A stretch of 60,096 nt of DNA from Bauldia sp. Lineage in GTDB: Bacteria > Pseudomonadota > Alphaproteobacteria > Rhizobiales > Kaistiaceae. Under the pieces are notes generated by a model. The model searched no databases. It was not told the DNA's origin and saw only the letters and a list, made by a program, of their open reading frames with translations. The position numbers and the translations under genes were made by a program. The stretch covers positions 1-60,096 of the forward strand of contig JBBDMC010000215.1 in assembly GCA_040878485.1 (NCBI GenBank). The letters are read 5' to 3'. Positions 1-60,096 of this stretch are shown piece by piece; within the stretch, counting starts at the first letter, position 1, and each line of letters starts with the position of its first letter.

Positions 1-924
1 GGCCGTGTCCTCACGGCCGCGATTTCGGCGATTGACATCGCCCTGCACGACATCAAGGGCAAGGCGCTTGGCGTGCCGGTCTACCAGCTCCTCGGCGGCA
101 AACAACGCGACCGCGTCCCGACCTTTGCGTCGACGCGAGCTCCGCCCGGCGCCGAAATGATCGAGCAGGCCAGGGAGCTGATGTCGCACGGGTGGAACTG
201 CATGCGATTGTCGACGAGCGGTCACGAAAACCGCGATACCTATGAGCCGCGCGAGCACATCGCCACGTCGGCGCGCTGGTGCATCAAGGCGCGCGAGGAA
301 CTCGGCGACGACGTCGTGCTCGGCCTCGACTATCACCATCGTTTGACGGTGGCCGAGGCGGCGACCTTCTGTCAGAAGATGCCGCGCGGGACGCTCGACT
401 TCCTCGAGGAGCCAATTCGCGATGAAAGCCCCGAGGCGTACGAAAGCCTCAGGAAGCTCACCGATATTCCCTTCGCCATCGGCGAGGAATTCTCATCCAA
501 GTGGCAGTTCCTGCCATACATCGAACGCGGCATCCACCAGTTCAGCCGCATCGACGTGTGCAATGTCGGTGGCCTGACCGAAGCCATGAAGGTCGCCGGA
601 TGGTGCGAAGCCCACTACGTCGACATGATGCCGCACAACCCGCTCGGCCCGATCTGCACGGCGGCGACGGTTCATTTCGCCGCCGCGGTTGCCAATTTCT
701 GTTGGCTGGAGTGTCGGGCGACGCCAACTGAACTCTACTATCTCGGCTTTGACGACGCAGAGGTGTTTCGGGTGCGATTGCAGCTGGAGAGTGCCCACTA
801 CCCGGTCCCGGATACACCGGGCCTCGGGGTCGAGGTCGATGAGAAACGGCTCACCCGGGAGTCGTTCAAATTCTGGGAGGCGCCGCATCTGCGGCGGCGC
901 GATGGATCGTTCACCAACTGGTAG
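1..924 (+). CDS. Enolase-superfamily dehydratase, ManD / D-galactonate-dehydratase-like (5' partial; frame 1 is open from base 1)
   Basis: Frame 1 reads GRVLTAAISAIDIALHDIKGKALGVPVYQLLGG from base 1. Downstream motifs are LDFLEEP, AIGEEF and MPHNPLGP, typical of the ManD subgroup. Stop TAG at 922-924. Confidence 0.85.
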   Translation, partial: GRVLTAAISAIDIALHDIKGKALGVPVYQLLGGKQRDRVPTFASTRAPPGAEMIEQARELMSHGWNCMRLSTSGHENRDTYEPREHIATSARWCIKAREELGDDVVLGLDYHHRLTVAEAATFCQKMPRGTLDFLEEPIRDESPEAYESLRKLTDIPFAIGEEFSSKWQFLPYIERGIHQFSRIDVCNVGGLTEAMKVAGWCEAHYVDMMPHNPLGPICTAATVHFAAAVANFCWLECRATPTELYYLGFDDAEVFRVRLQLESAHYPVPDTPGLGVEVDEKRLTRESFKFWEAPHLRRRDGSFTNW

Positions 925-954
925 GTCGACGGTTCCGCGGGCGATGGCCGCGCG

Positions 955-1893
955 TCAGGCTCCCCGACGCAGCCGGAAACGTTCATTCGCTTCGAAAAGC
1001 GCCCGGGCTGCGGCGGCAACGCCCGGGCGTCGCGCATCATCGAGATTGGCAAGATACGGTTGGATCGGACCGGTATCGGCAATGCCGGCGAAGCGCACGC
1101 CATCGTGGAGCACCACGATCGGCGAATGCGCGTCGCGCTGATCCTCAAAGGGCAGGAACTTGTCGCGGAGGCGCGTGGCAGTGGCGACGTCGCCCGCCCG
1201 CAATGCGGCGTGGATGGCGCTCGAGAGATGCGGCGCGACCGAAACGGAACCCGACGTGAATGCGTGGACGCCGAACTTCGTCCAATGGACGATCGCCGGG
1301 CGCTCGCCAATGCCGCTGACCAGACGCGACGTGCCACAGGCATCGACCAGAGCAGCGAGGTAGCCATCTTCAGCCGGGTCCTTGCGCTCCACCGCGTATT
1401 TCAGCGAGCAGACGACTTCATCGGCGATCAGCGCGGCGAGGTCGCGCGGCGCGATGTAGCCTTCGCTGCGCACGTAGGCGACGATCGGGCGCCCGTAGGC
1501 CGCGGCCAGCCGCGAGAGGCCGGCAGCAACGCCGGCCGGCTTGGTCGGGCCGGTCATCGGCAGCGCCATGGCGGTCGGAAACGGAAACGAGCGAAGCACC
1601 GCCACCTGATCGACCGCCTTGCCGAAATCGGCGCCGACCGAGGGGATCATCCAGGCGCCTTCCGGCGCTATCGCGACCAACAAGTCCAGCACCTTGCCGT
1701 ATTCGGCGAGGCCGAGGTGATAGAAGTTGGCGTTGCCGCCATAGAGGAACGAGGAGACGCCGCCGGCGGCAAGATGGTCGACGATCTTGCGGTTTTCCGA
1801 CTCGCTGACGTTTCCCGCAGCGTCGCGGGCAAGGGGCGGAACGGCGATGACCGAGCGGCCGAGATCAGCGGGTGTGACGGCATCGGTTTTCAC
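955..1893 (-). CDS. Dihydrodipicolinate synthase (DapA)-family aldolase/dehydratase
   Basis: DapA-family-like translation (IAVPPLARDAAGN..., GGNANFYHL...). GTG at 1893 is preceded by GGGAGAC. The track ORF extends to 1974 but that N-terminus looks non-coding. Confidence 0.8.
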   Translation of the reverse strand: MKTDAVTPADLGRSVIAVPPLARDAAGNVSESENRKIVDHLAAGGVSSFLYGGNANFYHLGLAEYGKVLDLLVAIAPEGAWMIPSVGADFGKAVDQVAVLRSFPFPTAMALPMTGPTKPAGVAAGLSRLAAAYGRPIVAYVRSEGYIAPRDLAALIADEVVCSLKYAVERKDPAEDGYLAALVDACGTSRLVSGIGERPAIVHWTKFGVHAFTSGSVSVAPHLSSAIHAALRAGDVATATRLRDKFLPFEDQRDAHSPIVVLHDGVRFAGIADTGPIQPYLANLDDARRPGVAAAARALFEANERFRLRRGA

Positions 1894-2054
1894 GGACGTC
1901 TCCCATGGGTCGGCGATTTGGGATTGGCAATCCGGCGGCGGCCCAAAGCTAGCGGAGGGAGCGCGGTGCTTCAACTGCAGGGCCTGGGCGCCGGCGATAT
2001 CCTCTATGTTTGCCGGGCATCGTTCACATGAGGACCTCCCACAGGAGTCGACAA

Positions 2055-2849
2055 ATGAAGCTCATCCTCCTCACGGGCGCGGGCGGAAACGTCGGCCAAA
2101 TGATCCGGCCGATGCTCCGCGCCAAGTGCCGGCTCCGCGTCTCCGACGTGAAAGACATCGCCCGCGACGGGCAAGAGGAGTTCGTCCGAGCCGATCTCAG
2201 TGACCTCGGCGCCGTCCGCCGGGCGGTTCGCGGCGTCGATGCGGTCGTTCATCTCGGCGGCTATTCGCTCGAAGCCGACTTCGAGACCATCCTTCCGGCG
2301 AACATCGTCGGCATCTACAATCTCTTCGAGGCGGCGCGGCAGGAAGGCGTCAGGCGCGTCATCTTCGCATCAAGCGGCCACGTCGTCGGCTTCTATCCGC
2401 GCTCGCAGACGATTCCGGTCGAGGTAACGCTGCGGCCCGACTCGCGCTATGGGGTCAGCAAGGCCTTCGGCGAAGCCATCGCCGGCCTCTATGCCTACAA
2501 GTACGGCGCCGAGGTCTTCACGATCCGCATCGGCCACATCCTGCCGCGGCCGGAGACGATACGAGATCTCGCCATCTGGCTGAGTCCGCGCGATCTCTGC
2601 CAGCTCATCGAGATCGGCCTCGAAACGCCAGGCATCCGCCATGAGATCGTCTACGGCATCTCCGACAACCAGCGCCGCTGGTGGGAGCGCGACAATGCCG
2701 CCCGGCTCGGCTACCGGCCGCAGGATCGCGCCGAAGACTACGCGGCGGAGGTCATCGCCCGCGACCGGGGCGCAAGCGGGGACGACCGCGTCGATCGCAA
2801 TCAGGGTGCCGACTTCTGCGTCGCCGAATCGATGGCGCCGGTGTCGTGA
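2055..2849 (+). CDS. udh: Uronate dehydrogenase-like NAD-dependent epimerase/dehydratase
   Basis: MKLILLTGAGGNVG Rossmann N-terminus. VHLGGYS..FE.IL.ANI.G.YNLFEAAR, FASSGH..G.YP and RPDSRYGVSKAFGE closely follow the Agrobacterium Udh pattern as I recall it. AGGAG lies 8 nt upstream of the ATG at 2055. Confidence 0.8.
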   Translation: MKLILLTGAGGNVGQMIRPMLRAKCRLRVSDVKDIARDGQEEFVRADLSDLGAVRRAVRGVDAVVHLGGYSLEADFETILPANIVGIYNLFEAARQEGVRRVIFASSGHVVGFYPRSQTIPVEVTLRPDSRYGVSKAFGEAIAGLYAYKYGAEVFTIRIGHILPRPETIRDLAIWLSPRDLCQLIEIGLETPGIRHEIVYGISDNQRRWWERDNAARLGYRPQDRAEDYAAEVIARDRGASGDDRVDRNQGADFCVAESMAPVS

Positions 2850-4555
2850 CTGCGTCTGACGAACGGCGCGGCAACGTGTTTCACGAGGATCTGCCGGCCG
2901 CGGCTGTGAGGGCGGTGGCGCTGGCGTCTCGACTTTGCGACGATTGCGTCCACTATCACGGCAGCTGGCCGGCGCTGAGGCTGGTCGAGCACGGTGGCCT
3001 CGATTTCGACCGGCCGCATCTGCTGCCTCTATTCAGAGGGCTGGCGAGCGATCCGCCGCGCCGCCGCTGGCTGATAGCCGGGATGGCCGACAGCGGCCTC
3101 GTCGCGACGGTCGGCTCGGCGATCTGGCCGATCGTCCCGGAGGCCCGGCTCACTCTGGTCGACCGGTGCGAAACGCCGTTGACCCTGTGTCGCGAATACG
3201 GTCGGCGACTGGGCCGGACACTCGACACGGTGCGCGCCGACCTCAACCAATTCACGCCGCCGGAGCTTCAGGATGTGGTCTTCGCGCATTCGGTCCTTGC
3301 CCACGTCCCCGGGACGGAGCGCGCGGCGATGGCGGGGCGCTTCCGTCAGTGGCTGGCACAGGACGGCTGTCTCGTCCTCTCCGCAAGACTGGACGACGTT
3401 CTTGATCAGGATGACATCGATCGACAAACCGATCCGGCGCACATCCGCAAGATGATCGCGGTGCTGAAAAAGGAAGGCGTGGACGACGAAGCGACCCTGC
3501 GCCAGCTGTCCGTCTGGCTGCCGCGCAGTTTTGGCGAGCGGTCGCGCCGCCGCGGCGCGCACGCGACGATCGCCGATCTGACCACTCTTCTCGAACAAGT
3601 CGGCTTCGCCGAGGCGCGAATCGTTGCCGAGTTCGCCCCGCCACCGCGGCAGCTCCGACCGTCGGGAAAGAACCAGCGGCGGGCGATCATCGCCGCCTAC
3701 GCCGCGCAAAACCGGCCGGCCCGCCGGCTCGGCGCGAACCCATCAGAGAAGTCGGCTCAACAGACCGAACACCGGCGCCTTTCCAAACAAGCCGGAGATG
3801 AAGAGGTATTGCGCCGCGGCAACCACCAGGATCGCAGCGATCAAGGTACCGATCGAACCCCGCCCGACATGACGTCGCACCAGCAGCAAGAATCCGGCGG
3901 TCGCCGGAAGCAGGCCGACGAGGGGCAAGGCAACCAGAAGGCTGACGAAGGCGGCGCCGATGCCGAGATCCAATTCGGGCGACCCAGTTCGGGCGCGACT
4001 TGGCAGGCGAACCAACGCCACGATCGCGGCGCCGATCAGCACGAGCGACACGCCGGTCGGGGCTATCCACGCGCTGCCGCGATAGTCGGACGCCGCGATG
4101 ATCGCACCAAGCGAGAGAACGATCATGCCGACGAAGGCGGCCACCGCCGCGGCGGGGGCGAAGCTCTCGTCCGGAGTGCGCACCGCGGCGGGCCGCCTCA
4201 GCCGGAAGAGGACCACCAGCAGAACCGCTCCGAGGATGATCACGCCCGGTCTCAACAGGGCAGAGGCGCCGAAGACTTGGATGGTCTTGCCGAGCGACGT
4301 TTCCGCGATCGGGCCCATGACGAAGCCGAGCAGAAACGGGGCCCGTGGAAGGCCCGCCGCTCGCAGCAAGAGACCGAGCATCCCGCCGACAATGAATTGA
4401 CCGAGGGTGAACAAGCTTTCCGTCGCGCCGAGCGCGGCGGTGACGATGGCAACCAGGGCGAAAGGCACGATCATTGCCGGCCGCGGCGCCGTCATTCGCA
4501 CAAGGAAGGGCACGACGATGAGAAAGAGGGGAATTGTCAGCAGGTTGCCGAATAG
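2846..4555 (+). CDS. Methyltransferase-like protein, paralogue 1. The homologous part is about 2846-3735; there is no in-frame stop until 4555.
   Basis: GTG at 2846 overlaps the udh stop (GTGA). The translation aligns along its length with the 12449-13372 product: C-x2-C-x2-YH, LI.G.AD.GL.AT, DRC.TPL.LC, DV...HS, WL..DG.LV.S. Beyond about 3735 the frame is a shadow of tctA. Confidence 0.55.
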   Translation: MTASDERRGNVFHEDLPAAAVRAVALASRLCDDCVHYHGSWPALRLVEHGGLDFDRPHLLPLFRGLASDPPRRRWLIAGMADSGLVATVGSAIWPIVPEARLTLVDRCETPLTLCREYGRRLGRTLDTVRADLNQFTPPELQDVVFAHSVLAHVPGTERAAMAGRFRQWLAQDGCLVLSARLDDVLDQDDIDRQTDPAHIRKMIAVLKKEGVDDEATLRQLSVWLPRSFGERSRRRGAHATIADLTTLLEQVGFAEARIVAEFAPPPRQLRPSGKNQRRAIIAAYAAQNRPARRLGANPSEKSAQQTEHRRLSKQAGDEEVLRRGNHQDRSDQGTDRTPPDMTSHQQQESGGRRKQADEGQGNQKADEGGADAEIQFGRPSSGATWQANQRHDRGADQHERHAGRGYPRAAAIVGRRDDRTKRENDHADEGGHRRGGGEALVRSAHRGGPPQPEEDHQQNRSEDDHARSQQGRGAEDLDGLAERRFRDRAHDEAEQKRGPWKARRSQQETEHPADNELTEGEQAFRRAERGGDDGNQGERHDHCRPRRRHSHKEGHDDEKEGNCQQVAE

Positions 4556-5641
4556 AACAGCCCAGGCGAAACTGATCGCCATCGGCAAGTCCGGGCCGAG
4601 GAATCGCGGCCCAGGCTCGAGGCCGAGCATGGCTAGTCCACCCATGAGGATCGCCATGCTGGAACTGCCGGGGATGCCGAAATAGATCGTCGGGATCAGC
4701 GCACCGCCTTCCTTCGAGTTGTTGGCGGCTTCCGGAGCGATGACGCCGGCGAGCGAGCCGGTGCCGACGGGCGGTCCCTCCTTGGTAGTCCGCGCCGCGT
4801 CCGCGTAAGCGATCCAGACCGCGACGCTCGCTCCGACCCCCGGCATCATCCCGATCACGATGCCGATGACGGTGCTGCGCAACAACACCATGCGGTAGCG
4901 GAGCGCCACGGCCATGCCGCGCAGCAGTTGGCGGAACTCGGCACGCATTGCCCGCGACGCGGTCACCGGCGCCGGCGAGCGGGCAAGGGAAAGCATCTCG
5001 GGCACGACGAACAGCCCGCCGATGATCGACACCAGTTGCAGACCGTCCCACAGTTCCAGACGATCGAAGGTGAAGCGCGGCACCGCGGTCAGGCGATCGA
5101 GCCCGACGGTCGATGCCAGCAAGCCCAGCGCCGCCACGGCGATGCCGCCAGCCACTTGGCGGTCCGACAGCGTGGCGACGAGGGATAGCCCGAGAAGCGA
5201 AAGCACCAGAAACTCCGGGGCCCCTAGATTGGTGATGATCGGCCGCGCCACGGGAATGACCGCGATGAAAAAGATCGCACCAACGATGCCGCCGATCGAA
5301 GAAGCCGACAGGCTTGCCCCCAGCGCCTCGGAGCCGCGGCCTTTCTGTTGCAGCTGAAAGCCGTCGATGACGGTTGCTGCTTCCGAGGCGGATGTGGGCA
5401 GGCCGTAGGCGATCGGCGTGATGGAACCGGACGTATGAACGACTGAGTGAAGTGCGAGAAGGAAGACGGCGCCGGCCAGCGGATCGAAGGCGACAACCAG
5501 CGGCAGAGCCAGCAACAGGCCGATGCGGCCACCGATCCCCGGTAGGATGCCGGCCAGAAAACCGAGGAGAATCCCAAGCACGAGGGCCGCCAGCCGTGCC
5601 GGCTGAAGAACCGCCATGAGTGACCCTGCGATAGCATCCAT
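3743..5641 (-). CDS. Tripartite tricarboxylate transporter permease, TctA with a C-terminal TctB-like extension (module 1)
   Basis: TctA hallmarks: GILPGIGG, GLPTSASEAATVIDG, VIAPEAANNSKEGGA, IPGSSSMA. An extra hydrophobic tail of about 140 aa follows. ATG at 5641; an alternative TTG lies at 5677. Confidence 0.85.
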   Translation of the reverse strand: MDAIAGSLMAVLQPARLAALVLGILLGFLAGILPGIGGRIGLLLALPLVVAFDPLAGAVFLLALHSVVHTSGSITPIAYGLPTSASEAATVIDGFQLQQKGRGSEALGASLSASSIGGIVGAIFFIAVIPVARPIITNLGAPEFLVLSLLGLSLVATLSDRQVAGGIAVAALGLLASTVGLDRLTAVPRFTFDRLELWDGLQLVSIIGGLFVVPEMLSLARSPAPVTASRAMRAEFRQLLRGMAVALRYRMVLLRSTVIGIVIGMMPGVGASVAVWIAYADAARTTKEGPPVGTGSLAGVIAPEAANNSKEGGALIPTIYFGIPGSSSMAILMGGLAMLGLEPGPRFLGPDLPMAISFAWAVLFGNLLTIPLFLIVVPFLVRMTAPRPAMIVPFALVAIVTAALGATESLFTLGQFIVGGMLGLLLRAAGLPRAPFLLGFVMGPIAETSLGKTIQVFGASALLRPGVIILGAVLLVVLFRLRRPAAVRTPDESFAPAAAVAAFVGMIVLSLGAIIAASDYRGSAWIAPTGVSLVLIGAAIVALVRLPSRARTGSPELDLGIGAAFVSLLVALPLVGLLPATAGFLLLVRRHVGRGSIGTLIAAILVVAAAQYLFISGLFGKAPVFGLLSRLL

Positions 5642-5719
5642 CAGTGGCCACACCGCGAGCCGGAAGGCCGAGAGCAATCGGACGAGAAGACAGTGGTCAT
5701 CGGCCCGCGACCGACCAGG

Positions 5720-6760
5720 TCAGCAGGTGCGGTCGCCGACGGCGCGACGCCGCCCGCAGGCGATGGCCGCCTGCAGGTCGGCTTGCAGTGCCGCCTTATC
5801 GGCGAGAAGTGCTCCGACAAGGCCCTGGACTTCGGATCCGCTGAGCGGGTCGATCGGAATCTTGAGTTGGGCCGCTTCGGCAAGGAATGCTTCGTCGTGG
5901 ACGGCGGCATCGAATGCAGTTCGCAGCGCATCGACATCCGCTGCGTCGGCATTCGGCGGCGCGGCAATCCAGCGACCGAGATTGCCGCTGAGCTCCATCA
6001 GGTCGGCGAGCTTGGAAACCGGCTTGGGGGCGATGTCGCGAAGCAGCGGGGCGGAAACCGGGGCGCCCGGATTGGGCACAGCGTTCATTCGCAGGATGAC
6101 GGCGGCGCCCTCCTCTTCGACCAACCGGCGCACGCTGCCATATGAGCCGACGACGATCTGTCCCTCGCCGCTGATCATGGCGAGAGCCCGTTGCCCGCCA
6201 TTGTATCCGGGCACCGGTTTGATGGACAGCCCGAGGATGTCGTTGAGGACGTAGCACTCGAACGAGGCACGCGACGCGCTGGTGCTTGCCGGATAGACGG
6301 CGGGCTCGGAACGGTTGGCGAGGTCTGCGATCGAATTGATGCCGCTGAGCTTGCTCGCCACAACGACGCGCTCGTCGACGGCGAGCTTTCCCAGCCAGTT
6401 GAATGCGCCAAGATTGAACTTGACGTCCTCCTCGTCGAGGATCTCAGCGTAGAGGAGGGCTGCTTCAAAGAGACCGATGGTGAGGTCGCCGGCAGGCGCC
6501 TCGAAAATTTGCTTCGCCGCCAGACGGCCGTCCGCAGTCTGAACGACCTCCACGGTCATTCGCGACTGCGGCAGCGCGAGGGCGAGGTGTTTGGCGAAGA
6601 GCCTGGCGTAGGCCTCGTAGCCGCCTGACCCCTCGTTGCCGATCAGAAAGGCGATGCGGCGCCGGTCAAGGACGCCGGCCAGCGCCTCGGTGAACCGGCC
6701 CCAGACGAGCCCGGCCGCGGCAAAGGCCAGGATGTCCCGTCGCGACGAACGCCTTGTCAT
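5720..6760 (-). CDS. TctC/Bug-family periplasmic substrate-binding protein, divergent (module 1)
   Basis: MTRRSSRRDILAFAAAG is a Tat-like signal at the ATG at 6760. Length and layout are Bug-like, and the gene sits directly upstream of tctA in the same orientation. Confidence 0.75.
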   Translation of the reverse strand: MTRRSSRRDILAFAAAGLVWGRFTEALAGVLDRRRIAFLIGNEGSGGYEAYARLFAKHLALALPQSRMTVEVVQTADGRLAAKQIFEAPAGDLTIGLFEAALLYAEILDEEDVKFNLGAFNWLGKLAVDERVVVASKLSGINSIADLANRSEPAVYPASTSASRASFECYVLNDILGLSIKPVPGYNGGQRALAMISGEGQIVVGSYGSVRRLVEEEGAAVILRMNAVPNPGAPVSAPLLRDIAPKPVSKLADLMELSGNLGRWIAAPPNADAADVDALRTAFDAAVHDEAFLAEAAQLKIPIDPLSGSEVQGLVGALLADKAALQADLQAAIACGRRRAVGDRTC

Positions 6761-6992
6761 CTGGGATCCCCAGCGGTCAGAAACGACCGAATCTAGCACG
6801 GTTTCCAGATCAAGGAGCGCCGCGGACACGTGGCCGGCGGCTGCAGACCCTTGATTGCGTCTATGATCGTCCCGTCGATGATGGCGCGTGCCAGACCGGG
6901 GGTTATTCTTCTTGCCGAAACACAAAGCTTCGCCGGGATACCGCTGGGCGCGCGAGCACGTCCTGAAGAGCTCGGCCGCGACGGCCGCCTGG

Positions 6993-8324
6993 ATGTTCCA
7001 AGTGAAGCTCGAAGAGAGTCAGTGGTATTCCGCCAACCAGCACCTGGCCTATCAGACGAAGCGGCTGGGCGAGCTGCTCAGGCACGCCAAGACCAACGTC
7101 CCATTCTACGCCACCGCCTATAAGAGCGCCGACATCGATGTTTCGCGCGACCCTGATCCAGCGACGTGGCGGCGCATTCCACTGCTGACGCGCGCCGCCC
7201 TGCAGGGCAACAAGGCGGCGCTGACGGCGGCAAGAGTGCCGCCCGATCACGGCAAGTCGATCGCGGTCGCGTCTTCCGGGTCGACGGGGACGCCCGTCGA
7301 GGCTCTGGCGACCGAACTCACCGGCACCTGGAATCGGGCGCTGACGCTGAGAGCCCAGCTCTGGGCGCTGAAGCGTTTCGACTATCGCCTAGCCGTCATC
7401 CGACGCTATCCGAATAAGGTCGCCGATTATCCGGCGGGTCGCTCCCTGCCGGCCTGGGAGAACGAGATCACGCTGCCAGTCGTCTCCGGCCCTGTCTTCA
7501 GCCTCGCCGCCACCACGCCGACGACGGAGCAGGTCGAATGGCTGAACCGGCACCGGCCCGAGGTTCTCCTTACCTATCCGTCAATATTTGCCGGGCTGCT
7601 CGACGCGGCCGCAAGCGGCGAGCTCAAGCTGCCAGGTCTCAGGCGAATCCTGACGATCAGCGAGATGCTCGCCGACGAGGTCCGGGTCGCGGCGCGGCGA
7701 ACGCTCGGCGTCGAGATCTTCGACGCCTATTCCGCCAACGAGACCGGTTCGATTGCCCTGCAATGCCCCGAAGGCCACGGCTATCACGTGCAGTCGGAAG
7801 CCCTCGTGGTCGAGGTCCTCCACGACGACGGCCGCCCGTGCGGGCCCGGTGAGACCGGCCGTGTCGTCGTCACCCTCCTCCACAACTACGCCCTGCCGCT
7901 CATCCGCTACGAAATCGGCGACTTCGCGACGGTCGGCCGGCAGTGTCGTTGCGGTCGCGGCCTGCCGGTGCTGACCCGGATCATCGGGCGACAGCGCAAC
8001 ATGCTGATCGGGCCGAAGGGAGAGCGATCGCGCCCGGCTCTCGGCTGGAAATACATCAAAGGGATGGCACCGATCACGCAGGGCCAGTTCATCCAGCATA
8101 CGATCGAAAAGCTGGAGGCAAAGCTGGTTGTCGCGCGACCGCTCGTCGAGGCCGAGGAAGCCCGAGTGCGCGAGCTCCTGACGTCGCGGATGCCTCAATT
8201 CAGCGAAGTCGTCTTCACTTACGTCGAAGAGCTTCCGCGCAGCGAGGGCGGAAAATTCGAGGACTTCATCAGCCTGGTTGGCAAGCCTTCCCCGACGGCC
8301 GACAAAGGTGCCGCACGATCATAA
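6993..8324 (+). CDS. Phenylacetate-CoA ligase (PaaK)/CapK/F390-synthetase-family adenylate-forming enzyme
   Basis: SSGSTGTP P-loop, YSANETG, and the YEIGD...C.CGRGLP....IGR C-terminal pattern. The product is 443 aa from the ATG at 6993. Confidence 0.85.
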   Translation: MFQVKLEESQWYSANQHLAYQTKRLGELLRHAKTNVPFYATAYKSADIDVSRDPDPATWRRIPLLTRAALQGNKAALTAARVPPDHGKSIAVASSGSTGTPVEALATELTGTWNRALTLRAQLWALKRFDYRLAVIRRYPNKVADYPAGRSLPAWENEITLPVVSGPVFSLAATTPTTEQVEWLNRHRPEVLLTYPSIFAGLLDAAASGELKLPGLRRILTISEMLADEVRVAARRTLGVEIFDAYSANETGSIALQCPEGHGYHVQSEALVVEVLHDDGRPCGPGETGRVVVTLLHNYALPLIRYEIGDFATVGRQCRCGRGLPVLTRIIGRQRNMLIGPKGERSRPALGWKYIKGMAPITQGQFIQHTIEKLEAKLVVARPLVEAEEARVRELLTSRMPQFSEVVFTYVEELPRSEGGKFEDFISLVGKPSPTADKGAARS

Positions 8325-8353
8325 CCCGGCTGAGGAAAAGCCAGAGGCAGCCG

Positions 8354-9034
8354 CTATGGGGGCGGAGGCGGAGGCGGCGCGAGGCTAAGGCGCAGGCCTA
8401 CCATCAGGCTGTGATTGTGGAAACTGTCGGTGACCCCGTAGGGAGCCGTCTCTGACGCGAAAAAGGAGCTGCTGGCGCCAAAGTAACGGTAGTCCATCGT
8501 GAAAGTCGCGCGCGGGGCGAACTGATATCCGAAACCGGCGCCCAACTGATAAGCGAAGACGCAGTTTTCGTCGTCGATATCGCCGCTGCCGCCGACAGTC
8601 CCGATTTCATCGACCTTGAGATGGACGTTGGCGACGCCAATACCGCCGCCAATATAAGGCTTGAATCGTCCCGTCCGATTGAAGTCGTACCAGCCATTGG
8701 CCATCAAGGCGAAGAAGCGGGCCGATCCAGCGCTTACGCCTTCATTGCCGATCGTGAACGGGTTGACGTCATTGCCACGCGACGACAACTCGCCCTCGAG
8801 ACGGAATCCCGACATTGTCGAGAAGCCAAACGCAGCCGCCCCGGCGAAGCCGGTCTCGAAATCCAAGCCGACCGTGTTGAGGCTTGGCGGTCCGTCATAG
8901 GTGATGTCGCCAAGCCAGCTTCCACCGCCCATGACGGCGAAATAGGACTGGTCGAACATACCTTGCGCTGACGCAGAGCTGCCGTAGGCGACAAGCCCGA
9001 TAACCGCAACGCTGCCGAGGAGAGTCTTCTTCAT
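8354..9034 (-). CDS. Outer-membrane beta-barrel protein (Omp25/Omp31/OmpW-like) with a C-terminal poly-proline tail
   Basis: MKKTLLGSVAVIGLVAYGSSASAQG signal peptide. Alternating aromatic/Gly beta-strand pattern (GWYDFN, YIGGGIGV, YQLGAGFGYQF). Ends in ...LRLSLA followed by seven Pro. Confidence 0.8.
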   Translation of the reverse strand: MKKTLLGSVAVIGLVAYGSSASAQGMFDQSYFAVMGGGSWLGDITYDGPPSLNTVGLDFETGFAGAAAFGFSTMSGFRLEGELSSRGNDVNPFTIGNEGVSAGSARFFALMANGWYDFNRTGRFKPYIGGGIGVANVHLKVDEIGTVGGSGDIDDENCVFAYQLGAGFGYQFAPRATFTMDYRYFGASSSFFASETAPYGVTDSFHNHSLMVGLRLSLAPPPPPPP

Positions 9035-9397
9035 GCGCGCCCCGAGTCCGCTTAGTAGCGCCACAGAAAACAAAGTTGCGCCAATCCTCCGCCGACTTCA
9101 ATGTTCCCACCGTATGCGAGGGGCCGCAACCGCTTAATTCGATCGGCCGTTGCAAATCTGCTTCACTCGGCGATGCCGGATTTCCACCGAGATTGCCGGT
9201 TTCGTGCATCTGTTGCCGGACCGCAACACCCTCCGGAAAACGCTCTCGGCGCGACCGTTTCCCTGGCGAGTCGCTGCATCGCCTCGGCCGCCAACCGAGA
9301 GCCCTGCGGCAACGGAATTGCGGTTTCTCGTGCGCCCGCATAGCGTGCGCCCGGCGTCGCGCGGCGAACGCCGGGCCGATCCTTGGGGTTCTCGATC

Positions 9398-10492
9398 ATG
9401 GCAAGCACGACAACGCTTACCCGTCGCCGGCTGGCTCGCTCGATCGCTGCGGCCGCGGCGCTCGCCGCGGCGCTCGCCGCCGCGCTCGTCCTCGCTACGG
9501 GAGCGATCGCCCAGGACGCGCTCGGCGCGCTGAAGGGCCAGAGCATCCGCCTCGTCATTGCAGCCGGCGCCGGCGGCGGATCGGATCAGATGGGCCGTAT
9601 GCTCGCCGCCGCCCTCGGCCGGGCATTGCCCGAGACCGCCGTGCACGTGCAGAACCGCGGCGGCGCCGGCGGCGGCCTGGCGATGTCCGAAGTCCAGAAC
9701 GACACCGGCAACCTGGTCACGCTCGGCTTCGCCAACAACGGCCCGGTGTATATCCAGCTGTCGGAGACCGCCGCCGCCCAGTTCGATCTGACCGAGCTTA
9801 AATGGATCGGGTCGGTGGGCGACAACCAGCGGCTTCTTGTCATGCGCAAAGGACTCGGACCGCCGTCCCTCGACACGCTGCGCAACCTCGATCGTCAGCC
9901 GATCCTCGCCGTCGCCGGCAGCGCCGGCAGCGCCGGCTACGTCGAGGCCATGCTGTTCAACGCCATGCTGTCGCTGCGCATGAAAGTGGCCGCCGATCTC
10001 GACGATCCGGTTGTGCAGACGATGATTCTGGCCGGCGACGTCGACGCGACCCTGGGCAGCTACGCCTCGCTGAAACCGATGCTCGATGCCGACGAGGTCG
10101 TCCCGCTCCTTCTCTACGCCAAGGACGGCGCCCCCCAAGGGCTGAGGGACGTGCCGGCGATCGCCGATGTCGTTCAGGCGGGGCAACTCGACCAGCTCGT
10201 CGACATGCTCGCCAGCCTCAGCCGCAGCGGTCGCATCGTCGTGGCTTCGCCGTCGATCCCGGCGGAGCGGATCGCCGCCCTGCGCGCGGCGTTCGATATC
10301 GCGGTCGCCGATCCGGTCTATGCGCAAGAAATGACGGCCGGTGACTACGTCATCAATGCCACCGCCGGCGCCGACATCGAGGAGCGCATCAAGACGTACT
10401 TGGCCATCGGCGGCGATTTCCATGCGCTCTTCAAGCGTTACGTCGAATGCGGCCAGAAGATCAGCGACGGCGCTGCGACCGCTTGCGAATGA
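9398..10492 (+). CDS. TctC/Bug-family periplasmic substrate-binding protein (module 2)
   Basis: Tat/Sec-like signal (TRRRLARSIAAAAALAAA...AQD). Bug-type motifs IRLVIAAGAGGGSDQMGR and NRGGAGGG. Confidence 0.85.
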   Translation: MASTTTLTRRRLARSIAAAAALAAALAAALVLATGAIAQDALGALKGQSIRLVIAAGAGGGSDQMGRMLAAALGRALPETAVHVQNRGGAGGGLAMSEVQNDTGNLVTLGFANNGPVYIQLSETAAAQFDLTELKWIGSVGDNQRLLVMRKGLGPPSLDTLRNLDRQPILAVAGSAGSAGYVEAMLFNAMLSLRMKVAADLDDPVVQTMILAGDVDATLGSYASLKPMLDADEVVPLLLYAKDGAPQGLRDVPAIADVVQAGQLDQLVDMLASLSRSGRIVVASPSIPAERIAALRAAFDIAVADPVYAQEMTAGDYVINATAGADIEERIKTYLAIGGDFHALFKRYVECGQKISDGAATACE

Positions 10493-10542
10493 CCGTTGCG
10501 GGCGACGAGCCGCCGCCGTCGGCTCTCGGGTAGGGCCGCGGG

Positions 10543-12441
10543 GTGCTGGACCTTTTCGGCCTTGAGTCGTGGTTGGCGCCCCTCGTCGCGCTGACCACGG
10601 GAACCCTCCTCGGCTTATTTTACGGCATCCTCCCCGGCATCGGCGGCCGCGTCGGCATTCTCCTGTCGCTGCCGATGGCGACCCTATTCGACCCGCATTC
10701 GGCCGCGATCTTCCTGTTCGCGATGCACGCCGTGGTCCACACCGGAACCTCGATCCCGGCGATCGCGTTCGGTCTGCCTTCCACCGCCTCCGATGCGGCG
10801 ACCGTCATCGACGGCTACCCGCTCGCCAAGATGGGCCGCGCCGGCGAGGCCCTGGGCGCCAGCCTCAGCGCCTCCGCCATCGGCGGCGTCCTCGGCGCCC
10901 TCGCCTTCCTCGCCTGCATTCCCATCGCCCGGCCGCTGGTGACCAGCTTCGGCCCCCCGGAATTCCTGGTCCTGGCGCTGATCGGTTTGACGATGGTCGC
11001 CTCGCTGTCGCGCGAAGGCCTGTTGCCCGGCTTCGTCGTCGGCTGCATCGGCATCCTGTTCGCCATGGTCGGCTACGGCATCCGGACGGGCGAGCCCCGC
11101 TTCACCTTCGGCGTCCTCGACCTGTGGGACGGGCTCGATATCCCGGCCTTGGTCTGCGGGGTGTTCGTCGTTCCCGAGATGCTGTCGATCAACCGCCACG
11201 CCGACCCGGACGCCCAGCGCCGCGCGGTGACCACGACCATCGCCGATGTCTTCCGCGGCATGTTCGTCACCTTTCGCCATACCGCGGTTCTGCTGCGCAG
11301 CACCTTCTACGGCATCGTCATCGGCATCATGCCGGCGGTCGGTTCGTCGGTCGCGGTCTGGCTCTCCTACGGCTATGCCGCGCAGACCACCAAATCGGAG
11401 ATTCCCTTCGGCAAGGGGGCCATCGCCGGCGTCATCGCGCCCGAGGCGGCCAACAACTCGAAAGAGGGCGGGGCAATGGTCCCGACCCTGTTCTTCTCGA
11501 TCCCCGGCAGTTCGAGCATGGCCATCATGATGGCGGCGCTGGGCTACGTCGGCGTCAGCACCGGACGGTCGTTCCTCACCGACAACATCGGTCTGTCGTA
11601 CGCGCTCGCCGCCACGGTTCTGCTGGCCAATATTCTGGCCATACCGGCGTTCTTCGCGGTGGTGCCGTTCCTGGTCCGCTTGTCGGCGCTCCGCCGCGAA
11701 GCGGTCGCCCCGATCGCCATCGCCCTTTCGGTCACCGCGGCGTTGATCAGCACGCCACGCTTTTCGACCGTCGTTCAGGTCGCGGTCGCCTCCGCCCTCG
11801 GCCTGATCCTCAAGTGGGCGGGATGGCCGCGCGGCCCCTTCATCCTCGGCTTCGTGATCGGCCGTCTCGGCGAGACCTCGTTTCACCAGACCGCGGTGAT
11901 TTGGGGTTGGTCGGCGATTTTTCGCCCGGTCACCGCCCTGCTGCTGGTCGCCCTCGCAGGCTGGCTGATCTACGTCGTGGCGACGCGGCCGGTCGCCAGC
12001 CTGCCCGGTTCCGCGAGCCGGACCAGGGCCGTCGCGGCCGGGCTGTTCGCATTCTTCGTGGTCGTGATTGCCTGGAGCCTGACGCTGAAGTTTGCCGCCG
12101 CCGCCGTGCCCCTCGCCGCCGCGGCCATGGGCCTTGTCTGCAGCGGCCTGATCGTGGTCGCGGGGCGCCGTTCCGCGGCGGTCGACGACAAGTCGGAGGC
12201 GATGCGCCACGTCGCCCTGTATGCCGGGTACCTGCTGATCACGCCGCTGATCGGACTGATCGCATCGAGCTTCGTCTTTGTCGCCGCGGCGATGCGCCTC
12301 AACGGCAGCAGGATGTCGCCGGCGCTGATCGCGGCGTTGGTTTTGGCGCTGTCCGAACTGGCCGTGCTGACCCTGGTTTTCGATGTGATCATCGAGAAGG
12401 AAATCGTCGGCCGAGTATTGTGGGCTATCCTGGGATATTGA
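10543..12441 (+). CDS. Tripartite tricarboxylate transporter permease, TctA with a C-terminal TctB-like extension (module 2)
   Basis: Shares the TctA motifs of 3743-5641 (GILPGIGG, GLPSTASDAATVIDG, VIAPEAANNSKEGGA, IPGSSSMA) plus a hydrophobic extension of about 145 aa. No separate tctB gene is present. Confidence 0.85.
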   Translation: MLDLFGLESWLAPLVALTTGTLLGLFYGILPGIGGRVGILLSLPMATLFDPHSAAIFLFAMHAVVHTGTSIPAIAFGLPSTASDAATVIDGYPLAKMGRAGEALGASLSASAIGGVLGALAFLACIPIARPLVTSFGPPEFLVLALIGLTMVASLSREGLLPGFVVGCIGILFAMVGYGIRTGEPRFTFGVLDLWDGLDIPALVCGVFVVPEMLSINRHADPDAQRRAVTTTIADVFRGMFVTFRHTAVLLRSTFYGIVIGIMPAVGSSVAVWLSYGYAAQTTKSEIPFGKGAIAGVIAPEAANNSKEGGAMVPTLFFSIPGSSSMAIMMAALGYVGVSTGRSFLTDNIGLSYALAATVLLANILAIPAFFAVVPFLVRLSALRREAVAPIAIALSVTAALISTPRFSTVVQVAVASALGLILKWAGWPRGPFILGFVIGRLGETSFHQTAVIWGWSAIFRPVTALLLVALAGWLIYVVATRPVASLPGSASRTRAVAAGLFAFFVVVIAWSLTLKFAAAAVPLAAAAMGLVCSGLIVVAGRRSAAVDDKSEAMRHVALYAGYLLITPLIGLIASSFVFVAAAMRLNGSRMSPALIAALVLALSELAVLTLVFDVIIEKEIVGRVLWAILGY

Positions 12442-12448
12442 GGCGCGC

Positions 12449-13372
12449 TCAGCCGAGCTTCTTGAGAACCGCGATCAGCCGGCGCCGGCGCACGACGCTG
12501 CCGCCGACGGTCGCTTCTCGGCCCATCTCTTCGACATCGATCGCGGTAAACGGCGAGGCGGCGAACAGCGCCAGCATCTCCCCCTTGGTCCCGTATTCCG
12601 ACAGCGCAACGCTCTCCGCCGCCACGTGGCGGCCAAGACGAGCGATGAAGACGTCGTACGGTTCAGGCAGCGACAGGCCGCCCGACTCGATCATGTCCAT
12701 CAGCGTGGCGACCATTTGCGGGCGTCGAGGCGGCTCGCCCGCGGAACGCAGCGATTGTGAAAAGACGAGGCGGCCGTCCGCCTTGAGCCAGCGCGCCAGC
12801 AACGCCAGCAGCGCGCCGTGGCGCGCCTTCGCCACGGCGCGGAACAGGCTGTGGACGACAATGACGTCCGCCGCCGCCGAAAGGTCGGTGTCGGGAACCT
12901 CGACGAGGTGGGTCGATACGTCGAGGCCATTCCGGGGCCCGTAAGCGGCGCACAGTTCGAGCGGCGTGCCGCAGCGATCGAGGACCGTGTAGCGCACGCG
13001 CCCCGCGACCTCCGGCCCGGCGAGAAACGCCGCGCGCGCGGCGGTGGCGAGGAGCCCCGTATCCGCCGATCCGACGATAAGGACGTCGATGGCGTCGCCG
13101 TGGCTCGCCTTGGCGGCGAGCAATCCTGCCACAATGCTGATGATCCTCCCGCGATCCACGCTAATCCCGGCGGCGGGGTTAGCCACACGTCGTCCGCAGA
13201 AGGCAATGTGATAGTCGGCGCAGTCGCGGCAATGCCGGGCCGCGATTCCGACCACGTCGCGGAAGTTGCCGGCAAGGTCCTCGCCGAACGTTGCCGGATC
13301 GGAAACGCCTGGAGTATCGCCGCCGCTCACTTTGCTCACATGAGCGCGTCCGTAACAGTCAAACGATGCCAC
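12449..13372 (-). CDS. Methyltransferase-like protein, paralogue 2
   Basis: 307-aa ORF with a Rossmann-like core, paralogous to 2846-3735. Its stop lies 7 nt from the stop of the convergent tctA. GTG at 13372 overlaps the rhaI stop; an alternative GTG lies at 13339. Confidence 0.7.
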   Translation of the reverse strand: MASFDCYGRAHVSKVSGGDTPGVSDPATFGEDLAGNFRDVVGIAARHCRDCADYHIAFCGRRVANPAAGISVDRGRIISIVAGLLAAKASHGDAIDVLIVGSADTGLLATAARAAFLAGPEVAGRVRYTVLDRCGTPLELCAAYGPRNGLDVSTHLVEVPDTDLSAAADVIVVHSLFRAVAKARHGALLALLARWLKADGRLVFSQSLRSAGEPPRRPQMVATLMDMIESGGLSLPEPYDVFIARLGRHVAAESVALSEYGTKGEMLALFAASPFTAIDVEEMGREATVGGSVVRRRRLIAVLKKLG

Positions 13373-14654
13373 CGCTCCCGCCGCTCACCGCCGGCCGTTG
13401 GCCGGCGACCTTGGCGCGGTACTTGGATGCCCGGTAGGTGGCGATCGGGTCGATAGCGCCGCCGTTGCCGGCGCGGGCCTTCGCCAGGATCGCCCCGACG
13501 TCGGTGGTGTAGGCGCGCTTCAGCGACTGCGCTGCCATCAGCGCGTCATTTTTTTCCTGATAGCCGTCGAGGGCGGCGCGGTCGACGAGCAGCGCCTGCG
13601 CGTAGCCCCGCAGGATTTCGATCGCGCTGGTGATCAGGCTCTCGATCGGATCGGTGACGTTGTGCGATTGATCGATCATGTAAGACGGCTTGAAGCCCTT
13701 GGCCTTCCGCTCGGCGGCGTCCACCAGTTCGTTGAAGACGAGAAAAAGCTGGAAGGGATTGATCGACCCGGAGTCAAGATCGTCGTCGCCGTATTTCGAA
13801 TCGTTAAAATGGAAACCGGCGAGCTTTCGGAACTGGATGAGGCGGGCAACTATCATTTCAATGTTGACGTTCGGCGCGTGATGACCGAGGTCCACAAGGC
13901 AGAACGCTTTGGGCCCTAGTTCCATGGCGGCGAGGTAGTTCGTCCCCCAGTCCTGGATGACGGTCGAATAGAACGCCGGCTCGTAGAGCTTGTGCTCGAG
14001 GAAGACGCGCCAGTCGGCGGGCAGCGCCTTGACCACCGTCTTCATGGCGTCGAGGTAGCGCTCGAAGGCGCGGGTGAAATTCGACTGGCCGGGAAAGTTG
14101 GAGCCGTCGCCGATCCACACGGTCAGCGCCTTCGACCCGAGCTTCTCGCCGATCTCGATGCACTCGATGTTGTGGGCGACCGCCTGGTCGCGGACCGCTT
14201 TGTCGGTATGCGACAGGCTGCCGAACTTGTAGCTCCGCTTCTGCCCGGCCGAATCCTGAAAAGTGTTGGAGTTGATCGCATCGAAGGCGAGGCCGAGCTT
14301 TACGGCCTTCTGCATCAGGCCCTTCAGGTCCTTCACCTTGTCCCACGGGATATGAAGCGAGACCCTTGGCGTCGCGCGGCCGAGCTGGTGGATGACGGCG
14401 CAATCGTCGAGCTTGTCGAAGATGTTGCGCGGCTCACCTGGCCCAGAGAAGCGGGCGAAGCGCGTGCCGCCGGTGCCGACGCCCCAGGATGGGATGGCGA
14501 CTTCGAAACGCGCGACCGCCTTGGTGATCTTGTCGATATCGACCTTGCGGCGCGCGAGCTGCTCGCCGAGCGCCTCGTAGTCGGCGGTAAGCGCTTTCTG
14601 CTCCTTGGCGTTCTGCTCGGCGATGAGGTTCTGGTCGATCGGACCGGCAGTCAT
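13359..14654 (-). CDS. rhaI: L-rhamnose isomerase (rhizobial / Pseudomonas stutzeri type)
   Basis: 431 aa, with EVAIPSWGVGTGGTRFARF and a TIM-barrel isomerase pattern. It sits downstream of rhaD, as in Rhizobium rhaDI. Confidence 0.9.
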   Translation of the reverse strand: MTAGPIDQNLIAEQNAKEQKALTADYEALGEQLARRKVDIDKITKAVARFEVAIPSWGVGTGGTRFARFSGPGEPRNIFDKLDDCAVIHQLGRATPRVSLHIPWDKVKDLKGLMQKAVKLGLAFDAINSNTFQDSAGQKRSYKFGSLSHTDKAVRDQAVAHNIECIEIGEKLGSKALTVWIGDGSNFPGQSNFTRAFERYLDAMKTVVKALPADWRVFLEHKLYEPAFYSTVIQDWGTNYLAAMELGPKAFCLVDLGHHAPNVNIEMIVARLIQFRKLAGFHFNDSKYGDDDLDSGSINPFQLFLVFNELVDAAERKAKGFKPSYMIDQSHNVTDPIESLITSAIEILRGYAQALLVDRAALDGYQEKNDALMAAQSLKRAYTTDVGAILAKARAGNGGAIDPIATYRASKYRAKVAGQRPAVSGGSGGIV

Positions 14655-14679
14655 TGGTTCCCCCCGGAATGTGCTGACC

Positions 14680-16773
14680 TCAGCGCGTAAAGCTGATCGC
14701 GTTGCCGGCGTCGACGTTGAGTATGTTGCCGGTCGACTTTGCGCTCATGTCGGAGGCAAGGAAATAGATCGCCTCGGCGACGTCTTCAGGCAGCACGTCG
14801 CGCTTCAGGAGGCTGCGCAGGCGATAGTGTTCCTCGAGATCGTCAGGCTTCTTGTTGTAGGCGGCGGCGCGTTGCTGGCGCCACTCGCTGTTCCAGATCT
14901 TGGAGCCGCGCAGGACCGCGTCCGGATTGACGACGTTGACGCGAATGCCAAGGGGCGCGCCTTCCAGCGCGACGCTGCGGGCAAGATGGATTTCCGCCGC
15001 CTTGGCGGTCGAATAGGCGGCGGCGTTGACCGAGGCGGCGAGCCCGTTCTTGGAAGCGACGAAGACCATGACGCCGCCGAGATTCTGCCGCTTCATGACG
15101 CGGAAGGCTTCGCGCGAAACGAGGAAGTAGCCCTTCGCCAGGATATCCATGTTGCGGTTCCACAAGGCGAGCGGCGTATCCTCGAAGGGCGACGCCGAGG
15201 AAATGCCGGCGTTGGAGACGAGGATGTCGAGCCCGCCATAGTCGGCGAGCGCGTCGGCGAAGGCGTCGATCACGGCGTCTTCGTCGGTCACGTCCATGTG
15301 GACGCCGCGAACGTTGTCTTTGCCGTAGCTCTTGGCCAGCGCGGCCTGGGTCGTTTCCAGCGCCGGCTGGTCGATGTCGGCGATGACGACGGCGGCGCCG
15401 TCTGCCAGGAACCGGGCCGCAGTCGAGCGGCCGATGCCCGAGGCGCCGCCGGTGATGAAGGCAATGCGGCCGGAGAGGCCCTTCGGCTTTGGCAGGCGTT
15501 GCAGCTTGGCCTCCTCAAGCAGCCAGTACTCGATGTCGAAGGCCTCCTGCTCGGGTAGGCCGACGTACGTTCCTATGGACGAGGCCCCGCGCATGACGTT
15601 GATCGCGTTGCGGTAGAACTCGCCGGCGATGCGGGCCGTCGCCTTGTCGCGCGCGAAGGTGATCATGCCGATACCGGGAACGAGATAGACGACCGGATTG
15701 GGATCGCGCATGGCCGGGCTGTCGTGGTGCCGGCAGCGGTCGTAGTAGGCGGCATAGTCGGCGCGATAGCCGGCGATGGCGGGGCCAAGCCCGGCGACGG
15801 TCCGATCGACATCGCCGGACCAATCGACGACGAGCGGCCTGATCTTGGTGCGCAGGAAATGGTCCGGGCACGAGGTGCCGAGGGTCGCCAGTTCGCGCGC
15901 CCGCCTTGAGTTGACGAATTCGAGGACTGCCGGCGAGTCGTCGAAATGGCCGACCTTCTTCTCGTCACGCCCGATCTCGCCTCGGATCTGCGGCATCAGG
16001 CGGACAGCCGCGGCACGGCGCTCGGCCGCCTCGGCGCTGGCGACGGCCTTGCCGCCGAAGGCCGGCTTCGACCCGGCCCTCGCGGCAAGCCAGGTGATCG
16101 CCTTGTTGATGGCGGCGATCGTCGTCTCATAACAGGCGCGCCCGTCGTCGGCCCAGGTGAACAATCCGTGGCTTTCGAGAACCACGCCGACGGCCCTGGG
16201 ATTCTCGCGCGCGAACGTCTCGAGCATCAGACCAAGCTCAAAGCCCGGGCGCCGCCACTGCAGCCAGCCGATGGTGTCGCCGTAGATCTCACGCGTCAGC
16301 GCCCGCGAATTCTTCGATGTGGCGATCGCGATCACGGCGACCGGGTGCATGTGATCGACGTTGGTGCAAGGCAGGAAGGCGTGCAGCGGGGTGTCGATCG
16401 AGGGGGCGCGCGGATTAAGGTTGAACGTGCAGTGCGCGAGGAGCGCGACCATCTCGTCTTCGTGGTCAAAGCCGCGGTACAGCGTCTTCAGCCTCACCAG
16501 CCTGTCGAGGGTGAGGGTGGCAAAACCGTCGAGCTTCATCGAGCCGAGGTCGCCGCCGGAGCCCTTGACCCACAGCACCTCGACGTCGTTGCCGCCGAGA
16601 GGGTCGCGTTCGCGGAGCTTCGCCGACGTGTTGCCACCGCCGAAATTGGTGATGCGCACGTCGGAGCCGAGGAGGTTCGAGCGGTAGAGCAGCAGTTCCG
16701 GCGGGGTCAGCGTCGCGGCGCGTTTCTCGTCCCACTTGCTGGCGAGAAGGGGGCTGTCCATCGCTACGTTCAT
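14680..16773 (-). CDS. rhaD: Bifunctional rhamnulose-1-phosphate aldolase / short-chain dehydrogenase
   Basis: N-terminal class II aldolase/adducin-like half plus a C-terminal SDR (ITGGASGIGR ... YSTAKAA). ATG at 16773; an alternative ATG at 16761 gives MDSPLLASKWDE. Confidence 0.9.
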   Translation of the reverse strand: MNVAMDSPLLASKWDEKRAATLTPPELLLYRSNLLGSDVRITNFGGGNTSAKLRERDPLGGNDVEVLWVKGSGGDLGSMKLDGFATLTLDRLVRLKTLYRGFDHEDEMVALLAHCTFNLNPRAPSIDTPLHAFLPCTNVDHMHPVAVIAIATSKNSRALTREIYGDTIGWLQWRRPGFELGLMLETFARENPRAVGVVLESHGLFTWADDGRACYETTIAAINKAITWLAARAGSKPAFGGKAVASAEAAERRAAAVRLMPQIRGEIGRDEKKVGHFDDSPAVLEFVNSRRARELATLGTSCPDHFLRTKIRPLVVDWSGDVDRTVAGLGPAIAGYRADYAAYYDRCRHHDSPAMRDPNPVVYLVPGIGMITFARDKATARIAGEFYRNAINVMRGASSIGTYVGLPEQEAFDIEYWLLEEAKLQRLPKPKGLSGRIAFITGGASGIGRSTAARFLADGAAVVIADIDQPALETTQAALAKSYGKDNVRGVHMDVTDEDAVIDAFADALADYGGLDILVSNAGISSASPFEDTPLALWNRNMDILAKGYFLVSREAFRVMKRQNLGGVMVFVASKNGLAASVNAAAYSTAKAAEIHLARSVALEGAPLGIRVNVVNPDAVLRGSKIWNSEWRQQRAAAYNKKPDDLEEHYRLRSLLKRDVLPEDVAEAIYFLASDMSAKSTGNILNVDAGNAISFTR

Positions 16774-16872
16774 GGTGCGGTCACAGGGTCGAGCGCTGGT
16801 CGCGCCTGAGTGACAAGGGTGGCGGCCGGCGAGCATCGGCGGCAGTTACGGTCTCGCAAAACCCCTTCCGCT

Positions 16873-16966
16873 TGTCAATTAAAAGCGATCAGAAATACGC
16901 ATATTGCGTCGCAATGAGGTCGATTTGCGATGCAATGCTATCGGAAATGATCATTTTTGATTGACA
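16873..16966. promoter_or_regulatory. Divergent rhaD / rhaR control region with palindromes and two outward-facing TTGACA hexamers
   Basis: AT-rich island. ATTGCG-T-CGCAAT at 16903-16915 and TTGC-GAT-GCAA at 16925-16935. TGTCAA at 16873-16878 (TTGACA on the minus strand) and TTGACA at 16961-16966. Confidence 0.35.
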
Positions 16967-17005
16967 CGGCCGGTAAACCTTGATGATCTCTTCGCGGGAG
17001 ATTGC

Positions 17006-17815
17006 ATGCACGAAATCGAGCGCCATCGCGTGATCCTCGGCGAGGTGTCCGACCGGCCGGTCGTTACCGTCGGCCAACTCGTCGAGCTGACCGGCGCGTC
17101 GGAGGCGACAATCCGTCGCGACATCGGTGCCCTGCACGTTCAGGGAAGACTGCGGCGCGTTCGGGGTGGCGCCGAGGCCCTCCATCCGCCGCAGACCGCA
17201 GGAATCGCCGGCCGGCCCTTCTCGGTCAACGAAGGCGTCAACATCGACCAGAAGCGCGCCATCGCGCGCGCCGCCGTCGATCTCTGCGAGGACGGCGAGT
17301 CGATCATCATCAACGGCGGCACCACTACGTTTCAGATGGTGCATCGCCTGGCCAGCCGCCGCATGCAGATACTCACCAACTCGTTCCCGATTGCCGAGCA
17401 TCTCCTGCGCCATTCCAAGAATACGATCACCCTCCCCGGCGGCGCCATCTATCGCGAGCAGAACATCATCCTCAGCCCGTTCGACAACGACGTGACGCGG
17501 AACTTCTACGCGCGCCGCATGTTCATGAGTGCGCAGGGGGTCAGCCCGATCGGGGTCATGGAAGGCGACCCGCTCATCATCCAGGCCGAGCAGAAGCTGA
17601 TCAACCAGGCGGAGGAGCTGGTGCTTCTCGTCGATTCGTCGAAATTCGCCGCCCGCTCGAGCCTCATTCTCTGCCCGCTGGAACGCGTCCACACCGTCAT
17701 CACCGACCAAGGCGTTTCCACGCGGGACGCCAGACTCGTCGAACAATCCGGAATCCGTCTCATCGTCGCCAGCGGCGCGGCGGAGGGCGAGGCGGCGTCA
17801 TCTTCGGCCGCATGA
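17006..17815 (+). CDS. rhaR: DeoR-family transcriptional regulator of the rhamnose locus
   Basis: DeoR HTH (VTVGQLVELTGASEATIRRDIGAL) plus a sugar-binding C-terminal domain. GGGAGA lies 6 nt upstream of the ATG at 17006. Confidence 0.85.
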   Translation: MHEIERHRVILGEVSDRPVVTVGQLVELTGASEATIRRDIGALHVQGRLRRVRGGAEALHPPQTAGIAGRPFSVNEGVNIDQKRAIARAAVDLCEDGESIIINGGTTTFQMVHRLASRRMQILTNSFPIAEHLLRHSKNTITLPGGAIYREQNIILSPFDNDVTRNFYARRMFMSAQGVSPIGVMEGDPLIIQAEQKLINQAEELVLLVDSSKFAARSSLILCPLERVHTVITDQGVSTRDARLVEQSGIRLIVASGAAEGEAASSSAA

Positions 17816-17868
17816 CAAGGCGGCCGAAATTCTTTGGTACTCGAGTAACCCATGGGAGGAACTGAGAA

Positions 17869-18864
17869 ATGAAGTTTCTGAAGACACTGGCGATCGGCGG
17901 CGCAATGGCGTTTGCCCTCGCTGCTGCCGGGCCCGCCTCGGCGACCACCACCATCGCACTCCTGGTCAAGAACCTCGGCAACGGCTTCTTTGACGCTGCC
18001 TTCAAGGGCGCCGAGGAAGCGGCCAAGGAACTCGGCGACGTCAAGATCATCTACACCGGACCGACCAAGGCGACGCCGGAAGGCCAGATCGACATCATCA
18101 ACCAACTGGTCGCCCAGGGCGTCAACGCCATCGCCATCTCGGCCAACGACGCTGACGCGCTCGTCCCGGCGCTGAAGAAGGCGATGGAGCGTGGCGTCAC
18201 GGTCATCTCGTTCGACTCCGGCGTTGCCAAGGCGGGCCGCCAGATGAACCTGCTCGCCTCGGCGACGGAACTCATCGGCGACCAGTGCCTCAAGATGGCC
18301 TCGGATCTCCTCAAGGGCGAGAAGGGCGACGTCGCCATTCTTTCGGCCTCGTCGACCGCGACCAACCAGAACGCCTGGATCGAGGTGATGAAGAAGGACG
18401 TCGGCAAGTTCCCGAACGTCAATCTGGTTGACGTCGTCTATGGCGACGACAACGACGACAAGAGTCTGGCCGAGGCAAAGGCCCTCATCCAGAAGTACCC
18501 GAACCTCAAAGTCATCATCGCGCCGACAACCGTTGGCATCCGTCAGGCGTCGGTGGTGGTCGAGGACCAGAAGCTCGTTGGTAAGGTAATGATCACCGGC
18601 CTCGGCCTTCCGTCGGAAATGCTGAACCACGTCAAGTCCGGCGCCGCGCCGCAGTTCGCGCTGTGGAACCCGATCGACCTCGGCTACGCCGCCACGACGA
18701 TCGCCTTCAACCTCGCCACCGGCAAGGAAAAGGCTACCGCCGGCGGCGAGCTCAGCATGGGCAAGCTCGGCAAGGTCAAGCTCGACGACGACCTCTCGGG
18801 CCCGATGGCGCCGCCCTTTGTCTTCGACGCCAGCAACATCGACCAGTTCTCGAAGGTCTACTGA
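17869..18864 (+). CDS. rhaS: Rhamnose ABC transporter periplasmic binding protein
   Basis: Signal peptide followed by a family-2 (ribose-type) SBP pattern. GGGAGGA ribosome-binding site. Position matches the rhaRSTPQUK order. Confidence 0.9.
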   Translation: MKFLKTLAIGGAMAFALAAAGPASATTTIALLVKNLGNGFFDAAFKGAEEAAKELGDVKIIYTGPTKATPEGQIDIINQLVAQGVNAIAISANDADALVPALKKAMERGVTVISFDSGVAKAGRQMNLLASATELIGDQCLKMASDLLKGEKGDVAILSASSTATNQNAWIEVMKKDVGKFPNVNLVDVVYGDDNDDKSLAEAKALIQKYPNLKVIIAPTTVGIRQASVVVEDQKLVGKVMITGLGLPSEMLNHVKSGAAPQFALWNPIDLGYAATTIAFNLATGKEKATAGGELSMGKLGKVKLDDDLSGPMAPPFVFDASNIDQFSKVY

Positions 18865-18881
18865 CATTCCTCCTGACCTGG

Positions 18882-18920
18882 CGGGAGGCGGCGCAGGCTG
18901 CCTCCCGTTCTTTGTCTTTC
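18882..18920 (+). terminator. Intrinsic terminator/attenuator-like hairpin after rhaS
   Basis: CGGGAGGC (18882-18889) pairs with GCCTCCCG (18900-18907). It is followed by TTCTTTGTCTTTC. Confidence 0.5.
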
Positions 18921-18956
18921 GGGTGGTCGGGTCGGCTTTTCCACCCACCGACGTCA

Positions 18957-18977
18957 TCCTCCGGCTTGACCGGAGGA
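18957..18977 (+). other. Perfect 8-bp stem hairpin in the rhaS-rhaT spacer
   Basis: TCCTCCGG-cttga-CCGGAGGA. A third hairpin, GGGTGG...CCACCC, lies at 18921-18946. Confidence 0.45.
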
Positions 18978-19062
18978 CGCTGAGGCGCTGCTAATCCTCC
19001 ATAGGATCGGGCTGCCCGCGTCGGTCCTCCAGTCAATCCCCCGATCAAGTTGGGGAAGGAGG

Positions 19063-20628
19063 ATGACGAAGATCGGGACTTCGTTGTCGGCCCGCGAGAT
19101 GTCAGAGCCAATGGCCGCTACCGAATCTCCTCCCGTTCTTGAGACCATCGGCATCTCGAAGGCCTTCCCCGGCGTCAAGGCGCTGGAGGCGATCGACCTC
19201 AAGCTCTACCCGGGCGTCGTCACCGCGCTCGTCGGCGAGAACGGCGCCGGAAAATCGACGCTGGTCAAGATCCTCACCGGCGTTTACGCGCCCGATGCGG
19301 GCCGCATCCTTCTCAACGGGACCGAAATCGTCATCCGGGACGCGCAGGCTGCGTTCCATCAGGGCATTACCGCCACCCACCAGGAGACGGTGCTTTTCGA
19401 CGATTTGACGGTGACCGAGAATATCTTCATCGGCCATCAGATAACCGGCCGATTCGGCATGCTTGACTGGAAGGCGATGCGAGCCCGCGTGAAGACGATC
19501 CTGGCGGAGCTCGAAGTCGAACTCGACCCGGACATGCGCCTGCGCGATCTCGCCATCGCGCAAAAGCACCTCGTGGCCATCGCCCGGGCGCTTTCCGTCG
19601 ACGCCAAGATCGTCATCATGGACGAGCCAACCGCCGCCCTTTCCTACAAGGAAGTCGAGGAGCTCTACACCATCGTCGCCAAGCTGAAGCGCGAGGGGAA
19701 GGCGATCCTCTTCATCAGCCACAAGTTCGAGGAAATCTTTCGCATTGCCGATACCTATGTCGTTTTTCGCGACGGCCGCGCGGTGGGCGCCGGCGTTGTG
19801 TCCGAGGTGACGCCGGCGAAGCTCATCGCTCTCATGGTCGGGCGAACGGTCGACCACGTCTTCCCCAAGGTCCAGGTCCCGCGTGGGGAGAGTGTGTTCG
19901 CTGCCGAGGGGCTGTCGCACCCGACGGAATTCGCCGATATCTCATTCAACCTCCATCGCGGCGAGATTCTGGGCTTCTACGGTCTGGTCGGGTCGGGCCG
20001 GACCGAGGTGATGCACGCCCTCTTCGGTATCACCGCGCCGTCCACCGGCGTCCTCAAGCTCGACGGCAAGCCGATCCGCGTCTCCCGGCCCGCCGACGCG
20101 GTCGCGGCCGGCATTGTCTATGTGCCCGAGGAACGCCAGCGGCAGGGCGTCGTTCTGGCATTGCCAGTGTTCCAGAACATCACACTGCCCTCGCTTGACC
20201 GCATCACTCGTGGCGGCTTTCTCGATCTGGCCCGGGAGTTCGACCTCGCCCGCCGCTACGCAGGCCGCCTCGATCTCCGCGCCGCCAGCCTCAGTCAGGA
20301 GGTCGGCACGCTGTCTGGCGGCAATCAGCAGAAAGTGGTGATCGGCAAGTGGCTCGCTACCGAGCCGCGCGTCATCATCCTCGACGAGCCGACCAAGGGC
20401 ATCGACGTCGGCTCCAAGGCCGCCGTCCACGCCTTCATGGGTGAGCTGGTCGCGCAAGGGCTCGCGGTCATCATGGTCTCGTCGGAGCTGCCCGAGATTC
20501 TCGGCATGTCGGACCGCGTCATCGTCATGCGCGAGGGCCGCATCGCCGGAGTGTTCGAGCGCGCCGGACTGACGGCCGAGTCCTTGGTCGCCGCGGCGAC
20601 GGGCAATGTCGCGGCGGAGGCGGCCTGA
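19063..20628 (+). CDS. rhaT: Rhamnose ABC transporter ATPase (tandem ABC domains)
   Basis: Two Walker A/signature sets (GENGAGKST ... LSGGNQQKV). GGAGG lies directly upstream of the ATG. Confidence 0.9.
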   Translation: MTKIGTSLSAREMSEPMAATESPPVLETIGISKAFPGVKALEAIDLKLYPGVVTALVGENGAGKSTLVKILTGVYAPDAGRILLNGTEIVIRDAQAAFHQGITATHQETVLFDDLTVTENIFIGHQITGRFGMLDWKAMRARVKTILAELEVELDPDMRLRDLAIAQKHLVAIARALSVDAKIVIMDEPTAALSYKEVEELYTIVAKLKREGKAILFISHKFEEIFRIADTYVVFRDGRAVGAGVVSEVTPAKLIALMVGRTVDHVFPKVQVPRGESVFAAEGLSHPTEFADISFNLHRGEILGFYGLVGSGRTEVMHALFGITAPSTGVLKLDGKPIRVSRPADAVAAGIVYVPEERQRQGVVLALPVFQNITLPSLDRITRGGFLDLAREFDLARRYAGRLDLRAASLSQEVGTLSGGNQQKVVIGKWLATEPRVIILDEPTKGIDVGSKAAVHAFMGELVAQGLAVIMVSSELPEILGMSDRVIVMREGRIAGVFERAGLTAESLVAAATGNVAAEAA

Positions 20629-20629
20629 G

Positions 20630-21598
20630 ATGCGCTGGAACCGCGACCTGCTTTTCGCGGCAATCGTCATCGTCATCGTCGCCGGCGTCGGCCTTATCCG
20701 ACCGAGCTTCGTCTGGCCGCGGAATCTCATCGGCCTTTTCAACGACACCTCCATCCTGATGATGCTAGCGCTGGCGCAAACGGCGGTGATCCTGACGAAA
20801 TGCATCGACCTTTCCGTCGCTGCCAACATTGCGCTGACGGGCGTCCTCGTCTCGATCGTCAACGCCGCCCATCCGGAACTGCCGATCCCGCTGCTGATGC
20901 TGCTTGCGGCGGGCATCGGGCTTCTGCTCGGCGCCTTCAACGGTGCGATGGTCTGGCTGGTTGGCATCCCGTCGATAGTCGTCACCCTTGGCACGCTTTC
21001 GATCTATCGTGGACTCGCCTTCCGCGCCTCCGGTGGCACCTCGATCGTCGGGCACCAGATGAGCCCGGCATTCATCGCCGTGCCGCGGGCCGAACTACTC
21101 GGCCTGCCGATGATGTCATGGTTCGCCATGCTCTTGATCGCGGTTTTTGCCTTCATGTTACGTGGCACACGAACCGGGCGCGCCTTTTACGCCGCCGGCG
21201 GTAACCCCACGGCGGCCGTCTACAGCGGCATCAACGTCGGGCGGACGCAGTTCATTGCCTTCTGCACCGCGGGCGCGGTCGCCGGCTTCTGCGGCTACCT
21301 ATGGGCCTCGCGCTTCAGCATCGCGAATGTCGACATGGCCAGCGGCTTCGAACTTGACGTGATCGCGTCCTGCGTCATCGGCGGTGTTTCGATTTCCGGC
21401 GGAATCGGTACCGTGGCTGGCGCCGTCCTCGGGGCGATCTTCTTCGGCGTGGTGCGCAACGCGCTGCCCGTCATCTATGTTTCGCCGTTCTGGCAACTCG
21501 CAATCTCGGGTGTCGCCATCCTGGGGGCCGTGATCATCAACGCCGGCCGCGAGCGCCAAACCGGCCGCCTCATCCTCAAGGAGGCGGCCGCGTCGTGA
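20630..21598 (+). CDS. rhaP: Rhamnose ABC transporter permease
   Basis: Ribose-type (family 2) branched permease pattern. The ATG lies 1 nt after the rhaT stop. Confidence 0.9.
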   Translation: MRWNRDLLFAAIVIVIVAGVGLIRPSFVWPRNLIGLFNDTSILMMLALAQTAVILTKCIDLSVAANIALTGVLVSIVNAAHPELPIPLLMLLAAGIGLLLGAFNGAMVWLVGIPSIVVTLGTLSIYRGLAFRASGGTSIVGHQMSPAFIAVPRAELLGLPMMSWFAMLLIAVFAFMLRGTRTGRAFYAAGGNPTAAVYSGINVGRTQFIAFCTAGAVAGFCGYLWASRFSIANVDMASGFELDVIASCVIGGVSISGGIGTVAGAVLGAIFFGVVRNALPVIYVSPFWQLAISGVAILGAVIINAGRERQTGRLILKEAAAS

Positions 21599-22599
21599 CC
21601 GACAACCGCCTCGCAGCCCGTCTCATTCCCGACCGCATCGGCGGGCGCTCTGCCTGGTGGAAGCGGTGGGAGACGATTCTTATCGGCGTCGCCGTCGGCA
21701 TGTTCCTGTTCAACTCGCTGGCGTCGCCGTTCTTCCTAAATCCGTGGAACCTCTCCGACGCAACGTTCAACTTCACGGAGAAGGCGATCATTGCCTTCGC
21801 AATGGCGCTGCTCATTATCGCCGGCGAGATCGACCTGTCGGTCGCCTCGATCATCGCCATCGCCTCGACGGCCATGGGCGCGGCAGCGTCCGCGGGAGTG
21901 GGGCCCGCGGTGCTGGTGGTCGTGGGTCTTGCGGTCGGCCTGGTCGCGGGCGCCTTCAACGGCTTCATCGTCACGCGCTTCCAGATCCCGTCGATCGTGG
22001 TGACCATCGGCACGATGAGTCTGTTTCGCGGGATCGCCTATGTCGTTCTCGGCGACCAGGTCTACCGGAGCTATCCGCCGGGGTTCGCGTATTTCGGCCA
22101 GGGCTACGTCTGGTGGGTGATCTCGTTCGAATTCGCGCTGTTCCTCGTTCTTGCAGCAGTCTTTGCCGTCGTCCTCCACCTCACGGTCTTCGGCCGCCAG
22201 ATCTACGCCATCGGCAACAACCCGGTCGCGTCGCAATTCTCCGGCGTGCGCGTCAATCGCGTCCGCTTCATCCTGTTCATGCTGACCGGGTTGACCAGCG
22301 GCATCGCCGCCATTCTGCTTACCTCGCGCATCGGGTCGACGCGACCGACGATCGCCACCGGGTTCGAGCTTGAAGTGGTCACGATGGTGGTTCTCGGTGG
22401 GGTCAACATTCTCGGCGGCTCCGGCACGATCGCGGGGGTTCTTATCGCCGCCTTCGTCATGGGGCTGGTCACTTTCGGCTTCGGCCTCCTCAACGTGCCC
22501 GGCATCGTAATGTCGATCTTCATCGGCTCGCTGCTGATCGCGGTGATCGCTCTCCCGATTGTCGCGGGCAGAATCGTGGCGCAGTGGAGGGCAACCTGA
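21595..22599 (+). CDS. rhaQ: Rhamnose ABC transporter permease
   Basis: Paralogous to rhaP. The GTG start overlaps the rhaP stop (GTGA). Confidence 0.9.
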
Positions 22600-22913
22600 T
22601 GGAGAAGTACGCCTTCAAGATGCGGCTCAATCCCGGCATGGAGGCTGAGTATCGGCGTCGCCACGATGCGATCTGGCCCGAACTCGTCGCCCTTCTAAGA
22701 AGCGCCGGGATCAGCGACTACTCGATCCATCTCGACCGCGACACCAACACGCTGTTCGGCGTCCTGTGGCGGGCGGACGATCACGGCATGGACGAGCTGC
22801 CCGACAGCCCGGTCATGCGGCGCTGGTGGGCGCATATGGCGGACATCATGGCGACCAAACCGGACAACGAGCCGATCGTCGAGCCGCTCGTAACCGTCTT
22901 CCACATGGAGTGA
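22599..22913 (+). CDS. rhaU: L-rhamnose mutarotase
   Basis: [29 protein letters not shown] is a typical RhaM/RhaU sequence. The start overlaps the rhaQ stop (TGATG). Confidence 0.9.
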
Positions 22914-22917
22914 CCGG

Positions 22918-24285
22918 GTGGCGCGCGATCCGGCCGTCGCCGTCATCGACATCGGCAAGTCGAACGCCAAGCTTGCCCTGGTCGATCGTGCCAGCCGCTC
23001 GACGATTGCGATTCGGACGACGGCCAATACGGTCGTCGCCGGCGGGCCCTATCCGCACTACGACGTCGAGCGGCTCTGGGGCTGGCTCATCGATGGCCTC
23101 GCAGTCTTCGCCGGGCGGGCCGAGGTCACGACCATCTCGGTGACCACCCACGGCGCCTGTTTCGCGCTGGTTGCCGGCGATCGCCTGGCTCTGCCGGTCA
23201 TCGACTACGAATACACCGCAATGGAGGATATCCACGCCGAATACGCGAAGGCACGCGGCGACTTCGCCGAAATCCTGTCGCCCGACCTGCCGAACGGACT
23301 CAACGCCGGTCGCCAGATCTATTGGCAGAGTCGCCGCTTGGCCGACGATTTCTCAAGAACCGACGCGATCCTGCCCTATCCGCAATACTGGGTCTGGCGC
23401 TTGACCGGCGAGAAGGTCGCCGAGGCGACTTCGCTCGGCTGCCACACCGACCTCTGGAACCCGAAGGCCGGTGCGTACTCCGAGCTGGCGCAACGGGAGG
23501 GATGGGATCGGCTCTTTCCGAGGCTCGCCAAGCCGTGGGACACGGTCGGTCCAGTCCTGCCGGCGGTTGCCGATGTGACGGGGCTGTCGCGGACCTGCGG
23601 TGTCGTTGCCGGCATCCATGACAGCAATGCCAGCCTCTACCCCCACCTCGTTGCACGGGAGCGGCCGTTCGCGGTGCTTTCAACCGGGACGTGGATGGTA
23701 ATCTTGGCGCCCGGCGGCAGGTTCGACGGGCTCGACCCAAGGCGCGACTGCCTCGCCAATGTGGACGCTTTCGGCAATGCGGTGCCCTCCTCGCGGTTCA
23801 TGGCGGGACGCGAGTTCGAGACAATCGCGGCGGGCACGGTGGAACCCACCGCCGATGACGTCGCCCGCGTCGTTGCGAACGCGGTCATGGCGCTGCCGAC
23901 GTTCGCACCAGGCACGGGACCCTTCGGCGAAAGCAGGGGCCGTTGGACGCACGACCCCGCGCGGCTCTCGGGAGAGGAGCGGGCCGCTGCGGCGAGCCTC
24001 TACGCCGCGCTGGTCACCGAAACGTGCCTATCGCTTGCTGGTGCCGAGGGGCCGATCATCGTTGAGGGGCCGTTCACGCGGAACAAGGCTTTCCTCGCTG
24101 CCCTGGCGCAACTTGTGTCGCGACCCGTGATCGGCCGCACTGACGCTAGCGGCACGATCGACGGCGCGGCGCTTCTGGCGGACGGTCCGAACGTGCAGGC
24201 ACAACTTCACGATTCGTCGCCAATCGCGCCACTCGCTCTCGACCTCTCCGGGTACGCCGCTACGTGGCTGAGCCAGGCGGGGTGA
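22918..24285 (+). CDS. rhaK: FGGY-like carbohydrate kinase (rhizobial rhamnulokinase-type)
   Basis: N-terminal AVIDIGKSNAKLALVD ATPase fold. It is the last gene in the rhaRSTPQUK order. Confidence 0.8.
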   Translation: MARDPAVAVIDIGKSNAKLALVDRASRSTIAIRTTANTVVAGGPYPHYDVERLWGWLIDGLAVFAGRAEVTTISVTTHGACFALVAGDRLALPVIDYEYTAMEDIHAEYAKARGDFAEILSPDLPNGLNAGRQIYWQSRRLADDFSRTDAILPYPQYWVWRLTGEKVAEATSLGCHTDLWNPKAGAYSELAQREGWDRLFPRLAKPWDTVGPVLPAVADVTGLSRTCGVVAGIHDSNASLYPHLVARERPFAVLSTGTWMVILAPGGRFDGLDPRRDCLANVDAFGNAVPSSRFMAGREFETIAAGTVEPTADDVARVVANAVMALPTFAPGTGPFGESRGRWTHDPARLSGEERAAAASLYAALVTETCLSLAGAEGPIIVEGPFTRNKAFLAALAQLVSRPVIGRTDASGTIDGAALLADGPNVQAQLHDSSPIAPLALDLSGYAATWLSQAG

Positions 24286-24371
24286 GAACGCATCCCAGAA
24301 CTCGCATTCTCGGATTTCGCACCACGGCGGTGACCAGACCTGGGGCACGACCCATCGGGCCCCATTCGCAT

Positions 24372-25919
24372 CTATCGCTTCAGCCGCACCACGTTCCACG
24401 AAGCCGGCGGCAACGTGGTCTTGAGGCGCTCGCCTTCGATCTTCACGCCGGATAGCTTCGACGGCTTGACACGCTCGGGCATTCTGCTGGTGTTCACGGC
24501 TGCGAGGTCGTCCTCGTGGAGGGTCGTTGCTCGTTCGACCGCGTGGCCAGTGAAGCCTTTGGCCAGTATTTCCACCGGCATCGCCTCCGAAAGGTGGCGA
24601 TTGACGGCAAATAGGGTGAGCGTGTCCTTTTCCTCGCCGTGGACGGCAGCGAACTTGAGATAGGGCACGTCTGGCATTGCGTACCACTGGTCGATCTTGC
24701 CGCGCGGGTCGTAGTACTTGGCCGCATAGGTCGGCGAGTCGACGTGGGCGCGCAGCACGCGACCACGGCCGAAATTGCTGAAATCGGCAAAAGGGAAGAA
24801 GATCGTCTGGCGCCAAGCGGGACCGCCGGTCTCGGTCATGATCGGGGCTATGGCGTTGACCAGCTGGGCCAGGCAGGCGACCTTGACGCGGTCGGCGTGA
24901 TTGAGAAGCGCGATGCAGGCGCCGCCGAAGGCCAGCGCATCCTTCACGTCATAGACTTCCTCAAGGATGTGCGGGGCGACCGGCCAGCCCGACTCGACTC
25001 GCGCACCGCCGCGCCGGGTGCGATACCAGACGTTCCACTCGTCGAAGCTCAGCATGATGCGCTTGTCTGAACGGCGGCCGGCGGCGACCGCGTCGGCGAT
25101 AGCAACGACTTCCTCGATGAAGGCGTCCATCAGATCGGGGCTGGCGAGCAGCGCCGGCGTGTCGCCGGCATAGTCGTTAAGGTAGGTGTGCAGAGAGATG
25201 TACTCGACGTGATCGAACGTGTGTTGCAAAACAACCCGTTCCCATTCGCCATAGGTCGCCATGGTTCGGCCGGAGGAGCCGCAGGCGGCGAGTTCGATCG
25301 TCGGGTCCGTGAGGCGCATCAACTTCGCAGCCTCGACGGCGATGCGGCCGTATTCCTCCGCCGTCTTGCTGCCCATCTGCCAGGCTCCGTCCATCTCGTT
25401 GCCAAGGCACCAGAATTTGACGTTGTGCGGCTCTTCCCAGCCGTGAGCGCGGCGGAGAGCGGACAGTTCAGTGCCGGATGGATGATTGCAGTATTCGAGC
25501 AGCCGGCGAGCGTCGTCAGCACCGCGCGTGCCGAGGTTGACGGCCAGCATCGGCTCGATACCGGCAAGCCTGCACCAGTCGGCGAATTCGTTGGTGCCGA
25601 AGGTGTTGGGTTCGGTCGATTTCCAGGCCAGGTCGAGCCGCCGTGGACGCCCTCCGACAGGACCGACGCCATCCTCCCAGTCATAGCCGGAGACGAAGTT
25701 GCCGCCCGGATAGCGCATGATGGTCGGCGCGAGCTCGCGCACCAGCTTGAGCACGTCGCCGCGGAAGCCTTTGGCGTCGGCGGTTGGATGGCCCGGCTCG
25801 TAGATGCCGTCGTAGATGCAGCGGCCGAGATGTTCGACGAAGGCGCCGAACAGCCGCCGGTCGGTCGAGCCGATCGCGAAATCGCGATCGAGGAGCACCT
25901 TCACCTCACGCATGCTCAT
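24372..25919 (-). CDS. abfA: Alpha-N-arabinofuranosidase, GH51
   Basis: LFGAFVEHLGRCIY.GIYEP, RYPGGNFVSGY.WEDG and WCLGNEMDG motifs. 515 aa. Confidence 0.9.
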   Translation of the reverse strand: MSMREVKVLLDRDFAIGSTDRRLFGAFVEHLGRCIYDGIYEPGHPTADAKGFRGDVLKLVRELAPTIMRYPGGNFVSGYDWEDGVGPVGGRPRRLDLAWKSTEPNTFGTNEFADWCRLAGIEPMLAVNLGTRGADDARRLLEYCNHPSGTELSALRRAHGWEEPHNVKFWCLGNEMDGAWQMGSKTAEEYGRIAVEAAKLMRLTDPTIELAACGSSGRTMATYGEWERVVLQHTFDHVEYISLHTYLNDYAGDTPALLASPDLMDAFIEEVVAIADAVAAGRRSDKRIMLSFDEWNVWYRTRRGGARVESGWPVAPHILEEVYDVKDALAFGGACIALLNHADRVKVACLAQLVNAIAPIMTETGGPAWRQTIFFPFADFSNFGRGRVLRAHVDSPTYAAKYYDPRGKIDQWYAMPDVPYLKFAAVHGEEKDTLTLFAVNRHLSEAMPVEILAKGFTGHAVERATTLHEDDLAAVNTSRMPERVKPSKLSGVKIEGERLKTTLPPASWNVVRLKR

Positions 25920-25960
25920 GTCTCCGTCTCATGGCTTGGTCGCTTGCTCGCCGGCGGCCA

Positions 25961-26810
25961 TCACGCCGGCGGCGCCATCTCCGGCCGGTTGAGGATCGTT
26001 GGTCCGCCGGTCGCCGCATCGGGCGAAAGGACGGAACTCTTGAGAAGAATCGAATAGGGATGCTGCGGATGGTCAAGCACGGTGCGCGCGTCGCCGGCCT
26101 CCACCACTTTGCCCTTTTGCATGATGATAATCCGGTCGCTGATGTAGTAGGCGGTGGCGAGGTCGTGGGTGATGTAGATGATCGAAACCCTCAGATCGTC
26201 GCGCAGCTTCTGGAACAGGTTGACGATCGACATCCTCAGCGAAGCGTCGACCATCGACACCGGCTCGTCGGCGACGATTAGGGACGGGCCCGAGATCAGG
26301 GCGCGGGCGATCGCGGTGCGCTGAAGCTGTCCGCCCGACAGCTCGTGCGGGAAGCGTTCTTTCACCTCCGCCAGCGATAGTCCGACTTTCTTCAGTGCCT
26401 CGTCGGCACGCGCTTCGATTGCCGGTCGCCCTCGCGCCGGCGTGAAGCGGCGCGCCGTCATGTAGAGATAGCGGTCGACCCGCTTCAACGGGTTGAACGC
26501 CTCGAACGGGTTCTGGAATATCGGCTGGACGGCAGCCATGAACTTCAGCCGCGCCCGGCGGCGGCGCATCTTGGAAAGGTCGGTGCCACGGAAGCGGATC
26601 TCGCCCGCCGTGGGCGGCGTGGAATTGAGAATCATGCGCGCCAGGGTCGTCTTGCCGCTGCCCGACTCGCCGATGATGGTGAAGATCTCAGGACGGTCCG
26701 CGGCAAGGCTGAAGCTCACCTCGTTGACCGCGTTGAAGCTGGCGCGGCCGAAGAGGCCGCCCATCGCATAGGTCTTGGTGACCCGATCGACGACGAGCAG
26801 TTCGTTCACC
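25961..26810 (-). CDS. Peptide/oligosaccharide-type ABC transporter ATPase (OppF/DppF-like)
   Basis: GESGSGKTT, LSGGQLQR and IIYITHD motifs. GTG at 26810 overlaps the upstream stop (GTGA). The track ORF to 27715 is a read-through. Confidence 0.9.
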
Positions 26811-27903
26811 GCACGGCCTCCGCCGGCTCCCTCGGGGGAAGCCTCTGCGGCCGGTCGTCCTTGGCGGTCGGTTTGACCAGCGGGCTGGCGACGAAACAGG
26901 CCACGCGATGCTCCGGGGCAAGCGTGGTCAGCGCCGGGTTCTCGTGCCGGCAGATGTCCATGGCGATCGGGCAGCGGGGATGGAACCGGCATCCGCTCGG
27001 CGGGTCGGACAGGTTGGGCGGCGCGCCGGTTAGCGCCTTCTTGACCGTGCGGTCGCCGATCTTGGGCAGGCTGGCGATCAGGTGCGCGGTGTACGGGTGC
27101 AGCGGCGCGCGCAACAGCTCGGCGGTCGGCGCCTCCTCGACCAGGCGACCGGCGTACATGATGCCCAGCCGGTCGGCCATGTTGGCGTGCACGGCCATGT
27201 CGTGGGTGACGAACATGATCGAGGAACCGATCTCCTGTTGCACCTCGCGGATCATGCCGAGAACGCTCTTCTGCACCACCACATCGAGCGCGGTGGTCGG
27301 CTCGTCGGCGATGATGAATTCGGGCTTGCAGACGGTCGCGAGCGCGATGGCCACCCGCTGGCGCATCCCGCCCGACAGCTCGTGGGGATAGGCGTCGAGA
27401 ATCCCCGGATCGAGGCTCAACCGGCGCAGGTGATCCTGGACGATGCGGCTGAATTCCGCCGCCGAGCGCCCGATGTGACGGAAGGCGAAGTCGACGAACG
27501 ACCGCCGCACCCGGCGCACCGGGTTGAGGACGTTCATCGACCCCTGCATGATGTAGGACAGGTATTCCCAGCGGATGCCGTCGACCTCCTCGGGGTCGGC
27601 GTCGTAGATGCTGATGCTTCGGGTCTTGAACCTGAACCTGACCGATCCGCCGATGACGTTGAGCGGCGGGCGGATGGCGCCGGCAATGGTCTTGATCAGC
27701 GTGGTCTTGCCGCAACTGGACTCGCCGGCGAGGCCGTAGATTTCGTTCCGTCGTACCGTCAGGCTGATGTCGTCGACCGCCCGCACCTCGCGGGTGATGC
27801 CGAAATAGTCCGTCTCGTAGTAGGCACGCAGGTTCGATACCGTAAGCACCGTATCGCCGGCGCCGGGCTGCGTCAGCGGCGCGCCGGCCGCAAGCTGCTC
27901 CAT
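26806..27903 (-). CDS. Peptide/oligosaccharide-type ABC transporter ATPase (OppD/DppD-like)
   Basis: GESSCGKTT and LSGGMRQR motifs, with a C-terminal CRFHPRCP oligopeptide-type domain. The ATG at 27903 overlaps the upstream stop. Confidence 0.9.
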   Translation of the reverse strand: MEQLAAGAPLTQPGAGDTVLTVSNLRAYYETDYFGITREVRAVDDISLTVRRNEIYGLAGESSCGKTTLIKTIAGAIRPPLNVIGGSVRFRFKTRSISIYDADPEEVDGIRWEYLSYIMQGSMNVLNPVRRVRRSFVDFAFRHIGRSAAEFSRIVQDHLRRLSLDPGILDAYPHELSGGMRQRVAIALATVCKPEFIIADEPTTALDVVVQKSVLGMIREVQQEIGSSIMFVTHDMAVHANMADRLGIMYAGRLVEEAPTAELLRAPLHPYTAHLIASLPKIGDRTVKKALTGAPPNLSDPPSGCRFHPRCPIAMDICRHENPALTTLAPEHRVACFVASPLVKPTAKDDRPQRLPPREPAEAVR

Positions 27904-29003
27904 CAGGCGGTGCCCCCCATGCGGCTCAGCCGGCTGCGCGGGTCGATGTACTCGTTCATCGACACCGCCAGCAAGAACAGCCCGATGAAGGTGAGCGTGA
28001 TGAAGAAGGTCGGGAAGACGAACCACCACCACACGCCGGAGACCATGGCGCTATGCTGGTTGGCCCAGAAGATCATCGTGCCGACCGTCGGCGTGTTGAT
28101 GTCGGTGAAGCCGAGCACGGAAAGGGTCACCTCGAGGCCGATCGACCAGTTGATGTTGTTGAGCGTGGTCGAAAAGACGATCGGCAGCACGTAAGGGAGA
28201 TGCTCCCTGAGCACGATCTCGCGCGTCGTCATGCCGGAGAAGACGCTGGTGCGGGTGAACTCGCGCGTCTTCAGGCTCATCATGAGCGAGCGGATCAGTC
28301 GCGCGTCGTAAGCCCAGCCGAGGCAGGCCATGACCAGCGCGAGCAGCGCCCAGGTCATGTAATCGCGCATGACGAAGTAGAACAGGATGAGAAGCGGGAA
28401 CAGCGGGATGACGATGAAGGTGTCGTTGATCGACATCAGCACCCGGTCGGTCAACCCGCCCTTGTAGCCCGCCAGCAGCCCGACGACGAGCGAGATGATC
28501 CGGCTGAGGATCGCCACGGCGAAGCCGAAGACCAGCGTATTGCGGATCGCATAGGTGAGCTGCCAGAGAACATCCTGGCCGCGCGAATTGGTGCCAAAGG
28601 GATGCTCCCAGGACGGCGGCATGTCGGGCGCGACGACATAGATGTTGATCGGCGAATAGGGCGAGAAAGCCGACAAGATCGCCATGCCGACCACGATCGC
28701 GGCGAGAATCGAGCCGAGCGCGAACTCGCGATTGTACCGGAACAGGTCGCGGACGATCTTGGAGAACGCGCCGGCGCTGGCTCCGGCACGCTCGGCCAGG
28801 AGCGACCTCCCCGCCCGCGCCGTTGTGGCGTGTCCCGTCGACGGCTTGAGGCGATGGGAGTCTGGCCGCAGCGCGTCCGCCGGCGCCGCATCGCCGGATC
28901 CGCCCGCGGCCCCATTGCGGCGGAGGAGATCGGCCTCCGCCGCCTGGTGCGGGAGGGCGGCGACCGGCGTTTCGCCAAGGGGCCGGGAGGTTGCGCGGGT
29001 CAT
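27903..29003 (-). CDS. ABC transporter permease (DppC/OppC-like) with a long N-terminal extension
   Basis: Family-5-system inner-membrane component motifs. The ATG at 29003 lies 19 nt after the upstream stop. Confidence 0.85.
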   Translation of the reverse strand: MTRATSRPLGETPVAALPHQAAEADLLRRNGAAGGSGDAAPADALRPDSHRLKPSTGHATTARAGRSLLAERAGASAGAFSKIVRDLFRYNREFALGSILAAIVVGMAILSAFSPYSPINIYVVAPDMPPSWEHPFGTNSRGQDVLWQLTYAIRNTLVFGFAVAILSRIISLVVGLLAGYKGGLTDRVLMSINDTFIVIPLFPLLILFYFVMRDYMTWALLALVMACLGWAYDARLIRSLMMSLKTREFTRTSVFSGMTTREIVLREHLPYVLPIVFSTTLNNINWSIGLEVTLSVLGFTDINTPTVGTMIFWANQHSAMVSGVWWWFVFPTFFITLTFIGLFLLAVSMNEYIDPRSRLSRMGGTA

Positions 29004-29022
29004 GAGCCGGTGTCCTCGCCGA

Positions 29023-30036
29023 TCAGGTGAGTTGCATGCGCGGGTCGAAGACCGGATAGAGCACGTCGATGACAAAGACCGCCGCCGACACGGCGACGAT
29101 CGAGATCGCGGCGACTCCAAGGACGAGGCCGTAGTCGCCGGCGTAGACCGCGCCGATCAGGAGTCGGCCGAGGCCTGGATAGCTGAACACGAACTCGACG
29201 ATGATGGCGCCGTTGAAGATGGCGCCGAGCGACATGGCAAGGCCGGTCACCTGCGGCACCAGTGCATTGCGCATGACATAGAACGGGAGGATCCGCCGCC
29301 GCGGCACCCCGGCGAGCTCGGCATAGACGACATAGTCTTCCGTGACGATGTTGGAGACGAGGGCGCGCATGCCCATGAACCAGCCGCCGATGGTGACCAG
29401 CACAATCGAGACCGCGGGCAGGATGGAGTGGCGCAGCACGCTCTGGATGAATTCGAGGTTGAGGCCGCGCGTGATGTTTTGCGCCGCGCCCCCGCTGATT
29501 GGCAGGATCGGCCAGAGAAAGCCGAAGATGATGAGCAGCACGAAGGCGATGATGTAGTAGGGGATCGGATGGAAGCCCATCGCGACGACGCCGAACAGCT
29601 TCAGCGCGTGGCTGTTGCGGTAGTAGCCGGCGAGCCCGCCGAGCAGGTTGCCGAGCACCCATGCGATCAACGTACAGGTGAGCAGGAGCCCGATCGTCCA
29701 GGGCAGGGCGCGGCCGATCAGGACGGAGACCGGCGTCGGGAAGGCCGACAGCGACGGTCCGAAATCCAGCATCAGCAATCGCCGCCAATAGGTGAAATAC
29801 TGCTCGAGGATCGGTCCGCCAGTCCCGTAGAGCTCGCGCAGCGAGACCCGCATCATGGCGACGGCCTCAGGCTCGCTCTGGCTGAACGTAGTTATCGCCG
29901 CGATCATCTGCTCCACAGGATCGATCGGCGTCAGATGCGTGATGAAGAAGGTGAGCGAGATGCCGATGAAGACGACGAGCACGAACTGCGCGAAGCGTTT
30001 TGTCACATAGATGCCGTAGCTGCGCATGTCTCGCAC
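29023..30036 (-). CDS. ABC transporter permease (DppB/OppB-like)
   Basis: Typical DppB-like N-terminus (YVTKRFAQFVLVVFIGISLTFFITHL). GTG at 30036 or ATG at 30027. Confidence 0.9.
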   Translation of the reverse strand: MRDMRSYGIYVTKRFAQFVLVVFIGISLTFFITHLTPIDPVEQMIAAITTFSQSEPEAVAMMRVSLRELYGTGGPILEQYFTYWRRLLMLDFGPSLSAFPTPVSVLIGRALPWTIGLLLTCTLIAWVLGNLLGGLAGYYRNSHALKLFGVVAMGFHPIPYYIIAFVLLIIFGFLWPILPISGGAAQNITRGLNLEFIQSVLRHSILPAVSIVLVTIGGWFMGMRALVSNIVTEDYVVYAELAGVPRRRILPFYVMRNALVPQVTGLAMSLGAIFNGAIIVEFVFSYPGLGRLLIGAVYAGDYGLVLGVAAISIVAVSAAVFVIDVLYPVFDPRMQLT

Positions 30037-30056
30037 CCGCGGTCGTTCGCGCCACG

Positions 30057-30087
30057 GGCAAGGGCGGCGGATGCCGCCGCCCTTGCC
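30057..30087 (-). other. Perfect 14-bp GC-rich hairpin between the SBP and permease genes
   Basis: GGCAAGGGCGGCGG-atg-CCGCCGCCCTTGCC. No U-tract follows on the transcribed strand. Confidence 0.5.
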
Positions 30088-30114
30088 GTTCGCTGGTCTT
30101 GCCGGCGGTCGCGG

Positions 30115-32007
30115 CTACTGTTGGGTCGGCCGCAGCTTCACCATCATGTAGCGCGAATTGGCCCAGTTCGGCACGGGATTCGTGTAGGGGTCCTCAGCCG
30201 TCGGGTAGCCCGTCCAGTAGGTCTCGTCCATCACCGTGAAGACATTGTACGACATCAGCGGGATGGTGGGCATCTCGCGAACCGTCAGCTTCACGAATTC
30301 GCGGCCGAGCTCGAGTCCCCGCGGATCGTCGAAGCCGACGCCGCGGATCTCCTCGATGATCGCATCCAGCTCGGGCGAGCCCCAGCGCTGGTGGTTGCGC
30401 GGCGGCTGGATCTCTCCGGGCTTGGCGATGAACTCGGAATGCCAGCTATCGAGGAAGTAAGACAGGTCCGGGTGACCGCCCCAGGTCTCCACGCTCCAGC
30501 TTATGATAACCTCGAAATCGCCGGCCCCACGCCGCGGGAAGAACGCCGCCTGCGCATTCTCCGGCGTGGCGTCGACGCCGAATTCCCGCCACTGCTGGGC
30601 GACCATGGTCCCGGCCCGGGTCATCACCGGACGGCCGTCGCCCTCGACCACCACCTTGATCGAGAAGCGCTCGCCGTTCGGCATGTACCAGTCGTTGCCG
30701 CGACGGGTGAAGCCGGCGCGCTCCAACAGCTCGGCGGCCGCCTCGAGATCCTGCTTCCACCAGCCCGCACCGAAGGCGCGCTTGATCTCCTCGGCGTCGG
30801 TCGGGATCTGGTCGCCCATGGACGGACGCAGCATGTCGGCGATCTGCTGGCCGATGGTCGGGTCGTAGGGCTTGATCTTCCGCTTGCCGGTGTCGATCTC
30901 GAACTCCGACAGCCAGTCGTTGAGCGGGAAGTGATAGAAGTCCGGGTGCGTGCCGGTCGGCGGGACCTGGATCGCGGAGATCGTCGCCGCGCCGCGATAG
31001 GAGGCCATCGACACTTGCTTGATATCGATCGCCAGCGCCAGGGCCCAGCGCACGTCGCGGTTCTGGAACTTCTCAAGCTGGTGGTTGAAGATCAGGGCCG
31101 GGAGCGTCGGGTCGGGATGGGCGTAGGGGAAGCCCTTGAACCAGGCGATCGACTTCGGCGAGTCCTTGGCCAGCTTGAACATGCCCTCGGGCGAGACGTC
31201 GTGGATGATGTCGAGCTCGTGGTTCATCTGGGCGATGACCCGCTTGTCCGGCGGGCCCGGATCGACGTAGGTCACGTACTGCGGCCCCGGCTCGCCGAAG
31301 CGCGCGATGGTGGTGCGCTGCCAGTCGTCCCGCTTCTGCCAGGTGAACCACTGCCCGTTCGGGTCGTAGCCATGCAGCGTGTAGGCGCCGAGGGAGACCG
31401 GCGGGTTGAAGTTGTAGGTGACCGGATCCTTGCCCTCGAAGATGTGCTTGGGCATCATCCACGCCGCGCCCCAGCGCACCGTGAAGAGGGCGTGGAAGCG
31501 CGAATTTGGCTTCTTGAGGTTGAAGACCACGGTGTAGGGATCCGGCGCCTCGACGCTCTCGACATTGAGTTGATAGGACCCGCTGCGCGTCATCCCCTTG
31601 TTGTTCAGGTGTGTCTCGGTGGTGAACACCACGTCGTCGGCGGTGAACTCGACGCCGTCGCTCCAGTAGATCCCCGGCCGCAGCTTCACCGTCATCTGGG
31701 TGAAGTCGTCATTGTAGATCGGCGGCTCGGTGGCGAGCGAATTATCCCAGACGCCGTCGAGGCCGTAGTCCGGATCGATGTACCAGAACGTATCCATCGT
31801 CAGCTGATGTATCCCGGTCGCCACATTGGTCACGGAACCGGCAGGCGTCCAGATGTTGAACCAGTCAGGGTTCTTGATGGTCCCGTTCGGGTTCTCGACG
31901 ATCAGGGTTTCGTTCCGCGGCAGCTTGGACGTGGTGCCTTGCGCGTATGCAGGCGCACCCATCACCAAGGCGGTGGCAGCAAGCGCCAACGTTTTCAGGA
32001 ATCGCAT
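30115..32007 (-). CDS. ABC transporter substrate-binding protein, family 5 (peptide/oligosaccharide type)
   Basis: Signal peptide MRFLKTLALAATALVMGAPAYAQG. 630-aa family-5 SBP pattern. First gene of the operon that ends in abfA. Confidence 0.9.
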   Translation of the reverse strand: MRFLKTLALAATALVMGAPAYAQGTTSKLPRNETLIVENPNGTIKNPDWFNIWTPAGSVTNVATGIHQLTMDTFWYIDPDYGLDGVWDNSLATEPPIYNDDFTQMTVKLRPGIYWSDGVEFTADDVVFTTETHLNNKGMTRSGSYQLNVESVEAPDPYTVVFNLKKPNSRFHALFTVRWGAAWMMPKHIFEGKDPVTYNFNPPVSLGAYTLHGYDPNGQWFTWQKRDDWQRTTIARFGEPGPQYVTYVDPGPPDKRVIAQMNHELDIIHDVSPEGMFKLAKDSPKSIAWFKGFPYAHPDPTLPALIFNHQLEKFQNRDVRWALALAIDIKQVSMASYRGAATISAIQVPPTGTHPDFYHFPLNDWLSEFEIDTGKRKIKPYDPTIGQQIADMLRPSMGDQIPTDAEEIKRAFGAGWWKQDLEAAAELLERAGFTRRGNDWYMPNGERFSIKVVVEGDGRPVMTRAGTMVAQQWREFGVDATPENAQAAFFPRRGAGDFEVIISWSVETWGGHPDLSYFLDSWHSEFIAKPGEIQPPRNHQRWGSPELDAIIEEIRGVGFDDPRGLELGREFVKLTVREMPTIPLMSYNVFTVMDETYWTGYPTAEDPYTNPVPNWANSRYMMVKLRPTQQ

Positions 32008-32136
32008 CGTAATCCTCCTCCCAGATCAGGGTGCGTCGCGTCGGTCCCTTTGAGATGCTGTTAGGTTAAGGACCGTGGGAGCACGCTATCCGAGAGGGTG
32101 AGCACATACAACAAAAAAGACGATATAAATCGGTTT

Positions 32137-32154
32137 GTCTGATACAGATATCGG
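32137..32154. promoter_or_regulatory. Candidate operator in the AT-rich promoter region of the SBP-abfA operon
   Basis: GTCTGATA-caga-TATCgg. It shares GTCTGATA and the CTGATA/TATCAG half-sites with the site at 33157-33173. Confidence 0.3.
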
Positions 32155-32174
32155 CGGCCCGCAGAGTCGGTCGG

Positions 32175-33131
32175 CTATCTTTCACTCATGACTCTTGAAC
32201 CGTTGCGCTGCACATACAGCCGCATGACGATGTCCTGGTCGTAGTTTCCAAAGCCCTTGCCGAAGATGTTGACGCCGCCGGGGTGCTCCGCCTTCGGATC
32301 GATGCCGATGCGCATGCGGATCGAGTGGTGTTTCGGCAGGTCGAGCTGGTCGATGGTCACGTCCGAAATACGTACTCCGTCGATGAATGTCCCCGACTTG
32401 CCGATGCGCCAAGTCTTCAGCTTTCCATATTGCGAGCCTTCGAGCTTCCACCAGGTGGGCGTGAAGACGCCGCGCTTGTCGCCATAGTCGCCGGGCGACG
32501 TCCAGGTTCCGGCAGGAATGTCATTGACCCATAGCGTGATGTCGGACGGCCAATTGAGGTTGGTTCCGGGAACCTCCGAAGAGAGCTCCATCGAAAACTC
32601 GACGGATTCGACAGACGAGTTCAACAGCTTGGCATTATTGGGAAACTTGTATTCGACGTGACCCCGGCCAAACCACGCCAGCGCCGCCTGAACACGACTC
32701 GGATCGAGGAAAGAATCGGGGACATCGAGCAGCCCGATGATCCCCTCGGTCGAGCAGAGACCGCACGGCGCACTCACCTCGGCATTGGTGAAAAGGCCGA
32801 GCGGCATCGACACCTCGACGAGATTGTTGTCGCGCTTCGGCTCGGCCGATTCGAAACGCACCACAATCTCGCTGAAGCGGGCGGCGCATATCTTCTGCTG
32901 TCCCTTCTTGGCGCGGATCGTCTCGCTGGTGACCAACCCGGCTTCCTCGAGCAACTGGATGTTCGTCGCGACCGTCGACTGCGGGAGTTTCAGTTTTTGG
33001 CTAATTTCATTGACGTTGAGCTTTCCGTGGACATGCAGCAGCTTCAGGATGCGAATGCGGACAGGTGAGGCGAGGCCCCTCAGCACGTTGGCGCTATGTT
33101 CGGGGTTGATGGTCAGGAAATTGGGCTTCAT
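32175..33131 (-). CDS. ArsR-family wHTH regulator with a large (about 220 aa) C-terminal domain
   Basis: LASPVRIRILKLLHVHGKLNVNEISQKLKLPQSTVATNIQLLEEAGLV is an ArsR HTH. The long C-terminal domain could not be assigned. GC is noticeably lower than in neighbouring genes. Confidence 0.8.
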   Translation of the reverse strand: MKPNFLTINPEHSANVLRGLASPVRIRILKLLHVHGKLNVNEISQKLKLPQSTVATNIQLLEEAGLVTSETIRAKKGQQKICAARFSEIVVRFESAEPKRDNNLVEVSMPLGLFTNAEVSAPCGLCSTEGIIGLLDVPDSFLDPSRVQAALAWFGRGHVEYKFPNNAKLLNSSVESVEFSMELSSEVPGTNLNWPSDITLWVNDIPAGTWTSPGDYGDKRGVFTPTWWKLEGSQYGKLKTWRIGKSGTFIDGVRISDVTIDQLDLPKHHSIRMRIGIDPKAEHPGGVNIFGKGFGNYDQDIVMRLYVQRNGSRVMSER

Positions 33132-33156
33132 GAGGGATCCCGTCGGCGGCAGACTA

Positions 33157-33173
33157 TATCAGGAAGTCTGATA
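33157..33173. promoter_or_regulatory. Candidate autoregulatory operator upstream of the ArsR-type gene
   Basis: Inverted repeat TATCAG-gaagt-CTGATA, 26-42 nt upstream of the start at 33131. Confidence 0.35.
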
Positions 33174-33214
33174 GCACAGAGCACCAGCGCGAGCGAAGGG
33201 CCAGGACACGGAAT

Positions 33215-33472
33215 TCAGCCCGCACGCCGGCGTGTCTGGGTTGCCGCCGCCTCACCAGTCGCCGGCGTGCCGTCGCCGCTGGTCAGAAGATTGTGGGTGC
33301 GAATGCGGACGGGGCCAGGGCTTAGTTCAGCCAACTCGCGGAGGAGCTTCTTGCCGTTGGGACAATAGGTGTAGTTCGGCTCGTCGTGGCCGAACCAGTT
33401 CCACAGCGGCCGATAGTCGCCGGTCGTTCGGTCTGCATGAACGTCGATTCTTGCGGCCATCGCGTTCTGCAT
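33215..33472 (-). pseudogene. Probable 5' remnant of a glycoside hydrolase gene (GH39-like beta-xylosidase N-terminus)
   Basis: The first 60 or so codons (WNWFGHDEPNYTYCPNGKKLLRELAELSPGPVRIRTHNLLTSGDGTP) look like the N-terminus of proteobacterial GH39-type enzymes, from memory. The ORF then runs into low-complexity sequence and stops at 85 aa. Confidence 0.35.
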
Positions 33473-33613
33473 TATTCTTCGACTTCTTGTTCGGCGTCTC
33501 TGGGGGGCGTCCCCGGTCCACGGAGACCGCCTACACCATCACCTGTACTTACGTCGAGAGCAGCGGCGGGGTTCACTTTGCCGACTGTGGGCGTCGTGCT
33601 TGCCAGCCCGCGA

Positions 33614-34852
33614 TCACGCCGGATTGAACAGCGGCTCGACGGCAACCGGCTTCCCGCTCTTCGCGCTTCTCACGGCGGCGACGCCGGTCAGCACCGACAA
33701 CGCGCCCGCCCGGGCGCCGGCGCGCTGGCCGAGCGGATCGGGCGTGCCGGGCACGAAGAGCATGCGCTGGAGCGCCGGATCGCCACCGAAATGGCCACCG
33801 GCGCCATGCTTGACACGAACGCGTTCGACGCCGCCGAAGTTTTTCATGACCAGGATCTCGTCCTCCGCCGGCATTGGCCACGCCTGGCGCTCGTACTGGC
33901 GTAACTCGATCCGCCCGCGGCGCCCGTTGAACGCCAGGTGATAGCCTTCGATCGGCATGAACGTGTTCAGCGAATAGGCCACCTGGACGCCGTTCTCGTA
34001 CTGGATGGCCGCAGTCATGGTGTCGAAAATGTCTATCTCCTGGCGGAAGACGCAGGCGTCGCGAAAGTAGCCGTCCTCTTTCGACGGTCCCTCGTAGAGG
34101 GCGGTCAGCCACGGGTCCTGCGAAATATCGAGATAGAAGTCGCAGTGGGCGGCATGCTCGCAGGTCTTGCAACGCACGCCGCGGAACGGACCGTTGCGGC
34201 CGTAGTGGACGAGCGCGCCGCGGGCAAAGACCTCGCGCGGCGCAGAATTGAGATACCAGTTCAGGAGATCGAAGTGGTGGGTCGCCTTGTGGACGAAGAG
34301 GCTGCCTGAATGGGCAAAAAGGGCGTGCCAGCGGCGGAAGTAGTCGGCCCCGTGTTCGGTGTCGAGATACCAGTGGAAGTCGACGGAAACGACATCGCCG
34401 ATGACCCCGGTGAGGAGGATCTCTTTTACCTTCGCCGCGGTCGGGCCGAAGCGGTAGTTGAAGCCGACATCGACGCGGCGGCCGGTCCGGCGCTCGGCGT
34501 CGAGGATGCGGCGGCAGTCTTGCGCGGTTGTCGCCATCGGCTTTTCGGTGATGACGTCGACGCCGGCTTCGAGCGCGGCGACGATCTGGTCGGCATGGGT
34601 GTCGTCGCGGGTGGTAACGATGAGGGTGTCGGGTCGGGTGGCGGCGAGCATCTCGCCGACGTCGGTGAAAGCCGGCGCGTTGGTACCGATCGCCAGTTGC
34701 GCCTGCGCCAGGCGAAGGGCGTTCGGATCGGCGAGGCCAACGAGTTCGATGCGATCGGGCATGTCGCGGCAAAGCTGGCGGCCCCAGGTGCCGCTTCCGC
34801 GATGACCGGTGCCGGCGAGCGCGATGCGCCGTCGCGGGGGCTCGGCGCTCAT
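33614..34852 (-). CDS. Gfo/Idh/MocA-family oxidoreductase
   Basis: RIALAGTGHRG Rossmann N-terminus and the EKP motif (ITEKPMA). The ATG at 34852 lies 1 nt after the upstream stop. Confidence 0.85.
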   Translation of the reverse strand: MSAEPPRRRIALAGTGHRGSGTWGRQLCRDMPDRIELVGLADPNALRLAQAQLAIGTNAPAFTDVGEMLAATRPDTLIVTTRDDTHADQIVAALEAGVDVITEKPMATTAQDCRRILDAERRTGRRVDVGFNYRFGPTAAKVKEILLTGVIGDVVSVDFHWYLDTEHGADYFRRWHALFAHSGSLFVHKATHHFDLLNWYLNSAPREVFARGALVHYGRNGPFRGVRCKTCEHAAHCDFYLDISQDPWLTALYEGPSKEDGYFRDACVFRQEIDIFDTMTAAIQYENGVQVAYSLNTFMPIEGYHLAFNGRRGRIELRQYERQAWPMPAEDEILVMKNFGGVERVRVKHGAGGHFGGDPALQRMLFVPGTPDPLGQRAGARAGALSVLTGVAAVRSAKSGKPVAVEPLFNPA

Positions 34853-34853
34853 G

Positions 34854-35729
34854 TCAGCAGACCGTCCGGTAACGCTGGATTGCGGTTGCAAGAAACGCGT
34901 CGAGCGGGCGCGCCGCCCAGGCGGCGGACAGCACCTCGACCTCGCACGCGCCGGCGTAGCCTTCGGCTTCAACGGCGGCGCGGAGCTTCGCAATCTCGAT
35001 GACGCCGTCGCCCATCATGCCGCGCCCGGCCAGCAGGTTTTCGGTCGGCACCAGCCAGTCGGAGACGTGGAAGGCGAGGAGGCGGTCGCGGCCGATGCGG
35101 CGGATCTGTTCGTAGACCTCGAAGTCCCACCAGATGTGATAAACGTCAACCGCCAGGCCGAGGCCGTCGGACCGATCGGGATCGAGGTCGTCGCAAAGGG
35201 CGAGCGCTTGACGGAGCGTGTTTAGGCAGGAGCGCTCGGCCGCCATCATCGGATGCAGCGGCTCGATGGCGAGCTTGACGCCGGCGGTCGCCGCGTACGT
35301 CAGGAGCTCGACAAGGCCGTCGCGGACCTGCGCTCGCGCGCCGGCGATATCCCTAGAGGGCTCCGACCCCGGCCGCGCGAACTGCGGCAAGCCGCCGACC
35401 ACGACGACGAGGCAAGGGGCGGCGAGCGCGGCGGCTTCATCGACGGCGCGGCGATTGTCGTCGCGCACTTCCTGACGGTGCGCGGCATCGGTCGGGAAAA
35501 GGCCGGCGCGGCAGTAGCCGGAAAGGCTGAAACCGCCGTCGCGCAGCGCCTTGGCGGCGCGGCCCAGACCGACGGCGGCAACCTGTTCCCGCCACGGCGA
35601 GACGACCGAAACACCGTGACGCTTGGCTGCCTCCAGGATCGCGAGGAGGTCGCCCTGCCCGCGCACGCTGCCGGTGTTGAGCGATAGGAACCGGAGGTCG
35701 GTGTCGGCGGCGAGATTCCGCATCGTCAC
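34854..35729 (-). CDS. Xylose-isomerase-like TIM-barrel protein (sugar phosphate isomerase/epimerase family)
   Basis: AP-endonuclease-2/xylose-isomerase-like pattern (LAIEPLHP, DVYHIWWD). The start overlaps the upstream stop (ATGA). Confidence 0.85.
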   Translation of the reverse strand: MTMRNLAADTDLRFLSLNTGSVRGQGDLLAILEAAKRHGVSVVSPWREQVAAVGLGRAAKALRDGGFSLSGYCRAGLFPTDAAHRQEVRDDNRRAVDEAAALAAPCLVVVVGGLPQFARPGSEPSRDIAGARAQVRDGLVELLTYAATAGVKLAIEPLHPMMAAERSCLNTLRQALALCDDLDPDRSDGLGLAVDVYHIWWDFEVYEQIRRIGRDRLLAFHVSDWLVPTENLLAGRGMMGDGVIEIAKLRAAVEAEGYAGACEVEVLSAAWAARPLDAFLATAIQRYRTVC

Positions 35730-36901
35730 TCGATACCGTGGACGAGGAGGAACGCCCGCATGCGCCGGACGGCCAACTCAGGATCGGCAAGCAGGCGAGC
35801 TCGGTCGGCGAGGCGGAACACTTCGGCGAGATGGACGAGGGAGCGGGCGCTCTCCTGTCCGCCGACCATGACGAAATGATCTTGATGGCCATTCAGCCAG
35901 GCCAGGAAGACCACGCCGGTCTTGTAGAAGCGCGTCGGCGCCGCGAAGATCAGCCGTGAGAGCGGCACCGTCGGGCCGAGGATCTGGCGGAACCCACCCT
36001 TATCGCCTGCGGCAAGGCGGCCGAGCGCGGTCGCCGCCGCGGGCGCGATCGCATCGAAGATGCCAAGCAGGGCGTGAGAGTACCCTTCCGCGTCGCCGAG
36101 GATCAGGTCGGCGAAGTTGAAGTCGTCGCCCGTATACATGCGGACGGCCGCCGGCAACCGGCGCCGCATCTCCACTTCCCGAGCGGCGTCGAGCAGCGAT
36201 ATCTTGATGCCGTCGACCTTGCCGGGATTGGCGCGGATGACGTCAAGGCAGGTCGCCATTGCCGCACCGATGTCCTTCGAGCCCCAGTAACCGGCGAGCT
36301 GCGGGTCGAACATGTCGCCGAGCCAGTGAAGAATTGCCGGCTCACGAAGCTGGCGGAGCAGGCGATCATAGACCTTGAGGTAGTCGTCGGGCGAACGCGC
36401 CACGCGGGCAAGCGCGCGACTTGCCATCAGGATAACGTGCGAACCGGCCGCCTCGATCGCCTCGATCTGCTCCTCGTAGGCGCCGATCACGTCGTCGATC
36501 GAATGCGCGGCTGAAGGGTCGAGATGATCAGTTCCCGCCCCGCTTGCCAACCGCCGGTGCCCATCGGCCTTCGCCGTGGAAGCCGACCGGCGGATCAACG
36601 CCAAGGCGTTCTGCCAGTCGAGCCCCATGCCGCGCTGCGCGGTATCCATTGCCTCGGCGACCGAAAAGCCGAGGCCCCAGAGGTAACGGCGGTAGCCAAT
36701 TGTCGCGTCCCAATCGATGGCTGCCGCCAGCCACGGGTCGGCCGGCGAGCGCGGATCGGCAACGACGTGGGCGGCGGCGAAGGCGACGCGGTTGAAGGCG
36801 GCGTCGGCTGTCCGTGGGAACGGACTTGGCTCCCCGATGGGCCAGGATTCCAGTCGTCCATCGACGGTCGGCAGTCGCAGGCCATGGGCGAAAGCATCCA
36901 T
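35726..36901 (-). CDS. DUF993-family protein (distant DapA/TIM-barrel-like), function unknown
   Basis: 391 aa. Its sequence, and its context with Gfo/Idh/MocA and TIM-barrel genes, match the DUF993 family as I recall it. Confidence 0.7.
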   Translation of the reverse strand: MDAFAHGLRLPTVDGRLESWPIGEPSPFPRTADAAFNRVAFAAAHVVADPRSPADPWLAAAIDWDATIGYRRYLWGLGFSVAEAMDTAQRGMGLDWQNALALIRRSASTAKADGHRRLASGAGTDHLDPSAAHSIDDVIGAYEEQIEAIEAAGSHVILMASRALARVARSPDDYLKVYDRLLRQLREPAILHWLGDMFDPQLAGYWGSKDIGAAMATCLDVIRANPGKVDGIKISLLDAAREVEMRRRLPAAVRMYTGDDFNFADLILGDAEGYSHALLGIFDAIAPAAATALGRLAAGDKGGFRQILGPTVPLSRLIFAAPTRFYKTGVVFLAWLNGHQDHFVMVGGQESARSLVHLAEVFRLADRARLLADPELAVRRMRAFLLVHGIE

Positions 36902-36907
36902 GCCGTC

Positions 36908-38101
36908 TCACCCGATAGCGAGGCGAGGCGAAGGGCGCCCTTGCTCACGATCGGCCGCCAGCTCCGGTATGTCGATCCAGCGGCGCTCGCGCCAGCTCTG
37001 GTGTGCGGCCTCGACAAGCTGCAGTCCTTTGGCGCCCTCGCGCAGCGAATAGTCCCACGGCGCCTCCTCGGCGACGTGGCCGATGAACATTTCCCACTGA
37101 CGGCGGAAGCCGTTCGGATAGGTCTGCGTCTCAGGAAGTTCCTGCCAATCGGCGTGAAAGTCGCGCGTCTGTTTCTGATCGGGGTTCCATACCGGTCGCG
37201 GCGTGGCGACACGCGGCTGCACCTTGCAAGTCGTCAGTCCCGCAACTGCCGAGCCATGGGTGCCGTCGACCTGGAAGACGACCAAGTCGTCACGATAGAC
37301 GCGCGTGGCCCACGACGAATTTATGGTCGCGATGACCCCGCCATCGAGTTCGAAAGTCGAGAAGGCGGCGTCCTCGGCCGTCGCCGCGTACGGCTGCCCG
37401 TTCTCGTCCCAGCGCTCGGGAATGTGGGTGACACCGAGGCACGAGACGCTCCTCACCGCGCCGAAGACGTGGTCGAGCACGTAACGCCAGTGGCAGAGCA
37501 TGTCGAGAACGATGCCACCACCGTCTTCGCTGCGGTAGTTCCAAGACGGTCGCTGGATCGGCTGAAGGTCGCCCTCGAAGACCCAGTACCCGAACTCGCA
37601 GCGTACGGTGAGCAAGCGACCGAAGAAGCCGGAATTGCGCAGCATGGCAAGCTTCAAAAGGCCGGGCAGAAAGAGCTTGTCCATGACCACGCCGTTCTTG
37701 ACGCCGGCCTTCTCGGCCAGCGTCGCCACCCGCAAGGCGTCGGCAAGCGTGGTCGCGGTCGGCTTCTCGCAGTAGACGTGCTTGCCGGCGGCGATCGCGC
37801 GGGTCAGCAGCGCAGGCCGCATCTGAGTGGTGCCGGCGTCGAAGAAGACCTCGTCGTCGCCGTTGGCAAGGGCGCCGTCGAGGTCCGTCGTCCAGCGCTC
37901 GATGCCGTGAGCGCGGGCGAGTGCCTCGGTCTTGTCGGCATTACGGCCGACGAGGATCGGGTCCGGCATGATGCGGTTGCCGTCGCCGAGACGGACGCCG
38001 CCGTCGGCACGGATCGCCAAGATCGACCGGATCAGGTGCTGGTTGGTCCCCATGCGGCCGGTCACACCGTGCATGATGATGCCGAGACGCCGGACGGCCA
38101 T
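36908..38101 (-). CDS. Gfo/Idh/MocA-family oxidoreductase
   Basis: LGIIMHGVTGRMG N-terminus and CEKP motif. ATG at 38101; the track ORF starts further upstream, at 38152. Confidence 0.85.
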   Translation of the reverse strand: MAVRRLGIIMHGVTGRMGTNQHLIRSILAIRADGGVRLGDGNRIMPDPILVGRNADKTEALARAHGIERWTTDLDGALANGDDEVFFDAGTTQMRPALLTRAIAAGKHVYCEKPTATTLADALRVATLAEKAGVKNGVVMDKLFLPGLLKLAMLRNSGFFGRLLTVRCEFGYWVFEGDLQPIQRPSWNYRSEDGGGIVLDMLCHWRYVLDHVFGAVRSVSCLGVTHIPERWDENGQPYAATAEDAAFSTFELDGGVIATINSSWATRVYRDDLVVFQVDGTHGSAVAGLTTCKVQPRVATPRPVWNPDQKQTRDFHADWQELPETQTYPNGFRRQWEMFIGHVAEEAPWDYSLREGAKGLQLVEAAHQSWRERRWIDIPELAADREQGRPSPRLAIG

Positions 38102-38151
38102 GGGTGGGCGCAATTCCTCTTGCGGTCGGCCACGCGATTTCGCGGCGGCCA

Positions 38152-38169
38152 AGTAACAGGATAGTTACT
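38152..38169. promoter_or_regulatory. Candidate TetR operator in the divergent promoter region
   Basis: Perfect inverted repeat AGTAAC-aggata-GTTACT between the oxidoreductase operon start (38101) and the tetR start (38271). Confidence 0.45.
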
Positions 38170-38270
38170 ATTGCCGGACGGCGAGGCTGTCAATTGCGTC
38201 GCGGCACGCCGTCGTCAAAGGCTTCGGCTTGTGAGTCGGGGCGGCGTATGCGATCAGCGAGGCTCAGGAA

Positions 38271-38981
38271 ATGGGCCGGCCGGCCGGCGAGGCGCGCTTG
38301 GTTAACAGCGAAATCCATGGACGGGCCACAGCGGGGCTGAAACGCCAGGCGAAGCGGCCGGCGCAGCGGACGCGTAATCCGGAGCTGACCAAGCGCGACA
38401 TTCTCGTTGCCGCACGGGAGGAATTCTGCGAGCACGGCCTCGATGGGGCGCGCGTCGACCGGATCGCCAAACGTGCCGCCGCCAACAAACGGCTGCTCTA
38501 TCACTACTTCGGCAACAAGGAGGCGCTCTATTCGGCGGTGCTGCTCGACGCCTACCGCGAGATTCGCCAGGGCGAGCTCAAACTGCACCTCGGCGATCTG
38601 CCGCCCGTCGAGGCCATGCGCAAGCTGGTCGAATTCACCTTCGACCACTTCCGCCGGCATCCTTGGTTCATCCGGCTGCTGTCGACCGAGAACATCCTGC
38701 GCGCCGAATACGTCCGGCGCATCGCCGAGATCCCGCGCATGCATTCGCCGATCGTCGGCCTGTTACGCAGCGTCCTAGCGGCCGGACAGGAACGCGGGGA
38801 TTTCCGCGACGGCGTCGATCCGGTCCACCTCTACATCTCGATCGCCGGGCTCAGCTACTTCTTCTTCTCCAACACCCATACTCTGTCGGTTATCTTCAAC
38901 GTCGCGCTCCAGTCGAAGGAGCAGATGAGCCTGCGGCGACGTCACGCGGTCGAGGTGATCCTCGGCTACCTGCGGGTGTGA
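38271..38981 (+). CDS. TetR/AcrR-family transcriptional regulator
   Basis: TetR HTH: TKRDILVAAREEFCEHGLDGARVDRIAKRAAANKRLLYHYFGNKEALY. Confidence 0.85.
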   Translation: MGRPAGEARLVNSEIHGRATAGLKRQAKRPAQRTRNPELTKRDILVAAREEFCEHGLDGARVDRIAKRAAANKRLLYHYFGNKEALYSAVLLDAYREIRQGELKLHLGDLPPVEAMRKLVEFTFDHFRRHPWFIRLLSTENILRAEYVRRIAEIPRMHSPIVGLLRSVLAAGQERGDFRDGVDPVHLYISIAGLSYFFFSNTHTLSVIFNVALQSKEQMSLRRRHAVEVILGYLRV

Positions 38982-39017
38982 GAATCGCCGGCCAGGCGAA
39001 ATGCGACCTTGCCTGCA

Positions 39018-39035
39018 AATAACCAACGAGTTACT
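39018..39035. promoter_or_regulatory. Second candidate TetR operator, upstream of the ABC operon
   Basis: AATAAC-caacga-GTTACT. It has the same 6-nt spacing and 11 of 12 half-site positions as 38152-38169. It lies 73 nt upstream of the SBP start. Confidence 0.4.
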
Positions 39036-39107
39036 TTGCGGCGAGGCCGCCTGGCGGTGGCCGTTGTTCAGGGATGAAACGCAACCGAATATCGGGAGGG
39101 GACTGAC

Positions 39108-40397
39108 ATGAGCAACCGCATTACGCGGCGTGGATTCAACGGCCTGCTGGCGTCCGGCGCCTCGGCGGCGATTCTCGCCTCCACTGGCCGGCTCGCCTTA
39201 GCAGACGAGCGCCTGCGCCTCATCTGGTGGGGCAACCCCGAGCGCGACAAGCGCACTCTGGCGGTCGTCGATCTCTATCAAAAGGCCAACGCCGGCATCA
39301 CGGTCGACCCGGAGAACTACGCCTGGGGCGACTATTGGCAGAAGCTCGCCACGCAGGCCGCCGGCAAGAACCTGCCTGACGTCATCCAGATGGACTACCG
39401 CTATATCTTCGAGTACGCGCGGCGCGGCCAGCTTGCCGATTTGACGCCGTTCGTTGGCAAGGAACTCGATCTCGCAGACTTCGATCCGAATCAGCTCGAC
39501 TCGGGCAAGGTCGACGGCAAGGTGTACGGCGTGTCGATGGGCGCCAACTCGATGTCGTGGGTCTACAACAAGACAGTGCTCGACCGGATCGGAGGCGAGC
39601 TGCCGGACCAAACCAAATGGACGTACGACGACTTCGTCGCGATCGGCAACGACCTGAAGGGCAAGCTGCCCGAGGGCATGTACTTCGTGGCCGAGCGTGC
39701 CAGTCAGGAAAACATGCTCCAGACGTGGGTCCGGCAGCGGGGCAAAGAACTATACACCGACGACGGACAGCTCGCGTTCGACGTGCAGGATCTGGAAGAC
39801 TTCTGGGCCTTTTACTTCATGCTGCAGAAGACCGGTCTGACCCCACCGGCGGACATCATGGCGATGGACACCGGCAAGATGGAGGAGAACGGCCTCATCG
39901 TCGGCAACACGCTATTCAACTTCCACCACTCCAACCAGTTCGTGGCCGCGCAAAACCTCGCCAAGGACGAGTTCGCCATCGTCATGATCCCCAATCAGGC
40001 CGGCGGCCGGGCGGGTCAGTATCTCAAGCCGTCCATGTTCCTGTCGATGGCCGCCAACTCGCCGGACCCGTCGGCCGCGGCGAAGCTGCTGAACTTCTTC
40101 ATCACCGACGAGGAAGCCAATGACATCCTGCTGATCGAGCGCGGTGTCACCGGCGATGCCAGCATCCGCGAGCGCGTCTCCGAGGTTCTGACCGACACCG
40201 AGAAGAAGATCATCGCCTATCTGAACGTCGTATCGACCCACGTCAGTCCGCTGCCGCCGCCACCGCCCAAGGGCGCCGGCGAAATCGACAGGGCCATTCG
40301 ACCGGCTTGGGAAGCGATCGCGTTTGGACAGAAGAGCGTCAAGGACGCGGCGAAGGAGTTCTACGAGTTCGCCAAGACGACGCTCGCCCGCGCCTGA
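39108..40397 (+). CDS. CUT1 (family 1) sugar ABC transporter substrate-binding protein
   Basis: Tat-type signal (RRGFNGLLASGASAAILA). Family-1 SBP pattern. GGGAGGGG ribosome-binding site. Confidence 0.9.
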   Translation: MSNRITRRGFNGLLASGASAAILASTGRLALADERLRLIWWGNPERDKRTLAVVDLYQKANAGITVDPENYAWGDYWQKLATQAAGKNLPDVIQMDYRYIFEYARRGQLADLTPFVGKELDLADFDPNQLDSGKVDGKVYGVSMGANSMSWVYNKTVLDRIGGELPDQTKWTYDDFVAIGNDLKGKLPEGMYFVAERASQENMLQTWVRQRGKELYTDDGQLAFDVQDLEDFWAFYFMLQKTGLTPPADIMAMDTGKMEENGLIVGNTLFNFHHSNQFVAAQNLAKDEFAIVMIPNQAGGRAGQYLKPSMFLSMAANSPDPSAAAKLLNFFITDEEANDILLIERGVTGDASIRERVSEVLTDTEKKIIAYLNVVSTHVSPLPPPPPKGAGEIDRAIRPAWEAIAFGQKSVKDAAKEFYEFAKTTLARA

Positions 40398-40416
40398 CGC
40401 GGGAGCGACGGGCTCC

Positions 40417-41385
40417 GTGGCCACCACGGCCTATGAAGCAACACTGGCCGGGCGGCGCCTTGCGGCGTCGCCCGGCCTCGGCAAGCGCATCGCCGCCTCC
40501 TGGCGGCGCAACCGCGCCGGCTATCTGTTTCTCGCGCCCTGGCTTGTCGGGTTCTTCGGGCTGACGCTCGGGCCGACCATCGCCTCGCTCTATCTCTCAT
40601 TCACCGACTACGACCTGCTGACGCCAGCGCGCTGGGCCGGCTTCGAGAACTACGACTATGCACTGTTCCGCGACCAGCGCCTCGGCCACGCTCTATCGGT
40701 GACGTTTCACTTCGTTTTGTGGTCGGTGCCGCTGAAGCTCACCGTCGCGCTGGCGCTCGCCATGGCGCTCGACCGCAGCGTGCGCGGCGTCACCATCTAT
40801 CGGGCCACCTTCTACCTGCCGTCGTTGCTCGGCGCCTCCGTTGCCGTCGCCATGCTGTGGCGCCAGATCTTCGGCGCCGAGGGACTGATCAACCAGCTTC
40901 TGCTGTTGGTGTTCGGCTTTTCCGGCCCGTCCTGGGTTACCCACCCCGACTACGCTCTGTGGACGCTGGTGGTGCTCGCCATCTGGCAGTTCGGCTCGCC
41001 GATGATCATCTTTCTCGCCGGGCTGCGTCAGATACCCCAGGAGCTTTACGAGGCCGCGGCAATGGATGGCGCACGGCCGCTCCGCCAGTTCTTCCGCATC
41101 ACGTTGCCGCTGCTGGCGCCGGTCATCTTCTTCAATCTCGTGTTGCAGACCATCGAGGCCTTCAAGGCCTTTACCCAGGCCTTCATCGTCTCGGGCGGCA
41201 CCGGCGGACCGGTCGATTCGACGATGTTCTACACCCTCTATCTCTATCTTGAGGCCTTCGCCAATTTCCGCATGGGATACGCATCGGCCCTCGCCTGGCT
41301 GCTGCTCATCATCATCGGCATCTTCACCGGCATCGCCTTCCTGTCTTCGCGCTATTGGGTCTACTACGAGGACGAGGGTCGCTAG
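40417..41385 (+). CDS. CUT1 sugar ABC transporter permease
   Basis: MalF/UgpA-like (YLFLAPWLVGFFGLTLGP; EAA loop EAAAMDGA). In-frame GTG at 40417. Confidence 0.85.
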   Translation: MATTAYEATLAGRRLAASPGLGKRIAASWRRNRAGYLFLAPWLVGFFGLTLGPTIASLYLSFTDYDLLTPARWAGFENYDYALFRDQRLGHALSVTFHFVLWSVPLKLTVALALAMALDRSVRGVTIYRATFYLPSLLGASVAVAMLWRQIFGAEGLINQLLLLVFGFSGPSWVTHPDYALWTLVVLAIWQFGSPMIIFLAGLRQIPQELYEAAAMDGARPLRQFFRITLPLLAPVIFFNLVLQTIEAFKAFTQAFIVSGGTGGPVDSTMFYTLYLYLEAFANFRMGYASALAWLLLIIIGIFTGIAFLSSRYWVYYEDEGR

Positions 41386-42246
41386 ATGGCGTTCGTTTCC
41401 GCGACGACGAAATCCGGCCGCCTCTCTTCGGTCGTGCGCCACTGCCTGCTGGCCGCCGCTGCCTTCGCGATGCTCTACCCGCTGCTGTGGATGGTCGGCG
41501 GCTCGTTCAAGCCGGAATCCTTGATTTTCTCCGATCCCGGCGCGCTGCCGACGAGCTTCGACCTCAGCAACTATGTTGAGGGCTGGAACGCGCTGAGGGT
41601 CAGCTTCACCACCTTCTACAAGAACTCCTTCGTCATCGCCGCACTGGCGGTGATCGGCAATCTCAGCGCCTGCTCGCTCACCGCCTATGCCTTTGCCCGC
41701 CTCGAATTCCGCCTCAAATGGATGTGGTTCGCTTTGATGCTCGGCACGCTGATGCTGCCCTATCACGTCACGCTGGTGCCGCAATACATCCTGTTCCTCA
41801 AACTCGAATGGGTGAACACGTTCCTGCCCCTGGTGGTCCCCAAATTCCTCGCCGTCGATTCCTTTTTCATCTTCCTCATGGTGCAGTTCTTCCGCGGCAT
41901 CCCGCGCGAGATCGACGAGGCGGCGATCATGGACGGCTGCGGGCCGTGGCGCATCTACTGGCGGATCATGCTGCCGCTGTCGACGCCGGTCATGGCGACG
42001 GCGGCCATCTTCTCGTTCATCTGGACCTACGACGATTTTCTCGGGCCGCTGATCTATTTGAACGACATGCGCCAATGGACGGTGCCGTTGGCGCTCCGTG
42101 CCTTCATCGATTCGAGCGGCGGCGAGTCGCTGTACGGCGAGATGTTCGCCATGTCGGCGCTGTCGCTGGTTCCGGTCTTCGCCGTCTTCCTCGCCTTTCA
42201 GCGGCTGATCATCCGAGGCGTTGCCCTCGGGGCTCTCAAGCGCTGA
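41386..42246 (+). CDS. CUT1 sugar ABC transporter permease
   Basis: MalG/UgpE-like (EAA loop DEAAIMDGCGPWRIYWRI). Confidence 0.9.
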   Translation: MAFVSATTKSGRLSSVVRHCLLAAAAFAMLYPLLWMVGGSFKPESLIFSDPGALPTSFDLSNYVEGWNALRVSFTTFYKNSFVIAALAVIGNLSACSLTAYAFARLEFRLKWMWFALMLGTLMLPYHVTLVPQYILFLKLEWVNTFLPLVVPKFLAVDSFFIFLMVQFFRGIPREIDEAAIMDGCGPWRIYWRIMLPLSTPVMATAAIFSFIWTYDDFLGPLIYLNDMRQWTVPLALRAFIDSSGGESLYGEMFAMSALSLVPVFAVFLAFQRLIIRGVALGALKR

Positions 42247-42255
42247 CTCGTTTGC

Positions 42256-43302
42256 ATGCCGACCTCACCGGGTTTCGCGTTCTCCGTGATCGGCATCAAT
42301 CACGGGCACATCTACGGCCAGGTCCAGGTGATGCTCGACGCCGGCTGCCGGCTGAAGTCGTTTCTGGCGCCGGAGGACGATCTCGCGGCCGCCTTTATGA
42401 AGGCGTTTCCCACCGCGCGGCGGGTTGCCGACGAGCGCGCCATTCTCGACGACGGCGAGACAAGGCTCGTCGTCGGCGCCGGCATCCTCGCCGACCGCGC
42501 GCCGATGGCGGTCAAAGCGATGCGCGCCGGCAAGGACGTGATGCTGGACAAGCCGGGCGCCACCAGCCTCGACCAGTTGGCCGAGCTGCGCCGCGCCCAG
42601 GCTGGGACCGGGCGCATACTCTCCATCCTCTATTCCGAGCACTACACCCAGCCGGCGACCGTCGCCGCCGGCGATCTGGTCAAAGCCGGGGCCATTGGTC
42701 GTGTCATCAGCACCGTCGGGCTTGGCCCGCATCGCATCGGCAACTATCCACGCCCCGAGTGGTTCTATCGGCGCGAGCGCACTGGCGGCATCCTCTGCGA
42801 CATCGGCTCGCATCAGGTCGAGCAGTTCCTGTTCTTCACCGACAGCGCCGAAGCCGAAGTGATATCGAGCCAGATCGCGAACTTCGATCATCCCGGAACG
42901 CCGGAGTTCGAGGACTTCGGCCAGATGGTGATCGCTTCGGATCGCGCCACCGGCTTCATCCGGGTCGATTGGTTCACACCCGACAGCCTGCCAGCATGGG
43001 GCGACGGCCGATTGTTCCTGGTCGGCACCGAGGGCACCATCGAGTTACGCAAGTACGTCGACGTTGCCGGCCGGGCGGGCGGCGACCACCTCCTTATCGT
43101 CAACCGCGATGGCGTCCGCCACGTCGACTGCGCCTCGACCAGGATCACCTACGGCGAGCGGCTGCGCGACGACGTCGGCAACCGCACCGAAAGCGCAATG
43201 CCGCAGGCGCACTGCTTCTTGGCCATGGAGCTGGCGCTCGTCGCCCAGGCGAGGGCGACGCGCATCGGCGGCGGGCGGCCGACGCCGGGCGCCCGCCGAT
43301 GA
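42256..43302 (+). CDS. Gfo/Idh/MocA-family oxidoreductase
   Basis: Oxidoreductase N- and C-terminal domain pattern (VIGINHGH; MLDKPG in place of EKP). Confidence 0.8.
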   Translation: MPTSPGFAFSVIGINHGHIYGQVQVMLDAGCRLKSFLAPEDDLAAAFMKAFPTARRVADERAILDDGETRLVVGAGILADRAPMAVKAMRAGKDVMLDKPGATSLDQLAELRRAQAGTGRILSILYSEHYTQPATVAAGDLVKAGAIGRVISTVGLGPHRIGNYPRPEWFYRRERTGGILCDIGSHQVEQFLFFTDSAEAEVISSQIANFDHPGTPEFEDFGQMVIASDRATGFIRVDWFTPDSLPAWGDGRLFLVGTEGTIELRKYVDVAGRAGGDHLLIVNRDGVRHVDCASTRITYGERLRDDVGNRTESAMPQAHCFLAMELALVAQARATRIGGGRPTPGARR

Positions 43303-44384
43303 GCCGCCGCCTCAAGGTCGGCGTTGCCGGCGGCGGCGTCGGCGCTGCGCACGTCGCCGCCTATCTGGAACTGCCCGAGCTCTACTCCGTCGAGGCGTTT
43401 TGCGATATCGATCCGGCCAAAGCCAGGGCGGTCGCCGAGCAGCACCAGGTGCCCAAGTCGCTGACGTCGTTTGCGGCGCTGCTCGACCTCGACCTCGACG
43501 TCGTCGACATCGCCACCCCCTCTAGCCTCCACTTCAGCCAAGCGGTCGCCGCGCTGAAGGCCGGTCGCAACGTGGTCTTGGAGAAGCCGGTGGCGAGCTG
43601 CCTGGCCGACGTCGACGAGCTGAAACGGGTTGAAGCGGCGTCGGGAAAGCGCGTCGTGCCGATCTTCCAGTACCGTTTCGGCAATGGCCTGGCGCGGCTG
43701 AAGCACCTGATCGCCAAGGGCGTCGCCGGCAAGCCGCTGGTCGCCACCGCCGAGACCCACTGGCGCCGGACCGCCGCCTACTACGCCGCCGCCGGCTGGC
43801 GCGGGACGTGGGCGGGCGAGTTAGGCGGCACCCTTGCCACCCACGCCATCCACATCCACGATCTGCTGATGCAGGTTCTGGGCCCGGTCGCCAGCGTCTA
43901 CGCCCGCACCGCCACTCGGGTGAACGAGGTCGAGACCGAGGATTGCGCCGTGCTGGCGGTCGAATTCGCCGTCGGCGCCTTCGCCACCTCGTCGGTCACG
44001 CTTGGCTCGGAGGATGAGATTTCCCGCCTGCGCTTCTGCTTCGAAGGGCTCACCGCCGAGAGCGGTCGCGATCCCTACAATCCCGCGCACGAGCCGTGGA
44101 CCTTGGTGGCGGCCGACGAGGACGGCCGAAAGCGGATCGACGAGGCGCTGGCCGACTTCGTCCCCGGCCGAGAACGCTGGGTAGGGCAGATGGCGCGGAC
44201 CCACGCTGCCCTAACGCAAGGATACGCTCCGCCGGTTTCTCTCGACGACGGTCGTGCCGCTATCGAGCTGTTGACCGCGGCCTACGATTCCGCCCTCTCC
44301 GGCGAGGCGGTGCGCCTGCCGATCGGGCCCGACCACCGTTTCTACCGGGGCTGGATATCGACGATGACGGAAAGGAAACGCTGA
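43299..44384 (+). CDS. Gfo/Idh/MocA-family oxidoreductase
   Basis: LKVGVAGGGVGAAH N-terminus and LEKP motif. The ATG at 43299 overlaps the upstream stop (ATGA). The track ORF from 41718 is a read-through. Confidence 0.85.
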   Translation: MSRRLKVGVAGGGVGAAHVAAYLELPELYSVEAFCDIDPAKARAVAEQHQVPKSLTSFAALLDLDLDVVDIATPSSLHFSQAVAALKAGRNVVLEKPVASCLADVDELKRVEAASGKRVVPIFQYRFGNGLARLKHLIAKGVAGKPLVATAETHWRRTAAYYAAAGWRGTWAGELGGTLATHAIHIHDLLMQVLGPVASVYARTATRVNEVETEDCAVLAVEFAVGAFATSSVTLGSEDEISRLRFCFEGLTAESGRDPYNPAHEPWTLVAADEDGRKRIDEALADFVPGRERWVGQMARTHAALTQGYAPPVSLDDGRAAIELLTAAYDSALSGEAVRLPIGPDHRFYRGWISTMTERKR

Positions 44385-45472
44385 TGGCTCGCCTCGAGCT
44401 CCGCAACGTGGTCAAGCGCTTCGGATCGGTTGAAATCATCCACGGCATCGACCTCGAGATCAACTCCGGTGAGTTCGTCGTCTTTGTCGGCCCGTCAGGC
44501 TGTGGCAAATCCACCCTGCTCAGGATGATCGCCGGATTGGAGGCGGTGACGGTGGGCGCCGTGGCGATCGACGGCGATGTCGTCAACGATGTCCCCGCCG
44601 CCACGCGCGGCCTGGCCATGGTTTTCCAGTCCTACGCGCTCTACCCGCACATGTCGGTGCGCAAGAACCTCTCGTTTGGCCTGGAAACGATGAGGGCGCC
44701 GAAGGCCGAGATCCGCCGGCGCGTCGCCGAGGCCGCCGATATCCTGCAGATCGGCGAGCTGCTCGACCGCAAGCCGGGCCAGCTCTCCGGCGGCCAGCGC
44801 CAGCGCGTCGCCATCGGTCGCGCGATCGTGCGCGAGCCGAAGATATTCCTGTTCGACGAGCCGCTCTCCAATCTCGACGCCGAGCTCAGGATGCAAATGC
44901 GGGTTGAGATCAACAAGCTGCACCGCCGCCTCGGCACCACCATGATCTTCGTCACCCACGACCAGGTCGAGGCGATGACGCTGGCCGACCGCATCGTGGT
45001 CCTGCGCGCCGGTGTCGTGGAGCAGGTGGGCACGCCGCTCGATCTCTACAACCACCCGGCGAATCTGTTCGTCGCCGGCTTCATCGGTAGCCCACGGATG
45101 AACTTCCTGACCGGCGCCATCGCCGCCAGCGCGGGTGGCGAAATCGAGATGCACCTCGACGCAGGTCCGAAACTGAGACGATCGATCAACGGCGACGGTC
45201 CGGCGCCCGGCCAGAAGGTCACGGTTGGCGTCCGTCCGGAGGACCTGACGGTCCTTGAACCGGCCGAGGCAATGCTCACCGGCGAGGTTCAGATCGCAGA
45301 ACACCTCGGCGGCGAGACATTCGTCTATGTGACGCTGCCGAACGGCGACTCCATCACCGTCGAGATCAAGGGTCAGGCAGCGGTCGAGCCGGGCGAGCAT
45401 ATCGGCCTCGGCTTCGACCCGGCTGCCTACCACGTGTTCACCGCTGATCAGCGGGTGCTCCCGCGATCATGA
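44384..45472 (+). CDS. Sugar ABC transporter ATPase (MalK/UgpC-like)
   Basis: GPSGCGKST, LSGGQRQRVAIGRA and IFVTHDQ motifs. The ATG overlaps the upstream stop. Confidence 0.9.
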   Translation: MARLELRNVVKRFGSVEIIHGIDLEINSGEFVVFVGPSGCGKSTLLRMIAGLEAVTVGAVAIDGDVVNDVPAATRGLAMVFQSYALYPHMSVRKNLSFGLETMRAPKAEIRRRVAEAADILQIGELLDRKPGQLSGGQRQRVAIGRAIVREPKIFLFDEPLSNLDAELRMQMRVEINKLHRRLGTTMIFVTHDQVEAMTLADRIVVLRAGVVEQVGTPLDLYNHPANLFVAGFIGSPRMNFLTGAIAASAGGEIEMHLDAGPKLRRSINGDGPAPGQKVTVGVRPEDLTVLEPAEAMLTGEVQIAEHLGGETFVYVTLPNGDSITVEIKGQAAVEPGEHIGLGFDPAAYHVFTADQRVLPRS

Positions 45473-45555
45473 CGTCGACGCCGGCGGCCGGGGCAATCAG
45501 GCCGCCCTGCTCCGACCGGACCGGGCGATCGACCGATTGTGCGCAGCCCTGTCGT

Positions 45556-46278
45556 TCAGGTTTCCCACTGCAGAACATAGAGACCGGCATTGTAGTCGGT
45601 CAGGTAGATGAGCCCATCAGGTTCGACCCACACGTCGACCGAGTGCAGCACCTTCTTGATATTGGTGCGAGGATCGAACCACCCTGCCGGCGGCGGGGGC
45701 ACGAAATACGCTACTTCCTCCGGCCGGTTTGGGTTGCGAATGTCGAAAATGCGCAGGCCGCCGCTCTGATAGGTGGCGAAGACGTATTCGGGCGTGACGA
45801 ACCCCGCCGAACGGTTTTCCCAGAGGTTGTGCGGGCCGAACTGGCCGCCTTTCTTTTTGTAGTCCTGATCCGACGGGACGGGCACGGTAGCGATTGAAAT
45901 CGGATTGGTCTTGACGCGAACGTCGAAGACCCAAACGTGCTTTGTCGGCTCTTCGGAGATGTCGGCGCTCGCCTCATCATCGACGATGAGGAGGTTGCGA
46001 TCGGGAAGCGGCAGGGCCCTATGGGTGTTGCCGCCGTACGGCGGACACCAGTTGCGGTGCGCCAGGAGCCGCGGTCGCGACTTGTCGCTGACGTCGAGGA
46101 CCGTCAGGCCGCCGTTCCGCCACGCCCCGTAGGCGACGTCATCGGCGACGATGGCGTGATGAAGCGCGACGCGGCCGTTGAAATCGTTGGTCTCGCCGCC
46201 GGCCTTCCACATGCCGGGCAGCCACCAGCGGCTCACCACGCAATGTTGCAGCGGCCTACTCTTCGAGGATTGGTTCAA
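45556..46278 (-). CDS. LVIVD-repeat beta-propeller protein, apparently N-terminally truncated (possible pseudogene)
   Basis: LLIVDDEA and repeated blade-like segments. The sequence begins at ...SRWWLPGMW, which I recall being mid-protein in longer homologues. No ORF of at least 60 aa is listed on the minus strand upstream of it. Confidence 0.55.
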   Translation of the reverse strand: MNQSSKSRPLQHCVVSRWWLPGMWKAGGETNDFNGRVALHHAIVADDVAYGAWRNGGLTVLDVSDKSRPRLLAHRNWCPPYGGNTHRALPLPDRNLLIVDDEASADISEEPTKHVWVFDVRVKTNPISIATVPVPSDQDYKKKGGQFGPHNLWENRSAGFVTPEYVFATYQSGGLRIFDIRNPNRPEEVAYFVPPPPAGWFDPRTNIKKVLHSVDVWVEPDGLIYLTDYNAGLYVLQWET

Positions 46279-46356
46279 GACCGCGTTGCAGTGGCCCGGC
46301 TGAGGAGGAGACCGAGACGATCATCGCACGGAAGCCAGCGACGCCCCAGTGGCTGT

Positions 46357-46396
46357 CGCCCTTGCGCCCTTGCGCCCTTGCGCCCTTGCGCCCTTA
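46357..46396. repeat. 8-bp tandem repeat, (CGCCCTTG) x4 plus CGCCCTTA
   Basis: Read directly from the sequence. It lies in the 144-nt spacer between the GH127 stop (46423) and the LVIVD gene start (46278). Confidence 0.95.
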
Positions 46397-46422
46397 CCCG
46401 GCGGCACGTGCGTTGAGTCAAC

Positions 46423-48327
46423 TCAGATGCTGGCTTCCGGAATCCACACCAGCATCTTGCCAGGGCCGCGGTTGCTCCACAGAAAGTAAGGAATGGCCGT
46501 CCAAGTGGCTGCCGCGACGGCCGGCGGGGTCGATCGATAGAGGCTGGCGTCGCCGTTGTCCGACATTGCCTTTCCGTCGGCGACGAGCGTCACCGTGCCG
46601 TCGAACAGGTCATCCCGGAACACCGATTGCACGCCGGCGGAGCGGGCCAGCATGACCCGATCGACCGGGACGGTGTTGTCAGCCTGCTCCACCGCGTAGA
46701 CGAAAGGCCCGCGCTTCAGGCAGGTCCGCCCGATGTCCATGCGGACATTCGGATGAGCATAGATCCGCTCTGCCGGCATGGGCAGGTCGAGTTCGACGAC
46801 ATCGCCATCCGCCCAGCGACGCCGGATGCCGGCATATCCGGACGAGGTGATGGAGGCGACATCGATCTCTTCACCGTTGACGCGAAGCGATGGCTGCCGG
46901 ACCCAACCGGGAATACGGAGCTTCAGGGTGAACTCCGTCGGCGTGTCGGGATTCACCAACACGCGGATGGCGCCGGACCATGGATAGTCGCTCTCTTCGG
47001 TGATGTTCACCTTGCGCCCGCCGAATGAAACGGAAGCGGTGGCGCCGCCGTAGAGATGGACCGCCAGCGCGTCATCGGCGGTGGAGAAAAAGTAGCCCCC
47101 CACCGATGCAACAAGCCGCGAGACGTTCATCGTGCAACAGGGACAGGTGTGCCACTCCCAGCGCCGGCGCGAGCCGTCGCTCTCGAGCGGATTCTCGTAG
47201 AAATAATGCACGCCGTCGCGCGACAGGCCGGAGAGGGCGCCGTTGTAGAGGGCGAGCTCCAGCACGTCCGCGTATTTGCCGTCGAGGTCGATGTTCAGCA
47301 TGCGCTGGGCCCAGAAGATGAGGGCCACCGAGGCGCAGGTCTCGGCGTAGGCGGTGTCGTTGGGCAGGTCGTAGTCGGTTGTGAAGCCCTCGTTCGCCGC
47401 GGCTGGCCCGAGGCCGGCGGTCACGTACATGCGCTTTGAGGTTACGTCCTCCCAGAGGACCTCGCAGGCGCGCTTCAGGCTTTCATCGCCAAGGTCAGCG
47501 GCGAGGTCCGCCATCGCGCCGTACATGTACATGGCGCGCACGGCGTGGCCGACGACCTTATCCTGTTCGCGAACCGGCTTGTGCGACTGGTTGTAGTCGT
47601 AAGTCTTCGCCCAGAAGCTCTTGGGGTCCTCACCGCGGGCACGGGCCTCCTCATCGAAATAGTGCGGCTGGCGGCCGCGCTCGTTGATGAAATAGGCGGC
47701 GAGGTCGAGATGCCGGCGGTCGCCGGTGACGTGGTAGAGCTTGATCAGCGCGAGCTCGATCTCCTGGTGGCCACAGTAGCCCCGCTTCTGCCCGGGCAGG
47801 GGACCGAACACCGACGCGATGTGGTCGACATAGCGCAGCAAGACATCGAGCAGACGGCGGCGGCCGGTGGCGAGGAAATAAGCGATCGCGCCTTCCAGCA
47901 AGTGGCCGGCGCAATAGAGCTCGTGGTTGTCGCGGAGGTTGGTCCAGCGCTTGTCGATCTCGCGACCGATGTACCAGCAATTCAGGTAGCCGTCGGGAAG
48001 CTGCGCCCGCGCCAGCAGCTCGGTCACCTGATCGATTTGCGCCTCGATCGTCGCATCCCTTCGGTGCGAGAGCGCGTAACTGGCCGCCTCGATCCACTTG
48101 CCGATGTCGGAGTCCCAGAAGATCTGGGTGGTGAAGTTGTGCCGGGCGCGAGGAATGCGGAGCGGCGGGGGCGGCTGCGGAATGCTCAGCGACTCGAGGA
48201 TGCCGTGGCTCTCGAGCTGGCGATACTGGCTCGGAATGGTCCGCGTAAGCACCGTATCCAGACGCTCGCGCCAGAACGGACCTTGGACCGAGACATCGCT
48301 GAACCTGACCGGGAAGTATTTGCGCAT
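46423..48327 (-). CDS. GH127 beta-L-arabinofuranosidase (DUF1680 / HypBA1-like)
   Basis: DNHELYCAGHLLEGA, GHQEIELAL, ETCASV and WHTCPCCTMNVSR (Cys-rich metal/catalytic motif). ATG at 48327. Confidence 0.9.
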   Translation of the reverse strand: MRKYFPVRFSDVSVQGPFWRERLDTVLTRTIPSQYRQLESHGILESLSIPQPPPPLRIPRARHNFTTQIFWDSDIGKWIEAASYALSHRRDATIEAQIDQVTELLARAQLPDGYLNCWYIGREIDKRWTNLRDNHELYCAGHLLEGAIAYFLATGRRRLLDVLLRYVDHIASVFGPLPGQKRGYCGHQEIELALIKLYHVTGDRRHLDLAAYFINERGRQPHYFDEEARARGEDPKSFWAKTYDYNQSHKPVREQDKVVGHAVRAMYMYGAMADLAADLGDESLKRACEVLWEDVTSKRMYVTAGLGPAAANEGFTTDYDLPNDTAYAETCASVALIFWAQRMLNIDLDGKYADVLELALYNGALSGLSRDGVHYFYENPLESDGSRRRWEWHTCPCCTMNVSRLVASVGGYFFSTADDALAVHLYGGATASVSFGGRKVNITEESDYPWSGAIRVLVNPDTPTEFTLKLRIPGWVRQPSLRVNGEEIDVASITSSGYAGIRRRWADGDVVELDLPMPAERIYAHPNVRMDIGRTCLKRGPFVYAVEQADNTVPVDRVMLARSAGVQSVFRDDLFDGTVTLVADGKAMSDNGDASLYRSTPPAVAAATWTAIPYFLWSNRGPGKMLVWIPEASI

Positions 48328-48335
48328 ACCACCGC

Positions 48336-49427
48336 CTACCTGCTGCCTGCCGCCACCAGCCGGCCGCTGCTCCTGGCTCCGCACGACTCGCGGACGACCA
48401 GGGTGCAGGGCAATCGCTCGACGCCGCGGAGGCGCCGGCCGGCGATGCGTTCGAGCAGGCACGCGCCCGCCCGCCGCCCGAGATCCTTGAGGTTCATGTC
48501 AATGCTGGTCAGCGTCGGACGCGATGCATCGGCGATGACCTCCCAATTGTCGAACCCGACGATCGAGACGCCGTCGGGAACGACCAAGCCGCGCTCGCGG
48601 AGCGCGTCGCAGGCGCCGCGCGCGATCTGATCGTTGCCGCAGAAGATGGCGTCCGGCGGTGCGACCCGCCCGCGAAAGAGCTGCGCGACGGCTTCCCTTC
48701 CCCAGCCCTCGGACCACACGCCCGGCAGGTAGTGGCCGTCCGCTTCCGCCAACCCGGCCGCCGCGAGACTCTTGTGGTATCCGTCGCGGCGGAGGCGCAC
48801 CGCCTCGAATCGTTCCGGTCCGGTGATATGGGCAATGCGCCGACGCCCCTGCCTGACGAGATGCTCGGTCGCCAGTGCAGCACCTCCTTCATCGTCGGGC
48901 AGCAGGCAAAAGGCGTCCGGGTCATCGGCCTGCGAGAAGACGTAGATGACCGGGATGTGGCGGCCCGGCACCTTCAACGCGGCGCGGCGGTCTGCCCGGC
49001 GGGCGGTAACGACGATGCCGTCAACGCGCTTGCCGACGAGGGATTCGACGTGCTGCGCCTCGCGCTTCGGGTCGTCCGTGGCGTTGCACATGAAGACCGC
49101 CATGCGGCTGTCGGTCAGGCACGCTTCCAGCCCTTCCATTATGGGCATGGTGAAACGGCCGAAGCTGTCGGTGGAGATGAGGCCGACGGTCAGGCTCTTG
49201 CCCCGATGCAGGCTCTGGGCGAGGTCGTTCGGGCGGAAGCCGACGTCGCGCGCCACTGCCCGCACCCGGTCCCGCGTCTCCTGGCGCAGGCTGCCATTGT
49301 TGTTCAGCGCCTTCGACACCGTGCCGATACTGACATTGGAAAGGCGCGCGACATCGCGGATCGTCGGGCGGTCCGCGGACTCACCTAGGCCTTCCCTGTT
49401 TGTGCGTCTGCGGCTCGCCTCGTCCAT
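48336..49427 (-). CDS. LacI-family transcriptional regulator
   Basis: TIRDVARLSNVSIGTVSKALNN HTH plus a periplasmic-binding-like core. ATG at 49427; the track ORF to 50225 is a read-through. Confidence 0.9.
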   Translation of the reverse strand: MDEASRRRTNREGLGESADRPTIRDVARLSNVSIGTVSKALNNNGSLRQETRDRVRAVARDVGFRPNDLAQSLHRGKSLTVGLISTDSFGRFTMPIMEGLEACLTDSRMAVFMCNATDDPKREAQHVESLVGKRVDGIVVTARRADRRAALKVPGRHIPVIYVFSQADDPDAFCLLPDDEGGAALATEHLVRQGRRRIAHITGPERFEAVRLRRDGYHKSLAAAGLAEADGHYLPGVWSEGWGREAVAQLFRGRVAPPDAIFCGNDQIARGACDALRERGLVVPDGVSIVGFDNWEVIADASRPTLTSIDMNLKDLGRRAGACLLERIAGRRLRGVERLPCTLVVRESCGARSSGRLVAAGSR

Positions 49428-49438
49428 CCAGCGCCCTC

Positions 49439-50341
49439 CTATTTGACCGCGCCGCTGAGGAAGCCTGAAACGTAGTATTTCTGCAGCAGCAGGTAGAAGA
49501 GGATGCAAGGGATCACCGCGATGGTGACGCCGGCCTGGAGAAGCCCCCAGTCGGTTCCGCCGATGCTGGTTTCCTGGCGGGCCGCCGCCAAAACCAGCGG
49601 GAGCGTGAACGTCGCGCCTCGGTTCATTATGACCAGCGCGGCCAAGAACTCGTTCCAGGAGGTGACGAACGCGAAGAGCGAAACCGTAACGATCGCCGGC
49701 CTGATCGCCGGCATGTAGATCCGCGTCAGGACCTGCCAGCTCGAGCACCCGTCGATCACCGCTGCTTCTTCGAGTTCCTTCGGAACCGCCTCGAAGCTGT
49801 TGCGCATGAGGTAGACGCTGAACGGGATCTGGATCGCCGTGTGGACGATGGCGAGCCCAATCAGTGAATTGGTGAGCTTCAGCGTTGCGAACATGAAGAA
49901 GATCGGGGTGATCAGCGCCTGGTAGGGGATGATAAGCGCGAGCAGCAGGAAGATGAAGAAGTACTCCTTCGCGGGGACCGGGAAGCGCCCTAGTGCATAG
50001 CCCGCGGGGATCGTCAGGGCGAGGGAGAAGAAAATCGCCAGGACCGCCGTGGCGGCGCTGTTGAAGAGGTATGTCGGCAGGCCGTCCTGATAGGTCCAGA
50101 TCTGCGAGTAGCTGTCGAGGCTTAGCTGATGGGCGAAATAGGTCGGCGGCAAGGCGGCCTGCTCGAGCGTGGTCTTGAACGATGCCAGCACCGTCAGCAC
50201 GAGCGGCGCCAGCATGATTACGCAAAGAGCAATGCAGAGCGCGCCAACCAGATATTTCGCCCGACCGTCCCAGGCGCGCCCGAGCACGCCCCTGGCTGCG
50301 CGCGCCGCCGGTTGGGCCTGCAGGGTGTACTCGGCGCTCAC
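49439..50341 (-). CDS. CUT1 sugar ABC transporter permease
   Basis: MalG-like (EEAAVIDGCSSWQVLTRI). In-frame GTG at 50341 with AGAGGA 7 nt upstream. Confidence 0.85.
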   Translation of the reverse strand: MSAEYTLQAQPAARAARGVLGRAWDGRAKYLVGALCIALCVIMLAPLVLTVLASFKTTLEQAALPPTYFAHQLSLDSYSQIWTYQDGLPTYLFNSAATAVLAIFFSLALTIPAGYALGRFPVPAKEYFFIFLLLALIIPYQALITPIFFMFATLKLTNSLIGLAIVHTAIQIPFSVYLMRNSFEAVPKELEEAAVIDGCSSWQVLTRIYMPAIRPAIVTVSLFAFVTSWNEFLAALVIMNRGATFTLPLVLAAARQETSIGGTDWGLLQAGVTIAVIPCILFYLLLQKYYVSGFLSGAVK

Positions 50342-50373
50342 GGATATCCTCTTGTCGGCGGTGCCATCGGCGT

Positions 50374-51252
50374 TCAGGCGTGCGTCCGGCGGGTAAGCCA
50401 CATCTGCAGCATGGTGCAGGCGAGGATGATCACCGCCAGGATGAGGGAGAGCGTCGCCCCGTAGCCGAGTTTCAGGTACGGGAAGGAATTGAGATACAGC
50501 CAGAAGACCGACGACGCCGTCCTGTTGAATGGCTGCCCGGCGGTCATCAGGTAGAACTGGTCGAAGGCGAGCAGTGAACCGATGACGCTGAACAGCGTGA
50601 CGAGCAGTACGGTTCGCGCCGTCAGCGGCAGGGTTATCTTTCTGACCCGCTGCCAGTAGCCGGCGCCGTCGACCTCGGCCGCTTCGTCGACCTCCTGGGG
50701 AATCGCCTGGATCGCCGCCACGAACAGGAGCATGCCGAAGCCGACGACCTTCCACACGATCGAGATGATCACCGCCCACAGCGCGCGGTCAGCGTCCTCG
50801 CCGAACCAGATGATCGGCTTGGCGACGACTCCGAGATCGATGAGCGCTCGGTTGATCAGGCCGAAGTTGTAGCTGAACAGCCAGTACCAGAGCAGGCTCG
50901 ATACGCTGAGCCCGATCACCACCGGCACGAACACCACGGCACGGGTGACCTTCCGCAGGGGCGAATTCTGCGAGACCAGGAGCGCGATCAGGTAGCCGCC
51001 GATCATCAGGATCGGCGTCAGGTAGAGCGTGTATTTCAGCGTGAAGCCAAGCGAGACCCAGAATTGGTTGTCGTTGTAGGCCCTGACGTAGTTGGCAACA
51101 CCGACCCACCGCGCCGGCTCGATGATCGACCAGTTGTGGAACGACATCCACATCATCTGAGCCAGCGGATACGCCGTGAACACGAGCACGAACAGCACGG
51201 CTGGCGCCAGATACAGCAGCCCGACCACCTTGCTCGTTCGGGTGGAGTACAT
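50374..51252 (-). CDS. CUT1 sugar ABC transporter permease
   Basis: MalF-like (YLAPAVLFVLVFTAYP; DEAAEVDGAGYWQ). Confidence 0.9.
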   Translation of the reverse strand: MYSTRTSKVVGLLYLAPAVLFVLVFTAYPLAQMMWMSFHNWSIIEPARWVGVANYVRAYNDNQFWVSLGFTLKYTLYLTPILMIGGYLIALLVSQNSPLRKVTRAVVFVPVVIGLSVSSLLWYWLFSYNFGLINRALIDLGVVAKPIIWFGEDADRALWAVIISIVWKVVGFGMLLFVAAIQAIPQEVDEAAEVDGAGYWQRVRKITLPLTARTVLLVTLFSVIGSLLAFDQFYLMTAGQPFNRTASSVFWLYLNSFPYLKLGYGATLSLILAVIILACTMLQMWLTRRTHA

Positions 51253-51331
51253 TGGCGCTCGCAGTGTCCCCCGAGTTCATCGGCCAAGCCGGCCGCCCGA
51301 GCGAGATAGCTCCCCTGCCGGCAATTGAAAA

Positions 51332-51371
51332 GGGCCGCGGCACTTGACCTTGTCGGAAAGCGCCACGGCCC
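51332..51371 (-). other. Imperfect 10-bp hairpin between the SBP and permease genes
   Basis: GGGCCGCGGC ... GCCACGGCCC (9 of 10 positions pair, 20-nt loop). Confidence 0.35.
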
Positions 51372-51403
51372 GCCGTCAAAGCGGCTCGGACAGTCGCCGG
51401 TCC

Positions 51404-52663
51404 CTACTGGTTGGCGATTGCCTTCATCTGGTCCTTCGCGTCGGCGATGATCTGATCGATCGGATCATCCGTGTAGTACACGCGCTGCAGCATCTGCAGC
51501 CACGGACCCTGCGGCGAGTTGATCTGCTCGAAGAAGGTCAGTGTGTACGGGGTCTGGCCGACCGACAACGCCTTCGCCACGTCCTGAACGAGCGGCTCGG
51601 CCTCGAAGTACTGGTTGTCAGTCATGTCAGAGCGCGTTGTCAGGTTCAGGAGCTTGGCGTAGCCCTCGACCTGGACCTCGTCCGACAGCAGGAACTTCAT
51701 GAAGTCCACCGCGTCGTCGACGCGCTTCGAACCCTTGGGTATCACCACCAGATCCCCGCCGATGAACGAGGCCGTCGTACCCGGCGCGACTCCCGGCAAG
51801 AGCGAAATGCCGAACTTCATACCGGGATTTTGGTCGCGGGCGAGCGTGATGTTGAAGTTGCCGGTGCCCATCATGCCGACCTTGCCCGACCCGAACTGGA
51901 GGTGGAAAGTCTCGCCGTTCTCGGCCCGGTCGCTCTCGTGCACGTTGCCGGACTTGACCATCCCGCGAAGCCATTCGAGGACCGGTTTGACGTCACCGGT
52001 CAGCGGCTCGTCGCCGGGGCCCGCCGATTCGATCTTCACACCCGAGGCCCACAGCAGTGGACCGACGGTAAAGATGTTGCAGCCGGCGCACGAGCCGGGG
52101 AGGTAGTAGCCCTTGATGTCGCCGCCGAGCGCGGTGATCTTGTCGGCGTATTCCTTGAGCTGACCGAGGCTCGTCGGCGGCATGTTCGGGTCGAGCCCGG
52201 CCTTCGCGAACAGATCCTTGTTGTAGAAGAGCGCCGAGACGTCGGCGTAAAGCGGCACGCCGTAGAGCTTGCCTTCCCACGTCGCCACCTGAACGTGGCC
52301 GGGGCTGGCGGTCTTCATTTCCGGCAATCCGGCGATTTGCGCCGTCACGTCGACGAGCTGCCCCGCCTTCTCGAACTGCGGACCGTAGATCAGGTCCATG
52401 CCCATCAGGTCGGGCACGTCGCCTGAAGCGATGGCTTGCGCGAGCTTGGCAACCATCTCGGCGTGCGGGATATAGGTCAGGGTGATCGCACGATCCGGAT
52501 TGGCTTGGTTCCACATCTCGACGAGCCGGTCGACCATGCCGGCATTGCCGCCCGAACGCTCCCACATGACGAGTCCCGCGGCGTTGGCGGGCAGCGATGC
52601 GGCCGCGAAGGCTGACAGCGAAAGACCCGCAATCAGCCCGGCCAATGTCTTGGCAAGTTTCAT
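51404..52663 (-). CDS. CUT1 sugar ABC transporter substrate-binding protein
   Basis: Signal peptide MKLAKTLAGLIAGLSLSAFAAASLPANA. GGGAGGA ribosome-binding site. Family-1 SBP pattern. Confidence 0.9.
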   Translation of the reverse strand: MKLAKTLAGLIAGLSLSAFAAASLPANAAGLVMWERSGGNAGMVDRLVEMWNQANPDRAITLTYIPHAEMVAKLAQAIASGDVPDLMGMDLIYGPQFEKAGQLVDVTAQIAGLPEMKTASPGHVQVATWEGKLYGVPLYADVSALFYNKDLFAKAGLDPNMPPTSLGQLKEYADKITALGGDIKGYYLPGSCAGCNIFTVGPLLWASGVKIESAGPGDEPLTGDVKPVLEWLRGMVKSGNVHESDRAENGETFHLQFGSGKVGMMGTGNFNITLARDQNPGMKFGISLLPGVAPGTTASFIGGDLVVIPKGSKRVDDAVDFMKFLLSDEVQVEGYAKLLNLTTRSDMTDNQYFEAEPLVQDVAKALSVGQTPYTLTFFEQINSPQGPWLQMLQRVYYTDDPIDQIIADAKDQMKAIANQ

Positions 52664-52798
52664 CGAATTCCTCCCGTTGTTGGAATCTACCACGACCATT
52701 CTTGGTTTCTTCTTGGCTTCATCGACACACGCCGATGGGAGCAATCATCATTGGCTCGCGGGCTTCAGAGACCGCAGCGTCCCGCCATTTTGCGGTAT

Positions 52799-52814
52799 CG
52801 GAAAAGCTTTTCCG
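52799..52814. promoter_or_regulatory. Perfect 16-bp palindrome, candidate LacI-type operator
   Basis: CGGAAAAGCTTTTCCG, about 136-151 nt upstream of the SBP start (52663). Confidence 0.4.
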
Positions 52815-52993
52815 CCACAGACTAAAACACAGAGAATCTAGCTGCGCAAGTGGATGGATCGACTCACGTAGCAGCGCAAAAATGGGCGAGTTGCTGCCGG
52901 GGCCCCTCCACCACGGCGGTTTGAGAGAAAACCTTTTCCTTGGCGCGATACCGGGAATGTGGGGCCGCAGGTCTTGTCCGGCGCGCCTGCTTG

Positions 52994-53287
52994 CTACACC
53001 CAGCGGAAGACGCCGACAGCGTAGACGATCGCGATCGCAAGCGGCGCCCACAACGGCGGCCCCATCGTTCCCAGCCAAGCGAGAAAGATGAAGGCGCTTC
53101 CCAAGAGCGAGATGAACAGGCGATCGCCACGGGTGGTGTCAAGCCGAAGGATACCATGCCGGGGCGAGCCGCCCGGCGCGTAGTATTCCCACACGGTCAT
53201 CCCGGCCAGGCACAGGAAGATGAAGGCGAAGAAGGCGGCGGTCGGCCAGGTCCAGGCCATCCAGGCGACCAGCGATGTGCCTTCCAT
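52994..53287 (-). CDS. DUF2160-family small integral membrane protein
   Basis: 97 aa with three hydrophobic segments. It sits at the distal end of a glycerol-type ABC operon, as I recall for rhizobial glp loci. Confidence 0.7.
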   Translation of the reverse strand: MEGTSLVAWMAWTWPTAAFFAFIFLCLAGMTVWEYYAPGGSPRHGILRLDTTRGDRLFISLLGSAFIFLAWLGTMGPPLWAPLAIAIVYAVGVFRWV

Positions 53288-53298
53288 GACGGGCCCCC

Positions 53299-54096
53299 CT
53301 ACACGCGCCCGAGCGCGAAGCCCTTGGCGATATAGTTGCGGACGAAATAGATGACGACGGCGCCCGGGATCAGCGTCAACGAGCCCGCGGCCGCAAGAAG
53401 GCCGAGCTGATAGCCGGACGTGCTCGCCGTCTTCGTCATCAACGCCGCGATCGGCTTGGCCGCGACCGAAGTCAGAGTCTTGGCCAGCAACAACTCAACC
53501 CATGAAAACATGAAGCAGAAGAAGCAAGCGACGCCGATGCCAGCGGCGATGGTCGGCAGGAAGATGCGGAGGAAGAAGCGCCAGAACGAATAGCCGTCGA
53601 CATAAGCCGTCTCGTCGAGTTCCTTCGGCACGCCCGACATGAAGCCCTCGAGAATCCAGACTGCCAACGGGATGTTGAACAATGTGTGGGCGAGCGCCAC
53701 TGCCCAAGGCGTGTCGAACAGGCCGACAGCGGAATAGAGCTGGTAGAAGGGCAGCGCAAACACGGCCGGTGGCGCCATCCGGTTGGTCAAGAGCCAGAAG
53801 AAGAGATGCTTGTCGCCGAGGAACCGGTAGCGCGAGAAGGCGTAAGCCGCGGGCAAAGCGACCGCGACAGACAGCACCGTGTTGATGACGACGTATTCGA
53901 TCGAAGCAATGTAGCCGTTGTACCAAGTCGGGTCGGTGAAGATGATGGCGTAGTTCTCAAGCGTGAAGCGCCGCGGCCACAGGGTAAAGCTGCCAAGGAT
54001 CTCATTGGTCGTCTTGAACGACATGTTCAGAAGCCAATAGATCGGCAGGAGCAGGAAGACGATGTAGACGATCGGAATCACGGAGCGTGCGCGCAT
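53299..54096 (-). CDS. Sugar/glycerol ABC transporter permease
   Basis: MalG-like (DETAYVDGYSFWRFF). The ATG at 54096 is in frame. The track ORF to 55512 is a read-through. Confidence 0.9.
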   Translation of the reverse strand: MRARSVIPIVYIVFLLLPIYWLLNMSFKTTNEILGSFTLWPRRFTLENYAIIFTDPTWYNGYIASIEYVVINTVLSVAVALPAAYAFSRYRFLGDKHLFFWLLTNRMAPPAVFALPFYQLYSAVGLFDTPWAVALAHTLFNIPLAVWILEGFMSGVPKELDETAYVDGYSFWRFFLRIFLPTIAAGIGVACFFCFMFSWVELLLAKTLTSVAAKPIAALMTKTASTSGYQLGLLAAAGSLTLIPGAVVIYFVRNYIAKGFALGRV

Positions 54097-54098
54097 CG

Positions 54099-54962
54099 TC
54101 ACCTCGCCTCGTTGCGCATCATCAGCGTGTAGAAGAGCCAACTGCACAGCAGGACGATCAGGAAATAGATGAGCGACATCGCCGCGGCTGGGCCGAGATC
54201 GAACTGGCCGAGCGCCGTCTTGACGAGATCGATCGACAAGAAGGTGGTCGCGCTGCCGGGTCCGCCGCCGGTGACGACCAGGACCTCGGTGTAGATCATG
54301 AACGAATCCATGAAACGGAGCAGGATGGCGATGGTCAGCACGTATTTGAGCTTGGGCAACTGAATATAACGGAACACCGCCCACGACCTCGCCCCGTCGA
54401 TCTTGGCGGCCTGAAAGTAGGCGTCGGGGATCGAGACGAGACCGGCGTAGCAGAGCAGCACGACCAGCGATGTCCAGTGCCAGAAATCCATCAGGACAAT
54501 GGTGAACCACGCCGCGAAGGGCTGGCGCGTGTAGTTGTACTCCCAGCCGAGAGCGTTCAGCCCGTGGCCAAGCAGGCCGATATCGGGGAGCGCCATGATG
54601 TTCCACATGGCCCCGACCACGTTCCACGGGATGAGGAGCGGCAGCGCCATCAAGACCAGGCAAACGGAGACCCAAGGCCCTTTGCGCGGCATAGCGAGCG
54701 CGATGATCAGGCCGAGCGGCACCTCCAGGACGAGGACGATGCCGGTGAACAGAAGTTGACGCAGAAGCGCGCCGTGGAACCGTTCGGAGCGCAGCATCTC
54801 CTCGAACCAGCGCACGCCCGCCCAGAAGAAGACGTTCTCGCCGAAGGATTCCTGGACCGAATAGTTGACCACCGTCATCAGGGGCACGATGGCGTTGAAC
54901 GCGACCAGGAGGACGACGGGGAGAACGAAGAACCAGCCTTTGTTGGTGACCGTTCTTTTCAT
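54099..54962 (-). CDS. Sugar/glycerol ABC transporter permease
   Basis: MalF-like membrane component (AAKIDGARSWAVFRYI). Confidence 0.9.
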   Translation of the reverse strand: MKRTVTNKGWFFVLPVVLLVAFNAIVPLMTVVNYSVQESFGENVFFWAGVRWFEEMLRSERFHGALLRQLLFTGIVLVLEVPLGLIIALAMPRKGPWVSVCLVLMALPLLIPWNVVGAMWNIMALPDIGLLGHGLNALGWEYNYTRQPFAAWFTIVLMDFWHWTSLVVLLCYAGLVSIPDAYFQAAKIDGARSWAVFRYIQLPKLKYVLTIAILLRFMDSFMIYTEVLVVTGGGPGSATTFLSIDLVKTALGQFDLGPAAAMSLIYFLIVLLCSWLFYTLMMRNEAR

Positions 54963-54971
54963 CGCCGGGCC

Positions 54972-56042
54972 TTATTTGACGATCCAGCCGTCTGCGTAGA
55001 TTTGCGTGTGGTCCGGCCTGAAGCGCAATTGGGCACTGCCTTCCGGGATCGCTTCGTCCTCGGGAACCAGCAGCCTGATCGAGAAGCCGGCGTGCTGGGT
55101 CTCGACGATGCGGTAGCGTCCGGCATCGAGAACCTTGACGACCTCGACTGCTATCCCGTTCGGCGCGAAGCTCACGAATTCCGGTCTCACTCCGAGTTCC
55201 AGCGTCTTGCCGTTGCCGCGCCAGAGAGCGGCGTTCGTCGTGTCGACGGCCTCGCCGGCAATCACCGCTTTGCCGCCCGTCACTTCGCACGGCAGGATGT
55301 TCATGCCCGGCGAGCCGATGAAGTGGCCGACGAAGGTATGCTGCGGCCGCTCGAAGAGGTCGACCGGCGTACCGATCTGCACGATCTCGCCGTCCTTCAT
55401 GACCACGACCTGATCGGCGAAAGTGAGCGCCTCGGTCTGGTCGTGGGTGACGTAGATCATCGTGCGACGAATACGCTGCTGCAGTTCCTTGAGCTTGGAG
55501 CGCAGCACCCACTTGAGGTGCGGATCGATGACGGTGAGCGGCTCGTCGAACATGATGACGTTGACGTCCGAGCGAACGAGTCCACGACCGAGCGAGATCT
55601 TCTGCTTGCCATCGGCGGTGAGACCGGCGGCCCTGTGCTTTAGCATCGAATCGAGTTCCAGCATGGTCGCGACTTCGCGCACGCGAGCGTCGACATCACG
55701 CTCGCCGACCCGCCGGTTGCGGAGAGGAAAGGCGAGATTGTCGTATACGGTCATGGTGTCGTAGATGACCGGGAACTGGAAAACCTGGGCGATGTTTCGC
55801 TGCTCGGGTGTGGCGTCGGTGACGTCGCGGCCATCGAAGAGGATGCGACCCTCGGTCGGCTTGAGCAATCCGGAGATCAGGTTGAGCAACGTCGTCTTGC
55901 CGCAGCCGGACGGCCCGAGCAGCGCATAGGCGCCGCCGTCGGCCCATTCTAGGCTGAGCTTCTTGACCGCCCAATCCTCGGCGCGCCCGGGATTGGGAAA
56001 ATAGCTGTGGCGAAGGTCGCGGAGCACGATGTTGGCCATCAT
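54972..56042 (-). CDS. ABC transporter ATPase
   Basis: GPSGCGKTT and IYVTHDQ motifs. MalK-type with a degenerate signature motif (GKQKISLGRG). Confidence 0.9.
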   Translation of the reverse strand: MMANIVLRDLRHSYFPNPGRAEDWAVKKLSLEWADGGAYALLGPSGCGKTTLLNLISGLLKPTEGRILFDGRDVTDATPEQRNIAQVFQFPVIYDTMTVYDNLAFPLRNRRVGERDVDARVREVATMLELDSMLKHRAAGLTADGKQKISLGRGLVRSDVNVIMFDEPLTVIDPHLKWVLRSKLKELQQRIRRTMIYVTHDQTEALTFADQVVVMKDGEIVQIGTPVDLFERPQHTFVGHFIGSPGMNILPCEVTGGKAVIAGEAVDTTNAALWRGNGKTLELGVRPEFVSFAPNGIAVEVVKVLDAGRYRIVETQHAGFSIRLLVPEDEAIPEGSAQLRFRPDHTQIYADGWIVK

Positions 56043-57109
56043 TCGCCCCCTTCGACGCGCCGGTGATCCATGTCGAAGAAGAGCGTGTGGTTCATGTCGA
56101 CGAAAAACTTCGCGAGGGAGCCGACCTCAAAGGGGTGAATGCCGGTGGACTGCGAGACCCAGGTCTGTCCATTCAGATCGAAATGGACGACGCTCTCCGA
56201 GCCGCTAAGTTCGGCAATGAGCACAGTGCCGTCGATGGCAGCCGCCCCCACGCCGGGTGCTGTCGGCGTGATGTGATGCGGCCGGATGGCAATGATGTAG
56301 GCGCCGTCGGGCAGACCACGCGCGGCGCGGCCGACAGGCAGGCGGATTTGAGCGATGTAAACCTCATCGCCACGCTTTTGTACCTCAGCAGTATTGATCG
56401 GCGGGTCGGAAAACACTCGGGCCGTGACTAGGTCTACCGGCCGTCGATAGATGTGGGCGGTCTCGCCGAACTGGGTGATGCGGCCGGCGTGGAGGGTGGC
56501 TGTGTTGCCAGCGAAAAGCAGCGCCTCAGTCGGTTCGGTTGTGGCGTAGACGACGATGCAGTTGCGGCCGGCGAAGAACCTCGGCAGCTCGTCGCGGAGT
56601 TCCTCGCGGAGCTTGTAATCGAGGTTGGCGAGCGGCTCGTCGAGGAGGATGACGTCGGAATCCTTGACCAGGGCGCGCGCGATCGCCGTCCGCTGTTGCT
56701 GCCCGCCGGAAAGTTCGTTCGGCCGCCGCTGCAGCATGGGAACAAGACGCAGGAGCTCGGCCGCCTGAGCCACACGCGGTTCGATCTCGGTCCGCTCGAG
56801 ACCGGCGACGCGGAGCGGAGACGCGATGTTTTCGTAGACCGTGAAGTTCGGATAGTTGATGAACTGCTGGTAGACCATCGACACGTTCCGCTTCTGCACC
56901 GGAACGCCGGTAACATTCTTGCCGCGAAACCAGATCGCTCCCGAAGTGGGCCGATCGAGGCCGGCCATGAGCTGCATGAGGGTGGTTTTGCCGGCCAGCG
57001 TCGGCCCAAGCAACGTGTTGAACGACCCCTCCTCCAGGACGAGATTAGTCTCGTGAATATGGAGGTCGGCGCCGACGCGCTTGGTGACGTTTCTCAGCTC
57101 AAGGGACAT
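56039..57109 (-). CDS. ABC transporter ATPase
   Basis: GPTLAGKTT and LSGGQQQR motifs. ATG at 57109. It overlaps the downstream gene by 4 nt. Confidence 0.9.
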   Translation of the reverse strand: MSLELRNVTKRVGADLHIHETNLVLEEGSFNTLLGPTLAGKTTLMQLMAGLDRPTSGAIWFRGKNVTGVPVQKRNVSMVYQQFINYPNFTVYENIASPLRVAGLERTEIEPRVAQAAELLRLVPMLQRRPNELSGGQQQRTAIARALVKDSDVILLDEPLANLDYKLREELRDELPRFFAGRNCIVVYATTEPTEALLFAGNTATLHAGRITQFGETAHIYRRPVDLVTARVFSDPPINTAEVQKRGDEVYIAQIRLPVGRAARGLPDGAYIIAIRPHHITPTAPGVGAAAIDGTVLIAELSGSESVVHFDLNGQTWVSQSTGIHPFEVGSLAKFFVDMNHTLFFDMDHRRVEGGE

Positions 57110-57157
57110 CGCGCGATTGCCAAGTCCGTGCATGCTCGTCCAATTCTCGCACAGATT

Positions 57158-57191
57158 CCCTCCGGAGCGCATTGCGGTGCGCTCCGGAGGG
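57158..57191 (-). other. Perfect 13-bp GC-rich hairpin between the SBP and ATPase genes
   Basis: CCCTCCGGAGCGC-attgcggt-GCGCTCCGGAGGG. Confidence 0.55.
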
Positions 57192-57215
57192 CCTGGATCG
57201 GGGAGGGAACGTGCC

Positions 57216-58961
57216 CTACTGGTGCTCGGTCCAGCGCTTCACCAGCTCGTCATAGTTGACCGTCTCGCCCGGCGGCTTCTCGTTGGCGAGCTTGGCCCAC
57301 GGGGCGTGCTCGGTGCTGAGCCACTTGCTCGGATCGCTCTCCGGGTTAAGCCGCGGGCCGCAACCGTTATAGACCTGCTTGGCTTCGTCGACTGCCTGCA
57401 TGCGGGCCATGGTCACGTCCATTTCCGCTGCGAGGCGATCGAGGGCCTGCTGGGCCGTGAAGGCACCGGAGTTGACGTCGCCGATGTGCTGCCAGAAGAG
57501 CTGGGCGAGCTTCGGATAGTCGGGGACGTTGACGCCGGTGGGGGTCCAAGCTACGCGGTCCGGCGAGCGATAGAACTCGATCAGACCACCAAGCTTCGGC
57601 GCGCGCTCGTCGAAGGACTTATGCCGCACCGTGCTATCGCGGATGAACGTCAGACCGACATGGCTCTTCTTGACGTCGACCGTCTTGGAGACCACGAACT
57701 GGGCATAGAGCCATGCGGCTTTACGCCGGTCGACTGGTGTGGATTTGAAGAGCGTCCACGAACCGACGTCCTGATAGCCGCGCTGCGAACCTTCCTTCCA
57801 GTACGGACCGTGGGGCGCCGGAGCCATCCGCCAGAGCGGCGTGCCGTTGTCGTCAACGGTGTTGTTGCCGGCGCTCTTCGGGGCCACCATGGAAGCGCCG
57901 AAGGCCGTGTACCAGAAGATCTGTTGGGCGACGACGCCCTGCGACAGGGCGGGTAACGACGTGTAGAAGTCGAGGTCGGCGGCACCCGGAGGCGCATATT
58001 CCCTCAGCCAATCATTCCACTTGTTGACGGCATAGACTGCAGCCGGGCTGTTCGCCCCGCCGCCGCGCGACACCGAGGCGCCAACGGGGTTGCAGCTCCC
58101 CTTCTCCATGCGGATGCCCCATTCGTCGACCGGGCGGCCGTTCGGAATACCGACGTCGGCTTCACCGGCCATCGAGAACCAGGCGTCGGTCATGCGCCAG
58201 CCAAGGTCGGGTGCGCGCTTGCCGTAGTCCATGTGGCCGTACACCTTGACGCCGTCGATCTCCTTCACGTCGTTGGTGAAGAAGTCGGCGATGTCCTCAT
58301 AGGCCGACCAGTTGATCGGGACACCCAGCTCGTAGCCGTATTTGGCCTTGAACTTGTCCTTCAGGTCCTGGCGATCGAACCAGTCCTTGCGGAACCAGTA
58401 GAGGTTGGCGAACTGCTGGTCGGGCAGCTGCCACAGCTTGCCGTCCGGCCCGGTGGTGAACGACTTGCCCATGAAGTCGTCGATGTCGAGCATGGGGTCA
58501 GTCACGTCCTTGCCCTCGCCCGCCATCCAGTCGGTGAGGTTGATCGCGCTTTGCAGGCGCGAGTGCGTGCCGATCAGGTCGGAGTCGTTGATGTATCCGT
58601 CGTACAGATTGCGGTTGGTCTGCATCTGGGTCTGCACGGCCTGGACGACTTCACCTTCGCCCAGTTCCTGATGGTTGACCTTGATCCCGGTGATTTCCTC
58701 GAAGGCCTTGGTCAGGACCGTCGATTCATAATCGTGGACCGGAAGTGGTCCTTCCGACAGGACGTTGATTTCCATGCCCTGGAAGGGCTTGGCGGCCTCG
58801 ATGAACCACTGCATTTCCTTTAGTTGATCTTCTTTCGACAGCACCGAAAGCTGGAATTCGGAATCGATCCACTTCTTCGCGGCGGCTTCGTCCGCGAAAG
58901 CAGAGGACGCTCCGAACGCCATCAGCAGCGCAGCTGCTGATACCGTTGCTCGGATCGACAT
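57216..58961 (-). CDS. Large (581 aa) ABC transporter substrate-binding protein, glycerol-transporter type
   Basis: Signal peptide MSIRATVSAAALLMAFGASSAFA. It lies directly downstream of glpD and upstream of the two ATPases, two permeases and DUF2160. Confidence 0.8.
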   Translation of the reverse strand: MSIRATVSAAALLMAFGASSAFADEAAAKKWIDSEFQLSVLSKEDQLKEMQWFIEAAKPFQGMEINVLSEGPLPVHDYESTVLTKAFEEITGIKVNHQELGEGEVVQAVQTQMQTNRNLYDGYINDSDLIGTHSRLQSAINLTDWMAGEGKDVTDPMLDIDDFMGKSFTTGPDGKLWQLPDQQFANLYWFRKDWFDRQDLKDKFKAKYGYELGVPINWSAYEDIADFFTNDVKEIDGVKVYGHMDYGKRAPDLGWRMTDAWFSMAGEADVGIPNGRPVDEWGIRMEKGSCNPVGASVSRGGGANSPAAVYAVNKWNDWLREYAPPGAADLDFYTSLPALSQGVVAQQIFWYTAFGASMVAPKSAGNNTVDDNGTPLWRMAPAPHGPYWKEGSQRGYQDVGSWTLFKSTPVDRRKAAWLYAQFVVSKTVDVKKSHVGLTFIRDSTVRHKSFDERAPKLGGLIEFYRSPDRVAWTPTGVNVPDYPKLAQLFWQHIGDVNSGAFTAQQALDRLAAEMDVTMARMQAVDEAKQVYNGCGPRLNPESDPSKWLSTEHAPWAKLANEKPPGETVNYDELVKRWTEHQ

Positions 58962-59095
58962 AGTTGTTTCCTCCTTGGGTGCGCTTCTACGATGCGGCTA
59001 CCGGACGGGGCGCACACTCGCCGTCGCGGCATCTTTCACTCCCAGCGGCCGGCGCTCGGCCGTTCTGCCGCTGAGGAACGAAGCTCGATAGATCG

Positions 59096-60096
59096 TCATG
59101 ACCTGGATCCTCCGACGGCGGCGCGCTGCGGGTTGCGATCGGATGACCGCAGGTACCCGGCGAGCGCCGCGCGCTGATCGGGGGTGAAGCGCAGTCCGAG
59201 TTTGGAGCGCCGCCAGAGGATGTCGTCGGCGGTCTCGGCCCACTCGTGGGCGACGAGATAGTCGACCTCGCGCTCGGTCAATCCGGCGCCGAGATCACGG
59301 CCGAGATCGGTTGCCGCCGAAACGCCGGCGAGCAGGGTATCGACGCGCGAACCGTAGGCGCGGCAGAACCTGCCAACGAGGGCGGCGCCGAGGAAGGCGA
59401 AGCGGTGCGCGACGCCCTCCGTCCACTCACCGAACGAGGTGACGGGAACATCACCGCCGGGCAGTCGTGCGGCGCGCGTCCACGGCGGGCGCATCTCGGG
59501 AAACGTGCCGGCCAACTCCTCCAGCGCGTGCTCGGCGAGGCGCCGGTAGGTGGTGATCTTGCCACCGATGATCGACAAAAGCGGCGGCTTTCCGGCGGGC
59601 GCGTCAAGCTGCAAAACGTAGTCGCGAGTCGCCTCCTGAGCTTTGGTGGCGCCATCGTCGAAGAGCGGCCGGACCCCAGCATAGGTCCAGCGAATCATGG
59701 CGCGGGTGATGGGTCGCTCGAGGTATTGGCTGACCGCGGCCAGCAGGTAGTCGGTCTCGTGCTCGCTGATGGCCGCGACAGCAGGGTCGCCGACGTAGTC
59801 CTCGTCGGTGGTGCCGATGAGGGTGAAGTCGTGTTCGTACGGGATGGCGAAGCAGACGCGTCGGTCGGCGTTCTGAAAGATGTAGGCCCGATCGTGCTCG
59901 AACACCCGGTCGACAACGATGTGGCTGCCTTTGACAAGCCTCACCCGGGTTGGAACGTTGAGACCCGCGGTTTCCGAGATGACCTCGGAAACCCAGGGGC
60001 CGCCGGCGGTGACCAGGGCTCGCGCCGAGAACTCGAAACGTGTTGCGTCGCGTTGATCCTCCAATGTCAGGCGCCAAGTTCCGTCGACGCGACGCG
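59096..60096 (-). CDS. glpD: Glycerol-3-phosphate dehydrogenase (C-terminal part; the gene continues beyond the window)
   Basis: GlpD-like translation (VKGSHIVV, FIFQNADRRVCFAIPYE.DFTLIGTTD, ILWRRSKLGL). The frame is open to the window edge. Confidence 0.85.
   Translation of the reverse strand, partial: RRVDGTWRLTLEDQRDATRFEFSARALVTAGGPWVSEVISETAGLNVPTRVRLVKGSHIVVDRVFEHDRAYIFQNADRRVCFAIPYEHDFTLIGTTDEDYVGDPAVAAISEHETDYLLAAVSQYLERPITRAMIRWTYAGVRPLFDDGATKAQEATRDYVLQLDAPAGKPPLLSIIGGKITTYRRLAEHALEELAGTFPEMRPPWTRAARLPGGDVPVTSFGEWTEGVAHRFAFLGAALVGRFCRAYGSRVDTLLAGVSAATDLGRDLGAGLTEREVDYLVAHEWAETADDILWRRSKLGLRFTPDQRAALAGYLRSSDRNPQRAAVGGSRS

Follow-up and report, generated by a model that had tools for sequence, protein, structure and literature searches.

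Why should two TTT-type transporter modules, each with its own methyltransferase-like (MT) gene, lie in mirror image on either side of one ligase and one small outer-membrane barrel? Such a block occupies positions 2846–13372 of the window, the whole 60,096-nucleotide stretch of Bauldia sp. DNA analysed here. All eight genes that an earlier note had placed in it were recovered at, or a few codons from, the same positions (Table 1) and, as had been remarked, the interval 2846–13372 is free of regulators. The closest one, a DeoR-type gene (16961–17815), belongs to a rhamnose cluster.

Table 1. Genes of the block, with positions in the window
Gene product	Position	Strand	Remarks
MT1, class I methyltransferase-fold, Cys/His-rich family, module 1	2846–3711	+	ORF runs on to 4555
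TctAB1, TctA–TctB fusion, module 1, 632 aa from ATG 5641	3743–5641	-	Longest ORF starts at 5677
SBP1, divergent TctC-like periplasmic binding protein, module 1	5720–6760	-	Profile-level relation
PaaK/CapK-like adenylate-forming ligase, 478 aa	6888–8324	+	PF00501
Small 8-stranded outer-membrane β-barrel, 226 aa, signal peptide	8354–9034	-	PF13505, AF2 model; start at 9034
SBP2, divergent TctC-like periplasmic binding protein, module 2	9398–10492	+	Profile-level relation
TctAB2, TctA–TctB fusion, module 2, 632 aa	10543–12441	+	PF01970
MT2, class I methyltransferase-fold, Cys/His-rich family, 296 aa	12449–13339	-	Longest ORF starts at 13372

Origin of the two modules

The modules are paralogous, with similarity far above chance in pairwise alignments of all three protein pairs: TctA1 and TctA2 share 54% identity over 451 aligned residues (E = 2e-156), SBP1 and SBP2 share 23% over 319 residues (E = 5e-23) and MT1 and MT2 share 34% over 180 residues (E = 1e-16). 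At the DNA level an inverted repeat of 324 nt (4598–4921 and 11254–11577) retains 70% identity, and an assembly artefact is excluded because the modules are so diverged. The earlier note had also read the pair as an old duplication. This part does not stand: duplication in place was rejected, since the modules belong to different old lineages with their own orthologues in other loci. TctAB1 and SBP1 have orthologues in locus L043 (62 and 60% identity, respectively), TctAB2 in L007, L009 and L017 (83–84%) and in L004 (70%), and SBP2 in L007 and L009 (74–75%) and in L004 (57%). Judging from these comparisons, the two modules are separate, anciently diverged lineages that were brought together.

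In module 2 the transporter and MT genes meet tail to tail across a gap of 7 nt (12442–12448), as described previously. The frame overlap described for module 1 exists, but it arises only because MT1 lacks a stop codon until 4555. An orthologue with 87% identity (P0038, locus L070) ends in AAYAA followed by TAG, where the window has CAA (3709–3711) and the frame stays open antisense through tctA1. The 281 run-on codons have a GC distribution of non-coding type (GC1/2/3 = 0.69/0.80/0.51) and the MT1 core one of coding type (0.75/0.50/0.79). The overlap with tctA1 is, on this comparison, a product of stop-codon loss, and MT1 may be decaying. With the MT genes of L007, reduced to its last 112 codons, and L004, which is frameshifted, the gene is damaged in three cassettes and may be dispensable for the transporter.

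These losses speak for an explanation in which the block has no shared function and the MT genes are passengers abutting transporter genes in a horizontally acquired, partly decaying patchwork. IS110 transposase and integrase genes lie beside the cassettes of L004 and L071; each window MT gene follows an unrelated gene on its own strand, MT1 an SDR gene, whose stop codon its GTG start at 2846 overlaps, and MT2 rhaI, with a 19-nt gap. However, the MT core retains coding-type codon-position GC, both window modules have intact orthologous modules (L043, L009 and L017), and the association of MT, ligase, barrel and TTT genes is seen again in groups as far apart as Devosiaceae, Dongiaceae, Kiloniellaceae and Burkholderiales, at 30–60% identity and in varied gene orders. 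We regard a patchwork as improbable.

Properties of the encoded proteins

TTT systems import carboxylates via TctC proteins (PMC5812351). The permease domains of the window match PF01970 (TctA) with 325 bits in module 1 (residues 29–450) and 331 bits in module 2 (cut-off 28.9). Their C-terminal extensions are TctB-like, as had been proposed: the last 175 residues of TctAB1 and 180 residues of TctAB2 align with essentially the full length of PF07331 (TctB; profile positions 3–132 and 3–134 of 137) at E values of 0.0024 and 5e-4, and contribute about five extra hydrophobic segments. TctA and TctB are as a rule fused throughout the cassette family, L014 being the one locus where they are separate proteins (503 and 153 aa, respectively). 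The description of the binding proteins as TctC-like holds at the profile level but not at the Pfam TctC threshold: the best match, that of SBP2, has an E value of 0.15, and SBP1 has no Pfam match. Distant relatives of SBP2 carry PF03401, and a profile built from the SBP subfamily alone matches TctC, Bug and terephthalate-binding structures in the PDB (E = 6e-17). The TctC-like proteins are extended at the C-terminus by a tail in which a Cys-Gly pair is invariant; most members have another Cys at the end of the chain or close to it. SBP1 has a Cys in this tail and a twin-arginine-type N-terminus (MTRRSSRRDIL).

The ligase matches the AMP-binding family PF00501 with 37.9 bits (cut-off 29.9). 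Among NCBIfam models, that of the DVU_1553 family matches best (129 bits, cut-off 300); the PaaK models reach 61–66 bits (cut-offs 646–700). Its best PDB relatives are PaaK enzymes (E = 1e-16). The translation retains all of the ANL core motifs (SSGSTGTP, YSANETG, YEIGD, IIGRQRN and GGKFEDF). The barrel matches PF13505 (OMP_b-brl) with 48.6 bits (cut-off 28.7) and ends in LSLAPPPPPPP. Its AF2 model has eight long strands (pLDDT 88.6), and the best Foldseek matches are Legionella porin III, OmpA-TM, NspA, Ail, OmpW and OmpX; OprG was also matched. The model thus predicts an eight-stranded fold of the OmpA/OmpX/OmpW class, which is not diagnostic of a channel; most eight-stranded barrels in the OmpA/OmpX class do not act as channels.

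MT1 and MT2 belong to a family of about 1,500 clusters at 50% identity that has no name and no specific Pfam or NCBIfam model. MT1 aligns over the full length of the family and weakly matches Methyltransf_11/25. For MT2 the likelier start is GTG 13339, as in the database gene call P0001. The AF2 model of MT2 has a Rossmann-type β/α core (pLDDT 87.6), and Foldseek matches it to class I SAM methyltransferases with a probability of 1.0 and a TMq of at most 0.51; the nearest folds are the small-molecule, mostly aromatic O-methyltransferases UbiG, MfnG, DnrK and MmcR. The invariant residues of the family are Cys48, Cys51, His55, Arg62, Asp104, Asp132, Cys134, Pro137, Cys141 and His174, in which the conserved Cys and His residues probably form a metal site. 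Motif I is non-canonical, G-[SA]-A-D-[TS]-G, but the family keeps Gly101/Gly106, Asp132, Asp158 and Asp169...His174, which we take to be the usual SAM-contact positions of this fold. On the basis of the model, MT is predicted to be a SAM-binding protein of the class I methyltransferase fold.

Gene neighbourhoods of the MT family

The 71 related loci were all recovered from metagenomes or MAGs, and none has a cultured carrier. In 59 non-redundant loci, partners were scored up to a distance of 6 kb from the MT gene; 13 of these loci have at least 3 kb on both sides. A PaaK/CapK-like ligase is present in 32 of the 59 loci and in ten of the 13, a count that rises to 12 of 13 when an alternative neighbour without a Pfam match, C5, is included; the ligase is thus not the orphan that it had been called. 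Small barrels are found in 18/59 and 7/13 loci, and TTT genes (TctA and/or TctC-like) in 15/59 and 5/13. The earlier note had named missing MT–TTT linkage in other genomes as grounds for abandoning its proposal; the linkage is present but limited to part of the family, and the family-wide partner of MT is the ligase.

A five-gene unit of ligase, barrel, TctC-like protein, TctA–TctB fusion and MT is arranged in L004 and L007 as in the window, with gene order and orientation unchanged, and recurs in L071 with the tctA and SBP genes swapped; partial copies occur in L009, L017 and L018. Two of the three outside copies adjoin integrase or IS genes. Barrel homologues adjoin the ligase in L004, L007, L018, L037 and L071. 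The view of the ligase and barrel as a central pair therefore holds for their positions only, as they belong to the unit of module 2. MT and TTT genes converge in the window, L004, L007, L011 and L071 and are co-directional in L001 and L010, with one to four tandem TctC-like genes in such loci (L001 and L010); because the orientations differ, a functional link is indicated rather than inherited synteny. In the window the five-gene unit of ligase, barrel, SBP2, TctAB2 and MT2 is complete. To its left lies, in mirror image, a second module (MT1, TctAB1 and SBP1) of the other anciently diverged lineage; this module presumably uses the one ligase and barrel in common with the unit, and it may extend the range of substrates. 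The block thus contains the same accessory gene set in two versions, a set that recurs in uncultured soil bacteria. For this gene set we found neither a specific family in Pfam or NCBIfam nor a published description; the earlier note, too, had not recognised the system as a described one.

The core is a cytoplasmic pair, PaaK/CapK-like ligase and MT, across many uncultured Proteobacteria, often with a small barrel; in the lineage of the window it recruited a TTT secondary transporter (TctC-like protein and TctA–TctB fusion). Import is not obligatory for the core, since many loci have MT, ligase and barrel without a dedicated inner-membrane transporter (L012, L013, L033, L037 and L039). Such triads, alone among housekeeping genes, would fit a producer module in which the ligase and SAM enzyme make a small secreted metabolite containing a carboxylate (such as a signal, metallophore or opine-like compound), the barrel aids its passage through the outer membrane and the TTT system brings it, or its complex with metal, back into the cell. 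TTT systems carry metal–citrate complexes, and PaaK-like ligases (relatives AjiA1, NatL2 and BagE/FevW) also form esters and amides in secondary metabolism. Motif I is atypical for methyltransferases and, in our reading, similar to the aminopropyl transferase loop GGGDG; there are also weak matches of some relatives to RquA and CmoA, which use SAM but are more than simple methyltransferases. Yet no exporter, further biosynthetic gene or regulator is conserved around the triad, TTT genes occur in only about a quarter of loci, and aminopropyl transferases and nicotianamine synthases are absent from the Foldseek top 50. We consider biosynthesis with recapture unlikely.

L031 and L032 carry a fusion of the ligase with a TibC-like GT9 protein glycosyltransferase; this gene stands with MT between sulfotransferase and HlyD/C39-peptidase ABC export genes, in a raxSTAB-like peptide-export cluster. 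TibC heptosylates its autotransporter, and by analogy the ligase and MT could act in the cytoplasm on an envelope protein before its export, with the transporter supplying the attached group. The candidate targets would be the co-encoded barrel, which as an exported protein of either of two unrelated-looking families is the constant neighbour of both enzymes and ends in Pro instead of an aromatic residue, or the Cys-tailed, Tat-signal TctC-like proteins. Against this, the fusion is confined to one lineage, and the vicinity of the genes in the different loci yielded no conserved small ORF or precursor peptide. By structure MT stands closest to small-molecule enzymes, and no physical link between the enzymes and the barrel is evident here. 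We give protein or peptide modification only a small chance.

Proposed role and comparison with known systems

We tentatively favour, at somewhat less than an even chance, the uptake of a carboxylate, possibly aromatic, followed by ATP-dependent activation and SAM-dependent modification. An anionic organic acid would cross the outer membrane, possibly via the barrel, be captured in the periplasm by the TctC-like protein and be imported by TctAB, driven by an ion gradient; the ligase would trap it in the cytoplasm as an acyl-adenylate and then a thioester or amide, and the MT-like enzyme would modify it with SAM. The genes would thereby encode a putative envelope-spanning system of uptake and activation. 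Only weak similarities guide our best guess, that the substrate would be a carboxylate of aromatic or phenolic type. The recurrence of the gene set, the complete ANL core motifs of the ligase, small-molecule and mostly aromatic O-methyltransferases as the nearest MT folds, a terephthalate-binding protein as the closest solved SBP relative and the OmpW and OprG matches of the barrel argue for this reading. Counting against it are the triads without an inner-membrane transporter, a barrel class of which most members are not channels, the damaged MT in three cassettes and the ligase–glycosyltransferase fusion, which points to macromolecular substrates; methylation is also unusual in carboxylate catabolism.

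Uptake and trapping by an outer-membrane barrel and an acyl-CoA ligase is known for fatty acids (FadL–FadD) and phenylacetate (PhaK porin/PaaK). The adjoining barrel and ligase genes of the window follow the same logic, but its barrel is an eight-stranded OMP_b-brl protein of the Omp25/opacity type with a putative channel role, whereas FadL is 14-stranded and PhaK a porin. The ligase shares the short ANL architecture and core adenylation motifs of PaaK and PaaK-like enzymes (CapK, F390 synthetase, the DVU_1553 family, NatL2/AjiA1 and BagE), which give its best PDB and NCBIfam matches, yet it falls far below every equivalog cut-off. MT shares the Rossmann-type fold, the acidic residues that usually bind the SAM ribose and adenine, and an LKPGG motif with class I small-molecule methyltransferases (UbiG, DnrK, MfnG, CmoA and TehB). 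It differs in TM-scores of only 0.4–0.5, in its motif I where these enzymes have GxGxG, in an additional N-terminal helical part with C-x2-C-x2-Y-H and in the invariant Cys134, Cys141 and His174.

With the Salmonella citrate transporter TctCBA (TC 2.A.80), the window system has in common a 12-TM permease of the TctA family, a TctB-like small membrane part, a binding protein of the TctC superfamily and, presumably, carboxylate import. In contrast, its genes are ordered C-A-B, A and B being fused, its binding proteins lie below the Pfam TctC threshold and carry the Cys-containing tail, there is no TctDE two-component regulator, and a methyltransferase-fold gene is packed tail to tail against the last transporter gene. 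Among solved structures, the SBP profile is closest to TphC/TBP, the TTT binding protein for an aromatic dicarboxylate that acts with TpiBA (PDB entries 8HK9, 8HKA and 8HKB; ∼265 residues). The relation is seen only by profile, and substrate identity is not transferable. In the sulfolactate TTT system slcHFG, tctB is also downstream of tctA, and a single TctAB fusion in Paraburkholderia caribensis was noted as a rare case (Rosa et al., 2018; PMC5812351). The window transporters are likened to these by arrangement and differ from them in their linkage to MT, ligase and barrel genes.

Organization of the block and relationship of the two modules

The block comprises eight genes between 2846 and 13372 of a window with a G+C content of ∼65%. 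Each of its two modules encodes a methyltransferase-like protein of a Cys/His-rich family (MT), a putative TctA–TctB fusion of the tripartite tricarboxylate transporter (TTT) type and a divergent TctC-like periplasmic binding protein (SBP); a PaaK-like ligase gene and a gene for a small outer-membrane barrel lie between the modules. The left flank is ordinary sugar metabolism (an enolase-family gene, a DapA-like gene and an SDR). On the right, a rhizobial-type L-rhamnose isomerase (771 bits) is followed by further sugar-catabolism genes, including a DeoR regulator, a sugar-type binding protein with an ABC ATPase and an FGGY-family kinase, and farther on by GH51-like and GH127 arabinofuranosidases and further ABC importers. 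The rest of the window contains no additional paralogues of the block.

Coordinates of the features in the window and in related loci (L numbers) from other contigs
Feature	Location	Positions	Strand	Remark
MT1	window	2846 onward	+	module 1
GTGA overlap	window	2846-2849		SDR stop and MT1 start
MT1 codon CAA	window	3709-3711		TAG in L070
MT1 run-on	window	3712-4555		281 codons
TctA1	window	3743-5641	-	putative TctA–TctB fusion
SBP1	window	5720-6760	-	tail 5720-5770
Ligase	window	6888-8324	+	PaaK-like
PtaRNA1 match	window	7188-7255	-	rejected
Barrel	window	8354-9034	-	OMP_b-brl match; C-terminus 8354-8380
SBP2	window	9398-10492	+	tail 10440-10492
TctA2	window	10543-12441	+	putative TctA–TctB fusion
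MT2	window	12449-13339	-	module 2
Isomerase–MT2 junction	window	13340-13361		same strand
Plant-sugar catabolism	window	13359-24285 and 24372-48462		remainder of window
Gap between stops	window	12442-12448
Gap between stops	L004	4249-4256
Gap between stops	L007	8336-8342
Gap between stops	L009	3215-3223
Gap between stops	L011	965-966
Gap between stops	L071	4769-4777
MT	L004	3414-4248		frameshifted
MT	L007	8343-8979		truncated
IS110 transposase and integrase	L004	9767-12439
Integrase fragment	L071	3209-3730
Unfused permease	L014	12267-14220		Kiloniellaceae MAG
Cluster with ligase–glycosyltransferase fusion	L031	3294-11469
Cluster with ligase–glycosyltransferase fusion	L032	5828-13067
Cluster 4	L012	8897-9952		and in others
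Cluster 4	L033	12209-13108
Cluster 4	L039	7427-8416
Cluster 4	L049	2824-3774
C5	L001	8867-9910
C5	L010	8781-9881
C5	L011	4083-5279
C5	L019	300-1385

The GTG start codon of MT1 overlaps the stop codon of the SDR, and MT2 begins 19 nt past the stop codon of the L-rhamnose isomerase; in both cases the upstream gene is unrelated and on the same strand. MT1 and MT2 may be expressed by read-through from the SDR and L-rhamnose isomerase operons. Pfam and NCBIfam profiles detected no regulator domain in any of the eight genes, in agreement with the earlier note, which saw no TctDE-type or other regulator in the block. Scans for promoters and terminators were uninformative, with no promoter-like sites and with terminator-like sites at the level expected from shuffled sequence. 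An Rfam scan revealed no riboswitch or known RNA in the block; its sole match, to PtaRNA1 inside the ligase gene, reaches 24 bits where the gathering score is 47 (E = 0.4) and is almost certainly due to chance. The window shows no tRNA or flanking repeats as marks of an island. A defence system has no PADLOC support, the sole match being a partial one of MT2 to mad2 through a generic methyltransferase domain (E = 5e-7), with the other five proteins tested lacking a match, and neither a plasmid origin nor an annotated relative is indicated by DNA or protein matches in 72,556 plasmids.

Exact-protein look-ups, a single genome scan and a single metagenome scan supplied 71 related loci (L numbers), which were annotated by tblastn and clustering. 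The mirror-image paralogy that had been noticed in the sequence is real: TctA1 and TctA2 are 54% identical over 451 residues (E = 2e-156), close to the earlier estimate by eye that about half of the TctA positions are conserved, with 23% identity over 319 residues for the SBPs (E = 5e-23) and 34% over 180 residues for the MTs (E = 1e-16). The only remnant of mirror symmetry at the DNA level is one inverted repeat of 324 nt (70%). Module 1 is closest to L043 (TctA 62%, SBP 60%), and MT1 is 87% identical to P0038, its orthologue in L070. Module 2 is closest to L007, L009 and L017 (TctA 83–84%, SBP 74–75%, MT 61%), with lower identities to L004 (TctA 70%, SBP 57%, MT 52%), and L071 likewise resembles module 2. 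Since each module is closer to other contigs than to its partner, two anciently separated module lineages lie side by side in the window. The paralogue identities of 23–54% and the closer orthologues elsewhere for each module rule out an assembly artefact or a recent duplication. The earlier description as an old duplication rather than an artefact is thus upheld in its second part, whereas the local duplication gives way to separate lineages with their own orthologues. As such, the mirrored layout is a curiosity of this locus, and more value attaches to the recurrent cassette and to the MT–ligase–barrel core.

The frames of MT1 and tctA1 overlap physically, as had been pointed out, but rather than being a designed feature this overlap results from the loss of the MT1 stop codon or possibly from a sequencing error. 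The L070 orthologue ends …RRAIIAAYAA-stop, with TAG at exactly the site where the window has CAA, and in both sequences the tctA stop lies 31 nt beyond the MT1 end site. In the window the MT1 frame remains open to 4555, antisense through tctA1, and the G+C content of the run-on at the three codon positions (0.69/0.80/0.51, versus 0.75/0.50/0.79 in the MT1 core) is that of non-coding sequence, typical of the antisense strand of a gene. The CAA codon reflects either a true stop loss, in which case the gene is decaying, or a wrong base call. Two other MT genes are damaged: only the last 112 codons are kept in L007, and a frameshift in L004 leaves pieces of 205 and 79 residues, although the latter may be an error as the contig name suggests a long-read assembly. 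Lesions of this kind count in favour of a reading in which the genes are decaying passengers brought together by mere adjacency, which we consider unlikely. The tail-to-tail junction between MT and the last transporter gene, with gaps of 0–9 nt, is found in the window, L004, L007, L009, L017, L011 and L071, in cassettes that are 52–84% identical. Such gaps leave no space for a terminator and hence the convergent transcripts must overlap.

Component proteins

Both permeases match PF01970 (TctA) over the whole profile (1–423 of 423; 325 and 331 bits against a cut-off of 28.9). Their C-terminal 175–180 residues span the PF07331 (TctB) profile end to end at scores of 18.5 and 20.6 bits (E = 2e-3 and 5e-4), under the cut-off of 29.1, and about five hydrophobic segments follow residue 450; the L001 homologue also shows a weak TctB match. 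TctB is poorly conserved (PMC5812351), and a TctAB fusion has been described as a rare case in Paraburkholderia caribensis (Rosa et al., 2018; PMC5812351). An unfused permease is present in L014, where a TctA of 503 residues is followed by a separate 153-residue gene in C-A-B order. This permease adjoins the ligase and MT genes, with a PHA synthase gene directly upstream of MT.

Against PF03401 (TctC), SBP1 gives no match and SBP2 only 11.9 bits (E = 0.15; cut-off 27), while the L071 orthologue covers the entire profile but stays under the cut-off (22.4 bits, E = 1e-4). Distant database relatives carry PF03401. A profile built from ten sequences of the divergent subfamily matched 11 TctC/Bug/TBP structures in the PDB and nothing else, the best match being the terephthalate-binding protein (E = 6e-17, profile positions 46–312 of 361). 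On the basis of these profile matches, the SBPs are assigned to the TctC/Bug superfamily. The N-termini of the SBPs are Tat-like. In contrast to canonical TctC, the SBPs have an extra C-terminal tail with an invariant Cys-Gly (…ACGRRRAVGDRTC; …ECGQKISDGAATACE), and most members have a further cysteine at or near the C-terminus, so that a disulfide loop in the tail is possible.

The ligase belongs to the short ANL enzymes of the PaaK/CapK/F390-synthetase type (PF00501, 37.9 bits against a cut-off of 29.9), whose translation contains the core motifs A3 (SSGSTGTP), A5 (YSANETG), A7 (YEIGD), A8 (GRQRN) and A10 (GGK). Its best solved relatives in the PDB are PaaK proteins (E = 1e-16). It falls under the cut-offs of the PaaK equivalogs TIGR02155 and NF041878 (60.7 versus 646 and 66.1 versus 700, respectively), and its best NCBIfam model is the DVU_1553 family (129 bits against a cut-off of 300).

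The barrel has a signal peptide and matches PF13505 (OMP_b-brl; 48.6 against a cut-off of 28.7) but not PF03922 (OmpW). Its AlphaFold2 model (pLDDT 88.6) has eight long strands, and the nearest folds identified by Foldseek are Legionella porin III, OmpA-TM, NspA, Ail, OmpW, OmpX and OprG. Eight-stranded barrels include both non-channel proteins and narrow hydrophobic channels, and the matches to OmpW and OprG (TMq 0.49–0.54) are no better than those to the non-channel proteins OmpA and NspA; a channel role is thus possible but not indicated. Proteins assembled by BAM usually end in an aromatic residue. The window barrel terminates in a run of seven prolines (…LSLAPPPPPPP), and the C-termini of its cassette homologues read …GGP or …FGP; none has a terminal aromatic residue.

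A word-indexed search for the MT family returned only 13 clusters. Searching 1.84 billion representatives in full with the profile returned 1,561 proteins at E ≤ 1e-3, 518 of them at E ≤ 1e-30; the family comprises ∼1,500 clusters at 50% identity. The best 150 of the 1,561 matches have 144–328 residues, and for most of them the alignment covers almost the whole profile. The family has no specific Pfam or NCBIfam model and is covered only by the generic Methyltransf_11/12/25; 27 of 30 members match Methyltransf_25, and the Pfam matches of MT begin past motif I, at profile position 20. The AlphaFold2 model of MT2 (pLDDT 87.6), with alternating β and α elements, gave 916 PDB matches at E ≤ 1e-3. 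The best 50 of these are all class I SAM-dependent enzymes, or uncharacterized proteins annotated as such; the methyltransferases matched, such as UbiG, MfnG, DnrK, BioC and CmoA, have TM-scores of at most 0.51. As modeled, MT has the Rossmann-like fold of class I SAM-dependent methyltransferases. Instead of the canonical E/D-x-G-x-G-x-G, all of the family has G-[SA]-A-D-[TS]-G as motif I. Downstream of it, the acidic residues Asp132 and Asp158 are conserved, which we take to be the usual contacts of the SAM ribose and adenine. Among 130 members Cys48, Cys51, His55, Arg62, Asp104, Asp132, Cys134, Pro137 and His174 are kept at 97–100% and Cys141 at 91%, with the signature D-R-C-x-T-P-L-x-L-C past strand 2. 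The Cys/His set suggests a putative metal site.

Recurrence of the gene set in other loci

Within 6 kb of MT, the 59 non-redundant MT loci contain a PaaK-like ligase in 32 cases, a barrel in 18, TTT genes in 15 and C5, a recurrent protein family, in eight; the barrel count combines OMP_b-brl proteins with a second barrel-like family that bears a signal peptide. In the subset of 13 loci flanked by 3 kb or more on each side, a ligase or C5 occurs in 12, a barrel in seven and TTT genes in five. The MT–TTT linkage proposed in the earlier note therefore extends to other loci, and the ligase, which is present in the window as stated, is no orphan. These data show that a conserved association links MT, a SAM-fold enzyme rich in Cys and His, to a PaaK-like ligase and a small outer-membrane barrel; in one branch a divergent TTT transporter is added to the three. 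Genes outside these partners vary between loci and are housekeeping-like. Metagenome-assembled genomes with matches belong to Devosiaceae, Dongiaceae, Kiloniellaceae, Burkholderiales and Wenzhouxiangellaceae.

The second barrel-like family (cluster 4; 300–350 residues, with a signal peptide) adjoins MT and the ligase in 11 loci instead of the OMP_b-brl barrel; it has no Pfam, NCBIfam or PDB match, including by PDB profile search. C5 is a cytoplasmic protein of ∼360 residues (…GRVDYG…VYEINSNP…) that lies beside MT in eight loci, mostly without a PaaK-like ligase. It has no Pfam match and its PDB profile search was empty; the only hint, from NCBIfam, is to a D-Ala-D-Ala ligase (Ddl-like, ATP-grasp; E = 0.09).

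The unit of ligase, barrel, SBP, TctAB and MT genes keeps the order and orientation of the right half of the window in L004 and L007, and occurs in L071 with the tctA and SBP genes swapped. IS110 or phage-type integrase genes beside the unit in two unrelated contigs (L004 and L071) suggest that the five-gene cassette moves as a unit; no transposase or integrase genes flank it in the window. A different layout is seen in Cucumibacter (Devosiaceae; L001 and L010), where three or four TctC-like genes in tandem, and then TctAB, come after MT, all on one strand.

In one lineage (L031 and L032) the ligase domain and a TibC-like GT9 glycosyltransferase form a single fusion protein of 895 residues, and the fusion and MT lie between a sulfotransferase gene and genes for HlyD and a C39-peptidase ABC exporter, an arrangement resembling raxSTAB. 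This lineage prompts a reading in which MT and the ligase would modify an exported protein, which we judge improbable. A RiPP or other modified-peptide cluster was rejected: no small-ORF family is common to the non-redundant loci and the C39-ABC, HlyD and sulfotransferase genes are confined to L031 and L032.

Proposed function and comparison with known systems

We tentatively favour, while regarding it as somewhat short of probable, the uptake of an organic acid, possibly aromatic, followed by its activation and modification. The TTT system would import the acid, perhaps aided by the barrel, the PaaK-like ligase would activate it and the SAM enzyme would modify the activated product. The possibly aromatic nature of the substrate is based on three weak hints: the terephthalate-binding relative of the SBPs, the PaaK-like ligase and aromatic O-methyltransferases among the fold neighbours of MT. 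That the same genes constitute a producer-plus-recapture module is doubtful. That the conserved core is a new kind of envelope system appears very improbable. In such a system a protein bound for export, either the barrel or the Cys-tailed SBPs, would be the target of the putative metal-binding SAM enzyme and the ligase, which prior to its export would attach to it, or methylate, a group that the TTT system brings in; the heptosylation of autotransporters by TibC is the analogue of such a pathway for modifying outer-membrane or periplasmic proteins.

The block defines a recurrent, mobile-looking cassette in which a fused TctAB and a TctC branch beyond the reach of Pfam are tied to MT, the ligase and the barrel. 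To our knowledge, the substrate is known for only a few TTT transporters, and permeases with a fused TctAB have been mentioned only as a rarity. If uptake and activation is correct, the cassette would represent a new substrate class and a new SAM-dependent step for the TTT-linked metabolism of bacteria in soil and peat; if a rival is correct, the MT–ligase–barrel triad would represent an undescribed envelope or small-molecule pathway. Either way, concrete proteins are supplied for ligand screening and enzyme assays.

A literature search for TctA/TctC with a methyltransferase and a PaaK/CoA ligase returned nothing relevant to the gene set. We found no description of the gene combination, of the fused TctAB with its sub-Pfam TctC branch or of the unnamed MT family, in keeping with the initial impression that this was not a described system. 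The system is not categorically new, as each part belongs to a known superfamily. In the canonical tctCBA-tctDE locus the subunits are separate, in the order C-B-A, and a TctDE two-component regulator lies next to them, whereas the block lacks a regulator domain and has the order C-A-B, with A and B fused; C-A-B is also the gene order given for slcHFG (Rosa et al., 2018; PMC5812351).
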